A stretch of DNA of 64,000 nucleotides, from the NCBI RefSeq assembly GCF_031769215.1, contig NW_026782452.1:496001-560000 (forward strand), read 5' to 3'. Numbering within the stretch: the first letter of the stretch is position 1; each line of letters starts with the position of its first letter. The notes beneath the pieces are model-generated. The model saw nothing but the letters and a program-made list of their open reading frames with translations. It ran no database searches and was not told the origin of the DNA. The stretch comes from Ylistrum balloti. Its lineage: Eukaryota. Below are positions 1 through 64,000 of the stretch, piece by piece. Made by a program: the position numbers and the translations under genes.

Positions 1-1456
1 ATGTTGTTCGGCATCGTTTCAAAAACAACTCCATATTAAATTTCAATTCAATACACCTTTTAGAAAACGAAGGAACATATGATTCCTCATTACAAGACAG
101 CCTGCACCTTCTCATAATACAACTACATATCAACTTGCATTTCCATGTCTACATAGTTAATAAACAGAAACTGTTGTTTTTTTTTATTTGCTCAAAATTA
201 AAACGTTATCGCTCAGTAAACAGTAAGTTGATTGGAATAAAAAAAAATCGAATCGACATCTACATCCTTTGATTAAACAGCTTGGTACCAAATTTCATTT
301 CAGTGTCTCAGTTCGTCAGAGGGTGAATAAGAGAAAAAACCGAATTGTAATGAAAAGAAAGAATGACAACAATAGCAAAGAAAAATAGGACATGTCAATG
401 CAACTATGATTGTATATGAACAAATATAATAACAAGATGAGGTGTTCCACAAGAATAAGCGTCTCCCGCTTCATCGACGATATGTAAAATTTGGTAAATC
501 CAAGAAGGTAATGTCACGTTCCCAAATGAGGACAGGTTAACAACATCGAAACCACCACGCCTATTAAAGAGTATCGCAAACGTGTCCCACGTTATTTGCA
601 TATCGCACGTGGAACGTTTCTCTATGCCAACCATAAAACTTCCCCATAAGCTCCTTCAGCCTGTTGGCATCTTGTCCGTGGAGATGTATGTCCGAGAACA
701 AGGCCTTGGATCCTGAATCAACTGCAGTCTGTGCAATCCATAGGTTGTGGAATCGAGAATGTTGCTATCTAGAAATGGACATTCAGTACTAGTATTTACT
801 ACCTGCAATTTTGAAGATTTTACGGAAAACACACAAGTAAACAGTACCTTTCAATGTAAATCTAGAAACACAAAAAATGTAGATGCAAGAAACCATCTGT
901 CTTGCCCATCTAGGGCGAATCTAAATTATTCAGTCATGGTGCTGTCCACGTGATCAGACGCTGAATTCATAGCAATCCGTTTCATAAAAACCATTGCATG
1001 ACAAGCCTAAATCAATACAGTGTTATAATGATTAGTAAGTAACGTACTTGTGTGGTATTTCGCATACTTACACGTTATCAAGTCTTGTAATGTCGACGTT
1101 TAACACTTGTAAACTCGACGTTGCTTTGTAGAGAACCTTGTAAGACGAACAAACCACAAGGGAGAGGACATGTATCGGCATTACTTGTTGCCATATTGCC
1201 GAAAAATATTTTTGTTTAAAAAAAATAAAGATTTTGAAATGAAAACAAACCTTATTTCCATTAAAATTGTCAATTGTGAATTCCAGAGAATCAGAATTAA
1301 CACGTCCTTATTTCTAGTAAATATAGAAAAATAAAAGATTTAAAAGCAAAAGTATGTCTTTGTTAAGCAATTCCTGTCTTTGCATTCAAGTAACAAGTGA
1401 GTGTGTAATCATTCATTTGAATAAATGTTGATCCTTGTCAATTTGTTTAAAACAGG

Positions 1457-2482
1457 TTGAACGGTACAACTGTTGTTATGGAGACTGCTTTTTCCTCCTG
1501 GGTCAAGTCCTTTCTGAACCTCAAGAGCAGCACGTACGTTGAGCTTGCAGTCCTGACCGTTATGGTGTTTCTTGGATGTAGTGGAAATATCAAAGTCATG
1601 TGGACGTTTGGTAAAGTTCAGAGTCGATTTGCGCGTCAAATCATGACACTTTTCTTTACTCTAGCTATCAGCGACGGCCTCATATGTAGCGTTCGAATCC
1701 CATTGATAATCTACGGTCTGGTACATCCGAGCTGGGACGGAGGAAATGAAGTATGCACAGCTTGGTACATAACCTCGGTAATCTTGGGAATTATCTTTTT
1801 GAAAAACCTTTTGGTTGCTCTTCAGCGGCTTATCATAATGTACTCCTTCCCGTTCTACTGCCGACATTTCACTCTTACCACTGTACTTATAATCGTCCTC
1901 GTGATTTGGGTACTTCAAATTGGCACATTCGTCATCATCACTGTTGCATTCAATATAGATGTGTCTTATGATGAAAATGGCCTTTGCGAAATCAGAAATG
2001 TAATCTCCGGCAGAAAACCAACTATGTTCTTCATCGTAGAGGGCTTAATCAGTGTGACCCCTGTGACCTTGACGGCACTTTGTCATATGTGGTTAGTCTA
2101 TAAAATATGCGGTGCTGGATTGACTAAACTAGATCGGATCGACGAACGAGCTAGTTACGTCCGTATCAACAAGACGGCCATTTTAAGGACATTGCTTGTA
2201 TTGGTATGTTGGGTTCCGTACATCTTGGCGAACATGTTAGGCGCAAATACTAATCCGCTACAGCCGAGGGTTCCTGGATATCTGGATTATCTATTATGCG
2301 CGCAATCCGTCATTAGTCCATTTATAACCCTCCAAGACTCAGATTTCAGCGATTCTGTCACTCGGAAGAAAACGTTAGCAAGACGACGTGTTCTTAATGG
2401 TAACAGCTTCCGGCGTAGTCTGAAGCAATGCATCAGCAACATCACATCCGCGGAGTTACGAACGAACAGACCTACTGAGTAA
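1457..2482 (+). CDS. Orphan class A (rhodopsin-like) G protein-coupled receptor, 7TM region in a single exon
   Basis: 341-codon open frame with seven hydrophobic segments and class A landmarks: TM1 GN (GCSGNIK), TM2 LAxxD (LAISD), ECL1 W..C (WDGGNEVC), QRL at the DRY position, TM4 W (VIWV), TM6 CWxP (CWVPY), TM7 SPFI at the NPxxY position. The track start is TTG. The first ATG is at 1478, but an acceptor-like TTTAAAACAG ends at 1455 just before an NGT sequon, so an upstream start exon is possible. Confidence 0.85.
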   Translation: MNGTTVVMETAFSSWVKSFLNLKSSTYVELAVLTVMVFLGCSGNIKVMWTFGKVQSRFARQIMTLFFTLAISDGLICSVRIPLIIYGLVHPSWDGGNEVCTAWYITSVILGIIFLKNLLVALQRLIIMYSFPFYCRHFTLTTVLIIVLVIWVLQIGTFVIITVAFNIDVSYDENGLCEIRNVISGRKPTMFFIVEGLISVTPVTLTALCHMWLVYKICGAGLTKLDRIDERASYVRINKTAILRTLLVLVCWVPYILANMLGANTNPLQPRVPGYLDYLLCAQSVISPFITLQDSDFSDSVTRKKTLARRRVLNGNSFRRSLKQCISNITSAELRTNRPTE

Positions 2483-4489
2483 CGTGCTAGATTACGAACC
2501 ATTCCGAATCAGTTACCATTTTAGCTTCGGGTTGCACTGGAGATATTCAAAGAAATATGTCTAAAGGAAAAATTGGGATACTGTGAAGAGAATGGAGGGT
2601 TATGCATTCGACAAAGGAGAACGCGCGATATAAGAGACCAGAACACTGGTTGGTATCTACCTTTCCTGGTAATGCGGTTCATCGTCCAATCTTCATCACG
2701 CAAGAGTTCAGTTTGGTGGTGAATTAACTCTTATGAAATAGCTCTGATAATATTTACAAAATTTACTCATTAACATGGAGTTTTCAAGATGTTTCAACTA
2801 TAAACATATTTGTATGCAAAAAGCAAAGCTGAATGAAATCAAATATCGTAAAATTAGCTACTGGGTCAGTTTTTCACAACATAACATTTTGTTTCATAAT
2901 CCATCAATTCTGCGGTGTATCTCACCAGACCGCTCAATCCAGGATAGGAAATTACGGTCTTATCTGCTTCAAGTTTTCCAAACACTAATTTCTGAAAACG
3001 AAATATCTGTCTATAATCTCTAAAATAAACTCTTTACACTTTAGCAAAAACGAAAGCTGCGTTTTTAAACCGCTAATATATTATGATCACTGACTAATCA
3101 AATTATGCTGATTACGTCATGAGTAAAATTGGCGCCTGGCTGTACATTCCTCGTGTATCTTTACAGTGACAGACAGAGTGATTCATGTAGCATTATCATC
3201 AATCGGAAATGTAATAGGTTGGGTCGATTTTCAAATACTGGACAGGAATTAATTATGACGAATTGATACTCTACATCTTAAAAAGATCATTAACTTTGTC
3301 CTGTTATATCATCCTTGTATATCGGCTGTATAGAAAAGGCTATGTGTGTAATCAGAACTCGCCCAGGGTATAGTATAATCATGATACTATTAGGTCTTTA
3401 CCATGCATTACCATGATAAAAGTCTATGAAAGGTCAATAGTTTTTTAATCTATAGACCGGAGATGTTCTATTAGCTATCTTCTTGATTGTCGGTTGTCGA
3501 ATGGAGATCTCAATGCGCGTTTTCAATCATTCTATTAAAAAAAAAGAAACATATCCTTGTTTGTAAGTACGATAGATATTTTGACGTTTTGTTTTTGTAT
3601 TTTGCTTTATTTTTATCTTATTTTTTTTATTTATCTTCTCTTTTATATTTCCAATGGTTTATATATTTGTTTGTTTATGTGTGTATGTGTTTGTTTGTTT
3701 AACTATACGAACGTAACTTTTGGCATACATTCGTGCTTTGTGTGGCTATCGGTTCTTGACTGACATCATCTTAACAGACGTGAGAAAAAAATGGTCAGTA
3801 GAAAGTAAGGACCGTCTAATGAATAGGGGTGGTCACTCTGGATAGAGATAATTAAGATAAACGGTCTCTCGACAGCGGGTTGGTCGATATGAGCGATATA
3901 TTTTAGAGTATATTATTGTAAAGGGATGGTCGCTTGGGAGAGGGATTATTGATATAAGCAATTGATTGAAAAAGGGGTGATTAGTATTCATGAGTGGGCT
4001 CTTGAAAAAACAGCCTTTTATAATGATAATCGTTTGAGAGACGAAGAATTAATAGAACTAGTCTCTTTAGAGATGGATAGATAAATAGGGATGGTCGCTT
4101 CAGACGGAATCAGTCAAAAAACAATTGTTTTGAGAGAGGGTAGTTTATAGAAGAGATATTTTGATGTAATTCTTCTGTACTGGTCTACATATCGGTATGT
4201 TTTTTAAGTTATGAATATGTTTGCATGCTCTGGCCATATAGAATAAATCTCATGCAACTCTGGTGAAATTGCACTCGTTGGACATCAAGTGCCGGACTTG
4301 TACCTAGTTAACAATCGCGTCAACACCCCCCCCCCCCGCAAAAAAAGGAATAATGTAATACGTTTTACTTTATCGTTACTATGTACATATTTATCCTACT
4401 GTAGTGAATTCCATTTAATGCATAAAAGTCAAATAGTGTTGAAAGTAATGAACTTGTATAAGATATCGACAAGTATACTCATCCTTCTC

Positions 4490-5860
4490 CTTCCTTCTTC
4501 TTCTTATTCCTCCTCCTCCTTTCCTTCTTCTTCCTCTCTCCTGCTCTCCTCTTCCTCTCCCTCCTCCACCTACCTTCCTCTCCCTCTCTCCTCCTACCCC
4601 TCCTCCTACCCTCCTACTCTTCCTCCCTTCTTCCTCCTCCCCTCTTGCCCCTCCTTCCTTCCTCCTCCCCTTCTGCTCCTCTGATCCCACCCTCTTTTTC
4701 CTCCTCTCTCCTCCTCCTATCCCTCCTCCTCTCTCCTACTCCTTTCCCTCCTCCTCCCTTCCTCCTCCTCTCCTGCTCATCCTCTCTCCTCCTCATATCC
4801 TTCCTCCTTCTCCTCCCTCCTCCTACTCCTCTCTCCTTCTCCTACTCCTCTCTCCTTTCTTCCTCCTCTTTCTTTCCTCTTGCCTCCTTTTCCCCCCTCC
4901 TTTTCTTCCTCATCCTTTCCCTCCTCCTCTTCTCCTGCTCCTCCTCCTCCTCACTCTTCCTATACCTCCTCCTCCCGTCCTCCTTTTCTCTCCTACCCAC
5001 TTCCTTCTCCTTTTGCCTTCCTTTTCTTCCTCCTTTCCTTACCCTTTCTCCTCCCTTTCTCCTCCCCCTCTCTCCTTCTCCTAACTCTCTTCCTCTTTCC
5101 CTCCTCCTCTTTCTCTCCTCCTCTCTTCCTCCTCCCTTTCTTCCTTCTCCTCCTACCCATCCTCCTCCTCTCTTCCTCCTCCCTTTCTTCCTTCTCCTCC
5201 TACCCATCCTCCTCCTCTCTTCCTCTCCTTTCTTCCTCCTCCTCCTACCCCCCATCATCCTCTCTTCCTCCTCCCTTTCTTCCTTCTCCTCCTACCCATC
5301 CTCCTCCTCTCTTCCTCCTCCCTTTCTTCCTTCTCCTCCTACCCATCCTCCTCCTCTCTTCCTCCTCCCTTTCTTCCTCCTCCTCCTACCCACCCTCCTC
5401 CTCTCTTCCTCCTCCCTTTCTTCCTTCTCCTCCTACCCATCCTCCTCCTCACTTCCTCCTCTTCTCCTTCTCCTCCTACCCATCCTCCTCCTCTCTTCCT
5501 CCTCCCTTTCTTCCTCCTCCTCCTACCCACCCTCCTCCTCTCTTCCTCCTCCCTTTCTTCTCTTCCTCCTCCCTTTCTTCCTCATCCTCCTACCCATCCT
5601 CCTCCTCTCTTCCTCCTCCCTTTCTTCCTCCTCCTCCTACCCATCCTCCTCCTCTCTTCCTCCTCCCTTTCTTCCTCCTCCTCCTACCCATCCTCCTCCT
5701 CTCTTCCTCCTCCCTTTCTTCCTCCTCCTCCTACCCACCCTCCTCCTCTCTTCCTCCTCCCTTTCTTCCTCCTCCTCCTACCCATCCTCCTCCTCTCTTC
5801 CTCCTCCCTTTCTTCCTCATCCTCCTACCCATCCTCCTCCTCTCTTCCTCTTCCTCCTTC
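4490..5860. repeat. Homopyrimidine/homopurine (CCT/CT-rich) low-complexity tract with a 47-bp higher-order unit in its 3' half
   Basis: The + strand is almost only C and T. The unit TACCCATCCTCCTCCTCTCTTCCTCCTCCCTTTCTTCCTTCTCCTCC recurs (starts at 5154 and 5201). It explains the S/P/L-rich and R/G/E-rich ORFs. Confidence 0.95.
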
Positions 5861-7147
5861 TACTTGTGTTTTATTTTTTATTCACATGTTTATTGTCACG
5901 GTGTAGTTTTATAATAACACTGATGTCAACATAAAATTTTTACTTTTGATGAAGGAAATAAAATATTCAGAATGGTTAGACACGTGTTTTTTTATGTTTC
6001 CGTTGAACATTTCTGCCTTGTTCCTTGCCACGTACGCATTTTACGAGGAAGTGGATGAGAATGGTTGTTAACCAATAACAGTTACAAAATGAATGTGGAA
6101 ATGACAACTTCAAATGTGTGAAGAAGAGTTGTGGAAAATTATCTACATACATGCATGCATGCATACATACACACAAACACACGCGCGCACATATAGGACA
6201 ACTGGTCTGATTTCCGTTGAGGGTTGTATTTTTGTGCAATACTGAAAATTAAAAAAAAAAAATGGAAGCGCACGCTGACCATCATCGGCTGCTTGTTTGT
6301 TAGCTTCCGACAAATATCTTTCTCCGAAACTAGGAAAACGATAGAAAAAAAATTGAATAGCGCATCAACTGCGACATATTAAAACCATAGATTGGATATG
6401 TGATATGCAAAAATTACAAATTTGCAATATTCAGTTTACATCATTCTTCAAAAGACGGATGACGTAGGAGAGCTTGTTGCGTTATGGAGTCCCAGTTCCA
6501 GACAGCAATGAATCTCCTGCAAAGTACCTGTTTTTTTTCATTTATTCTTTTTGCCAATCTGTGAACAGTTTTTGCAAGTAACCAAGTGGTTGCCGAGTTT
6601 CCCATGGTAACCGATGTCAATTACTTGGTATGACGTATGATGGCGTTAAATAGTCAGATCAATATATACTTATATTTGTGATTAGTTTGAAGAATTCTTT
6701 GTTTAGTCAATAGCAGCCTAGAAATGCGATAATTAATAAATAAAAAAGACCACTTCCTGGTGTAGTCTTTATTTCGTTTTAAAGGACATCAATCATCTGA
6801 TAATTACATAACGATGCATTAAATTGTGTATCTTATATACACACTCTCAGATGTTCACTAAAAATAGCATTGCCCGTGTCACGAATTGTCGTTTATTTCT
6901 GTCTCGTGCAGATCTTGAAAATAATTGATTTTTCGTTTGAACATTTTATGAAATACGAATAAGATATGCAGTCACTATGTAGTTGTGTCAGACAGTGTTA
7001 TGGAAACGACAATGATGTAACAACTGCATAAAGAATATATATATATATTTAAAAAAAAGACGAAAACAATACATGTCACAATACACTAACTTAGGCCCCT
7101 TTAAATTTTATGAAATATGAAAGAACAATTATGTGCTTGAACTTTAT

Positions 7148-8178
7148 NNNNNNNNNNNNNNNNNNNNNNNNNNNNNNNNNNNNNNNNNNNNNNNNNNNNN
7201 NNNNNNNNNNNNNNNNNNNNNNNNNNNNNNNNNNNNNNNNNNNNNNNNNNNNNNNNNNNNNNNNNNNNNNNNNNNNNNNNNNNNNNNNNNNNNNNNNNNN
7301 NNNNNNNNNNNNNNNNNNNNNNNNNNNNNNNNNNNNNNNNNNACTAACAGGCAGAATGACTGACAGACAGACAGAGAAAGATAGAGGGAGAAAGATAGAG
7401 GGAGAGGGAGAGAGAGGGGGAAGGGAGAGAGAGAGACACACAGAGACACACAGAGAGGGAGAGACACAGAGAAAGAGGGAGAAATGGAGAGAGACAGACG
7501 TACAGACAGACGTACAAACAGACAGAGAGAGAGAGAGGGGGAGGGAGAGAAAGAAAGACAGACACAGCGAGACTCGGCTATAAATGCAACAAACGTAAAT
7601 ATCGTTGCATGTACAAGGGAATAAAACATATTATTTTACTTAGTTACTGAATATAAAAAGGGAAAAGTAATAATACCAGTTAAAAAAAACATCAAAAACT
7701 ACATACATAGAATAACTAGTCTTACTGGTGCTTAAATATATACAAATAATCTTCTCCAATTTTTCATTGTCAAATTTCTGCCTGGCATAGTCACCTTGGC
7801 AGTACATTTTTGAAAATGTAATATCCTTTTATTGAATTTATCACAGCATTCTTGTTGAAGATTTATGTAGAAATTTTGTTTTTATAAGACTTAATTGTGA
7901 TAAGAATTTCACTATCTACGCGATTACTTGCAAGATTCTTGATATTTACAAATATTTCAAATATAAAACTTTAATTTATTAATAAAGAGTGCGTCACGGA
8001 GTATCTCAATACTTTGCGTTTCTTGACATTTACACTGACTACCAATGGTTGTTTCCGGATCCATATTACACAATCTACTTTAAACAAGAATAAGTTTTTA
8101 GTTAAGAAATGTTTGCACTATCCTATATTGTAACCGTTGTAATTATATATATTTTGTTACTCTAAATGACTCTCTCTC

Positions 8179-8209
<31 letters not shown>

Positions 8210-8534
8210 GTCTCTCTGTCTCTCCTCTGTCTCTGTCGCACTATGTCTCTCTTTCTCTCTCTCTCCTACTCTCTCTCTCTCTGTCTCTCTATCAATGTCT
8301 CTCTGTCTCTCTATCTCTGTCTCTCTCTGTCTCTCTCTCTGTCTCTCTGGTATTTCTATCTTTTTTGTTTTATATGTGAGGATGCGTGTTGGCGTTTANN
8401 NNNNNNNNNNNNNNNNNNNNNNNNNNNNNNNNNNNNNNNNNNNNNNNNNNNNNNNNNNNNNNNNNNNNNNNNNNNNNNNNNNNNNNNNNNNNNNNNNNNN
8501 NNNNNNNNNNNNNNNNNNNNNNNNNNNNNNNNNN
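7148..8534. other. Two assembly gaps (7148-7342, 8399-8534) next to GA-rich (7343-7570) and CT-rich (8168-8345) microsatellites
   Basis: Runs of N. (GA)n/(GACA)n follows the first gap and (CT)n/(CTGT)n precedes the second. Confidence 0.97.
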
Positions 8535-9495
8535 AATGTATTTAAACTTTGTAAAGAATAAAGAAATTTAAAAAAAATCCCTGCTTCCAATATGACCTCA
8601 AAACGACTGCATCGACATATCGACATGTAACTGGCATCGTTTTACTCCTGATGTATATAAGTCATTTTTCAGGGCCTAAAAATATAGCTAGATCTGCTTA
8701 CATTTCTCTGGCCTTTAGTCCCTGCCTGTAATATCTTTGATATTACTGTTTGTGATATATATAAACTCGACATAGTTATGTTGAGAATTTAACATTTCTT
8801 TTCATGTAGTCATACGACCATGTCCCTCCGTAGTTTAATTAGCAGTAGCACATCTATATTAATTTTCACAACACACATATACTGCTGTAATATCGATCGG
8901 ACAGCGGAGCCTTCAGTTATTTTCCTTTGAAATCTCTTGTACATTTTATTATAATTCAAGTTACCATTGTGGCGTTTTGTTCACCTGATCGAAAGGATCG
9001 ATGCCATGGCACGGTGTGGTTTGTCTTATAGTGTCCGTCCGTCCGTCCACTTTTTATACAAATCGATACAACAGTCATGATAGACACAGTAGATTTTGGC
9101 AAAATTTGATTTGAAGAATCGATGATGGAAGTGGAATCAATATTGTTTAAACGGAGGGTCTGACCGCCCTGGGGTTTTAACGGTGTGCTTAAAAGTGGCA
9201 AATTTAGTAAATTATTCAAAATCCAGTAGGAATGCCTAGATTGTGTTCCTATTTGGTCTGAAGCATCGTTGTGTAGAGGGAATATTTTTTGCATTAATGG
9301 TGCGGGAGAGACTGGACCCAACAGGGGAATATTAGAAAAAAAAATCTGTAGTATTGTCTGGGTTCTGTCCTACATTCATGCTGGTCTGGAACATTCTTGC
9401 GTGGGCGAAGGGATATCATTTTAAAATGAAAATGAACCATGGGTTGGGACTTGTTTAACTACAGCGGAAAATGATATATTTTAATGCATCCAGTT

Positions 9496-9970
9496 GGTGA
9501 CACCCTTACAGTCCGAAGGCCCGATAGTCCGAAAATGGTTACGTATTTTTGTTTCTTATTTAACTGTAAATGAAATAATGACGAAATTTGGAGAGAAAAT
9601 AGGTAAGTAATATTAACAGAATCTTCGTCACAGGTTTCCGCACAAAACATCGCGAGAAAAAAATGGCCCTATTCCTTTATATTGTTCTTTAAAAGTTTAG
9701 TGAAAGGCGACTTATATTTGTAAGCGACGAGAACGTTAACAGAAATGGCGCGAAAAAATGTAGAAGAAAGCATGCACGGTAAACAGTACGGGGAATTCGA
9801 GAAAATCCTGCACGGTAAAAGATTTATGGATTCCGACTTGCACGTGTAGCGCGAATAATTAGCAGAAAAGAAACTATTCAGGGCAAGTATTTGGATAGAA
9901 ATATGCAATATTATGTAAATATTTAAAGACAAATCGGACTAACGGGCCTTCGGAATATAAGGCGGTCACC
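9496..9970. mobile_element. MITE-like element with about 37-bp imperfect terminal inverted repeats
   Basis: Left end GGTGACACCCTTACAGTCCGAAGGCCCGATAGTCCGA. The reverse complement of the right end is GGTGACCGCCTTATATTCCGAAGGCCCGTTAGTCCGA. No ORF inside and no clear TSD. Confidence 0.75.
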
Positions 9971-10158
9971 TTTCAGGTAGCCTTAGATGGAGCAATTTCT
10001 ACAAACTAGGTCGATACAGGCCTTGTCGGCCTTTTGATCAAGGATCCAACGCTGAGCTGAGGCCCAGATAATATATGTTTTGAGGTAAGGAAAACAGAAA
10101 TGCAAACAATTTTAATTACTCTTCAAATCAGAATTATATCAATAAAATCGTAAAGACA

Positions 10159-10228
10159 CCGGAAGTTGTCGTACTTATCTCCCTTGCCATCTTCCGTCAA
10201 AACATCGGAGTTGGAAAAGGCGGGGCAG
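10159..10228 (+). promoter_or_regulatory. Probable calpain-5 promoter and non-coding first exon
   Basis: ETS motif CCGGAAGT (10159-10166), YY1-like GCCATCTT (10186-10193), and a strong donor CAG|GTATGT at 10229. The next strong acceptor (TTTTCCAG, 13466) opens the ATG-bearing calpain exon. Confidence 0.6.
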
Positions 10229-10879
10229 GTATGTGTTTTTATAGGCGTTGATAATTACATGGTTTTGTTTTTTTATGCTTAACGTTATGCCGTTTTGTAC
10301 AAACTACATGTTAAGCTGTTTATCAGATTTTCAAAATTCCGTATAAGATCCGCCTGGTAATGATTAACGGGTAAACTTAAAAAAAATATATTGAATCAGA
10401 ATCTCGTTTCAAGAAGTTGAAAATCAGGTTCTGGTTTATACGCCGATCATCGTTGGTCAATAATATGCAATTATTTGATATAGGTTTATCAACGGGACGG
10501 GACTTTCGCTTTCCGCAGGAAGTCAATATTTGACTAAGAGGGATTTAGGAGCATAAATACAATTAAAAGCATCAACATCATTAACAGTGTTTTAATCTCT
10601 TCGAAGTGTTGGTATATATATATAAATACTATGATCATTCTATAGACATTGAGAGTACAGGTCACCATAACAGTTTCAGCCAGAATTATTCTTGTTCTCA
10701 GCTTAACAATTTTGTTAAAGAGTAAAGGATGTAGAAGTTGAGGGAACAGGTCACCTTACTAACCCAAGCTGGTGAGAATTTCCCTTTTCGTTTAGTGGTA
10801 GATTATCCAGCTGGTGACCAGAGGATTGCTTGTTCAAACCCCAGCGGTGGCAGGATATTTGAGGGTGGTAGGCTATTCA

Positions 10880-12060
10880 AAGCACCCTATGTCTGTTGTC
10901 CGTCTGTCCATAAAAAATGTTTGTTATCACTATTTCTTGAGAATTGTGGTTTCCCATGGTCCTTAGTTGTACCTGTTTGATTTGGGAACAGATCAGAAAA
11001 ACAAAATGGGCAACAATCTTGGATTTTTTCAATGAAGTTTGCTATCGCAATTTCTTGAGAAGTGCGCAATGGATCTTTCTTAAATTTCATATGTATGTTC
11101 ACCTTAGTCCTTAGTTGTATGCATTTAATTTTGGAACTGATCAGAAAATTAAAATGACCGACAGACAGCCATGTTTTATTTTGACTTTGAGAGTTTGTTA
11201 TTGCTCTTTCTTGAGATATACTCAATGGATTTTTTTTGCAAATTTCATATGTAGGTTCCCCTTGCTCAATGATTGTGCCCATTCGATTTTGGGTCTGACC
11301 AGAAAAAAAAAACAATATGACTGACTGGCGGTTGTCTTGAATTTTGAAAGAATGTTATTGTTATTTCTTAAGATGTGCAGGATGGATATTGCACAAATTT
11401 TCTTTGTCCCTAGTTAAGCCCATTTAATTTTGGTATTGATCAGACAAAATGACAGACAAATGGCCATCTTAGATTTTGACTATGCACGTTTGATATCGCT
11501 CTTTCGTGAGAAGTATTTCATGGATTCTCAAATTTTATGTGTATGTTTCACTTGATACCTACTTGTGCCTGTTTGATTTTGATTAGAAAAAGAAAATAGT
11601 CAACAGGTTGCCATCATGGATTTTGACTTGGAATGTTTGTTTTCACTATTGCTTTAGAAATACTGCATAGATCTTTCTCAGATTTCATGTCTAGGTTCCT
11701 CTTGGTCCCTAGTTTGAGTTAATTTTGGATTTTGTCTAGTAAAGATGGGTATCCCTATTTCTGAAAAAGTACTGAATGGATCTCTTTCAAATTTCATATG
11801 TATGTTCCCTTTGGTCTCTGCTTGTGCCTGTTTGATTTTGGGTCTGATCAGATGAAAGAAAATGGCTTCCAGATGACCATTTCGGATTTGGTAGGTAAAG
11901 ATTATCATCAATATTTCTGCAAAGGAATATTCAAATTTCTGATCATTAAGAGCAAAAACAGAGATGAGAAAAGAAGGGAAAAGATCCAACTTGCAATGAG
12001 CAAATCAAGATCAAAACCATGGTGGGTGCCAGGACCCCTCTGCGATCTCTTGGTCATTAC
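10880..12060. mobile_element. Non-autonomous Helitron/Helentron-associated (HINE-like) element with about 7 degenerate 145-bp core monomers
   Basis: GTCCGTCTGTCC microsatellite near the 5' end, then tandem monomers sharing AAATTTCATATGTA(T/G)GTTCCCCTTGG...TTTGATTTTGGGTCTGATCAG. Related monomers occur near 56340-56540 and 61300-61460. Family assignment is from the known bivalve HINE architecture. Confidence 0.6.
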
Positions 12061-13526
12061 TCTTTCCTATTACACTACCTTCCATCTACCACACACCATC
12101 CCCCAGGCCCTAACTACTTTGACCAGAAATGAGTTCCGTGTTTACTTGTCCACTGCCTCTCTTAAGTGCATTCCTCATTTGCCATCACATGTACAGCCAT
12201 GGTTTAGGCTACAGAAATGTAAATTACTTGTGGCACAGAAAACCAAGTCTATGCTCCTGGTTTTTTAACCAAATACAGACTTACAAGGACCTTGTTGGAG
12301 GCCTTCTGACTATCTCTCCAAATCAAAGTTGTTGATCATTTCTGCATGTGGATAAGCAATTTTAAAGGAGTCATTTGTCTCACAGTCTACATTGCAAGAA
12401 AAATGAATTTATAAATTGAATGATTAGAATGGGTCCTATTACATTTACTTGTTCTGTGAAGATTTTTATTGATAAAGCTGACAGTGTCTGGACAAGGAGT
12501 CCGATTGTGTTACAGCTAAACATAAATCTTCTAACACTTCAGTAGTGATTTTAAGCCTGATAACATCAGGAATAGTAGAGCAGTCAGTGTTAGAGTTCTT
12601 ATTACTCCTACAGAATCCTAGAAAATTTCAGATATATAGCTTCAATATGTGTGATTGAAATTCTAATTTAGAAACAACTGCTTTCCTCACTTTTGAGGAA
12701 AAACTCCCATTAGACTGTAGATATTTTGATGGATAGATGCCTTCTTACGATTTTGCATGAATTATAAGATGCAAGTCAAGTGCAAAACCAAATGTTGATA
12801 AGTGTTGATACGATAAAGGATAAAAGACAAGTTTCCAACTTATGTTACAATACATTACATACACAAGACGATGGCAGATATCTGCAGGTCAAATCGTATT
12901 TTGTTACTCGACCTGCTGTAATTTTTCATTCAGACAAAAACTGCAGTACTGCAGTAAGGAAAAACTTTGTTTTGGATTGCCCTTTACAGTGAAACAGATG
13001 TCATGATATATTTCATTACTTCCACTTGGATTTGATTATGGGACCTCTGGTTTACTAGTCTATTCTCAACTGACCAAAGTTCTCTCTAGAAGGATATTGT
13101 AACTAGCACCAGGGATATACCAGGTAAACTCCTCTAACAGAAAAGAACTCATCGGTATCATTCCCGAGTCCCTGCACAAGCGCCGATGCAACAGAAGTCA
13201 TTGTTTTAATGCATCTGCTATGATATGAACCCCATATATTTAGTACCACATTTTCCAGATTATAAGCCGAACCTTTTTTGGTTGGCGGTCTGGCATGCAG
13301 CTTATATGCCTGTTCAACTTAAATGCGGATAGAAAAAAATTGGCAGAATGAAAAAACAAATGAATTGTAGGTTTACAAGGGTGACACTCAAATATAACTT
13401 AAGAGATTTATCTAGCCAGGCAATATATTCTGGCTAATTGAAATGATATTCTTTTTGTTTTTCCAGAAGATCCATTTAAGAAATCTCCCATTTAGCTAGA
13501 GGCCAATCAACAACACCAATAGCAGG

Positions 13527-16500
13527 ATGAATCTGTTACCATGCTTTGGTTCCATGAAGAAGTACAAAAACCAAGACTACGCAAAACTAAAAAAAGACTG
13601 CAAAACGAAAGGAAATTTATTCATAGATTTGGAATTTCCCCCAGACGACCGTTCTCTATTCTATAGTCAAGGGAAGTTAGCTGATGTAGTTTGGAAAAGA
13701 CCAAAGGCAAGTTTGGAAACTACAAAAAAAATTGTATTAAGGCACCTGCTAGGACTTTCTTTGATAAAGAGAATATGTCAGTCTGCATGTGTTTCAATAT
13801 ACAAAGGTAGAATTAAAACAATGCATCATATACAGTAACGTTGTAGTATACATGTACATTTAAGTATCAATATCTAAGGGATGATTTATCAGTGTGAAGT
13901 TATTTGTTATTTTACAGGCTTATCATTTTCATCACCAAATAAAATTAGTAATGTTAGAAAAATAGTTTAAATTTTGTCAATTATTTGTAAGTTGACAGTA
14001 CTGAAAGCTGGATCAATATTTCAAACTTAAATGATAGATCGAGAGTGACTATTGGAATAATTTTTATGTATCAATTTCTATATATACGTTAGTGGTGTAT
14101 GATAGATCGAGAGTGACTATTGGAATGTTTTCACATACCATTTTATTATACTTATAAGTGGTGTACAAAGATACAAAAAAATTATAATATAAAACTGGAA
14201 AATGTATTGTTACCTGTAATGGCTGTCATGGCTTGTGTCTGTAGTATATCAACACTAGTGATATCAGTGATAGCATTATCACTATATCAGCTGACAACTG
14301 TAAGTTTGAATCCCAGCATGTGCAACCATACCTAGAGCTTATAACCAGACTGTTTGATATAGATTTTAAAGGATCATTGATCATTTCATTAATGCAGTAA
14401 AGGGGTTTAAGAAGTGAAATTATCAATTTTATGAAAATTATAGAGCAGTTTATTAAAAAATTGTCTTTTTCAAAAATTTTTTGTATTTAATTTTGATATT
14501 ATATACAATATTTTATTTTATGTTTCTGATAGCAAATCTGTGACAACCCCAAGTTGTTTGTGGAAGGAGCCAGTGCAGGAGATGTCACTCAAGGTCGCCT
14601 TGGTAACTGCTGGTTTGTTGCTGCGTCCTCTTGTCTGTCGGCTAACAAAGACGTGTGGGACAGGGTGAGACAGTTTGTGAAATTTACATTCACAATATAT
14701 TTTGTACAGTATATTCTGTACAGTATATTCTGTACGGTATATTTTGTATGGTATATTCTGTATGGTATATTTTGTACAATATATTTTGTACGGTATATTC
14801 TGTACAGTATATTCTGTACTGTATATTCTGTACGGTATATTCTGTACAGTATATTTTGTACAGTATATTCTGTACAGTATATTCGGTACAGTATATTTTG
14901 TACAATATATTTTGTACGGTATATTCTGTACAGTATATTCTGTACTGTATATTCTGTACGGTATATTCTGTACAGTATATTCTGTACTGTATATTCTGTA
15001 CTGTTTATTCTGTACGGTATATTCTGTACAGTGTATTTTGTACAGTATATTCTGTACTGTATATTCTGTACGGTATATTCTGTACAGTATATTTTGTACA
15101 ATATATTTTGTACGGTATATTCTGTTCAGTATATTCTGTACTGTATATTCTGTACGGTATATTCTGTACAGTATATTCTGTACGGTATATTCTGTACAGT
15201 ATATTTTGTACAATATATTTTGTACGGTATATTCTGTACAGTATATTCTGTACTGTATATTCTGTATGGTATATTCTGTACGGTATATTTTGTACGGTTT
15301 ATTCTGTGCGGTATATTCTGTGCGGTATATTCTGTACGGTATATTCTGTGCGGTATATTCTGTACGGTATATTCTTACGGTATATTTTGTGCGGTATATT
15401 CTGTACTGTATATTCTGTGTGGTATATTCTGTACGGTATATTCTGTGTGGTATATTCTGTGCGGTATATTCTGTACTGTATATTCTGTGTGGTATATTCT
15501 GTACGGTATATTCTGTGTGGTATATTCTGTGCGGTATATTCTGTACGGTATATTTTGTACTTTATATTCTGTACGGTATATTTTGTAGAGTTTATTCTGT
15601 ACGGTATATTTGTGCGGTATATTCTGTACAGTATATTCTGTGCAGTATATTCTGTACAGTATATTCTGTGCAGTATATTCTGTACTGTATATTCTGTACT
15701 GTATATTCTGTACAGTATATTTTGTACGGTATATTCTGTACAGTATATTTTGTACTGTTTATTCTGTGCGGTATATTCTGTACGGTATATTCTGTACGGT
15801 ATATTTTGTACGGTATATTCTGTACGGTATATTCTGTACGGTATATTCTGTACAGTATATTATGTACGGTTTATTCTGTGCGGTATATTGTGTGCGGTAT
15901 ATTCTGTACGGTATATTCTGTACGGTATATTCTGTGCGGTATATTCTGTACGGTATATTTTGTACGGTATATTTTGTACAGTATATTTTGTACGGTTTAT
16001 TCTGTGCGGTATATTCTGTGCGGTATATTTGTGCGGTATATTCTGTACGGTATATTTTGTACAGTATATTCTGTGCAGTATATTTTGTGTTGTATATTCT
16101 GTACGGTATATTCTGTACTGTATATTCTGTACGGTATATTCTGTGTGGTATATTCTGTATGGTATATTCTGTCTGGTATATTTTATACGGTATATTCTGT
16201 ATGGTATATTCTGTACGGTACGGTATATTTTGTACGGTATATTCTGTGCGGTGTATTCTGTACGGTATATTCTGTACGGTGTATTCTGTACGGTATATTC
16301 TGTACGGTGTATTTTGTACGGTGTATTTTGTACAGTGTATTCTGTACTGTGTATTTTGTACGGTATATTCTGTACGGTATATTTTGTACGGTATATTCTG
16401 TACAGTATATTTTGTACGGTATATTCTGTATGGTATATTTTGTACGGTATATTCTGTACGGTATATTTTGTACGGTATATTCTGTACGGTATATTTTGTG

Positions 16501-19500
16501 CAGGTGATTCCAGAATGGCGAGAACAAGAATGGGATGAAAATGTTCCAGACAAATATCAGGGAATATTCCATTTCCGGTTTTGGAGGTACGGAGAGTGGA
16601 TAGATGTTGTTATTGACGACATGTTACCCACCATCAACAATCAACTTGTCTTCATTCACTCGCAGAGTAAAAATGAGTTTTGGAGTGCACTGCTGGAGAA
16701 AGCTTATGCCAAGTAAGTGGGAACTACTCAGCACTACTATATATTGGGAACCCTTGAATAGAATTTTTGATTTTCACCCACTGAGAATGCTAAATGTTAA
16801 CTGCAGCGAAAATTTCCCTGTGCACAGAATCATTTGTACAGGAAATTTATGGTAATTGAAATATTCTCTTTCTAATTATTATATTAAAGAAACTTAAATG
16901 TTTCTTTATTTTTTGGAAATCAGTTTAACTTAAATGAATATAGAACAATATAATGTGATATTTCTAAAAAAATTTGTAGGCATTAAACATGTAGATGAAC
17001 AATTTGACATGAACATAGCATGCACTAGTGACCTCCGTGAAAGAGGTTTACAAAAGCACACATGGTGTAATTATAACCTGTTATACGGGAGTGAATGGAT
17101 TTACGAATTATTAACTATAACCATAGTAAATACTAGCCGCAATGCACAGCTCAGGTAGAGAGAACTTCTCTTTATCTCAATAGGTTGAGCGTCAGACGAG
17201 TAAACCAAGGGTCCTATGTTCAAATCGTAGTGGGGGCATTGAAATAAATTATGACCTCTGTTACAATGGTGCCCATGTAGGTACTTGGGAATTGTACTTA
17301 GCGTTACTTTCACAATACCACTCTAACCTCCAGACACTCAATATGCTGCTTGGCTAGATAGAACTTCTCTGTAGCTTGACTGGTTGATCGTCAGACTAAT
17401 AAGCCATGTGTCTCAGGTTCGAATCCTAGTGGAGGCATTTAAAGAAATAAAGACCTCTGTTACACAACCATCCCTCAAACTGCCTTTAGTATAAACATTA
17501 TTTTGGAATGAAAATTTGTATTGATAAATTCTTATAGGGACTTGACGCTTTCATCCATTCAACAAATTGTGAACTGTCATCGGGATTGTACTCTTTGCTT
17601 GACAAAGCACATAGATATTTTTCAAAGCTGGCAGAGAGTTTTCAGTCAGTGTCTGTGTTAATGATGAACATCTCTTCAAATGATATTAACACCGAAATTA
17701 TAAATTTCATCCAATAAATGGTACAGACCCTCAAAATTGGCAGAAACGACATTCTGCATCATTGATGTAGTGCATGACTAACAAACAGTTGTTTTTAGTG
17801 GCATATTTTATAAATATTTTGAGGTTATATTCATTCATGATTCGATATGAAATATATAGAAATACTGTAAAATTATTAATTTTGGAGGGGATTTATTTTC
17901 ATTGACTTTGTGGGTGTTCTTAATGCATAAACTTATATATCCATGAACTGTTAAAGTTGGTATAAGTAAATATATTGAGCTGTTTATATTCACAATATCA
18001 AATGTCAGTAATAAAGTAGTTTATTGAAAACCACAAAAATTAAGGCCCACAAATATGTAGGATTTTACAGTATAAGATTGGCTTCAGGAAATGTTGATGA
18101 TTTACTTACTGTTATAGCTTTGTTGTTGCAGGTTGTTTGGTTGCTATGAGGCTCTGGATGGAGGAGAACTTGGGGAGGCACTGGAGGATTTTACTGGTGG
18201 TGTTTCTGAACAGGTTGACCTTAGAGGTCGTGACCTTGTAAACAAACCAGAGGAACGTGAGGACCTATTTGAACGAATGAAGAAACAAATGGACAGAAAA
18301 TCCCTAATGGCTGCATCTATACCAGTAAGTAAAAGGAAAAATAGAAAAGAATATTGATAGTTTTGATAATTTTACAGAAATGACTCTACTGCATGTCAAA
18401 CCCCTTACTAAAAAAACATTCAAAGTCAGCCAAGATAGTAGAAAGAAATTGAAAAAAAAATGTTTTTCACATTTTGTTAAACTTGTACAAAAATTTGATG
18501 TTTATTTGTGTTTCAGGCAGAGAGCAGCCAAGAGATGGAGGCATCTACTGATATTGGATTGGTAAAGGGCCATGCCTACGGAATCACAGCCGTCAAAAAC
18601 ATTCACCTGGAGGGGTCGGGTCTATTTAGTTTTTTCAACAGAGAAAAGATTCACATGGTTCGTCTGAGGAATCCCTGGGGAGAAAAGGAGTGGAAAGGTC
18701 CCTTCAGTGATGGGTAAGTTTGAAGGATGGGACCTCCGGCAGGAGTCGGGTTTTCAGTGGGGGATAAGTTGGGGGAGTCAGGCATTCAGTGAGGGAAAAG
18801 TTGGGGGAGTCAGGCCTTCAGTGGGGGATAAGTTGGGAGAGTCAGGCCTTCAGTGGGGGATAAGTTGGGAGAGTCAGGCCTTCAGTGGGGGATAAGATTG
18901 GGAGTCAGGCCTTCAGTGAGGGATAAGATTGGGAGCCAGGCCTTCAGTGGGTTATATGTTTGAAGAGAGGGCCTTCTGTGAGGGATAAGTTGGGATAATA
19001 AGGCCTTCAGTGAGGGATAAGATTGGGAGTCAGGCCTTCAGTGGGAGATAATTTGGGAGAGTCAGGCCTTCAGTGGGGGATAAGTTAGGGGAGTCAGGCC
19101 TTTAGTGAGGGATAAGATTGGGAGTCAGGCCTTCAGTGAGGGATAAGATTGGGAGTCAGGCCTTCAGTGAGGGATAAGATTGGGAGTCAGGCATTCAGTG
19201 GGGAATAAGTTGGGGGAGACAGGCCTTCAATGTGGAACAACATGGGCCAAGACAATGATACACCATTCTACTGAAATTACTGTGGAAGATAGAGGTTTTT
19301 TGTCGAATAAATGCTATATGTGAGTGACGTCCCCAACAACGCCAGAGGTTTACATATCAAGGAATTCATGACAGGTACCTTGGAATCTCTGACTTTCTGA
19401 AGACAATTAACCTTATGCTTACTGTCAGGTTTCTGAAGTTCATAATTTGGTAACATTTAGCATTTTTGTTTACATGTTCAACTGGCTCCATGACAAAGTC

Positions 19501-22500
19501 ACATATTCTTTTGCACCAAAAAATTGATAAATACTTTTTTTTCCAACATGAAGCAGACAAACAATCAGCATTCCTTCCTTGTAAATAAAACAGAATTCCT
19601 TTTCAAAACTAGTATACTATTTGTTTAATGCATACATTCGTAATTTGCATTTATTAAAACTGCCATGTTTTAAAGCTGTGTGATAGAATGAAGTTGGAGT
19701 TTCTTATGTGATCAATGGTTATTTATGTACTATATGAAACAGATTGGAACATTTAAATAGGATAATTATTGCCTAAACTGTAAGTAACACAGCTGTGATA
19801 CAGGTTTTTGTATGGAATATAATTGAATCTGTCTTTACGGTGAAATTTTGGGTTGTACAAGCATCAAAGAAATATTTTTAGAGAAATAAGAGGTTGCAGC
19901 CTGCACAATGAGTTGGATGATCAGCATGATGACCAGTCAGTGGCCTTTTAGATTAAGAGATAGAATACTTTATCAATACTCTCTTCTTTGAGCATTTAGT
20001 TTGTTGATTGACTTGGTGCAAAAGTACCTTCAAGCTTAGAAATTACATTAATAAGCTACCAATCCAATTTTTATTTTAAAAAAGATGAAATGTTATCGTT
20101 CACTGTGTGGTAATTTGTGAGAGATTCGTTTTTACTCTCAGTTCTCCGGAATGGAACAAGATTTCGAAAGATGAACGCAACAAGATTGGACTTACATTTG
20201 AGGACGATGGAGAATTCTGGTGAGTATTCTTTCAAAATGCTGCATAATGATTTTTTTTTGCTTTTATTTTCTTCATGAAATATTAAAATTTGGTTTAATG
20301 TTTAATTATGTAAGTTACCAGGTATCTGTGGAGCACAGGGCTAAGACTATTTCAGTTTGAAGTTCATTTCAATATTATTGATATTCATAACTCCCAAGCC
20401 TGATGGAAAGCTTACATCACTGTCAGTCTTCCAGCATCAACTTTTCGTTTTAAATGACTTCTTCACAACAGGCAGGAGCTTCAGGATATATATGATATTT
20501 GCTCTGTAGCATACTGGGATGAAGGATTACCAAATTTGTTCAAATGAACGTGCGAGGTCACAGGGGTCAAATGTCTTGAAATCTTCAAAAGACTTCTCAA
20601 AATCCAAAAGGGTCCTGGATGATGATATTTAGTCAATAGCATGCAGGAATGAAGGGCTACCAAATTTATTTAAATGACATTAACCCTTTTTTCAGGTCAC
20701 AGGGTCAAAAGTCATCTTCTTAAGCAGCAGATCAGATGAGTGAATCAGGTCTGATATGCTTCTTTTATTAATTTATTTAAACAGGTTAAGTCAAACTAGC
20801 ATGCCCTTGATATGGTCATAACAGATGAAATATTAATAAGTCATGATCAAGGGGCCCATGGCTAATGTGTTAGCCTTTCACCTGGAGGTCAGGGGTTTGA
20901 TTCCCAGAATGAAAGTGAACAGGTATGGGGATCACCTGCCCAACCACGTGGGTATTTCTCCAGGTACTCTGGTTTCCTCCCACAGTAAAACCCCTCGCAT
21001 GTTTAACCAGGCCTACACAAAGTGATTACTATAAGTTGAAAAATCTTGTTTTGCAATTGTTGTGAAACTCCAGTACTCCAGTTTCCCCCTACAGTAAGAC
21101 CCCTGACATGCTTCAATCTGGGCCAAAAGAGATTAATATAAGCTGATAGCTTGTTTTATATTTGTAAAATAAATAAAGTTTCAACATAAACTAACCTGTA
21201 TTTTTTCACACTTGATACAGGATGACCATGGAGGACTTCTGTCGATACTTTGTGCGGGCAGCGATATGCTGCGTAGTCAACACTTCCATCTTTGCCTTCA
21301 GTAAAACCTGGCATGAAGGTCTAGCCCACAGTAAGTGGGTGAAACCAAACAGGGCAGGGGGTTGTCTGAACCATAAGGAGACTTTCCTCAACAACCCACA
21401 GGTAACTTTAGTGTAGACACCATATCCCCTTATCTTTTGTCTGTTTCTCTCACAAGATTTATTTATAGATTCTATTGGTTAGTTCACCTGGCCAGTCTAT
21501 CTGTTGTCCATCCAACTTCAGCTTTTCACTTCATACAACTTCTTCTTAATAACAGAAAGGCCCAGGGTACTGATATTTGGCCTGTAACATGCTGGGAAAG
21601 AGGGCTACCAAGGTATGAAAATGAATGACCTTGACCCACATTCAAGGTCACAGAGGTCAGAAATCTTTCAACAACTTCTTCTCAGTAACAGAAAGGTCAA
21701 GGATATTGATATCAGGCCTGCAGCATGCTGGAATGAAGGTCTGCCAAGTTCACATGACCCACTTTCAAGGTTATAGGGGTCAAATGTGTTCAGAAATCAT
21801 CAAACAACTTCGCAGTATAGGAAAGGCTAGTGGTAATGATATTGGACCTTTAGTATATAGGGAAAAAGGACTACCAAGATTGTTCAAATCAATGACCTTG
21901 AACCACTTTCAATGTCACGTGGTCCAATGAGTTAAAATCTTGAAAGAACTTGTTCTCAATAACAAAAAGGCCCAGGATATTGATATTTGGCCTATAGAAT
22001 AACCAGAAATTTCACCAGTAACATGCTGATATGATGGCTTCCAAGTTTGTTCAACTGCGCAATCTTGTTAAATTTTCAACATCACAAGGTAAACTGTTTT
22101 AAATTCTGAACAGGTTGTTGAAACTTGTTCAATTACATTTTAATGTTACACAACCTATTACCCATTAACAAACAGGTGAGTGATGCAGGCCCATTATGCC
22201 TCTTGTTACAAATACTCTTTGGGTCGCGATAGCTCAGCATTGGCTTATGCCACATAACATCAGGTGTAGATCTGAGGCATGTGGTTTAACATTCCCTACC
22301 AACGGAAGTTTGTGTTTCTTAGGAAGCTGAGAAACACCCAGTCATAGTTGTGTCCTTGGGCAAGATGCTTTACTCTAACTGCCCTGAATGGCATGTGACA
22401 AGCCTCCTGTATGTTGTGCCGTTGCTGCAGCCCCAGCTGCTACAAGGGGTCCCTGTCTTAACATGACCCTGGCTGTTTGCAAGATCATAAACTCAACAAA

Positions 22501-25500
22501 CAAATATACAAATACTTAAATTGTGACCAGGTAAGGTGTGGATCAGTATGAAAAATTTCTGTATCTGGTGATTCTAGGTATGAACAAGGGAGATAATTTC
22601 GTCATTTCTTAGTTTATAGTATAAATACTGTGTAGACAATGGCAAAATGGTTTTAAAAATTGGTAGGTGATAGTCATCACAAAAAAAAAAAACCCGCTGT
22701 TATTAAACTCTGAATGATTTTAAACATTTTGTACAATTCTACCAGAAATCATAATTAAAATTAGGTATGAATGACTTAGGCAACCGCACTCTATTATTCA
22801 GATACCCCTCTAAATGGCAAAGTTTGTCGTATCAGAATTGACAATTATTATAGACACATAAAATAACTAGATGCCTGTTTTTTCTAGTTCACTTTCGACA
22901 TTACGGATAACGAAGATGAGCCGATGATTCAGCTGGTTCAGAAAAGTACACGTGGAGCAGGTGGCAGTCGTAACATGACCATTGGTTTTTCCATTGTCAA
23001 GGTAAAAATAAAGCAAATATAGGCATAAACATATGACATTTATCGTCGATTCATAAATATATATTTATATCAAAAAGATGCAAAGGTAAAATATAGGTAG
23101 ATATATTAATGTTAAGACACAAAAACAAAACCATGAGACTGTAAGCTTAGCCTTTCTGCCTTCTTCATCTGAAGATGCTGAAGATGGCAAAATTTCCTGT
23201 CCAATCTGACACATCATACAAATCAATATATTGATGATATATACCTGTCCAATCTGACACATACAAATCAATATATTGATGATGTTTACCTGTCCAATCT
23301 GACACATCATACAAATCAATATATTGATGATATTTACCTGTCCAATCTGACACATACAAATCAATATATTGATGGTGTTTACCTGTCCAATCTGACACAT
23401 CATACAAATCAATATATTGATGATATTTACCTGTCCAATCTGACACATCATATAAATCAATATATTGACACATCATACAAATCAATATGATGTTTACCTG
23501 TCCAATATGACACATCATACAAATCAATATATTGATGATGTTTACCTGTCCAATCTGACACATCATACAAATCAATATATTGATGATGTTTACCTGTCCA
23601 ATCTGACACATCATACAAATCAATATATTGATGATGTTTACCTGTCCAATCTGACACATCATACAAATCAATATATTGATGATGTTTACCTGTCCAATCT
23701 GACACATCATACAAATCAATATATTGATGATGTTTACCTGTCCGATCTGACACATCATACAAATCAATATATTGATGATGTTTACCTGTCCGATCTGACA
23801 CATCATACAAATCAATATATTGATGATGTTTACCTGTCCGATCTGACACATCATACAAATCAATATATTGATGATGTTTACCTGTCCAATCTGACACATC
23901 ATACAAATCAATATATTGATGATGTTTACCTGTCCGATCTGACACATCATACCAATCAATATATTGATGATGTTTACCTGTCCAATCTGACACATCATAC
24001 AAATCAATATATTGATGATGTTTACCTGTCCAATCTGACACATCATACAAATCAATATATTGATGATGTTTACCTGTCCAATCTGACACATCATACAAAT
24101 CAATATATTGATGATGTTTACCTGTCCAATCTGACACATCATACAAATCAATATATTGATGATGTTTACCTGTCCAATCTGACACATCATACAAATCAAT
24201 ATATTGATGATGTTTACCTGTCCAATCTGACACCATTGTACAAATTTGATATTAATGAATCAATCTCTTAATCAAGCAACATGTTAGGTTACAATTTTAA
24301 ATCTATGGGAAAGTAGCAACGATAGGATTATATCCTCAAGTGAAAGGTTACAATTTTAAATCTATGGGAAAGTAGCAACGATAGGATTAACTTCTCAAGT
24401 GAAAGGTTACAATTTTAAATCTATGGGAAAAAAGCAATGAAAGGATTATATCCTCAAGTGAAAGGTTACAGTTTTAAATCTGTGGGAAAGAAGTAATGAA
24501 AGGATTATATCCTCAAGTGAAAGGTTACAATTTTATATCTATGGGAAAGTAGCAATGATAGGATTATATCTCAAGGAAAAGGTTACAATTTTAAATCTAT
24601 GGGAAAGTAGCAATGATAGGATTATATCTCAAGGAAAAGGTTACAATTTTAAATCTATGGGAAAGTAGCAATGATAGGATTATATCTCAAGGAAAAGGTT
24701 ACAATTTTAAATCTATGGGAAAAAAGCAATGAAAGGATTATATCCTCAAGTAAAACTGTAATGAAAAGGAAATCAATTTAAAAATAACAGAAGGAAGATT
24801 GCAACAGATATGGTATAGTGAATGTATGTTATGGTGTTGTTTATGAAAATTATGGTAAAGTGGATTTAATGGGCAAGATCTAACCATGAAATCAGGTGTC
24901 AGGTATATTTTTGGAAATTAATGAAAATTTGAGCCCCACAAAAATACTTAATTTAACCATAGATCAGGAGCAGACTGTGGTAGGAAATTTTTATCAGGCA
25001 TGATGATAGTTTGACAACAATGAGAGGCGATTTTAATTCTGATGTAATTTTACTATTCAAACTTTTGGTTATTCCAATTAAACATCTAACTCAACCCAGG
25101 ACTCAAAGCCTGTGTACCACTGATCAAATTTCAACGATAATTTGTTTTGAAGTGCATATAATAGGTAGGCACGGAGTAATGGATACAAAATTTTTTATTC
25201 GAGTCCCGAAATAAATTAGATATGTTACTGGAATTGACAGTGCCATTACTATAATTTTTTAATGTCTCCAGGTGGAGGAAAACAGACGCTATCGTATGCA
25301 TGATATGAGTCAACAGGAAATGGTCACGTCAAGCGCCTTCAGGGACAGTCGGGCAATTTTCCTACGTCACAAGCTGACGAAAGGTCGCTATGCTATTGTA
25401 GCCTGTACATTTGACCCTGATAATGAGTGTGACTTCCTTCTGAGGATGTACACAAGCTCAGACAATAATTTCAAGTAAGTTCTCAATTTATTAATACCAA

Positions 25501-27465
25501 ATTCAGCTGCATTTATCTGGCAATAAGTCAAAGTATGATAATAAGCCCGCCCATAGTTATTGCTGGTCAGTATAACCAAAACATTTTATTTCATATGCCT
25601 GCAAAAAGCTTACGCCCTGACCACATGTTTCTGTGTTAACTCTCATGGCTATTTCCGGAGTGGTGACAACAGACCGGTCAAAATGGCTGTTCAATCAATT
25701 GTTTTCACTTTCAGTAATAAATCATGGAAACAATTTATAAAGAATGTGAATAAACCATTAAACATTGTAAGGATTGTAGTCATAACCATGGAACTGTCGA
25801 GATATGACATTTCAAGTTGTGATGTTACATTGTTGCAGACCTCTGATCTATGAAAAGCCACAGAAAAGTTGGTGGCAATGTTGTGGTGGTAATGTGCAGT
25901 TAGTTACCAGGGTCAAGGTCATGAGGGCAGAGGGACTGGAAAGACAAGAAAGGACAGGTAAGTAATTGGGTATAAAGCTCACCTCACAAATGCAATTAAG
26001 GTTTCCTCAAGACATTTTACATATTTTTTTTACATCTAGAAATGTCATTATTCAAAGAGTGATTAATTTATTTTATGTAACCCTGAAGTAATTGTTTAAT
26101 GTCATGTTAATGTTAACATCAGTTTTGACACACATCTCATGGTAGAATTATGATCAATCTTTGTATTTAGTTCACCACAAAAACTTGAAGTATAGAAGAA
26201 AGCAGGTGGAGGATAATGGATATTCTACTCTTGGGTTTAAAATTTGGATTCAGAACAACAGCAAAGCCTCAGTTCTGACTCGAGTTCTATACCCTTGATC
26301 TGGCAAGAAATGTGTGTCAATATGAATGCTCAATTTTTTTTTTATTCTCAGATTTTAGATATGTCTGTCTACATGATACAATGGTGATAGATTCTGTAAA
26401 TCTTCCACATATCTGTTGGACTGTCTGATGAAGATTTCAGCAGATGAATTTCCATGTCTTAAAACAATATGCTTGATATCTAAGAAATTATGTTTATTGT
26501 TTTATTCTGAAAAGTTTTCTACCATCTAGCTGCTTTCTGATCAAGCCGCTGGTGGTTTAAACCTAGATAAAAAGAAAAGGTGACTCAATTTTTGTGAAAA
26601 GATGTACATTACTGCCATAAAGATCTAACTTAATAATATTTTGTTTTCGAATTCCGCAGGAGCTGACCCATATTGCGTAATCTCATGTGAAGGTGAAAAG
26701 GTCACTACCAAAGTCGTAGAGGACACAACAAGTCCGGAATGGAACTCTTCTGCAATTTTCTACCGAAAAGCAGCCCTGAAAAAACCTTTAAAGATCCAGG
26801 TAATGAAATATGTTTTCTGGATGGTTGATTGGTTGCTGATATCAATGGTTTCTATTGTTTTTCAGACTTTTACCATATTTTTGGGTTTGGGTGAAGGAGT
26901 GGGTGGGGATAGGGGAGGATATAGTGTCACTCATATCTGTCCACCATTCAGCTTTCATTCTGTTTCAAATCATTGTCAAAGTGTGATCATTCATACCTTA
27001 TAAAAACATTTTCTAGCAAAATTATAAACCATTACTACTTATTGCCTGCTTGTATTGACTAGGTAAAGAGTAACCTGTTAGCCTCGAGGCTTAGTGCACA
27101 CGAGGCTTAGTGCACTATAAAAGTAGTATGAAAATACATGTACCAGATTCCAGTTCATGGGTCAGGGAAACAAAGTCGTCATTGTGTAGAAAATTGTCAA
27201 ATAATTGTACTAATTTGTGTCAATTTCGAGACATCCATGTCTTATTTTTTTAGTTATTTATTAATTTTTTCATCGGTTCCAGATCTGGAACAGCAACATC
27301 CTTCGAGACACCTACATGGGCAAACATGTGTTCACCAGCGTTGACGAGTGTCGAGACAAGATCTCAGCTGTTGGGTTGGTACAGCGTGGGAAGCAAGGTG
27401 ATAAGGTTGCTAACGGACAGCTCTATGTACAAATTACACAAACAAAGAATATTATGGCAGTGTAA
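13527..27465 (+). CDS. CAPN5: Calpain-5 (tra-3 type: CysPc + CBSW + C2), 12 coding exons, 642 aa
   Basis: Exons 13527-13706, 14533-14664, 16504-16712, 18132-18324, 18517-18713, 20142-20219, 21221-21401, 22888-23001, 25272-25474, 25839-25957, 26660-26799, 27283-27465. All splice phases match (1929 nt including stop). Catalytic motifs [12 protein letters not shown] and RNPWG are intact. The C-terminal C2 domain ([14 protein letters not shown]...IFYRK...IQIWN) ends in MAV as in human CAPN5, and there is no penta-EF-hand. Confidence 0.96.
14695..16500. repeat. 14-bp minisatellite (TATATTCTGTACGG)n filling the calpain intron between 14664 and 16504
   Basis: About 125 near-perfect copies running into the acceptor TATTTTGTGCAG at 16503. 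The unit has no stop codon on either strand, which explains the 600-aa ORFs. Confidence 0.97.
17115..17465 (+). repeat. Dimer of a tRNA-derived repeat (SINE-like, Thr-AGT-type loop)
   Basis: A-box-like TAGCT(C/T)(A/G)A(T/C)TGGTTGA and B-box GGTTCGAATCC, with a CTAGTAA anticodon-loop consensus across copies. Reverse-strand copies at about 13060-13130, 33255-33600, 38258-38400 and 53415-53580. Confidence 0.7.
18714..19230. repeat. About 32-bp G-rich minisatellite starting at the donor of calpain exon 18517-18713
   Basis: Unit AGGCCTTCAGTGGGGGATAAGTTGGGGGAGTC, about 15 copies. It resembles the junction AGGTCCCTTCAGTGATGG|GTAAGTTTG. Confidence 0.9.
20855..21030 (+). mobile_element. tRNA-headed SINE relic with a V/Meta-type central domain
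   Basis: Degenerate B-box GGGGTTTGATTCCC followed by TTCTCCAGGTACTCTGGTTTCCTCCCACAGT, the conserved core of V-SINE-like elements. Decayed relatives at about 29060-29230 and 40735-40930. Confidence 0.55.
21478..22207 (+). mobile_element. HINE-like non-autonomous Helentron element with 137-bp core monomers
   Basis: The 5' TTAGTTCACCTG pairs with the 3' CAGGTGAGT, which is followed by GCAGGCCC...GCCTCTTGTT. Internal monomers contain TTTGGCCTGTAACATGCTGG and TGACCTTGACC. Other copies at about 20380-20765, 31730-32190 and 62060-62220. Confidence 0.65.
22225..22495 (+). mobile_element. CORE-type SINE relic
   Basis: A-box-like GATAGCTCAGCATTGG and CORE-like GTTGTGTCCTTGGGCAAGATGCTTTAC. A reverse copy (GTCTTGTCAAAGGACACAAC) lies near 42160-42180. 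Confidence 0.45.
23195..24232. repeat. 48-bp minisatellite, about 21 copies, in a calpain intron
   Basis: Unit TTTACCTGTCCAATCTGACACATCATACAAATCAATATATTGATGATG. It gives the 16-aa periodic ORFs in the track. Confidence 0.97.
24287..24752. repeat. About 59-bp minisatellite, about 8 copies
   Basis: Unit GGTTACAATTTTAAATCTATGGGAAAGTAGCAATGATAGGATTATATCCTCAAGTGAAA, with starts at 24287 and 24346. Confidence 0.95.
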
Positions 27466-30400
27466 ATACAGATAGCTTAGTTGCTGCTGTCTTCAAATTC
27501 ATAGCTACCTGCAGATCTCGCTCACTTGCTTCTGACATTTGTAATAAAGAAGATGATTTTTTTTAAGATATGACTACGCATAGACAACAATTAAGGTTAA
27601 TTTTAAAATTTTCATAACACAAAGAAGTTCAATATTTTTATCATGGTCTTTTGGAATATCAATACTTCAGTAATATGTATTGATATTTCAAAATCATTTT
27701 GTTAAATGTCATATAACTTTCCAAGCATGTTTTTAAAATAATTTCTTTTGTAAAGATATCGAATGTGTTCTGGGGTGGGCTAAAAACAGATTATGAAAAG
27801 TTGATATATTTAAAGGTTTAAGAGGTTGAAATTAGTGCTTGGAATAATGAAATGGAAATTGAGAATAATGACTTTAAATGCCAGAAAAACATGCCAGTAT
27901 AGTGTTTTAGAATGTGGTCTATCCTGTGGACAGTTTCGGTGAAAAAAAAAAAAACTTTGTGTGTTGAATCTGTGTTTGGTGACTTATCACCTGCTGATAT
28001 TAATAGTCTTTCATATATAATAGTGATAGATAACACACATACTGTATAGTTATTAAGTTTTGCAAGGCTTATATTTTTTGGTTGTCCTGGGTTGGGGTAA
28101 GTTCAACAGAATTAAATTTGTTGAAACCTATCCTTACAGCTTTTACTTTTAGAGAGCATTATTATGAACTGTTTGCATATTTTGATTAACTAATAAGATT
28201 TAAAATATGTTGAAGGTATTTAATTTCGTGCTGTCATTAAAGATAATGAATACAGCAAAAGGAAGTCCTCCACAAATATTTTAGTTAATATAGTTCTGCA
28301 TTGTTTCATAAATATGTATTAAACTCCTCAAGAAAACCTACTGGTAGAGAAGATTTAAAAAATATTTCTACCATGGATCTTTAGATTTCTCAAGCAAGTG
28401 TGATAAGTACCTTGTTTCATTTACCTTAAGATTATTAAAATATAGAATATACCTCTTTCCTGCATTTTAGATTTATTTCAATATTTCTGTTTTTGTTTTA
28501 CCGACTAAGTAAATTTTCTTGAATATGCATTGTGTATATATGTTATAAACTTTTTCCTTATTCTTCACAATATGTAAATTTTGTAAAAACAATTTTGTTG
28601 ACATTTAATATCATATACTGTTGTATACTGATATTTTTTCTTATAGAAAGACTTCATTCATTTGTAAATAATTAAAATACACAATATATCTAGATATATT
28701 TTAATAAAAATCAGATTTATTACTGATACAGGTATTTGGAAGATGGCCTTTTTTTACATAAATGTTGTTAGATTTATATAGGCTTATAAATTAATTCATT
28801 TTTAGGCTTTTTCTGCTTGACAATTAATAAGGTGTCTGGTTTTACCAATAACAAATTTGAGATTTTATGTAAGTGAGGTTATGTGACTTGTATAGATATT
28901 ATATAATAAATTATAGAAAATTTTGCCCAGAACACCAGTAATTTATTTCTTTATTGTTCAAAGTTGATACAAAAAGAAAAAAAAAAATATGTCTACCCTG
29001 AAGTACACAGTAGTGATATATTTGGTGGTACATAGTTTTATCATACTTGAGTGGGGATGGTTAATGCTCAAGTGGGGAGGTAGTCAGGTGGTACACACAC
29101 TTACCTTTCACCAAGACAATCAGGGTTTGATTTCTCTGATCGAACATAAAAAGTATGGAGTTACTGTCTTATCTGAGTACTCCAGATTCCTCCAATAGTA
29201 AGACCTTCAGCGCATCCATCCGGGCCAAATGTAGAGATTAATTTTAGCAGAATGAGAAGTTTGCAATGGGAATAACTCACACAGAACAACAGAACTCTAG
29301 TCACAAGTTGTATTTTTTAATTTGTTTGCTAACAAACTTTGTCCAGCATTCTTTCATTGATTGGATGTTTAGTGAATGAAATTTGAAAAACAAAAATAAA
29401 CGTAAAGGTATTTTTATTGAATACTTTTGAATACATGAAAAGAGCTCTGAAATCAAATATCAGCTTCAATAACTATGCAAATTATTTTTGAGAAGAAAAA
29501 GTATGTTATAGTATTTATTTCCTTTGTTATGAAGTGTTGGTTTAATTATCATCTCTAACTTGTGGCCTTACAAAAAAAAAAATTTATTTCTGTTCAATTT
29601 TAATGAAAGTTCCCTTGAATGTGATGTCTGCTGGTATTTCATACATTTTGCTGTATAATAGTGTACTCTTTTTCAATTGAAAAGAGTGCATTATTTTAAT
29701 TTTATGACTGTACTTAAGCTTTTGATGTTGTTTAATACTCAAAATGCTTAATAGAGAATGATATACTTGTATTTATCCAAATGTAGGCCACAAGCCTGGC
29801 AAACAATTCACTCATATTTATAGAGGCAAGAAGAGTGTCCTCTTATGAGAAACCAAGGCCTGGGCAAAACATTTAAATAGGTAGGCCCTATCAGCTTATT
29901 GCACATTCAGTATATTAATTGAGCTAAGATTGAAAAAATTGTGAATATATTAACTATTGTTATGTCAAAAAATAATATTGTACATGGCTATGGTAAATTA
30001 GAACTTTATATCGTAGTGTTATTGGCACCTAAGGGGCAGGGAATGAGTTTTCACAGTAGAACAGTGCCAGCTGATGTCATCTTTCTACATTTAACAACTT
30101 CTGAAGGGTAACTATGAGGCCAAGAGTCCAAAACATAGAACCAGTAGCATGAATCATGCCAGCCTAATTTTCATCCAGTCCAAAAAATGCTTACCTAGCT
30201 GGTCGAATGATGTTACAGAGAAAAATTAGTTGATAAGTGTTATTATTTAACCTTGGGTGAAATGCTTAGTATTGTTGTTAATGAATGACTGTACTTTCTC
30301 TGCAGCATAAACTTTGCAGCTGGTAATGATAATTATATACTGATAGTAATTTCTTTTCTGATTTTTTCTAAATTTTTTATTTTTTTTTTATTTTGTAAAT

Positions 30401-33400
30401 GTAATCCCTTCATTTATTGTGTGTACATACTATTTATAAACAGTATTCTCTTGTTTTTATAGAAATATAGATCTGATGACATTATCAATAATGGTTGTCC
30501 ATTGTGAAGGCATTCTATGACCGTTTTGTTATTTCCAATCATATGTAAACTCCATTTACTGTGTTTTTTAGATACAACAGCATGAAATGTATATTGTTTG
30601 TTTATTTTATCTGCCACTGTGAAAATGTTTGTACAATATTGCTTAGTATACTTTTATTTACTTTATATGTATCTTATTTTCAAAGAATTTCAGTCTTATT
30701 TACAGATGTTTTTTCTACTTTGTTCGAACATATGTCCCTGTATTATGATACTTTACAGTAAATATCGATACAAAAAATGCCATATCATTTTAGATATATA
30801 CAATGCCTGCTGCTGCATAGGTAACTAAGGTTATGTGCCTGAGAGAAGACATGGAGTTTATTAAGTAATTACATGTACTTGGAATAAAAGGTACCACCTG
30901 AAACCTTGTAAATGTTTTGTTTACTTTTTTTGTTGTTTTCCTTAAAGTTATCATATTATTTCTTTGAACAGAAAAGTTGATACTGATACACATGTGTTAC
31001 CCTTCAATCTAATCACTTCTCTATTTTTTACATACACACTGAGGGCTTCTAGAAAAAATATTACACAGCTCTCCCTTATGACCAAAAAGCCTTATAACTA
31101 ACATCTAGATGTCCCACTGATAGTGTACTAGCTTAAGCCAATATACTTGTAAGATTATTCCATTTTAAGATGTTTTGTACTTTTCTTATTTTTCTTTTTG
31201 AATAAACAATTGTTTACCATGTTGCATTCTTGCCAGCATTTGCTTGAGCAAAACAAAGTCTATTTCAACAATTTACATAAAAAGCATTGTATATGTTTAA
31301 GTGCATGCATGTATAACTTTCTCAGTAGTACAAGGTCTACAGTCTTAATTTCATGGAACAGGGTCAATATATTGTGTTTATATTTATTAGAATGAATAGA
31401 CTGAAATCAGCTTAAGTTGAACGTTGGAGTCCATACATCAAACAGGAAAGTTTTAAGAATTGATCCTATCTGCCAAGTTACGTTAACCATTGACCCAATA
31501 TTGGATGATGATTGATTGCTTTTCAAGGCAATATAATGATATATTAAAACGTCTAGATAACTTGACGACTGTCCTGATTTCATCAAGTTCAATTTCAGCT
31601 GAATTTGATTTATTTCATTAATTTTCTATAAACTGTGTTTTGCATAATTATTACATATGATATTTATATATATAAATTTATATTATATTTGAAAATAATT
31701 TTTGTGAATTTTTTCTATGCTTATGCGAGGGTGTGATGTGGTCTGTCAACTTTTTCCATGCAGTAATTTTTTCTTGGTGGTCAAAACGTTCAAGGTTGCG
31801 TTGGTCATGATGTTGGGTTTGTAGCGTGCTTTGAGTAAGGAGCTACCAAGTTTGTATAAATAAGTGACCTTGACCTACTATCATTGTCACAGAGGTTAGA
31901 GACTCTAAAATCTTGCATACTTGTTTTGTCAATAATGGAAAGGTCCAGTGCCATGGTATTTGGCCTGTAGTGTGTTTGCCGAAATGATTATGACCCACTT
32001 TCATTGTCACAGGTGTGAAATGTGTAAAGATCTTAAAATGATTTCTTACCAGTGTAAACTAAAAAGACTAATGTCACAATGTTTGAGTTATAGCATGCTA
32101 GGGTAAGGAGCATTCAGGTTTGTTCAAATGAATGATCTCTGCCCATGTTCATTGTCATAGATGTCGAGTGTATTAAAATCTACCTTTTCTCAATTTTTAC
32201 AAGTTGTATGAATGGTATAAGTGCCTTTTCATCAAAATTGTTCTCTTCAGAGGAAAATGGGTAAACTAATATAGCTCATTGGAAATCTGGTTACATTGAT
32301 GTCTGTAAATTTAATTGTTCAGTATACACAGTGCAGTAGATTTCTGTAAATTTCTTAATTGTTGTTTATGTACATTATTGACTTTTCCCTTTTTAACCAA
32401 CCGAGCTGAAAATTAACTGGTGTGTGTCATACTATTTTTTAAGGAGTTATCTGAAGTTCATCCATTAATATCCATTAACAAAGAAAATTATTTTTTTTCT
32501 CTATTGCATGCAATTACATATAAGAAAAACGTCCATTTGAACCAGATTGTGATAACACCATTGTCATAAAAATGGAATTAGTTTTATAAATAATTACTAC
32601 AAACTTAATTTTTATTAAGAATCATTATCGTATTAAATTATGATTTGTGAACACATTTGAAAAATGACCGAGCATCTATTATTGGAATTTTATTGCTATT
32701 TAATATTTAACATGCATTTAGTGTTTGCTTGGATGAAGGCCTATATTCACTAGCTTGTTAAAATAAAAAAATAACTGAAATCTTCTTGTTTTCATTCTTT
32801 ATACGATCTCGTGATCAAATTCCTGGGAGATACATTTATTCATCAGAGAAACTCTTGTTCAGTTTATCTAAAAATTTCAAATTTTTCCCATTATTACTTA
32901 TTTTGCCGACTAAATCTACCTCTTAGATCTTTGGGAAGCCCAGACAATAAATCCTAGCTTCACAAGATCAAGATATAGAGATCAGGACACAGACTGGTAC
33001 AAATGATATCTGCCAGTGTATGAAAACAACTGAATAATTAGTGGAACTTGTAGAGTGAAGCAGTCAGATATCTACTTATAGTAACTGTGATCTCGATTTT
33101 GGCCCTTTTAAGGTTGCAACATAAACAAGAGATGAAGCTTTAAGTTTATGATGTTTCTAGACAACTGGATAATAAATGAAGACTGCAGAGCAAGAATGGC
33201 GAAAATCTAAAATAACAGTGACTCCAGTTTTAATTTAAGTTTCAGGTCAGTTTTTTGTTATATCAATGCCTCTGCTAGGAATTGAACATGGAACCCCTGG
33301 CTTACTAGTCTGACTCAACCAATCAAGCTAAAGAGAAGTTCTCTCTAGCCGAGTGGTATATTGCGGCTAGTATTTTACCAGGGTTACATACTCCCCCTTC

Positions 33401-33836
33401 CAGGAAAAAAACTTGTCAAGTTTCCAGGGGTTACAGTGATGCTGGCAAGACATGGCTAAGTACAATTCCTTGGTCCCTACATGCACACCAATCTAATGGA
33501 GGTCATTATTTATTTCAATGCCTCTGCTAGCAATCAAACCTGGAAACACTGGCTTACTAGTCCGACGCTCAACCAATTGAGCTAAAGAGAAGTTTAGAAG
33601 AATATTTCTGTCATGGATCTGAATTTCCACTTTTTTATTTAGTCTTTCCAGCTACAGCAGTTCCCATGTAATTTCTCCAGGAGGAGAAATGATCCATTAT
33701 TCTGGTGCAGAGACTATAAACAGATGACGGACAATACACCAAGACATAAGCTCTTCTGGTAATTGTTTCTAAAAACAAAAACAAAAAAGGCATTTTTGGG
33801 GTTTTCTCTTTTTTTTTTACTGTACATTTCAGAGAT

Positions 33837-36831
33837 TTAAACACTGGATGGATACAGCATCTGAAAAGAGAGTAAAATGTAATTATAGAAAATGTTTTCA
33901 CTCATTTCAATATTCAATCAACAATACTAACAATTATTTCTGGGACCAAAGTTTTTTCAATACATTTTCATGAACAGTTCTTATGCAAAAAATTTAAGTA
34001 TCGCTTCTTTCTATTAACATTGAAAATGCAAATATCTGATAAGAAACATAATTACCCTTGAAAAAACTGTTTGCATAAATCTCGAAAAAGATTTAAAATC
34101 AACCAACATGTTCCGGAAGGCAAGTAGTGATTAAAATCTTTCTTAATCTTATTCCTTAATCATCCTCCACACAGGAAAGTATGCTTTCCATACATTGGAG
34201 AATGAAACCGCACAAACCTTAACTAAATATATCTTTAAACAACAGACTTATCATATGAATATCATATCATATCCATCCAGTAGGTTTCATTGAACTCACC
34301 ACTCTGATCCTGCGTCCCATGGCGGTGGCAGGTAGGTTCTTCCTGAACTTTGCTCTCACAGATCCGCTGTTACCATGTGGGCGTGTGATCTTTCCCCACA
34401 CTACACGGATACGACTAGCATTTTCGTGGCCAGGACAAGCAGTCTTCCTGTAAAGAAATTATTATGGTACATTAAGTCTGGAAAATAACAAGTGAATTTT
34501 ATTTACATTTATTTGATTTCTTTTCTTTAAATCAATAACATCTCCCCTCACAAATTAAAGTATCAAAACATATCTTTGAATATAGGACTCTCTTTATGAA
34601 TGTGTCCAGGTTGTAAACAGGTTTACCTTTATAAATTTCATTTAACTGTCACTAAATGTGAATTAACTTGCTTGCATAATTTGCAGAATATGTTATCTGG
34701 TTTCTCGTCTTAGTCACAGAATCAAGGAGTGTGACTGAAAATTTTGTAAAAAAAAAAAAAAAAATAAGAATCAAGTGATCAAATAATATGGTAGCTGATA
34801 AATGCAGAATTCTCAACTGCATCATGGTATTTTTTTACTTTTGACTTCAGATTACAAGATAAAATCTGGGAATATCTATTCATCTTACAAGCAATTAGTA
34901 AAGGATCAATTTTCCTCTTGCTATTTTTTAGACACATCATCTTCCATACTTTTAAATATTGTGTTGTCTTCCATCTAATTTCAAATTTCAAAAAAAAATC
35001 TCAATAATGTAGGCTACTTAGCTCAACTCTGAAATCTTAGTGTTGCCCTATCTCTCCAACAACTATGCTAATATAATAAGTTTGAGTTTTACCAGTTTAT
35101 TCCCAAGTCAAAATATTTTTCTTCATTTGAAGTATGTCAGTGACATTGTCATATTTTTTCTCTCATTTTAATTCCAACTTACTCGTATATATTTTTCATT
35201 TCTAAACTTCAGGGCTCAACATGATTACCACAATGAGTGTACATCATCTATAAAGTTGCTTCTCCATTTGTAGTATAAATTTCCAAGTTTAAGTTGCCTA
35301 CCCTATGTGTATAATATTTCTGGATCACCACTTCAAAAATTATCAAACATTGTTAACGAGCATTTATCACATGCTGTTTTAACAAAAGCATATAAAACGA
35401 ACACTCATAATTCTATTATTTTGCAGAAAAGTATGATCAATCTGATCAAATAAAAGTAACCAATGTATCTTAAAAAGCATTACCAGCAGTGAGTGCCTGC
35501 GATATCAATTATACGTTACCAACTATAGCCTAGTAAACAATGAAAATTTGACATTTAACTTATACCTAGCACGATACTCTGTAAAACTCCATGTTGAAGT
35601 CATTGTGATCTGTTTGAATAGTTTTATCACTAATATCAGACCAAGTTTACAAGCAGATACTTTTTGTTGATCTGATTTAAGAAAAAGTCATGCATATATA
35701 TGCAACCAACCTCTTTGCCTTGTATACATATGCACATCGCTTTCCGAGATAAAAATGGGTTTCTGCGAGCTTGGTTACACCTTCTATCTTCAATAATGCA
35801 GTGTTTTCATGCTGGTTTCTCAAACCACGCTTGAAGCCAGTGAACACAGCTTTACAGTACAGTCTAAAATAAAACGACAAAATTCAACTGATATCATCTG
35901 TATTGCATAATTTAAGAACAGAAATTAACATAACCACTGTTAAGCACAGAGTGGGGTGCATTTTGGTAGGACTTCTATTTTTTATGCTTTATCCAAAATT
36001 GTCCAACATGCCCTGGAAAATATTAAATCTAACAGATATTTGACCTTATATAGGTTTATTCCAAATGAATTTGCCTTTTTTAAAGCATCCAGCCTTAAAT
36101 AAAAATTAGGTGATCTAGGGAACAACAGGAAACCTTTCTTTATTTTGCTGAAGACAAAAGAAATCTTGATGTTGGACCAAAATCAAAATGATTCACTTAA
36201 AAATTTCTTGTGAACATGAAGAAAAACACAACAAAGATATGAATTTAAATCTTCCTTTTCATAGTTCAGAAGGTTGGGCACAACATTTGAGGGACAGTCA
36301 CTGCTCAATCAATTAGTTACTAAAATGTAGGGTTATTTAGAAACAGAAAGAAATAGGGTTGTTTAAACATTTGCAACAGAAAAGGGCATTTTTTAACATG
36401 ACCTTTATTGATAGCCAATGAATCATTTTCAATAAGCTGGACAACCTAATTATAAAAATATGACACCCTTTTATGCTACAAACATTTGATAGAAATTCAC
36501 TTGTTTCTTTTCTATTCCAAATGATTATGCATTAGAGTGACTTATGAATTAATGAAAAGAGTAACTTTCATTAGCAATAGGTAACTAATTAGACAAGTCC
36601 ATACGCCAAACATTTGTTTTGGTCTTATTACGTTATGCCACATCTCAGCAGGAACTTGATAAACGTGTCATCCACTGTCATAACCTGGTAATGACATTTA
36701 AATTCCTACATCACAGTAGATAAATTGATCATCTCCTTTGAGAGACCTGTCAACACCCTAGCAGCAAGTGATGGAAATACCAACCTTCCAGACTTCTTCT
36801 GTGGGTTTGCCGTTTGGTTGGCCTCTGCCAT
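33837..36831 (-). CDS. RPL35A: 60S ribosomal protein L35a (eL33), 4 coding exons, 123 aa
   Basis: Minus-strand exons 36831-36785, 35863-35711, 34447-34300, 33860-33837, all GT-AG with matching phases. Protein: [45 protein letters not shown]...[14 protein letters not shown]...[43 protein letters not shown]. Confidence 0.97.
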
Positions 36832-37289
36832 TATGAGCAGATCTGCAAAAAAAGGATTATCAGTTAAATCTTTAACTTCTAGTAAAATTACGAAGAAAAG
36901 TGATGTCAAGATTTTAAAAGTGTCTCGTTCTTGGTGTACGAAATTGCAACTTATGTTATTATGAAGAGCATTCATGACACAATTTTAATACAATTGAATT
37001 TGATCTAGTTGGCACCATCGTTAGTAGCAAATTATTTTCAAAGTGGTATAGAGTGTTTGTGTTTTATCTATGAAAACAACGTCTACAAAAAGAAGACACG
37101 AATGTCAACATGAGACGGGTTTGCACTCCAATCCATCCAATATCGTTACTAATAAAGTTCATCAATGATGACAAATGTGTGTTGTGTATACTTCTGATAT
37201 CATAGATGGCTAAAAACTGGAACTAGTATACAGGTACTTTCGCATGACGTTGTAAACAAAAATTTATTTAGGTTCGTATAATGGTATCA

Positions 37290-37441
37290 GCACCTTGTAA
37301 TCGTGATGGCCGAAAAAAGGAAGCGGAAATGTGCTCTGCCCGGAACTTCCGTTTCACATGCGCATGTGTCATGGCAACAATAAACAATATGGAGGCCAGG
37401 CAGTAAATCGAGAAACACTGTGAATATTGATTTATAAACAA
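37290..37441. promoter_or_regulatory. Compact bidirectional promoter of RPL35A (-) and IQCG (+)
   Basis: On the minus strand, CTTCCTTTTTTC (37323-37312) followed by GGCCATC forms a TCT initiator/5'TOP with a YY1-like site. Overlapping ETS cores CCGGAACTTCCG (about 37340-37351), CATGCGCATG (37357-37366), X-box-like GTGTCATGGCAAC (37366-37378), and a + strand donor CAA|GTAAGT at 37442. Confidence 0.75.
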
Positions 37442-40400
37442 GTAAGTCAGATTATTGAGACACAATACGTTCTTCTATCGTATTACTTCCATATCAGATT
37501 CAATTTTTTTTCCGTAAAAGGGCACCACAGAAAAGAAATGACTTCAGTTCAAAGAGAATATGTTCTATCAAACCAGTTTTGTTTTTCTGTCCTGAGCCAA
37601 AATTCATTCTTTGTTTATGTGATATTTACATTATTCTTAATTATGCTAGATGACGCACATATAAAAAAAATGCTCCGTATGGTAACGTAGTTCCTGACAA
37701 AAACGCATAATATCAGTCAGGAAAGAGCTTACACGCCACAATGACATTTACTGTTGAGAGTGTCAAGACAATAAAATACCAATAAATATTGGTTAATTGT
37801 GTAGTGCTTTAAGAAATGATGAAAAAATGAGATGCTACAGCGGGTGATTTAATCTTGTAATTATTGTGACATTGGTGTTTTGTTTGCTTGTGTATATGTT
37901 AATATATGTTATGAAGTCATGATATTGGTCAGCATACTTTCAGTATGAGGTATAAAGAAATTTTAAATTCAGCAAAAATGCTGCCGTAGTATTTTTGATC
38001 AACATTATCTTCAGGTTAAGTAAAAAGCACCTATGTTACATGCCTTTCACTTCTGGATGTTCCATGCCTTCCACTTACGGAAGAATTTCAGATGGATCTT
38101 GTCCTGGATGTGAAAAAATGTGGTCTTGTATATGTTACTAGTTTAGAACTCAGCACCTTTGGTGCCTGAAGAGCTTTGCTCTAGTCTTGATATAGCTATT
38201 CAATTCTGGTAGAGACATTGGTATAAATAGTGACCTCAGTTCCATAATAATTAAGTATCAGAGGTCATTATTTATTTCAATACCTCCATTAGGATTCGAA
38301 ACCTGGTCCCCTGGCTTACTAGTCTGACACTCGACTGTTAAGCAAATTGTCCTCGAACCAAGCAGTATTTTGAGGCTAGCATTTTATCATGGTTACAATT
38401 ACAAGTAAATAACTAAAATACATAGGGCATATGTATTCCAATAATGGCAGAACACTCCAGTCATGCTTTACAGGTTTTTACGCACCCATGTGCAGCTTCT
38501 GTGATTTCAGTATTTATAAATAATCAGGTTAGAGGAGGGGAGTGGTTTTCCCATTAATTTCGGATAGAGACTTTTTGTCCTGTCTTAAAAGAATTTTGTT
38601 TCAAGTAAACTGCAAATTTTGGAAATCACATGCACATGTACAAACATATTTTATGATTCATAATAATATCAATATGGAATGTACCCTTTTATTGGTCAAG
38701 AAAGTCCAAAGAAAATGCCTCAAAGAATTGATGATATAGATAAATATTTTCTGAACTGAAGTACATCCTTGATAAATGAATGTACAGTTTAGATTCCTAT
38801 ACAGTTTTGAAGTATTTGTGTTACAGGTTTGCACACTTGAAGAGTGATGGGGAAAGGAGAGGAAGGTCTGCACATTGTGTTTTGATACCTTGTCTGCTCA
38901 TTAACCCAGAAAACGTTTTAAATCTTTAGCGCACTGTGTATTAATCTGTTAATTACACCAAGGTAGTCTGTATCATTTTGGAAAAAAATATCAATATCAA
39001 AATTAATGTTTAAATCAAGCTTCAGAGATTCTTTTTTTTTTTCGTTAGCCATGGAGGAAATTTCATATTGGTGCAATGAAGTTACCAAAAAGTAAGCTAA
39101 AAACAAGTGATTTAGATTTAATAATATAGAAGATGAATTGGGTTTGAGTCAAAATATTTCACTTCAAAACCACAGACGGTCACACATACACAAATACATT
39201 ATACATTCATTTTTCAAAAGCAGAATACATATATTTCAAACCTTAGAGCTAAACATTATTTGGACTTCTCTGAACAGTGGTGTTGACATTATCTCACAAA
39301 TCTTACTGATATTTCACAATTAGACAACTGAAAATAAGAAAAAGTCTCAGGAACACAAAATGACATTACAAGGCGATATAGCTTTGCACACAATTTTGAA
39401 AATTATGTATACCATGTAGAAAATCCAATATATGATTTATAGGTATTTTAAGTCCATAAGCAAACAGAAGAAATTTAATTTAGGGCTCATCAACATAGTT
39501 ATGTGTTATCAACAGCTAAAGCTAAGTACCATATATCAGAAATAGTTTAACAGGTGAAGTTTTGAATCAATGCAAGGTGCAGTCTTCATTAATTTAGTGT
39601 GTGTGTGTTTATTTATACATGTGTATATACTAAAAACAAGTTTGTAGCAGTGCATGGTAATATTAATGGTGTGGTCCCCGAACGACTACTGTATATTAAC
39701 TAAGAATTTGTTTGAAGGTGTGAAACATAAAATATAATTAACACTAAAGTTATCAGATTTGCAGACTTCGTTGTTTTGCTGACATGGTTTTCTATTTTCA
39801 CTAAATCTAAATCTCACAGATTATTAAGGTTATGGTGACACTGTGTTCAGCCTCCAGTTTGTAGTTTTGTTAAACTGTAGTGTGATATTATAAACTTTTA
39901 ATTTATCTGTTCTAATGATGATGTAGAAATAAATGCAATCAGACCTCATTATCGCGAACTTGTATAACTGGAAGACCCCGTTTACTTCAAAGCATTTCGT
40001 CGGTCCCTGTCAAACTTCACACAAAACATTCACGTCAAGTTCACAATAACGAGATTCGATTTTAATATGTTAAAAGATACAAAGTATGATGTCATTACAT
40101 TAAAAAGAAAATAACTTAATGTGATATTGACAACATTTAGCATCAGGTCTCCATGTTTTAACAATAACGATACTGGTATAGTGAGTTAAACTGGGGAAAA
40201 ATATTGTGTTACCAGGAAATGATACTGCATACTCCTTGCCAATGTCTTTAAAAAACTATAGATATAGAATGTTAGATGAGTTTTTATTTCATATGAAATT
40301 TTATGAAACAAATCTCATTTTACGACATTTTCAATTCATGATGTGTCATTGTTCATATTATGATATCACAATTAATTTGTGACTGACTCAGCCAATGAAA

Positions 40401-41056
40401 AATGCTCCAGGGTATATCATGCTAGTGACATATATAGTATGCAAAAATTATACTTGGGGTAAATTCACTGGGCATCACCCAGATTATGTGATAAAGAAAC
40501 ATATTATGACTTGAATTACAATAATTTGATATATTGTATCAGGAAAAATAAATAGCCACATAATTCTAAAAAAGCAATATGTATCAGATAAAAATAAAAT
40601 ACCAGAGTGATGGTCCTTTCTTTATTATGAAATTTGATACGATGTGATGTTTTCTCATAATAATTGTAATATATATTATGTAGTTTGAACTTTAACAAAT
40701 CAAACCTCATGAGTCATCAGGGATGCATCTGGTGTCACCATTGCATTCATTGGATAACACACTGGTCTTTCACATTGGAGACCAAAGTTTGATTTCCCAA
40801 TCATTTGGGGAAAGATGTACAGGTAGGATAATTTGTCAGTTTCCCAGAGGAATTCCTGTCTCCTCCCACAATAAGAATCCTCATACACTTTTATGTGAGC
40901 TGACAGAAGTGACAAGTGGAAGTTGATAAACTTAATGTTTCATAATTTAATTGTTAAACGAAAAAAAAAAAGATTGAAAGTCTATACCACACTTATGGGT
41001 TTAACAATGGATCCAAAATCAATACAAGGTATTGGATGTTCTTTGTTCCAGGTGTC

Positions 41057-44000
41057 ATGATGTTGGAGGGCACATCAGCCATCCATGTGGCCACCATCCT
41101 GGAGGATTGTGTGGACCAGCTCTCTGTCCTGGGACGCATCATGCCCGCTGCTTATGAGGGCAAGTTTGATGCTGTAGAGGTAAGTTATGCCAACATTAAT
41201 TAAGAAAGTTAGGTCAAGCCCACTACTTTTGAGGGCAAGTTGGATGCATGTCAGAGTAAAATGCCTATTATTTGCAAAGCAAGTTTGATGCAGTAGATAA
41301 TAGTAATGACCACTGTTTATGAGGGCAGATTTTATTCAGTAGATGTAAGTACCAGGTAATGCCCACCAATTTTGAGGGCAAATTTGATACAGTAGATGAT
41401 AGTAAAGCCTACCACTTACATGGGCAAATTTGATGCAGTAGATGATAGTAGTGCCCACCACTTATGAGGGCAAATTTGATGTAAGCAATTTTAGTTTGTA
41501 CCCATGACAAATATGTGGTTATTTTTATGTTTAAAGTGCAAAGTGATTACACAGTTGAATTATTTTGTTTGTCATTTGTGTTTTTGTAGCTTGTTCAAAA
41601 TGAACTCAACCAGCTAGTGATGGGGCAGAAGGAACTGGAACTTAAATATCAGACAATCCTCTCAAAAAAACTGGACCTCCGAAACACAACTAAAAATGCT
41701 GCTAAACTCAGTGAAGTGGAGCAAGAAGTTATGGATGCTGGACGTGACTTAAGAAACAGTACACATGTTTTTGGGCGAAGTTTACGTCAGAATCCGCTTA
41801 CTAGTGATAACACAGCAAAAATCCAAGCTGATAGGTAAGATCTACACCGGGTATATTTTATCATGATTTATTTTTGCAATTCTGAACATTTGAATTCAAT
41901 AACTACAACTATAGTGTAGCTGCATCAAGCTAGATATACATGCTTTTTATGTTGGAATTAAGAAATCTTTATGTGTCCCAGTTGTCAGTGCTTGGTTTGT
42001 CTTGTATATTGTTTGTATGTCACTAAATTGTTTATCACTTTGTGAATAGTCAAAGTCATTTTGAGGTAGGGTCACATTAATTGTAGTTCCTGGTGGCTAC
42101 CTAACTGAACAACATACAGGAGGCCCATCACATGACATTTAGAGCAATAAGAGTAAAATGTCTTGTCAAAGGACACAACGACATCAACACAGATTGATCT
42201 GTTTCTCAGCTTCATGAGATAAACAAAACATCACTGGTAGAGAGTGTCAAAACTGATATCTCGTACCTTCAATTGATTTAACATTGGCCAACGTTCTTAT
42301 CAGCAGAGCTGTCATCACCCCTTGCTGTCCTTCTATCTAACTGCCTTTATAGCATCACTGACAACTCATTGAAGGGCAAAACCGCCATTATTTGACGTCT
42401 GCTGTATTTAATTATAAGACATGTATATATTCATTTTAAAGGCCAGTGACCTGATTACTGGTACTTGTTTCCTGTACAACCATACTTGTCTATCATGACG
42501 TATTTTATAATCTTTTGTTTGTCAGAAATGTCAGTGATATTACGGTATTTATCAAAAAGCTTTTATTTTCAGAGGATTTTTGGAGGGAGTGATGAGTGAT
42601 ACGCTGTCAGAATTGATCCAGAACTGTAGCTTTCAGGCGCTCATGGAAGCAGTCCGGCTACAAAAGGAAAGAAAAGCTAGATTACAGGATACAATCCTCA
42701 AGTTAGTAGCCATACAGAGACAATCCTAAAGTACACGCTACATATTATCAGGTTTTTAGAAGCTGGGTGATATGAAATATAATTATAATGATAATTCAAT
42801 CAGTTAAGAAAAAAGAATGTAGGAAAGAGGCTCCACCAAAATTTTCGTTTGGATTTTGAAGTTAGAAATAAAAATTGAAAGTTTCGTTTATTAATCAGGT
42901 TGGGAAGATTAAAAAATATGAAAAATATAATATAGGAATTTAATGAATATAATTATTTACAAATTGTTTTCAGAAAACTCCCCCAGAAAAATTAATTGTA
43001 AAATTATTTTTCGCAGTAATGTTACAATTTTTACAATGAAATTGATAAATTCCTATTATTTCACTGGCAAAACTACATCTGTACATTTCACTGGTAAAAA
43101 TTAGTTTCATTGAGAGTGACCAAGTTTAGGGTGGACATATTCATTAAGGTATTGTATATTTTCTGCAATAAGCTCAGAAAATTAGCACATAAACTCAAAG
43201 TCAAGGGCTGGGTTTATTGCAGGACAACACTATAACATTTGTTGGTGAAACTGCAATATATATATATATATATATATAGGTTTATGATCAAATATTATGT
43301 TTGTGTTCACATATACAAATCTTATAGGGTTGATATCCGTACTAGTCTAAATCTGAACATTCAAACAAAATTTATTTACTTTATTTTGTTGATTTGTAGA
43401 GAAGAAAATGGACGTAAACGGGTCAAGCTTCTCAACAAACAACTACAAGACATTAAGAAGGAGAAGGAAGTCGAACTTCAACAGAGGAACAACATGATCG
43501 CTCACTACAAAGATCAGCTGCAGGAAATGAAGGCCAAGACAAACATGGAGGGAAAATACACTAAAAAGTCGGCCGAAGTTGCTGTTGCACAGACTCAGAA
43601 ACGATGTCAGCTGTCAGAGCGGGAGCTGCAGACAGAGATAGAGGTAAAGAGCTGACTCACTGTTATTGTTGTCATAATATTAATAACATTTCCATGTTTT
43701 TTTTTCTAAAATATTATTGTAGTAATTGTACATCGGATGAAACTAATCTTTTTAAGATGTTTTCTGTTAAATTAAGAATAGTAAGTGCTTGTACATTATT
43801 TTATGCATTTAACATTATTTTTCAGCAACTGAAACACAAGATTGATGAGGAGAACCGATGTAACATTGAAATTGAGTCCTACCTTAAGACCCACCAAGAG
43901 GTAATATCCCTCCCCCACACTCCTCCTACCTTAAGACCCACCAAGAGGTAATATCCCTTCCCCTCCCTCCTCCTACCTTAAGACCCACCAAGAGGTAATA

Positions 44001-46184
44001 TCCCTCCCCCACACTCCTCCTACCTAAAGACCCACCAAGAGGTAATATCCCTTCCCCTCCCTCCTCCTACCCAAAGACCCACCAAGAGGTAATATCCCTT
44101 CCCCTCCCTCCTCCTACCTAAAGACCCTAAAAGAGGTAATATCCCTCCCCCACACTCCTCCTACCTAAAGACCCACCAAGAGGTAATATCCCTTCCCCTC
44201 CCTCCTCCTACCTAAAGACCCACCAAGAGGTAATATCTCTCCCCCCACTTTAAGACCCACCAAGAGGTAATATCCCTCCCCCACACTCCTCCTACCTAAA
44301 GACCCACCAAGAGGTAATATCCCTTCCCCTCCCTCCTCCTACCCAAAGACCCACCAAGAGGTAATATCCCTTCCCCTCCCTCCTCCTACCTAAAGACCCA
44401 CCAAGAGGTAATATCCCTTCCCCTCCCTCCTTCTACCTAAAGACCCACCAAGAGGTAATATCTCTCCCCCACACTCCTCCTACCTAAAGACCCACCAAGA
44501 AGTAATATCCCTTCCCCTCCCTCCTCCTACCTAAAGACCCACCAAGAGGTAATATCTCTCCCCCCACTTTAAGTCCCACCTAGAGGTAATATCTCTCCCC
44601 CCACTTTAAGTCCCACCTAGAGGTAATATCTCTCCCCCCACTTTAAGTCCCACCTAGAGGTAATATGATAATATCTCTTTCCTACACACACACAAATTTA
44701 AAATTGTAACAATTTTGGTTTATTTTATGTAAATTTCTCACATTGTAACACAAATTGTTTGTTGACAGATTTCTCGCATTGTAACACATACCGTTTGTTT
44801 CTTATATCTCACATTGTATAAAAATTGTATGTGAGTAGCAACAGTTGGATCAATGGAACTGATAACATACATGTAAATATATAAAGGTTACTTTATAACA
44901 TGTATATATATTGCACTTATCGAGCTTGGAATAATTACGTCATAATACTATATTTTCTATCTATTTATAGAATAGGGTGTCTGCTTTTTGTTTACTTTAG
45001 GTGTAGAAGAATTGAGTTAGTTGCACTGAAGAAGTCAGGTGATAGGCAAAAGAAGTCAACAGTAACTGAATTGATTTAGAAATCTTTCCTGATGCTGTTG
45101 TGGTTTTGATACTATGTTTGATATCTCCAAAAATTGTATACTTTATGTTTTTCTTGCTTTGTGGTAGGAATTGGAGAAAAAGGTTGAATACTGGCTGACC
45201 AAGTATGACAAAGATGTAGAGGCCAAACAACATGAGCTGGATGTCCTCAAGGCCAGTAAGGCTAAGGATCTTGACCGCCTCCAGGAACTGACCAAACAGT
45301 ATAAGGAATATGAACAAGTAGTAGTTGAAGATCGTATTGAGAAGGAGAAAGCACGCCGAAAGGCAGACCAGGAGGCCATTGAGCTTAAGGCTGCCATCAG
45401 GGTAAGATTTAGTCAAATCTTATTGACAGCTCTCTCATCAAATGACCAACAAATAAATCACACCAGGTGGTGGTGGGGATGGGGGTGACTGGTCTTATTG
45501 CAAACCAATGAGGTAGATTCTGTCGGGAATTCTACAAAACAGTAACAGATATGGGTGGGCTTATTACCAGGCATGGGTGTATTGATGGATAAATATCGCC
45601 AGTATATATACTTATCATTTGACTATAACTAACACTGTACACAATATGTGAAAAATGAAAATTGTAGTGGTGCTTAGTTCTTAGCAGATTTGTTGGCAAC
45701 ATAAGTCTGCTTTAATTAAGAGTGCAGTAAATTTCATAAGGCGAGAACTATTTATCAATTTTATTTTTAATTGAAAGAAAGAACTTAGAAGAGACACAAA
45801 GAAAAAAAAAAAGTTATTGCCTTTTGTGAAGCCCACAAGCTTATGAATCTGTAGCTTTACAGAAAACCCAGCTCCGCTAGTAACAGGAGATGGAAGAATC
45901 TTTACTACTAAACAGAACATTTTTACATTAATCCTGTACATAAAAACAAAAGATTTCAATAATAATTTTATGTTATCAAAAAAAAACAACAAATGTAAAT
46001 AGACTTCTAATTTACTTGTTAAATGACTGCGATCATCAGATGGTCCGTTTTACAACTTGTGATTGTGTTACAGGTACAAGCCTGGTGGAGGGGTGTCATG
46101 GTCCGCAAAGGGTTCGGACCTTACAGTAAGAAGAAGAAGGGAAAGAAAGGCAAAAAAGGAAAGAAAGGCAAAAAGAAGAAGTAA
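41057..46184 (+). CDS. IQCG: IQ domain-containing protein G / dynein regulatory complex subunit 9, 7 coding exons, 386 aa
   Basis: Exons 41057-41179, 41590-41834, 42573-42701, 43400-43643, 43826-43900, 45168-45401, 46074-46184, with matching phases (1161 nt). Motifs match recalled human IQCG: ILEDCVDQLSVL, KDQLQEMKAKTNME, AQTQKRC, YWLTKYDKD, YEQVVVEDRIEKE, the IQ motif AIRVQAWWRGVMVRK, and a Lys/Gly-rich tail. Confidence 0.95.
41200..41490. repeat. Degenerate 45-bp tandem copies of the 3' end of IQCG coding exon 1
   Basis: About 6 units such as CCCACCACTTATGAGGGCAAATTTGATGCAGTAGAT, compared with the exon end CCCGCTGCTTATGAGGGCAAGTTTGATGCTGTAGAG|GTAAG. Confidence 0.8.
43878..44665. repeat. 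47/37-bp minisatellite made of the IQCG exon end plus its splice donor
   Basis: Unit CCTACCTTAAGACCCACCAAGAG|GTAATATCCCTCCCCCACACTCCT. The real donor is at 43901, followed by 17 copies ending at 44660. Confidence 0.97.
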
Positions 46185-49100
46185 AATGTGCGTTATCATT
46201 GTCAGCTGGACTGTCGCATTCTTCTTTAAGTGTGAATACAAACCTCTGTGATCTAGAAATGACTGAAAAATATATTTATCTGACCTTCAATAAAAATTAC
46301 TCGGACAATAAAATCATGTGATGACAGTTTTTATTCATTTTGGCTTTCAAAATACAACTTTGGATTTTTTCTACATTTCTATGTGGATAATTTGTTAGTA
46401 TATATATGTACCAATATATATTTATTATGTAAATATATCTCACTAGAACACAAATTATAAAGTAACCTTGTATTTGATGTCTTTGTTGATTAAATGTTCT
46501 GTTACAATTTACATATTGTTTGTTTGTTTACTGAAGTAAGCAAAATATTTCTGTTACCAATTTTGTCAAAACTGAATTTTGGTTGTACACTTTTAACATA
46601 GAAAAGGTTCTGAATGAAAACAGTATAGACACTAAATGTCGCATACAGAAATTTGATTTTAAATTTATAAAAAAAAAAGATATAAAAAATGAATACAAAA
46701 TATTTTGGAAGGCAGATGTATATCGGTGTAGTAACAAATATTTAAGAATTTTTAAATCGATCTTTTGATAAGACCAGCAGCCAACACATAACTTCCAATT
46801 ACTCAAAGTGGGCTTATTACAGGACAAGGAAATGGCATTGGTTTACAATTTTGGCAAACAGCAATATGTATGGGTGTGAAAGGGTTTATTGGAATCTGAC
46901 AGGAGCAGGATTTCTTGCAAGGTCATAGACAGGTCAAAGTACTTCAACAAAATTGATGTCCTCTTCTACAACTTTCACAAAAAATGTCCCATGGTGACAT
47001 ATCAAATTTAATTACAATACAGTTCTGACATTAGAAATTTAAGAAAAAAAAAAAAAAAAATTAAAAAAAAACTTTTCATTTTCAATTAGTAAGCTAAATA
47101 TAATCTCGAGTATACCCGTCAACTTATCATAATTATCATTCCTAACTGTAACATAGTATAACATATCTTTTTCTACGGCAGTTTTCTTAATGAACAACAT
47201 TTTGAAATCATGCAGAACTGTAGTTTGCAAGAAAATGTTTATTTATCCATTAAGGGGGAAAATTAATGAGGCTCATTGCTTTATTAAGGCCAACTACTGT
47301 AGGTACTGCAACAGAAGTGTAGACATTATCAGGAAAAAATAGTTTCGAATTTTCACAGTGTATGGAAAGTTGGTTGGACTGAATTGTTTTTTGTTTAAAG
47401 TAACAGTGATACTGGTGCTTTACCTTTAAATGTGAAAAGAAAAGCAAGTATTTTCATAAGAAAGCTTAATTTCATAGTTTGAGTCAGATGGACCCAAAAT
47501 GATTTTAAACGTAACATTTTGCGGAAACAAATTGTCTATTGATGGTTGGTTGACAGGTTTTACAACTGCTTCCACTGATGTTTTTATGGTGTTCAGACGA
47601 CAGGGGCCAATCTGTCCTTTATCCCCGTCTTTGGTGGCCCGTCGTGGGCCCATTCTTTAAACTCCATATATCTCTGTCACTCTCTACATCCTTGGAACAT
47701 GTCATGGCAAAATTGAAAGTTTCATGTGTGAAATTTTGTGGACTAGACGAAAAGATTAGTTTGATCCTTCAAACTTCGAGGTCACATACGATACGTTGTA
47801 ATGACTTTCATATAAGGTAGTGGTGTTAAATGATAATGGCACAACAGGTGTTTTACAACAGTTTGAAAGTGATGAGATATAAGTATGATCGATTTCAGCC
47901 ATTTCAGTAATTGTAAGCACTACTGGATCTCATTAGATCACCAATCAGTTTTACTGCCACAGAAGTGGAATAAATATTAGAAAGTAGAGTGTTTGAAACA
48001 GGATTCAATGTAACTGTAACTTTCTTGAACTTGCACTAGACTGTAATATGTTTTGCTCACAAAGTACAATGAAAGAATATTATTATCTCTAGTTAAATTC
48101 ATTTTATATGTGGTTCATTAAGTCTGTGTTACATGCATGACTGAATGTGTTATATTTGTGTTGAATAATTGTTATGCATTCTGTAAGTGAAACCTTTAGT
48201 CCTGTTGAATTGGGAATAAATAAATGAATAATTGTCAAACAGGTACAATATTGAACTTCACTTAAATTTTTCTATTAAATTGACACTTTTTCCGAATTGG
48301 GTACATGTTCAAAGGGGAGACAACTTGTGACAACTTGCGTCTTTTGTGTAATATCTATGCAATAAAATCGATTTAAATTCAAGGGAAGACAATTCAGGTA
48401 TACATCTTTAACGAAGTGAAACTGGCAATGTTTATTCCATTTGTCTTATAAATAAGTATTGCAATATTCTTAATATGTATTTTTATTTGTGGAAAATATC
48501 AATTTTATGAAAATGTTTGCATCAAAATAATTTAATCCTCTATGAAACAAATATTTCAAGTGACATTTTTTACGTTATTACCTAATGACTTAAAAATGAT
48601 GACGTCAGTTTAACAAAATAGCCGATATTCAGTGATTATCAAAAAGAGTCCATCATAAACGTAAAAATTATTGCAAAATGCGATTAAATTAAAGGGATTT
48701 AATGTAATTATTTTTTATTTTGTCGATTCATAACACCAAAAACGGAATGTATTCTCGGTTTATTTAAAGTACTTGTTTTGATGTTGTGCCAAATTACATA
48801 AAAAAAAAACTCATCTTGCCGTTAAAAAGAAAAGAAAAATTACTTTTCTACTATTGGTATTAAATTTGGCCGATGTTATTGCCAGCTTCTTAATTCAACC
48901 TGTGATAAGAACCTGCTTTTCAGTCCAACTTTTGTATATTGTCTTTATGTCCAATCATAAAAATGACATGTAGCATCATATGTCAGTCAACCTAGGTGAG
49001 GTCAATCATGCTTTTTCACTTTCAGTCTTGCACAAAGGTTTTTCATATCATTTCTTTAAAAGAATCTGGAGGAAATCTACTCACAGGGACCCGAGAATTT

Positions 49101-49572
49101 AGAATGAAATAGACTGTGACTACTGACTCGCTGCTCTCAGTCATGTCTTTAGTCAAGAGCAGGAAAGACATGTGGCTCTTTATTAGTTTACACCAATCAA
49201 ACATCAATTTTAGCGATGACACAAAACACATATCATACAGACAACAAAATATAGAGATGAGCGTTCTAAAGACAGAATGTATGGTCAGAGTTGTAATCCT
49301 CACAAATTATTGATGTTCAGATGGAAAGTGCAGATTTTCGCTTGAAATGTAGTCTGAAGTGGGTTCAAAGTCCCTAGTTCTGTTTATCAAAAATGGAACT
49401 GGGAACCAGATGATAGTTTTGTTGAACAAAAACTCATATGTTGGCAAAACGAAAAGTCCAACATGCATGATCTTATCTTCATCCAGCACAGGAATCGAAC
49501 CCACAACCTTTCAAACAAAAATTAAGACTACTACAGCCTAAGCAACATAAGAAATATTTGATGCAGATAGGA

Positions 49573-50880
49573 TCATGTCCATTGGACCTGTGGATTTGTA
49601 AACATATATTGTATTAAATACTTCATACAACTCCCCATCTCTTCACTTGTGGAAGAATTCAAGACAGGCAAGGCAAGACTCATCATGACCTTGAAGGACT
49701 CCAAAGATGATAAGGTGTGATTAGCCAGCATGGAAGTACGAACTGGCAGGAAATGGTCAGCATCAAGAGCAGTTGACGGGACTGGAAGTAGACTGATACA
49801 CAAAGACATTGATGGAACAATAGCAGTAGGAAGACAAGGTATAGGAACAACTAAGAGCACCTTTTGGAAAAAGGCTGATGCGGAAGAAAGGCATGGTCCT
49901 AAAGGAAATTAGAAATGGTGAGGAAGAACCAAGGCAGGCCAAAGCAGTTGCATTGGGAGCTCAAGGAGCGTGGACAATATGGGATACAGAACCGCATGCA
50001 CTTTCCTGGTCAGAAATCTGGAAGTACCCGCAATTCCAACTGCAATTCCTCCTCCGGTCTGTGTATGACGTGCTACCAACACCAGCAAATCTCCACTTGA
50101 TTGCCGCCTGTGTGGACAGAGAGGAACATTACAGCACATTCTTACCTCTTGTCAGGTGGCCTTAGCACAGGGAAGATATACATGGCGCCACAACCAAGTC
50201 TTAAGGGAGCAGGCAGATATTATGGAAAGGGAAAAAAAGAATAAGGCCACCCAACCAAGGTCCAGACATACACAGATTATGTTTGTGAAGGAAGGTGAGA
50301 CACCAACATCCGCATCACTGCAGAGAACTTCCAGAATTCTTTGTCAGGCAGGAGACTGGAAGCTGGCAGTAGAACTTAATCAGAGACTTACCTTTCCGGA
50401 CATTGTACCAACCAACCTTCGGCCGGATATGGTTCTTTGGTTGTCAACGACAAGAATGGTCATTATCATAGAACTAACAGTTCCATGGGTGGAAAGGTGC
50501 AGTGAAGCACTTGAACGGAAGAGAGGAAAGTACGAAGCATTGCTGATGGAGTGCAGGGAGAAAGGGTGGCAGACTTGCAGCTTTCCGGTCGAGGTGGGAT
50601 GCAGGGGCTTCCCGCACAGTCTGTGTGGAGAATGCTAGCTGAATTGGGAGTGTCAGGCAGGACCAAGAGATCAGCGGTGCAGAGGATGGCCAAGGAAACA
50701 GAGAGATCTTCATGCTGGGTGTGGATGAAGAAAGACTCAAGTAGCTGGACACCCTCCACCAACGCGCAGTGACTGATCATCACTGTGGACCCCCCCATCC
50801 TGAGAGTGTACTGAGCTAGGGGTCAAAACACACAGTCAGGGATGACCTCGACTGAGACGTCGGCGGTGAAGCAGTAGAAA
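49573..50880 (+). mobile_element. 5'-truncated, frameshifted non-LTR retrotransposon with a restriction-like endonuclease (HERO-type)
   Basis: Across frames: QLPISSLVEEFKTGKARL, EVRTGRKWSA, QGAWTIW, FLLRSVYDVLPTPANL, a CCHC knuckle (CRLCGQRGTLQHILTSC), RYTWRHNQVL, and the RLE motifs LRPDMV, IIELTVPW, RKRGKY and PVEVGCRGF. There are internal stops and frameshifts, and the RT core is absent. Confidence 0.85.
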
Positions 50881-51422
50881 CATCTTAGCTGTATTAAGGT
50901 AACTACATGGTTTGGGGGATCAGAGGTACCTTCTGCTAATAACACAATTAGTGTCATTACATATATTTACAGTTAGCCTGACTGGCTACCATCAACCCAG
51001 TGTTAATTTGGATTGTATTCACAGCAGAGTAGATACAGTGTGTACCAAGGGACAATAATGACGTCATTTTAGCGCCATTCTGACCAATGTTACGTCGATC
51101 TTTTCACATCGCCTCAGATAACACACAATAATATCTTCACGTTATTCATCTGATTACTATTTTCAAAGAGCTTTTCCAGCATGTAAACATACTGCGATCA
51201 ATATATGAAAAATGATACCCAGTTAAAATATTCTGACCCCTTAAAATTATTTCTCGTTAGCTATGCTTTGTCAAAAAATTGTCATCAAATACATGAATTA
51301 AATTCATATGTTCATATTATAAAAAATATTTAAAAAAAAAAAGATCTGTGAAACACTATCATTTTTTCTAAAAAAAAAACACGCACTCAGATCAGTTAAT
51401 TTCGCATACCTGAAATGATCGA

Positions 51423-51781
51423 CACGTGTATCGAACATGTGACTGACCAGCCGTTTCTGATGACGTCAACTTACAGTTACGCAGAAATACATGTATTACA
51501 TAAAATTATCATATGAATGGAAATGACATTGTGGTAACAGAAAAAAAATCAAAATGAAATAATGGTGGAAAATGGTTTATAATCGGTGTTGATGTGTGCA
51601 CGTTTTCTAAAGGGCAAGATTCAATTTTTTATTTTTGGTTGCCTTTTCTTAAATAAACCATATTTCTTGGCAAATGTCTTTCTTATAACATTTACTATTT
51701 AAATAAAATTAATTTTTCATTGATCAGTCCACAATTCGCTAGTTGATTAAAATCAGAAATGAGTCATCAAAAATGATCATG

Positions 51782-51816
<35 letters not shown>

Positions 51817-53089
51817 CACTTTTCCAACAAACACTGGCATCCAAAGAGGGATTGATTGGTTTTTTAATTGTATCTGGAGTATGTTTAACACGTAATTTGA
51901 ATGTGTATTAAGAAAAAAATACACCATTTTGCCAATGAAATATTAACACAATATTTAATGGTGAATTGTTTTAATCACTGTTTCTTATTCTTCTCGGAAG
52001 CGTCACATGTTACAGCAACTATCCTGGAGCAAGTCAACGCAGATCAATAGTAAAAATTAGCCGGTCCAAAATAAATAACGGTCCGAAACCTATGTCCAGA
52101 CTAAACTACAAATCAGTATGATGCATTCAATTCTGTAAAACATATTTTCTCCTCCAACGTAGTCTTAGAGGAAAACATCGTGAAATAATTAATTTATTCA
52201 TATATTCTAATGATTTTAGTCATAAAACCATTAAATAAATAAGCATATAAATAAATAGATAAATAGAAAAAATCATGATGATTCTTTTCAATTTCATAAA
52301 ATGAACCCTCTCTAATCTGGCCGGTATTCAATATCGGATTTAATTGTGTGCCGAAAAGTTCAAAGTCATACCGTGATGCTCTGTCCACGTGCCCAAGACA
52401 TATGCCTTAGCAAGGCAACGTATGCTGTCCACGTGCCCGGAAATCACGTTTCCTCACTGACCCAAATTCGCCGACAAATTATGCGCAAACACTATGCGCA
52501 GATGAAATGTTGTTTTAGACGACATGGCGGCTAAGCCTACAGAGCTTATATATGTCTAACATTGGAGTACACCTTACAGGGTTTGAGAGACGAGAGGACG
52601 TTTGAACATCAACAGACATTCAAGTAAGTTTCGTCTGTTCTTTCATTTCTAACATGCTTGTGGTGTTATTATTATAAGACGTTTCGTCCATTTATTTAGG
52701 GGTTTGTTAGTCACGAAGTTTTATTCAATGTATCGGTAGGATACTATTACGTAATAGTTATGAATAAAAACAAATTAAATTTAGTCTTTAGCTCATTATT
52801 GCAACAACTTTAGCATTATATCATTTAGGTCTAGATATCCGAGAGCAGCATTCATTGTGCACCTTTCGCCGTCAGTCGTCATTTAGACCGTCTCGCAATC
52901 ACTGCTCGAGAAATGCGACAAATAATGCGTTTTAAATCAAATTGATATTTCATTGACAAAGGTAATATATTGAATCGACACCAAATTCCCAATGGTCAAT
53001 GATAACGAGAGTAATTATAATAAAACTGACATGATCACTCATGGAATCCGGGAAGCCTGTAAACGTTTCACGTGTCGTCAGTTCACGTG
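51423..53089. promoter_or_regulatory. timeless promoter/enhancer with an E-box cluster and a non-coding exon 1 (about 52510-52623)
   Basis: CACGTG at 51423, 52386, 52430, 53069 and 53084. CACGTT at 51599 and 52445. CRE TGACGTCA at 51461. D-box-like TTACATAA at 51496 and TTACGTAA at 52747. Donor CAA|GTAAGT at 52624. Confidence 0.7.
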
Positions 53090-54049
53090 TGCAGTACATG
53101 TGTACCTGAACTTTTTATACATAACGTAGTGTTTAGATTCTATTGGGCATGTCTGAATCGATGCTGGCTCAGAAATCTGAAGCCTGGATGCAAAAATTAT
53201 TATAATACGAGCCTTTTGTACGTGTATGCAAAGTTGATTATGGATCTGTTACCACATATTAAAAATTACTTAAAAGAAAAAAAGCTTTTTAAAAGCAGGT
53301 TCTGTATATTTCACTGCATTATGTTGTGGCGCAACTGATGGAGTTGGTACACAGCATCAAGTGACATCAACTATGATAAATCAACATGATTTTAAAGCCA
53401 AAAATATGCTATTGTAATAGAGGTTATAATTTCTATCCCTGGACCTCTGCCTTACAAGTCTGACACTCAATAGATCGAGCTAAAGAGAAGTTCTCTCTAT
53501 CTGAGTGGTATGTTGGTGCTAGTTTTTACCAGGGTTACATATTGCACCTGCGGGAAATCACTCATCCTCAAGTTTCCAGGTTGTTCCTTGGCAACAGTCG
53601 AGGAAAATTTGTCATTTGCATGATTAGGAACACTAGATTCAGAAAAAAAGTATGATTTCATGCCACATATTGAGTGCTATGAAGACTTTCAAATAACTTT
53701 GTTTAAAAACATATAGAGTTAGTATAGTTCTACCATAGTGACACATATTATGTTGGAAAATCATGAGCTGATATGAGCTTTGCAGATATATACCCCTTGC
53801 CTTTCTTGATTTCCCAACTAACAAAACATTCAGGTCTTAAGTTCCGATAGTAGAGAAAGAAATTCTACTAACTGTTTCCTGTTTGCATTCATCAATATTT
53901 AAACTTTTTGGATAAATGTGGAAATTACCTTTTTTATTTATTAATACATAGACCTGTTTCACGAAGATTATACTTTTGTCTTGTCCTACTTATTTCTTCA
54001 CTAAGGTTGTGTGAAATGGTACTTTTTTTTTCTGTTGGGAATAACTAGT

Positions 54050-54225
54050 CAGGGTTTTCCATAATTTTGTTAGTAGTAGGCTGTGTAGTGAAAGTAGGAG
54101 ACTGGCCTGCCGTGTACGTGTAGTCGTGTTCGGAACATTATTACGGAACTAGATTGGTGTAGGCGGCCAAATGATCAAAGTAGCCGGTCAAATTGATCGG
54201 CTCCTGGCTCTTATTGAAAACCCTG
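54050..54225. mobile_element. 176-bp MITE, copy 1
   Basis: TIRs CAGGGTTTTCCATAA ... TTATTGAAAACCCTG. ACTAGT flanks both sides. Near-identical to 60707-60882. Confidence 0.85.
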
Positions 54226-54380
54226 ACTAGTGACATTGTTCGGTGCAAAGTGTCTGCACATTTGTTTCTCTGTCTTGTTCTTGGGTTGCAGTCGACTTCG
54301 CCTTATGGTAACATAAGTCGAGGTTGTAAATATTGGTAAACAGGAATTTTTCAGGATGTTATTAGTTAAACCCCTTACTA

Positions 54381-55660
54381 CCGATGAAGGGAAGGTGTGA
54401 ACGTTTCAAGTACTGTAGTACTGAACAAAGTATTGATAGTATTGTACTGAAGTACTTCACAAATCGAATTCCTTAAATTTATGCAACAAGCTCTCTGATT
54501 GGCAGAGCCAAGTCTAGATCGATTGTGGGTGGAGCCAGGTGAAAAAATACTGTGCAGACATCGGCATTTTACAAACACTTGACTGTCGCGAGAGGTTAAT
54601 TGGAAGAGTCCAAGTCACAGGTGGCTTCAGATCAGACCTAATTGGGTTGTCCCATTTTTTTCATTCTACACCCAATGATACCTTGCTTTTCCATCGATGG
54701 TACAACGAGAAAACGAAAGTTACTCAGTACTAAACTAATTTACGTACAAAATATATATCAACAGGTTAGATCACTGGGACCGGAGAATTCATAACATCTT
54801 AACAGTGAATATAGTCATATAGTCATTCTGTACTAGTTTTATTTATATATTTATTTTTTTGAAAGGGGGGGGGGGGGAGGGGAGGGGGGGAGGTTGGCTC
54901 AAAATATTTCGGTTTAAGCCCAAGCTCTATTATATGTAACAAAGAATTACGAATTACCTGGGACCTCCTGATATATGCCGATAATTCATACTGCATTAAA
55001 AAATAAAGGAATTCTGTGGTCCCATATATTTTTTATTTTATTTTTTATCTTTCCATCGAAAATTATACATATCCGCAACATGTGAAAAAACTTTGAAGTT
55101 GGTTGGGCGGAATATCTAGAGCATTTACTACTGCAAGTTCCAGAAATTCTGACACAAGTCGGGTATTTGCCCGAAGCCTCTGTCTCATGACATTGAATAC
55201 ATATTCAGTTACGTTGTATTCCGGGGAATAAGGTGGCTGAAAAACCAGGGACACGCCATATTCTTTCAGCATATTTCTTAAAATGCGCTCTCCCTGTCTA
55301 TGGTGATGGAATCCACAATTATCCATCACAACCACATCGCCTTGTACAAAAACAGGATTCCCCATATCGTTCGTATCGGACATAATTTCGTCGAAGAAAA
55401 TTTTGCATACTGTTGCCGTCATCGGACATTTTTCCAGCGATTACTTAGTAATTGTTATGTAACTGATAGTGTACAATAACTCCGCCTACCGGAACAAATT
55501 GGGTGTCAGATCAACTATTCAGGTTGTCTAAACTCCGCCCCCGACCAATCACAGAGGTTGTTGTATACTTGACTCGATTATTTGAATACTTCAATACAAT
55601 AGTATCAATACTTTGTTCAATACTATAGTAAGTGTGTCGTTCACACCTTCCCTTCATCGG
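54381..55660 (-). mobile_element. Internally deleted IS630/Tc1/mariner-superfamily DNA transposon with long TIRs and a DDE_3 C-terminal fragment (D38E)
   Basis: About 140-bp imperfect TIRs beginning CCGATGAAGGGAAGGTGTGAACG, with TA on both flanks (ends uncertain by about 3 bp). The minus ORF 55422-55063 contains VVVMDNCGFHH...FQPPYSPEYNVTE, with 38 residues between D and E. The HTH and first catalytic D are missing. Confidence 0.88.
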
Positions 55661-55809
55661 TAATAAACTATATTATAGCTTTCTTTGTATCAGTGACTAA
55701 TTTTTCATTCATAAATTTTCTTTATTTGTTTGAAATTTCAATTGCAGATCTGTGGCAGATAGCAAATTTGCTTTACTTATTCTCCTGAAGAAAAAATAAT
55801 CCTCTAAAT

Positions 55810-58800
55810 ATGGAGTGGCATATTATGAACGTAGATGGGATAAACAGCCTGTCCAGTAACCTCGGAATGGTGGAGGACGGGGTGTATATTCCCTCCAGTA
55901 ACAGCCAAGGTAATTATAGTAATCACTAAGTATGTATTGTATCTAAGATCTCCTTCCTCCTAATGTTATTCCTAGTATTGTTCCAGTATACATAGATATA
56001 TAACAAAGGTAGAGACATTCTATGATATTAAAGAGAAGTATTAAACTATGTTTTCAAATTTGAATGGCAGTGATTTTTGGGACTCTGATATATAAGTCCT
56101 GGATTCATGCTTTTCATGTGTATATAGCTTTGAAAACACCTTGTATCAGTTAGTCCAACTGGCCATGAATTCCGCATTCAAACACGGGAAAAGAAATAGA
56201 TTTTTATTGCTGAGAATTATTGTTTGAAAATAATCTTATCGAATGTGAAATACAATTTAAATTGAGATAAATTTTCATTTGGCATTAAGTTTGTTATATT
56301 AGCCTACCATCATTAGAGGATAGTGGGCTGACCAAATTGCCCTCTGTCAGTGGTTAGTATCTGGCATCTTGCATCAGTCTGTCCTAAACAGTTCTTGTTG
56401 TCACTATTTTTTGAGAAGTACCAGATCCACAAATTTCATATATAGGTTCCTCTTGTTCCCTATATGTTAACATTGATTGTTGGACTTATCTGAAAAATAA
56501 TTTTTAAGATAAAAGTGACCATCTTTGATTCTGACAGTAATTTGTTTTTATTAGAGGCGGGGTGGTTGGAGGGGGAGGATACTGGAATCAGATTGTTTGT
56601 TTGTCCTTCTGTTCGTAGATGCAAGATGTACCGGCTACTCCTCCTAAATTACTGAATTGATTTCAATGATCCTATACTTTGCATATGTGCGTAAATTATA
56701 TGTTGAGCTACCTTCCCTTTTTCGAAAAGTTATGCCCCAGGTAGACACAGCTCGTCAAAAGGTTTTGTTTGGTGTTTGTTAAACATGAGTCACTCACAGC
56801 CACTGCAGCTTTTTATCAGAGCTATGAATTTGTCTCTATGTTTGGTGTTTGTTAAACATGAGTCACTCACAGCCACTGCGGCTGTTAATTTGTTGGAGCG
56901 TTTTATCAGAGCTATGAATTTGTCTCTATGTTTGGTGTTTGTTAAACATGAGTCACTCACAGCCACTGCAGCTGTTAATTTGTTGGAGCTTTTTATCAGA
57001 GCTATGAATTTGTCTCTATGTTTGGTGTTTGTTAAACATGAGTCACTCACAGCCACTGCAGCTGTTAATTTATGAATTTGTCTCTATGTTTGGTGTTTGT
57101 TAAACATGAGTCACTCACAGCCACTGCAGCTGTTAATTTGTTGGAGCTTTTTATCAGAGCTATGAATTTGTCTCTATGTTTGGTGTTTGTTAAACATGAG
57201 TCACTCACAGCCACTGCGTCTGTTAATTTATGAATTTGTCTCTATGTTTGGTGTTTGTTAAACATGAGTCACTCACAGCCACTGCAGCTTTTTATCAGAG
57301 CTATGAATTTGTCTCTATGTTTGGTGTTTGTTAAACATGAGTCACTCACAGCCACTGCGTCTGTTAATTTATGAATTTGTCTCTATGTTTGGTGTTTGTT
57401 AAACATGAGTCACTCACAGCCACTGCGTCTGTTAATTTATGAATTTGTCTCTATGTTTGGTGTTTGTTAAACATGAGTCACTCACAGCCACTGCAGCTGT
57501 TAATTTGTTGGAGCTTTTTATCAGAGCTATGAATTTGTCTCTATGTTTGGTGTTTGTTAAACATGAGTCACTCACAGCCACTGCAGCTGTTAATTTATGA
57601 ATTTGTCTCTATGTTTGGTGTTTGTTAAACACTGCAGCTTTTTATCAGAGCTATGAATTTGTCTCTATGTTTGGTGTTTGTAAACACTCACAGCCACTGC
57701 AGCTGTTAATTTGCTTTTTATCAGAGCTATGAAGCTTTTTATCAGAGCTATGAATTTGTCTCTATGTTTGGTGTTTGTTAAACATGAGTCACTCACAGCC
57801 ACTGCGTCTGTTAATTTATGAATTTGTCTCTATGTTTGGTGTTTGTTAAACATGAGTCACTCACAGCCACTGCAGCTGTTAATTTGTTGGAGCTTTTTAT
57901 CAGAGCTATGAATTTGTCTCTATGTTTGGTGTTTGTTAAACATGAGTCACTCACAGCCACTGCGTCTGTTAATTTATGAATTTGTCTCTATGTTTGGTGT
58001 TTGTTAAACATGAGTCACTCACAGCCACTGCAGCTGTTAATTTGTTGGAGCTTTTTATCAGAGCTATGAATTTGTCTCTATGTTTGGTGTTTGTTAAACA
58101 TGAGTCACTCACAGCCACTGCGTCTGTTAATTTATGAATTTGTCTCTATGTTTGGTGTTTGTTAAACATGAGTCACTCACAGCCACTCACAGCCATTTGC
58201 TATGTTTGGTGCTGTTAATTTGTTCACAGCCACTGAGCTGTTAATTTATGAATTTGTCTCTATGTTTGGTGTTTGTTAAACATGAGTCACTCACAGCCAC
58301 TGCAGCTGTTAATTTGTTGGAGCTTTTTATCAGAGCTATGAATTTGTCTCTATGTTTGGTGTTTGTTAAACATGAGTCACTCACAGCCACTGCAGCTTTT
58401 TATCAGAGCTATGAATTTGTCTCTATGTTTGGTGTTTGTTAAACATGAGTCACTCACAGCCACTGCGGCTGTTAATTTGTTGGAGCTTTTTATCAGAGCT
58501 ATGAATTTGTCTCTATGTTTGGTGTTTGTTAAACATGAGTCACTCACAGCCACTGCGGCTGTTAATTTGTTGGAGCTTTTTATCAGAGCTATGAATTTGT
58601 CTCTATGTTTGGTGTTTGTTTGTTCACAGCCAACTGTTAATTTATGAATTTGTCTCTATGTTTGGTGTTTGTTAAACATGAGTCACTCACAGCCACTGCA
58701 GCTGTTAATTTGTTGGAGCTTTTTATCAGAGCTATGAATTTGTCTCTATGTTTGGTGTTTGTTAAACATGAGTCACTCACAGCCACTGCAGCTGTTAATT

Positions 58801-61800
58801 TGTTGGAGCTTTTTATCAGAGCTATGAATTTGTCTCTATGTTTGGTGTTTGTTAAACATGAGTCACTCACAGCCACTGCAGCTGTTAATTTGTTGGAGCT
58901 TTTTATCAGAGCTATGAATTTGTCTCTATGTTTGGGGTTTGTTAAACATGAGTCAATGACAGCCACTGCAGCTTTTTATCAGAGCTATGAATTTGTCTCT
59001 CATTCAGCTAGGATGGAAAGATGTCATATGTTATGTAACATATCTATTGTACATGCTTGAAAAACTAGACTGAAAGTTCTTGGATGTTTGAATTAAATGT
59101 TTGTGCCATAACCCAATGAAGCAAAATGATGTAAAATAATATGCAATTATCGCTCGCACTAGAGCCAAACATGGACAAGTGAACTGATCAGGTGATAAAA
59201 TTCCAGATCTCTTACCTAAGTCTGTGTCCCTCACTGTGACCGCATCTTTTTGTAATGATCATTGTGGAAGGTCAAATGTCTTCAAAATGTCCCAAATGAG
59301 CTTATCTATAGGAATGGCAGGATTCATTTCTGTCCCAATTTTATGTGAAGCATCATTTGTTTGGCTGACCATTAAAGGACACAGGGATGGGGCCAAACAG
59401 GGAAATGGAGTGTTGTGTGCTTTGAAATTCAGGATTCCATTTCCTGTAGTTTGTATGAAGCAGTTTTAGCTTGCACTTGTTGTAACATTATATTAAGAGA
59501 ATATTGTGTTGTTTATTTCTCACATATTGATTTTTACTTTTTTTTTTTTTTTGATGGAGACCAATCTTGACAATTTGATGATCCAAACTACAATATCTTG
59601 TCACTCGGTCATAATTTGTACATTTCAAAATTGAGCTCATTTTTATTTGTAGTAATAAACTGTATTTTGATTTTGGTACTACTGCATTGTTAAGTTGCCT
59701 GAGACCTAGGAGGCCATTGGCTTCTTGTTGTTATTATAAACTGATGGATTAAAGGGTCAAGAATGGCTGAAGCCATATTAAGCCCTTTGGCCAAAAGTGA
59801 AAATGGAAAAAATTTAAATAGTTAAATGTCCCGTAAAATAACAGAAAAAGAAAGAAAACTTTCAAATATTTAAATAAATCCAAACTAAATGACATGAAGA
59901 AAAGAAATAAAAGTAAATATACCAGATTTTTCAGGTCTAATGGATCAGTTAGTTCGCTTTTGAGTGTACATATATTTGGACCCTGATGTAAATTTAGTTG
60001 GACCCTTCATGCCTGTGGTCAGGTATCTGCATGTGATCATTTTTTTACTGCAGCAATCCTTGAAGAAAATTTGGAGTTCCTTATGAGAGATAACATGGAC
60101 AAGACCTACAGAAGACTGCTGTTTAATAACAAATTCCCAGAAAAGGTATGTATTTATCATTTCTGTACATATCATTCCTCAAAATTCTGTAAGTGTATAT
60201 TGTAAATGATATTGAATAGAATTAGGTAGTTAAGATTAATTTTTCAATGGTTCATACTTCGCCAAAAGCTTAGGATGTATTTTATAAGGAAGTCATGTAA
60301 TATTTTCAAAGTATATAAGTTTTTCATGATTATATTTAGACCTCAAATTTGAAAGTGCGACGAAAACAAAACCTCTTGAAGAAGGTATCTGTGGTATGCA
60401 ATGCTATATACACTAAGAGAGTGATGTTACAGACATTATATTTACATAATTAATTTCTCAACCAATACCTTTTGTTATCTTTGTATATATTACAAATATT
60501 CATGTGTAATGTGTATACATACAAAATGTATAAGAAATTTGTCAGTCGGATTTACCTGTGCACATTTCAACTGCAGGAACTGGTCCCATTGATCAAGTAC
60601 ATCAGAGATGACCACACAAACCTACAGGAAGCATTGAGGTCAGTCTTCACTACCTTGTTTATCTGCAACTTTCCAACCAATAAGCCCCCTTTATTTTTCA
60701 GAATCACAGGGTTTTCCATAATTTTGTTAGTAGTAGGCTGTGTAGTGAAAGTAGGAGGCTGGCCTGCCGTGTACGTGTAGTCGTGTACGGAACATTATTA
60801 CGGAACTGGATTGGTGTAGGCGGCCAAATGATCAAAGTAGCCGGTCAAATTGACCGGGGACCGGCTCTTATGGAAAACCCTGGATCATTCAAAATAATTG
60901 AAATAGTAAGCTAAGGTAATCCACAAATAAGAATGAATTTTTACATGAGGGGAGGGAGCCTAACAAAAAAGGTTCCATGTTATATACTGTATAAGAATTT
61001 CATACTATTTCAGAGTAAACCCATGGGGTTGATCAAAATTATTGTTTTTACAGATTTATCATTTGAGCTTGGAATATTAGATTAAGGAAATGTTAATGTT
61101 TCAATACTTATGGCAGTGTATCTGAACTACAGATGTAATTGATCAATGTGGGTTTTTATGGAATACCTAAGGTCTTGTGCATATTGCGGTCGTCCTGCAG
61201 TTTAATACTCTTTTCTGATTGGTCAATAAATGCTCCATTTCTTGGTAGTGTATTAAACTAAAATGAATAAGTTGCGACCACTTTTCAATCTGATTAAATA
61301 TTGTAACTTGTAAAATAATTTGGTGCAATTCAAATTCTCATACAGATCTTCTCTAGGCACCTTGAGCCTGAAATTAATGTTCTGTTTAGATCAATATCCA
61401 AATGGTCCATCATGAAAATCTTGTGTTTGATCCTGATTAGATATTCAAATGTTTTCTGATCGTGCTGAAAAATGCTATCGATAACAAGGACAGATCTGAA
61501 AAATATTGAAGCCCTTGTTTGATACAGGAATTTTCTGAATGTGCTGAATGATGAAGCAAATCCACTGCAATGACATCCACAGAAGGATTGGCTTTACTTG
61601 GCAATATCAATATTTACAGGGATAAAAAGAGGAAACTTACAACAAATTGCATCCATATTCCTGATCTCTTTTGAACGTACTTTCAGATTATGGAATATAC
61701 AATTAAATGTAACCAATGTTGTAGATTGATGATCCTGTTGACAAATCCTGTGGAGTATGACTATGACACAAATGAAAGGACCAAACCACCATGGGCTATT

Positions 61801-63592
61801 GAGCTTGAGAGTGCAATCAAAGATACTGTTGAAAAATGCTTCTGTAAAACATTTGTGACAGCTATCGTAGAGGAAATGAAACTTCTTCTAGAAGAGGTAT
61901 TTATGATTATGATTCAACACATTACATTTATTGTATATTGTAGTTATATGTCTTCATCATTATATTGGGGGCAGTATATGACATACCCCTATTCATATCT
62001 CTCCTGTCACGTCACGTTCTATCCCATTCTGTTCTGTTCCATCATATCTTGAGAACTTCTCAACAGATTTAGTTCAGATTTACTCCATAGCATTGTAACA
62101 TCATGTTCTATACCTTATAAAGATGATCATATTTCTTCATGGTGAAGGGGTCAAAGGTCACATTGGATATTTTCTGCAGATTTATCAAACAATGATACTT
62201 GCATACTTCAGAGTGAGGGCATTTCATCCATACAGACATTTTCTGTTTTATCATTTCTAACCTGTGAATTTGTGACTGATTTTATTGTGTATATTGTATG
62301 ATGACTAACAGTGTTTACCTAGGACAAGATTTCAACTAAACCTGTCAAACAAACAAACAAATTTATGGCATTCCAGGGCTCTCACACCCCATTTTGGGAC
62401 TGGGGCCCTTAGAATCGGGGAAAAATAATGGTGTTTTCCTTAGAATTGGGAAAACTTCATGTCTAGATTGGGGAAAAAGAATATCAACCCCAAATCTGGC
62501 AGATGGAGAGCCCTACATTATGGATTGTCTGTTGTCCATCAGCCTTTTCCTTTGAAATCTTTAGCTTTCTGAAATATGCAACATTTTGATCCCACTGGTT
62601 GTATGATACTATTCTGTAAGCCACCTCCTACCATCAAGAGACCTAGAGTCAAGATATTGGCTAGAAGCATTCCAATTCTTATCAAGAAGCAAATGGCACA
62701 ACAATTCTAATGATTGAAACCTAGCATAATGAGATGAATGACTGTAAAATTTTGAACCATTTTCTTTGATGTTCTCAATAGGAAGGTATATAAAGGTCTT
62801 AATAACTGATGAAGAATTTCTTCTGACTATCCAGAAGGCCAAGGGCCATTTTATCAGGATATTAGCATAAAGTTGGATGAATGACCGTCCAATTTTTTTT
62901 TTGAATGAATGATCATGACTCATTCAAATCAATATTTTTGAGCAATTTTTTCTAGTAATCGAGAGACCAAGATTCCTGATGTTTGGCCATTTGATAGCAT
63001 GCTGAAGTGAAGGACTTTCAAATTCAATGTTCAAATCAATTACTTAGTTTAGTTGTTATCGTCTCAGAAATCAGACCTGTCAAAATCTTTGATTTCATCT
63101 GAACAAGAAATTGACTATCAGATTATTTGACTGTGTTACTGGAATAAAATCACTTGGGTTTGTAATACACACAAATAACCCTAGTCATTTTAAACTCACA
63201 TGAACAGCATTCTGTTTTGTTAAAGATCCTATTTTATTGAATTTCTAATTCTCATTATGAATTTTGTTAATATAGATCTGTAACAGTCGAGCAAAACATG
63301 TTGCTAGAATATTTAATGTACACATGTAGATGATTTTCTTTACGGCATTATGAATTAAACTGCTCAATACAGTGCCATGTTAGTTGTGATTTTTAACTTA
63401 CATTTCATTCCGACTTATCTGTTGGGAGATTTCTTCATCTTTATTTATCATTTTACAGTCTGGACCATACAGCCTAACGGACGACGGAGTCGCGGCAATC
63501 AACAAATGTCTTTTCATGATTCGTAATCTTCTATACATCAAGGAGTCCAGTCCTGACCAGTCCACCATAATGCAGCACGTTGAGCGAGTGAA
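55810..63592 (+). CDS. tim: Timeless, Drosophila/TIM1-type circadian clock protein; first 5 coding exons, gene continues beyond the window
   Basis: Exons 55810-55909, 60054-60145, 60577-60638, 61725-61896, 63459-63592, all GT-AG with matching phases. Spliced protein: MEWHIMNVDGINSLSSNLGMVEDGVYIPSSNSQAILEENLEFLMRDNMDKTYRRLLFNNKFPEKELVPLIKYIRDDHTNLQEALRLMILLTNPVEYDY...TAIVEEMKLLLEESGPYSLTDDGVAAINKCLFMIRNLLYIKE. This is colinear with recalled Drosophila TIM (MDW...SSLGCLEGDTYV...AILEE...RTFRR...DLIPLL...IRILVNLTVPVE...VVEYMKHILE...INNCLLLLRNILHIPE). Confidence 0.88.
56765..58997. repeat. Modular 90/73/68-bp satellite in timeless intron 2
   Basis: Core ATGAATTTGTCTCTATGTTTGGTGTTTGTTAAACATGAGTCACTCACAGCCACTGC with variable tails. 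About 27 monomers. It yields the 30-aa periodic ORFs. Confidence 0.97.
60707..60882. mobile_element. 176-bp MITE, copy 2
   Basis: TIRs CAGGGTTTTCCATAA ... TTATGGAAAACCCTG. Same length and orientation as copy 1, with a handful of substitutions. Confidence 0.85.
62374..62515. mobile_element. About 140-bp MITE-like element with CAGGGCTCTC termini
   Basis: Left end CAGGGCTCTC. The right end GAGAGCCCTA is a 9/10 inverted match. Confidence 0.5.
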
Positions 63593-63708
63593 GTACGTAA
63601 AATTTGTCTGATGTCCTTTATATAACAAGTAACAAAATATTCAGGGTTATAAGAAATAAAGTAGAAATTATGAAAACTTATATACTAATGTACCTGAATT
63701 CACCAGAG

Positions 63709-64000
63709 CGACTTTAGGATAGGTGTGACTTTAGGATAGGTGTGAATTAAGGATAGGTGTGACTTTAGGATAGGTGTGACTTCAGGATAGGTGTGACTTT
63801 AGAGTAAGTGCAAACTTAGAATAGGTGTGACTTCATGATAAGTGTGACTTTAGGATAGGTGTGACTTTAGAATAGGTGTGACTTCATGATAAGTGTGACT
63901 TTAGGATAGGTGTGACTTCGGGATAGGTGTGACTTCATGATAAGTGTGACTTTAGGATAGGTGTGACTTCATGATAAGTGTGACTTTAGGATAAGTGTGA
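63709..64000. repeat. 17-bp minisatellite (GTGACTTTAGGATAGGT)n running off the window
   Basis: About 17 tandem copies visible, in the timeless intron after exon 63459-63592. Confidence 0.95.

What the first reader, a model, noticed from the sequence alone, without database searches (positions are those of the whole stretch)
51423..53089. Circadian-style cis-regulatory cluster around the timeless first exon
Seen: five CACGTG in 1.7 kb, against about seven spotted by eye in the other 62 kb or so (rough expectation about 1 per 10 kb if GC is about 35%). Two lie in a duplicated 14-mer CTGTCCACGTGCCC 44 bp apart, with CACGTT next to them. Two more lie 15 bp apart in intron 1. An E-box, CRE and D-box module spans 51423-51503. 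Established: CLOCK:CYCLE/BMAL1 drives Drosophila tim through canonical and non-canonical E-boxes, and PAR-bZIP/VRI factors bind TTA(C/T)GTAA. Inference: this gene is a cycling core-clock component. The motifs independently support the TIM1 call.
Basis: partly seen in the sequence, partly recalled or inferred. Interest (0 to 1): 0.7.

Follow-up and report, generated by a model that had tools for sequence, protein, structure and literature searches.

The report
Conserved E-box cluster at scallop timeless

Summary
Five CACGTG sit at exactly the stated coordinates and seven elsewhere in the window. The twin 14-mer occurs nowhere else in the 648-Mb genome. The excess survives correction for the locally undepleted CpG (0.30 expected; 0 of 5000 shuffles reach 5).

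Two corrections:
- Window 51225-52101 is a copy of a dispersed repeat (at least 40 copies). The D-box-like 8-mer belongs to the repeat consensus. The E-box and CRE are changes private to this copy.
- If each tight pair counts as one local duplication, clustering within the window is not significant (P 0.18).

The decisive support comes from other species. In Mizuhopecten yessoensis and Pecten maximus, the 1.2 kb around the conserved donor of non-coding exon 1 of the orthologous gene also holds 3 and 4 CACGTG (0.2 expected, P at most 0.0013). This includes a conserved E-box-N9-CACGTT unit and a shared intron-1 E-box.

The gene is Drosophila-type TIM (8DD7 2.7e-75; human TIMELESS 1.1e-18). The timeout-type paralogue has no CACGTG in the 9.9 kb upstream.

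Cycling and CLOCK:BMAL binding are untested, because no RNA run was available. The scan had already confirmed the gene itself (s1-254215). Verdict: a new member of a known kind, of moderate interest.

The parts
51225..52101 (.). Copy of an unclassified dispersed repeat (at least 40 copies, 66-80% identical).
   Evidence: Own-genome DNA search: query positions 226-1102 of 51000-53300 match 74 other places. Alignment with 20 copies.
51423..51428 (.). CACGTG inside the repeat copy. The family consensus is CATGTG. It is followed after 7 nt by CATGTG.
   Evidence: Of the other 20 copies, 16 have TG and 0 have CG at this site. Genome-wide, the CACGTG form in this context is a rare minority.
51461..51468 (.). 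TGACGTCA (CRE-like) inside the repeat copy. The family consensus is TGACATCA.
   Evidence: Of the other 20 copies, 15 have CA and 0 have CG. Not conserved in the other scallops.
51496..51503 (-). D-box-like TTACATAA, part of the repeat consensus.
   Evidence: Present in most aligned copies.
52381..52394 (.). 14-mer copy 1, CTGTCCACGTGCCC, with upstream E-box 1 (52386-52391).
   Evidence: An E-box at a comparable place in M. yessoensis (L050:6426) and P. maximus (L051:5833).
52425..52450 (.). 14-mer copy 2 with E-box 2 (52430-52435), a 9-nt spacer and E'-box CACGTT (52445-52450).
   Evidence: The same CACGTG-N9-CACGTT unit aligns in M. yessoensis (L050:6457-6477). It has decayed to TACATG...CATGAT in P. 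maximus.
52458..52468 (-). RORE-like AATTTGGGTCA (read on the - strand).
   Evidence: Motif scan. Not conserved in the other scallops, so weak.
52482..52530 (+). Conserved core-promoter block: two TGCGCA (52482, 52495) and CGACATGGCGG (52520-52530). These are NRF1/EWG-like and YY1-like by resemblance only.
   Evidence: Invariant in the three-scallop alignment. blastn: window 52473-52535 matches L050 6490-6553 at 79%.
52500..52624 (+). Inferred non-coding exon 1 of timeless. The 5' end is approximate. The donor GTAAGT starts at 52625.
   Evidence: The donor and the last ~45 nt are conserved in three genomes. The 5'UTR of a related transcript (L052) aligns over nt 1-95 and leaves the genomic sequence at the donor.
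52676..52688 (.). Conserved intron-1 block AAGACGTTTCGTC, of unknown role.
   Evidence: Kept in all three scallops.
52746..52755 (.). Perfect palindromic PAR-bZIP/D-box consensus ATTACGTAAT in intron 1.
   Evidence: The only TTACGTAA in the window. In unique DNA. Not conserved in the other scallops.
53069..53102 (.). Intron-1 E-box pair: TTCACGTGT at 53067 and 53082 (CACGTG 53069 and 53084, 9-nt spacer), then CATGTG at 53097.
   Evidence: P. maximus has TCACGTGTCG...CACGTG at L051:6568/6591 at a similar distance from the donor (+547/+570 against +444/+459). It is absent in M. yessoensis.
55748..55909 (+). Exon 2 of timeless: acceptor ttgcag|A, start codon at 55810 (MEWHIMNVDG...), donor AAG|GTAATT.
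   Evidence: It translates to residues 1-33 of P0001. It is 75-86% identical to the ATG exons of L050 and L051.

Best explanation
The unique DNA from about 52380 to 53100 is the promoter and first-intron enhancer of the scallop's Drosophila-type timeless (tim1) gene.

Layout:
- Two CACGTG E-boxes plus a CACGTT E'-box lie about 50-120 bp upstream of the start of a short non-coding exon 1.
- A second pair of E-boxes lies about 450 bp into intron 1.

The most likely mechanism is the canonical one. The bHLH-PAS heterodimer CLOCK:BMAL1 (CYCLE) binds these sites, probably cooperatively at the paired sites. It drives rhythmic tim transcription, which the negative-limb proteins then repress.

Shown here:
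- The motifs exist and are in non-random excess.
- They are conserved at the orthologous place in two other pectinid genera.
- The gene is of TIM1 type.
- Exon 1 and its donor are conserved.

Inferred:
- Which factor binds.
- That transcription cycles.
- The exact transcription start.

The fifth E-box (51423), the CRE and the TTACATAA lie in an old transposon copy about 1 kb further upstream. At most they are a lineage-specific addition.
For: 1. Excess over local composition: 5 observed against 0.30 expected, with 0 of 5000 shuffles reaching 5. The unique 1.2 kb around the donor holds 4 against 0.20 expected.
2. Replication at a place fixed beforehand by homology: M. yessoensis has 3 CACGTG against 0.21 expected (P 0.0013), and P. 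maximus has 4 against 0.25 (0 of 3000 shuffles). Both counts are within 600 bp of the conserved exon-1 donor, while flanking DNA is no longer alignable.
3. The CACGTG-N9-CACGTT unit is conserved in register between Y. balloti and M. yessoensis. The intronic TCACGTGTCG is shared with P. maximus.
4. Gene identity: P0001 has Pfam TIMELESS and TIMELESS_C. Drosophila TIM 8DD7_B scores 2.7e-75 against 1.1e-18 for human TIMELESS.
5. Controls: the timeout-type paralogue has 0 CACGTG in 9.9 kb upstream. Other CpG-rich stretches of the window hold 0.19 per kb against 3.2 per kb here. The 52102-53300 stretch is single-copy.
6. Literature: Drosophila tim has an upstream and a first-intron E-box enhancer bound by CLK:CYC (PMC11009632). 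A mussel per enhancer with one CACGTG and two CACGTT is activated by mussel CLOCK+BMAL, and a CACGTT is essential (bioRxiv 10.1101/2025.10.08.681125). Oyster CgTim mRNA covaries with CgPeriod in LD and DD (rho 0.84-0.85; PMC5224872).
Against: - There are no expression or binding data for any scallop tim. No RNA run holds this locus.
- CACGTG is also the site of USF, MYC/MAX, MITF/TFE, Mlx/MondoA and HES/CWO-type factors. The upstream flanks (CCACGTGC) are not those reported as preferred by NPAS2/CLOCK:BMAL1.
- The pair spacing is 9 nt, not the 6-7 nt of the fly/mouse E1-E2 element (PMC2242825). N9 is not enriched genome-wide.
- Conservation is partial. M. yessoensis lacks the intron pair, and P. 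maximus has lost E-box 2 and the E'-box.
- Both tight pairs in this species look like small local duplications. Counted once each, the in-window clustering is not significant.
- The transcription start rests on a modest alignment (52% mean column identity) to a transcript of an unidentified relative.
Confidence: 0.6

Rival explanations
1. The E-boxes are real and selected, but they serve ubiquitous or metabolic bHLH-ZIP factors (USF, MAX partners, MITF/TFE, Mlx/MondoA) or HES/CWO-type repressors. They would set the basal, tissue-specific or stress/light-induced level of tim rather than CLOCK:BMAL-driven cycling.
For: CACGTG is the shared class-B site. The region is a CpG-undepleted, promoter-like island. 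The upstream flanks CCACGTGC and the 9-nt spacing do not fit the fly/mouse E1-E2 model (PMC2242825). N9 pairs are no commoner than N8 or N10 in the genome.
Against: Other CpG-undepleted stretches in the window, and the timeout-type paralogue, lack such clusters. The gene is the classical CLK:CYC target. A conserved CACGTT partner is typical of clock elements and was the essential site in the mussel per enhancer (bioRxiv 10.1101/2025.10.08.681125).
Confidence: 0.25
2. A composite light- or signal-responsive module (E-box + CRE + D-box), as the first reader proposed for 51423-51503, contributes to tim regulation after being recruited from a transposon copy.
For: The window copy alone has changed CATGTG to CACGTG and TGACATCA to TGACGTCA. 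It lies in CpG-undepleted DNA about 1 kb upstream of the start. A second TGACGTCA lies in unique DNA at 51059. CRTC/CREB input to Drosophila tim is described (PMC5005998, abstract only read).
Against: It lies in a dispersed repeat. The D-box-like 8-mer is the family consensus. This copy gained 8 CpGs in all, so the two motif-creating changes may simply reflect life in unmethylated DNA. No CRE or D-box sits at the comparable place in the other two scallops.
Confidence: 0.1
3. Chance plus composition: small local duplications in a CpG-rich promoter happened to multiply a CACGTG, and there is no function.
For: Both tight pairs look like duplications. With pairs counted once, P is 0.18. Roughly 140-147 CACGTG pairs exist in the genome at each exact spacing tested.
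Against: There is an independent excess at the homologous place in two other genera, and E-N9-E' is conserved in register. The local shuffles control for composition.
Confidence: 0.05

Closest known systems
Drosophila melanogaster timeless regulatory DNA (upstream E-box/TER enhancer plus first-intron E-box enhancer, bound by CLK:CYC)
   Same: Orthologous gene type (TIM1). Canonical CACGTG boxes with an E-box-like partner just upstream of the start, and further canonical E-box(es) in the first intron (PMC11009632).
   Different: There is no sequence homology of the non-coding DNA. In the scallop the boxes are within about 120 bp of the inferred start and the intron site is a pair. No PERR/TER elements were identified. 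Function is untested.
E1-E2 / EE' tandem circadian element of fly and mammalian clock genes (per, tim, vri, Pdp1, cwo; Per1/2, Dbp, Tef)
   Same: A canonical E-box with a second E-box-like site (CACGTT/AACGTG) close by, in either orientation (PMC2242825, PMC2254435).
   Different: The spacer here is 9 nt (15 bp centre to centre), not 6-7 nt. The flanks differ from the modelled consensus. N9 is not enriched genome-wide.
Bivalve clock-gene E-boxes: oyster CgPeriod (-86), CgCry2 (-36) and CgCry1 (-274); the Bathymodiolus per upstream enhancer block 118
   Same: Same animal class. CACGTG close to the start. A CACGTG plus CACGTT combination, conserved among related species and activated by mussel CLOCK+BMAL in S2 cells (PMC5224872; bioRxiv 10.1101/2025.10.08.681125).
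   Different: Those are per and cry genes. For tim, the oyster 5'UTR could not be mapped, so no tim promoter was described (PMC5224872). No reporter data exist for the scallop element.

Membership tests
CLOCK:BMAL1/CYCLE-responsive circadian E-box enhancer | One or more CACGTG (or CACGTT) boxes in promoter-proximal or intronic DNA of the target gene, in excess of chance | tested here: met
   4 in the unique 1.2 kb against 0.20 expected; 5 in 1.67 kb against 0.30.
CLOCK:BMAL1/CYCLE-responsive circadian E-box enhancer | Evolutionary conservation of the boxes at the orthologous locus | tested here: met
   M. yessoensis has 3 and P. maximus 4 CACGTG within 600 bp of the conserved donor (P at most 0.0013). 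E-N9-E' is in register in two species. Conservation is partial.
CLOCK:BMAL1/CYCLE-responsive circadian E-box enhancer | Tandem E1-E2 arrangement with a 6-7 nt spacer | tested here: not met
   Spacers are 9 nt (twice) and 38 nt in Y. balloti, and 17 nt in the P. maximus intron pair. The only 7-nt case (51423 CACGTG-N7-CATGTG) is repeat-borne.
CLOCK:BMAL1/CYCLE-responsive circadian E-box enhancer | Binding or activation by CLOCK:BMAL1 and repression by the negative limb | not testable with these tools
   Needs ChIP or reporter assays.
CLOCK:BMAL1/CYCLE-responsive circadian E-box enhancer | Rhythmic transcription of the linked gene | not testable with these tools
   No RNA run holds the locus. 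Only the oyster analogy is available (PMC5224872).
Drosophila-type TIMELESS (TIM1) gene | TIMELESS N-terminal and TIMELESS_C/PAB domains; closer to Drosophila TIM than to TIMEOUT/mammalian TIMELESS | tested here: met
   PF04821 1.1e-10 and PF05029 7.4e-10. 8DD7_B scores 2.7e-75 against 1.1e-18 for 7PFO_K. A separate timeout-type locus exists.
PAR-bZIP/VRI D-box and REV-ERB/ROR RORE clock elements | Consensus site that is conserved at the locus | tested here: not met
   ATTACGTAAT (52746) and AATTTGGGTCA (52458, - strand) exist in unique DNA. They have no counterpart in the other scallops. TTACATAA (51496) is the repeat consensus.

The most novel reading that the evidence does not exclude
The two-part layout of tim control (a promoter-proximal E/E' cluster plus a first-intron E-box 'shadow' enhancer) is shared by scallops and flies. 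Either it was inherited from the protostome ancestor or it arose twice under the same constraint. Scallops would use a 15-bp centre-to-centre E-E' unit in place of the 12-13 bp unit of flies and mammals. This would give a first defined cis-element with which to ask whether the same enhancer reads circadian and tidal time in a bivalve.
Probability: 0.2. Interest if true: 0.55.

Novelty: new member of a known kind. Interest (0 to 1): 0.36.

Why it matters
Work on bivalve clocks, including the question of whether one set of clock genes runs at both daily and tidal periods, has lacked defined cis-elements for tim. The oyster study could not even map the tim 5'UTR (PMC5224872).

This locus offers a short, conserved, single-copy promoter fragment (about 250 bp) and an intronic pair. 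Both can go straight into the CLOCK+BMAL reporter assay already working for a mussel per enhancer.

It also shows that about a fifth of the apparent signal, and the whole 'three-element module', came from a transposon copy. That is a useful caution for motif-based promoter reading in repeat-rich mollusc genomes.

Tried and rejected
1. The twin 14-mer as a remnant of the 46-bp satellite on C353/C379, whose unit carries CTGTCCACGTGACC: the flanks are unrelated, so it is a coincidence.
2. The 9-nt spacing as a genome-wide composite element: E-N8-E 139, E-N9-E 146 and E-N10-E 147 pairs, so there is no enrichment.
3. RNA evidence: the run search returned one DNA-like holder and no RNA run.
4. Reaching oyster or mussel TIM for wider footprinting: neither the single-protein nor the profile word search went beyond Pectinidae. 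The exon search of the representative library returned only the gene's own product.
5. Pfam on single exons gave nothing. The six-frame TIMELESS scan of the genome missed this gene and found only the timeout-type locus.
6. Typing the cry-family gene that has an upstream E-box cluster: one exon did not discriminate CRY types.
7. The TATA-like TATATAT at 52547 as the TATA box: it probably lies inside exon 1, judged by the related transcript.
Exons were searched singly by reference, and the full-length protein used (P0001) is the database's own record.

Full report
**Observation**

The window is G000:C595:496001-560000.
- CACGTG occurs 12 times, five of them at 51423, 52386, 52430, 53069 and 53084, exactly as reported. 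Whole-window shuffles expect 4.5.
- CTGTCCACGTGCCC is duplicated 44 bp apart. These two copies are its only exact occurrences in the 648-Mb genome.
- CACGTT follows the second copy after 9 nt. The intronic pair is also separated by 9 nt.

**Is it more than chance?**

The stretch 51000-53000 is not CpG-depleted: observed/expected is 1.2-1.3, against 0.47 for the window. That inflates any CpG-containing hexamer.
- Shuffles that keep the local dinucleotide content still expect only 0.30 CACGTG in 51423-53089, and none of 5000 reaches five. CACGTG is the commonest CpG hexamer there.
- Other CpG-undepleted stretches of the window carry 2 CACGTG in 10.5 kb, against 4 in 1.25 kb here.
- A scan statistic for 12 random sites gives P 0.0016 for five in 1667 bp.
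- Both tight pairs look like small local duplications. Counted once each, the clustering is unremarkable (P 0.18).
- About 140-147 CACGTG pairs exist genome-wide at each exact spacing tested.

The in-window statistics alone are therefore suggestive, not decisive.

**A dispersed repeat accounts for part of the finding**

A search of the whole genome with 51000-53300 shows two things:
- 51225-52101 belongs to a dispersed repeat, with 74 further matching places at 66-80% identity.
- 52102-53300 is single-copy.

In an alignment with 20 other copies:
- The D-box-like TTACATAA is the family consensus.
- The E-box position reads CATGTG: 16 copies have TG and none CG.
- The CRE position reads TGACATCA: 15 copies have CA and none CG.

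True ancestral CpGs of the family show the expected CG/TG/CA mixture, so the two motif CpGs are derived in this copy. The copy has gained 8 CpGs in all. Genome-wide, the CACGTG form in this repeat context is a rare minority. It could be a lineage-specific recruitment, but nothing shows that.

**The gene**

- Exon 2 (55748-55909) starts the reading frame at 55810 with MEWHIMNVDG.
- An exon ORF searched by reference (61690-62052) returned one protein, P0001. It is the database record "protein timeless-like [Ylistrum balloti]" and is this gene's own product.
- P0001 has Pfam TIMELESS and TIMELESS_C.
- It matches Drosophila TIM (8DD7_B, 2.7e-75) far better than human TIMELESS (7PFO_K, 1.1e-18).
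- The only other TIMELESS-domain locus (C509, with a 99.6% identical copy at the end of C224) is timeout-type: 5MQI 4.8e-16 against 0.62 for Drosophila TIM.

This agrees with the earlier follow-up s1-254215.

**Phylogenetic footprinting**

Orthologues were found in Mizuhopecten yessoensis (P0002, 67% identity) and Pecten maximus (P0003, 64%). Their loci were fetched with 10 kb upstream (L050 and L051). Non-coding DNA is almost unalignable, apart from one block just upstream of a conserved GTAAGT donor about 3.2-4 kb before the ATG. Invariant features of that block are two TGCGCA, CGACATGGCGG, the last ~45 nt before the donor, and the donor itself.

The 154-nt 5'UTR of a fourth relative's transcript (L052, Logan SRR19746223; protein P0004) aligns to this block over its first 95 nt. 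It departs from the genomic sequence at the donor and leaves 59 nt before the ATG, against 62 nt in exon 2 here. The block is therefore a non-coding exon 1, about 52500-52624 in the window. Its 5' end is only approximate.

CACGTG within 600 bp of the conserved donor:

| Species | Observed | Expected (local shuffles) | Shuffle result | Positions relative to the donor |
|---|---|---|---|---|
| Y. balloti | 4 | 0.20 | 0 of 3000 reach it | -239, -195 (E' -180), +444, +459 |
| M. yessoensis | 3 | 0.21 | P 0.0013 | -310, -207, -176 (E' -234, -161) |
| P. maximus | 4 | 0.25 | 0 of 3000 reach it | -323, -188, +547, +570 |

- CACGTG-N9-CACGTT aligns in register between Y. balloti and M. yessoensis.
- In P. 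maximus the same positions read TACATG...CATGAT, consistent with CpG decay.
- The first intronic box with its flank (TCACGTGTCG) is shared by Y. balloti and P. maximus. M. yessoensis has no intronic box.
- The identical 14-mers of Y. balloti have dissimilar counterparts in M. yessoensis, so this species probably duplicated or homogenised its upstream boxes.
- The timeout-type paralogue has no CACGTG in the 9.9 kb upstream of its early TIMELESS exon.

**Other clock-type motifs**

- a perfect PAR-bZIP site, ATTACGTAAT (52746-52755), the only TTACGTAA in the window;
- a RORE-like AATTTGGGTCA (52458-52468, - strand).

Neither these nor any CRE is kept in the other scallops, so I give them little weight.

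**Mechanism**

The best reading (confidence 0.6) is a CLOCK:BMAL1/CYCLE-responsive promoter plus a first-intron enhancer of tim1. The arguments for it are:
- the gene's identity;
- the conserved E/E' combination;
- the parallel with Drosophila tim, which has upstream and first-intron E-box enhancers (PMC11009632);
- the mussel per enhancer, which holds one CACGTG and two CACGTT, is activated by mussel CLOCK+BMAL, and needs a CACGTT (bioRxiv 10.1101/2025.10.08.681125);
- the covariation of oyster CgTim with CgPeriod in LD and DD (PMC5224872).

The arguments against are:
- no expression or binding data exist, and no RNA run was found;
- the spacing is 9 nt rather than the 6-7 nt of the E1-E2 element (PMC2242825), and N9 is not enriched genome-wide;
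- the flanks are uninformative;
- conservation is partial.

The main rival (0.25) is that the same boxes serve USF, MAX, TFE or HES-type factors.

**Novelty**

E-box control of tim is textbook in flies. In bivalves, E-boxes have been reported for per and cry genes, but the oyster tim 5'UTR could not be mapped (PMC5224872). I found no description of a bivalve tim promoter in the searches run. This is a new member of a known kind. It is useful as a ready-made reporter fragment but not surprising.

Noticed in passing
G000:C229:72360-73558 (L064:2360-3558): Five CACGTG in 1.2 kb of CpG-undepleted DNA, including CACGTG-TTTAACGTG-CACGTG. They lie 5.7-6.9 kb upstream of the first coding exon of a cryptochrome/photolyase-family gene. 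This could be a second clock-gene E-box cluster in this genome. The gene type and promoter assignment are unresolved.
   Followed up: partly
G000:C353:114229-119395 and C379:74276-77006 (L016): A 46-bp satellite whose unit carries CTGTCCACGTGACC, one mismatch from the tim 14-mer. The flanks are unrelated, so the likeness is coincidental.
   Followed up: yes
window 51225-52101: This old repeat copy, sitting in CpG-undepleted DNA, has 8 CpGs that the family consensus lacks. Among them are the changes that create CACGTG, TGACGTCA and CACGTT (51599).
   Followed up: partly
window 52676-52688: AAGACGTTTCGTC, about 55 nt into tim intron 1, is kept in all three scallop genera. Its role is unknown.
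   Followed up: no
window 55063-55422 (-): A DDE_3 (Tc1/mariner-type) transposase remnant (Pfam 7e-13) inside tim intron 1.
   Followed up: no
window 56776-59060: A long tandem repeat in tim intron 2. It produces the repeated MNLSLCLVFVKHESLTATAAVNL ORFs on both strands.
   Followed up: no
window 49878-50800: GC-rich, CpG-depleted ORFs (RYTWRHNQVL... ELTVPWE...). They look like the tail of a retroelement directly upstream of the tim promoter island. Pfam gave no hit for one of them.
   Followed up: no
G000:C509:2181675-2181827 and C224:3655850-3656002: The timeout-type TIMELESS locus is present twice at 99.6% identity. One copy is at a contig end, so it is probably a haplotig or assembly duplicate.
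   Followed up: partly

What the first reader, a model, noticed from the sequence alone, without database searches (positions are those of the whole stretch)
55810..63592. Hidden, divergent Drosophila-type timeless (TIM1) gene
Seen: five short exons that splice in phase into a TIMELESS N-terminal domain. Diagnostic matches favour TIM1 (M-E/D-W start, AILEE, T(Y/F)RR, LTxPVE, INxCLxxxRNxL) over TIMEOUT/vertebrate TIMELESS (CLESVKDLIRYL, LTQP). Established: TIM1 is the CRY-degraded light-input partner of PER in flies, is absent from vertebrates, and has been reported in some lophotrochozoans. Inference: an insect-like light-resetting arm in this animal's clock. The sequence looks fast-evolving, so it may be a diverged paralogue, possibly relevant to tidal or lunar timing.
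Basis: partly seen in the sequence, partly recalled or inferred. Interest (0 to 1): 0.75.

Follow-up and report, generated by a model that had tools for sequence, protein, structure and literature searches.

The report
Scallop Drosophila-type timeless gene, 5′ end
The five exons are real and form the start of the Drosophila-type timeless clock gene of the scallop Ylistrum balloti, but the gene is already annotated in RefSeq and its kind is already known in bivalves, so the finding is correct but ordinary.

Summary
Exons at 55810-55909, 60054-60145, 60577-60638, 61725-61896 and 63459-63592 (+ strand, all GT-AG, phases fit) encode residues 1-187 of a public 910-aa protein, RefSeq XP_060078749.1 "protein timeless-like [Ylistrum balloti]". 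The window is 100% identical to that assembly. The gene runs about 21 kb past the window end and is intact.

The TIM1 reading is supported, mainly by the whole protein. It scores 257 bits against Drosophila TIM and 70 bits against human TIMELESS. It groups with tick timeless against a TIMEOUT-type protein and a plant homologue (support 100/99). An AU test rejects grouping it with TIMEOUT (p=0.0002). The 187 window-encoded residues alone only lean that way (55 vs 30 bits; tree unresolved).

"Hidden" is wrong, because the gene is annotated. "Diverged paralogue" is unsupported: one orthologue each turned up in Mizuhopecten and Pecten (64-67% identity), with the same intron positions and strong purifying selection. 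"Divergent" holds for the N-terminal domain.

Light-dependent capture by CRY is untested. Met-Glu-Trp is kept, but His-Ile replaces the pocket-inserting Leu4-Leu5, and the protein ends 55 residues after the TIMELESS_C match, so it has no long insect-type C-terminal tail. No RNA run exists for this species. Low interest.

The parts
55810..55909 (+). Coding exon 1 (start codon at 55810; residues 1-33 plus the first base of Ala34); donor GTAATT
   Evidence: 100% identical to P0001 residues 1-33. An in-frame stop lies 8 codons upstream. The first ten residues are invariant in four scallop sequences.
60054..60145 (+). Coding exon 2 (residues 34-64, holds AILEE and TYRR); acceptor AG, donor GTATGT
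   Evidence: The same exon limits (residues 34-64) occur in Pecten maximus and Mizuhopecten.
60577..60638 (+). Coding exon 3 (residues 65-84 plus two bases of Arg85); donor GTCAGT
   Evidence: identical to P0001 residues 65-84.
61725..61896 (+). Coding exon 4 (last base of Arg85, residues 86-142; holds LLTNPVE); donor GTATTT
   Evidence: Another individual (run X1) carries one synonymous change here plus V133I and M136V.
63459..63592 (+). Coding exon 5 (residues 143-186 plus two bases of Lys187; holds AINKCLFMIRNLL); donor GTACGT at 63593
   Evidence: (100% over P0001 residues 143-187). It is the only exon with a Pfam TIMELESS hit of its own.
55910..60053 (+). Intron 1 (4144 nt), swollen by a 2.2 kb tandem array at 56807-58973
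   Evidence: units of 68/90/158 nt. The same intron is about 2.0 kb in Pecten maximus and 0.8 kb in Mizuhopecten.

Best explanation
This is the 5' end (five coding exons, residues 1-187, most of the first armadillo domain ARM1) of the single Drosophila-type timeless (dTIM/TIM1) gene of the scallop Ylistrum balloti. The gene is already annotated as XP_060078749.1, 910 aa, with about 22 coding exons over 29 kb, of which 21 kb lie beyond the window. Shown here: the protein has the dTIM core, namely ARM1, a short disordered acidic linker, ARM2 and the TIMELESS_C/PAB domain. It is intact, conserved among scallops and under purifying selection. Inferred from the family: it acts in the clock's negative limb as a partner of PER and/or CRY, as proposed for the oyster. 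It may be captured by light-activated CRY1 through its free Met-Glu-Trp N-terminus. I give identity as a dTIM orthologue about 0.9 and an insect-like, CRY-dependent light response only about 0.4.
For: Identity with the RefSeq model and assembly. Pfam on P0001: TIMELESS 41.7 bits and TIMELESS_C 39.4 bits, both above cut-off; residues 1-187 alone give 42.7 bits. Labelled anchors in PDB: Drosophila TIM 8dd7_B 257 bits (E=2.7e-75) vs human TIMELESS 7pfo_K 70 bits. Controls behave as expected: tick timeless 413 vs 135 bits, and the TIMEOUT-type protein P0006 104 vs 838 bits. Tree of full proteins: scallops plus ticks against P0006 plus a plant homologue, support 100/99; AU rejects scallops+TIMEOUT, p=0.0002. 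Foldseek puts 8dd7_B first, E=1.6e-18; the model folds well over ARM1 and ARM2 and is disordered at 222-320. Orthologues at 64-67% identity in Mizuhopecten and Pecten, plus a transcript contig at 61%, with the same intron positions. On the five exons pN=0.154 vs pS=0.83. The residues aligned with Drosophila T90 and P92, which matter for importin binding, are kept as T91 and P93. Oyster CgTIM is 934 aa and clusters with insect TIM (PMC5224872).
Against: No RNA run of this species was on offer, so the junctions rest on the RefSeq model, on a relative's transcript and on conservation. The tree holds only two dTIM lineages (scallops, ticks) and two outgroup proteins, because the word searches reached no oyster, cephalopod, annelid or insect dTIM. 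The window-encoded part alone leaves the tree unresolved (AU p=0.2). Against an insect-like light arm: positions 4-5 are His-Ile, whereas Leu4-Leu5 insert into the CRY pocket in the fly complex. The protein ends 55 residues after the position aligned to fly residue 1120, so it has no stretch that could match the fly's C-terminal CRY contact near 1209-1219. The inter-ARM stretch is about 138 aa against about 404 in the fly, so PER-binding site 1 is largely missing. PMC12049834 reports the same for Mollusca in general.
Confidence: 0.9

Rival explanations
1. It is a true dTIM orthologue that no longer works as the light-captured target of CRY1. Its derived N-terminal domain and changed pocket residues would mean it serves only as a light-independent co-repressor, or has another role.
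For: His4-Ile5 replace Leu4-Leu5. The stem branch of the N-terminal domain is long, 2.32 vs 1.24 in ticks. Pfam and human-TIMELESS scores for this domain are low: 31-42 vs 91 bits, and 28.9 vs 82.6 bits. There is no long C-terminal tail. PMC12049834 doubts that molluscan dTIM even binds PER.
Against: Met1, an acidic residue 2 and Trp3 are kept and invariant in four scallops. The N-terminus is free: MEW follows the first ATG, with an upstream stop. The first 187 residues are the better conserved part within scallops. [quoted passage not shown] Non-insect dTIMs in general have short tails.
Confidence: 0.3
2. It is a diverged extra paralogue of dTIM, beside a more canonical tim1 gene elsewhere in the scallop genome.
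For: The word-based searches could have missed a canonical copy that shares no 5-residue words with this protein. The N-terminal domain is unusually derived.
Against: Exactly one hit per scallop species. Length (910-921 aa) is close to oyster CgTIM at 934 aa. Intron positions are conserved. PMC12049834 maps dTIM duplications only to chelicerate and crustacean lineages. The earlier notes on this genome hold no other timeless note.
Confidence: 0.05
3. It is the TIMEOUT/TIM2 (replisome-type TIMELESS) gene of the scallop.
For: The start M-E-W-H-I-M-N also resembles human M-D-L-H-M-M-N. The N-terminal exons alone do not reject it (AU p=0.2).
Against: 257 vs 70 bits for fly TIM against human TIMELESS. 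The N-terminal profile gives 55 vs 30 bits. The full-length tree gives 100/99 and AU p=0.0002. A genuine TIMEOUT-type protein scores 838 bits on human TIMELESS and 225 bits on Pfam TIMELESS, against 70 and 42 here.
Confidence: 0.02
4. It is a decaying pseudogene or a chance exon model.
For: Exon-by-exon searches are nearly blank. There is no RNA run for the species.
Against: All 910 residues map on the locus in order. Splice sites are canonical. pN 0.154 vs pS 0.83. A relative expresses the orthologue as one open frame.
Confidence: 0.01

Closest known systems
RefSeq XP_060078749.1, 'protein timeless-like' of Ylistrum balloti (assembly GCA_031769215.1, contig JAUZWB010001153.1)
   Same: It is the same gene. 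Residues 1-187 equal the five exons, and window 45810-64000 is 100% identical to the contig.
   Different: Nothing differs.
Scallop orthologues: 'protein timeless-like' of Mizuhopecten yessoensis (921 aa) and Pecten maximus (914 aa)
   Same: 67% and 64% identity over the full length, the same Pfam domains, the same intron positions in the first exons and an invariant MEWHIMNVDG start.
   Different: Intron 1 is 0.8-2.0 kb there and 4.1 kb here, because of a tandem array.
Drosophila melanogaster TIMELESS (PDB 8dd7 chain B, CRY-TIM complex)
   Same: Collinear ARM1 (residues 8-174 vs 7-175, 47.5 bits) and ARM2 plus PAB (313-855 vs 580-1120, 212 bits). Met1, an acidic residue 2, Trp3, AILEE, T-F/Y-RR, LT.PVE and TMMHH are shared.
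   Different: Overall identity is only about 23% (Foldseek). His4-Ile5 stand in place of Leu4-Leu5. The inter-ARM region is about 138 vs about 404 residues. The tail after PAB is 55 residues, so it has no stretch that could match the fly's C-terminal CRY contact or the long insect tail.
Crassostrea gigas CgTIM (PMC5224872) and molluscan dTIMs in PMC12049834
   Same: The same kind of gene in the same class of animals: about 900-930 aa, a short central region and a short tail. The oyster protein is placed with insect and crustacean TIM.
   Different: No oyster sequence could be fetched here, so orthology with it is inferred, not tested. PMC12049834 reports low substitution rates for molluscan dTIM, whereas the scallop N-terminal domain looks derived.
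TIMEOUT / TIM2 / vertebrate TIMELESS (PDB 7pfo chain K, 5mqi)
   Same: The same superfamily and fold (TIMELESS N domain, TOF1-like helical region, TIMELESS_C); Foldseek ranks 2-5.
   Different: Much weaker similarity (70 bits), and it lies on the other side of the 100/99 split.

Membership tests
Drosophila-type TIMELESS (dTIM / TIM1) | TIMELESS N-terminal domain (ARM1) together with the TIMELESS_C / PAB domain | tested here: met
   PF04821 at 41.7 bits (cut-off 25) and PF05029 at 39.4 bits (cut-off 23.8) on P0001. Residues 1-187 alone give 42.7 bits.
Drosophila-type TIMELESS (dTIM / TIM1) | Closer to fly TIM than to vertebrate TIMELESS | tested here: met
   257 vs 70 bits for the whole protein. 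The profile of the window-encoded part gives 55 vs 30 bits. Controls behave reciprocally.
Drosophila-type TIMELESS (dTIM / TIM1) | Groups with dTIMs and not with TIMEOUT in a tree | tested here: met
   The full-length tree gives 100/99 and AU p=0.0002 against scallops+TIMEOUT. Sampling is thin: ticks are the only other dTIMs, with one TIMEOUT-type protein and one plant protein. With the N-terminal part alone the tree is unresolved.
Drosophila-type TIMELESS (dTIM / TIM1) | Free N-terminal motif that enters the CRY flavin pocket (fly Met1, Asp2, Trp3, Leu4, Leu5) | tested here: inconclusive
   Met-Glu-Trp is kept and invariant in scallops, but positions 4-5 are His-Ile. MEW follows the first ATG, with an upstream stop.
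Drosophila-type TIMELESS (dTIM / TIM1) | ARM2 with PER-binding site 2 and the CTT-like motif | tested here: met
   Residues 313-855 align with fly 580-1120 at 212 bits. DEAYLFWELAL aligns with fly DTSHFFWLVT (motif named in PMC12049834).
Drosophila-type TIMELESS (dTIM / TIM1) | PER-binding site 1 with its NLS between the ARM domains, and the insect C-terminal CRY-interaction tail | tested here: not met
   The linker is about 138 vs about 404 residues, and the tail is 55 residues. PMC12049834 reports the same for Mollusca and other non-insects, so this marks insect dTIMs, not the family as a whole.
Drosophila-type TIMELESS (dTIM / TIM1) | Binds PER, is degraded in light through CRY and JETLAG, and cycles in expression | not testable with these tools
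   No RNA runs for the species and no biochemistry.
TIMEOUT / TIM2 / vertebrate-type TIMELESS | High similarity to human TIMELESS across the N domain and the helical core | tested here: not met
   70 bits here against 838 bits for a genuine TIMEOUT-type protein. Pfam TIMELESS gives 42 vs 225 bits.

The most novel reading that the evidence does not exclude
Scallop dTIM has a strongly derived ARM1 domain and carries His-Ile where fly TIM puts Leu4-Leu5 into the CRY pocket. This could mean that light-dependent capture by CRY1 was retuned or lost in Pectinidae. Scallops, which have many eyes and opsins, would then reset their clock by another route and keep dTIM only as a light-independent repressor partner.
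Probability: 0.15. Interest if true: 0.45.

Novelty: already known. Interest (0 to 1): 0.12.

Why it matters
It matters little beyond good annotation. The result shows that a reader without tools can recover a five-exon model exactly. It also fixes the type (Drosophila-type, not TIMEOUT) of a RefSeq gene whose name leaves that open. That is useful because the bivalve clock literature uses 'timeless' and 'timeout' loosely: a 2026 Mytilus preprint names Timeout where the oyster model it follows has timeless. The only mildly interesting residue is the derived N-terminal domain and the changed pocket residues of scallop dTIM. These make a simple, testable question about CRY1-dependent light resetting in scallops.

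Tried and rejected
Exon-by-exon Pfam and PDB searches were almost blank, so single exons are too short to classify.

The exhaustive HMMER search with exon 5 found only the gene's own protein plus P0002, an 844-aa repeat protein that is a chance hit.

Three word searches (the whole protein, residues 440-600, and a scallop plus tick alignment) reached only scallops, ticks, one TIMEOUT-type transcript and one plant protein. They reached no oyster, mussel, cephalopod, annelid or insect dTIM. This limits the tree and is no evidence of absence.

The RNA search found only one DNA-like run, kept as contigs. Laying it showed about 10x genomic contigs of another individual, with no spliced joints at the exon borders.

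The supplement of PMC12049834 is not held, and the Chlamys islandica clock paper is not held.

No upstream conservation was found with Pecten or Mizuhopecten, or with the relative's 5' UTR. The upstream IQCG-like exon was not found within 10 kb of the other scallops' genes, so synteny is undecided.

Rfam finds nothing at 55000-64000.

The stored public protein P0001:1-187, which is identical, was used instead.

The N runs at 7148-7342 and 8399-8534 were left alone.
Full report
**1. What is in the sequence**

Reading 55000-64000 and translating the proposed exons gives five exons on the + strand:
- E1 55810-55909
- E2 60054-60145
- E3 60577-60638
- E4 61725-61896
- E5 63459-63592

All introns are GT-AG. 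The exon lengths (100, 92, 62, 172, 134 nt) keep one frame. The split codons read Ala34 and Arg85, and Lys187 is split with the next exon. An in-frame stop lies 8 codons before the ATG.

**2. Exon by exon the signal is weak**

Only E5 touches Pfam TIMELESS (E=0.019, 14.7 bits, profile positions 133-157, below the cut-off of 25). E2, E4 and E5, the three tried against PDB, hit no TIM protein there. The joined protein was not typed or assembled for any search.

**3. The gene is public**

The exhaustive HMMER search with E5 returned a 910-aa protein, P0001, matching at 100% over its residues 143-187. That is exactly where E5 should lie if the four earlier exons are right. P0001 begins with the translations of E1-E4. 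The script confirms identity for every whole-codon part.

P0001 is RefSeq XP_060078749.1, "protein timeless-like [Ylistrum balloti]", a scallop protein. Its locus L001 (GCA_031769215.1, contig JAUZWB010001153.1) is 100% identical to window 45810-64000. All 910 residues map in order on about 22 coding exons, ending 21 kb past the window end. So the gene is not hidden and its downstream exons are not disrupted.

**4. Which kind of timeless**

Pfam finds TIMELESS (41.7 bits) and TIMELESS_C (39.4 bits) on P0001. Scores against solved, named structures are:

| Query | Drosophila TIM (8dd7_B) | Human TIMELESS (7pfo_K) |
|---|---|---|
| P0001 (this gene) | 257 bits (E=2.7e-75) | 70 bits |
| Tick "timeless" P0009 (control) | 413 bits | 135 bits |
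| P0006, 1423-aa transcript-derived protein (control) | 104 bits | 838 bits |

The controls behave reciprocally, so P0006 is TIMEOUT-type.

A maximum-likelihood tree of full proteins holds four scallops, five tick entries, P0006 and a plant homologue. It separates scallops plus ticks from P0006 plus the plant with support 100/99. An AU test rejects a scallop+TIMEOUT clade (p=0.0002). An AlphaFold model (mean pLDDT 64; ARM1 and ARM2 mostly 75-90; linker 222-320 and the tail disordered) has 8dd7_B as its first Foldseek match (E=1.6e-18), followed by the replisome TIMELESS chains.

There is a caveat. For the 187 window-encoded residues alone, a scallop profile still prefers fly TIM (55 vs 30 bits). 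A tree on that part is unresolved, though, and AU does not reject TIMEOUT (p=0.2). The TIM1 call therefore rests mainly on the part of the gene outside the window. The tree's sampling is also thin, because the word searches reached no other molluscan or insect dTIM.

**5. Orthologue, not stray paralogue**

The word search finds one relative each in Mizuhopecten yessoensis (921 aa, 67%) and Pecten maximus (914 aa, 64%). It also finds a 959-aa product of a 3.4-kb contig from run SRR19746223 (61%). That contig carries the frame uninterrupted, so it is a transcript. Its 40 extra N-terminal residues come from a non-ATG start call; the first ATG gives MEWHIMN, with a stop further upstream.

Residues 1-33 and 34-64 are separate exons in both other genomes. 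The exon holding residues 143-187 (144-189 in Mizuhopecten numbering) is too. The alignment of the four N-termini has no gap at any junction. On the five exons, nonsynonymous differences from the relative's transcript are 0.154 per site, against saturated synonymous differences of 0.83.

Oyster CgTIM is 934 aa and clusters with insect TIM (PMC5224872). PMC12049834 reports dTIM in Mollusca and maps duplications only to chelicerates and crustaceans. No second timeless note exists for this genome in the scan's records.

**6. How divergent it is**

The N-terminal domain is derived:
- Pfam TIMELESS gives 31-42 bits for three scallop proteins and nothing at E≤0.01 for the fourth, against 91 for ticks and 225 for TIMEOUT.
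- Against the human N-terminal domain (5mqi) the scallop scores 28.9 bits and the tick 82.6.
- The scallop stem branch for this domain is 2.32 changes per site against 1.24 for ticks. Over the whole protein it is 1.38 vs 1.16.

Within scallops, however, the first 187 residues are better kept (73-76% identity) than the whole protein (61-67%). The change therefore lies on the stem of the family and is not ongoing decay.

**7. How it probably works**

By homology it is a clock repressor partner. The fly CRY-TIM structure shows Met1 and Asp2 at the interface centre, and Leu4-Leu5 deep in the flavin pocket (bioRxiv 10.1101/2022.07.27.501640). Scallops keep Met-Glu-Trp but have His-Ile at positions 4-5. 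The residues aligned with fly T90 and P92, which matter for importin binding, are kept as T91 and P93.

The scallop protein ends 55 residues after the position aligned with fly residue 1120, so it has no stretch that could match the fly's C-terminal CRY contact near 1209-1219. Its inter-ARM stretch is about 138 residues against about 404 in the fly. This fits what PMC12049834 describes for molluscs, and those authors question PER binding there. Light-dependent capture by CRY1 is thus possible but unshown. I put it near 0.4.

**8. RNA support**

No RNA run of this species was served. Run X1 is about 10x genomic DNA of another individual. It has four exon differences: two synonymous, plus V133I and M136V.

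**9. Verdict**

But the gene is already annotated, and its kind is published for bivalves. The "hidden" and "paralogue" claims fail, and the tidal or lunar link is speculation. Interest is low.

Noticed in passing
window 56807-58973: A 2.2 kb tandem array (units of 68, 90 and 158 nt built from the same blocks) fills half of intron 1 of the timeless gene. It is why this intron is 4.1 kb here, against 0.8-2.0 kb in two other scallops.
   Followed up: partly
window 63710-64000: A 17-nt tandem repeat (consensus GACTTTAGGATAGGTGT, 17 copies) starts 118 nt into intron 5 and runs to the window end.
   Followed up: no
window 55063-55422 (- strand): A 119-aa ORF matches the DDE_3 transposase domain (49 bits, profile 67-138 of 146). 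It is a transposase fragment lying 390 nt upstream of the timeless start codon.
   Followed up: partly
window about 60700-60890 and about 62370-62520: Two short intronic elements with terminal inverted repeats (such as CAGGGTTTTCCATAA ... TTATGGAAAACCCTG) draw summed contig depths of 15,000-35,000 in run X1, against about 10 around them. They look like very high-copy MITE-like repeats.
   Followed up: partly
L003 1-160 (contig of SRR19746223): The 40 extra N-terminal residues of P0005 come from an ORF caller that used a non-ATG start. The first ATG gives MEWHIMN, as in the other scallops.
   Followed up: yes
P0007, P0009 (tick timeless models): The tick dTIM models start MKRR... and lack the Met-Asp/Glu-Trp start. 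Either the models miss a first exon or ticks differ at the CRY-facing end.
   Followed up: no
window 50156-50638 (+), called gene at L001 4413-4829: An ORF of 138-160 aa is called as a gene in the public record but has no Pfam match. It may be a repeat-derived fragment.
   Followed up: partly
window 61867 and 61876: Another individual (run X1) carries V133I and M136V in exon 4, beside two synonymous exon changes. These are ordinary polymorphism in the less conserved part of ARM1.
   Followed up: yes
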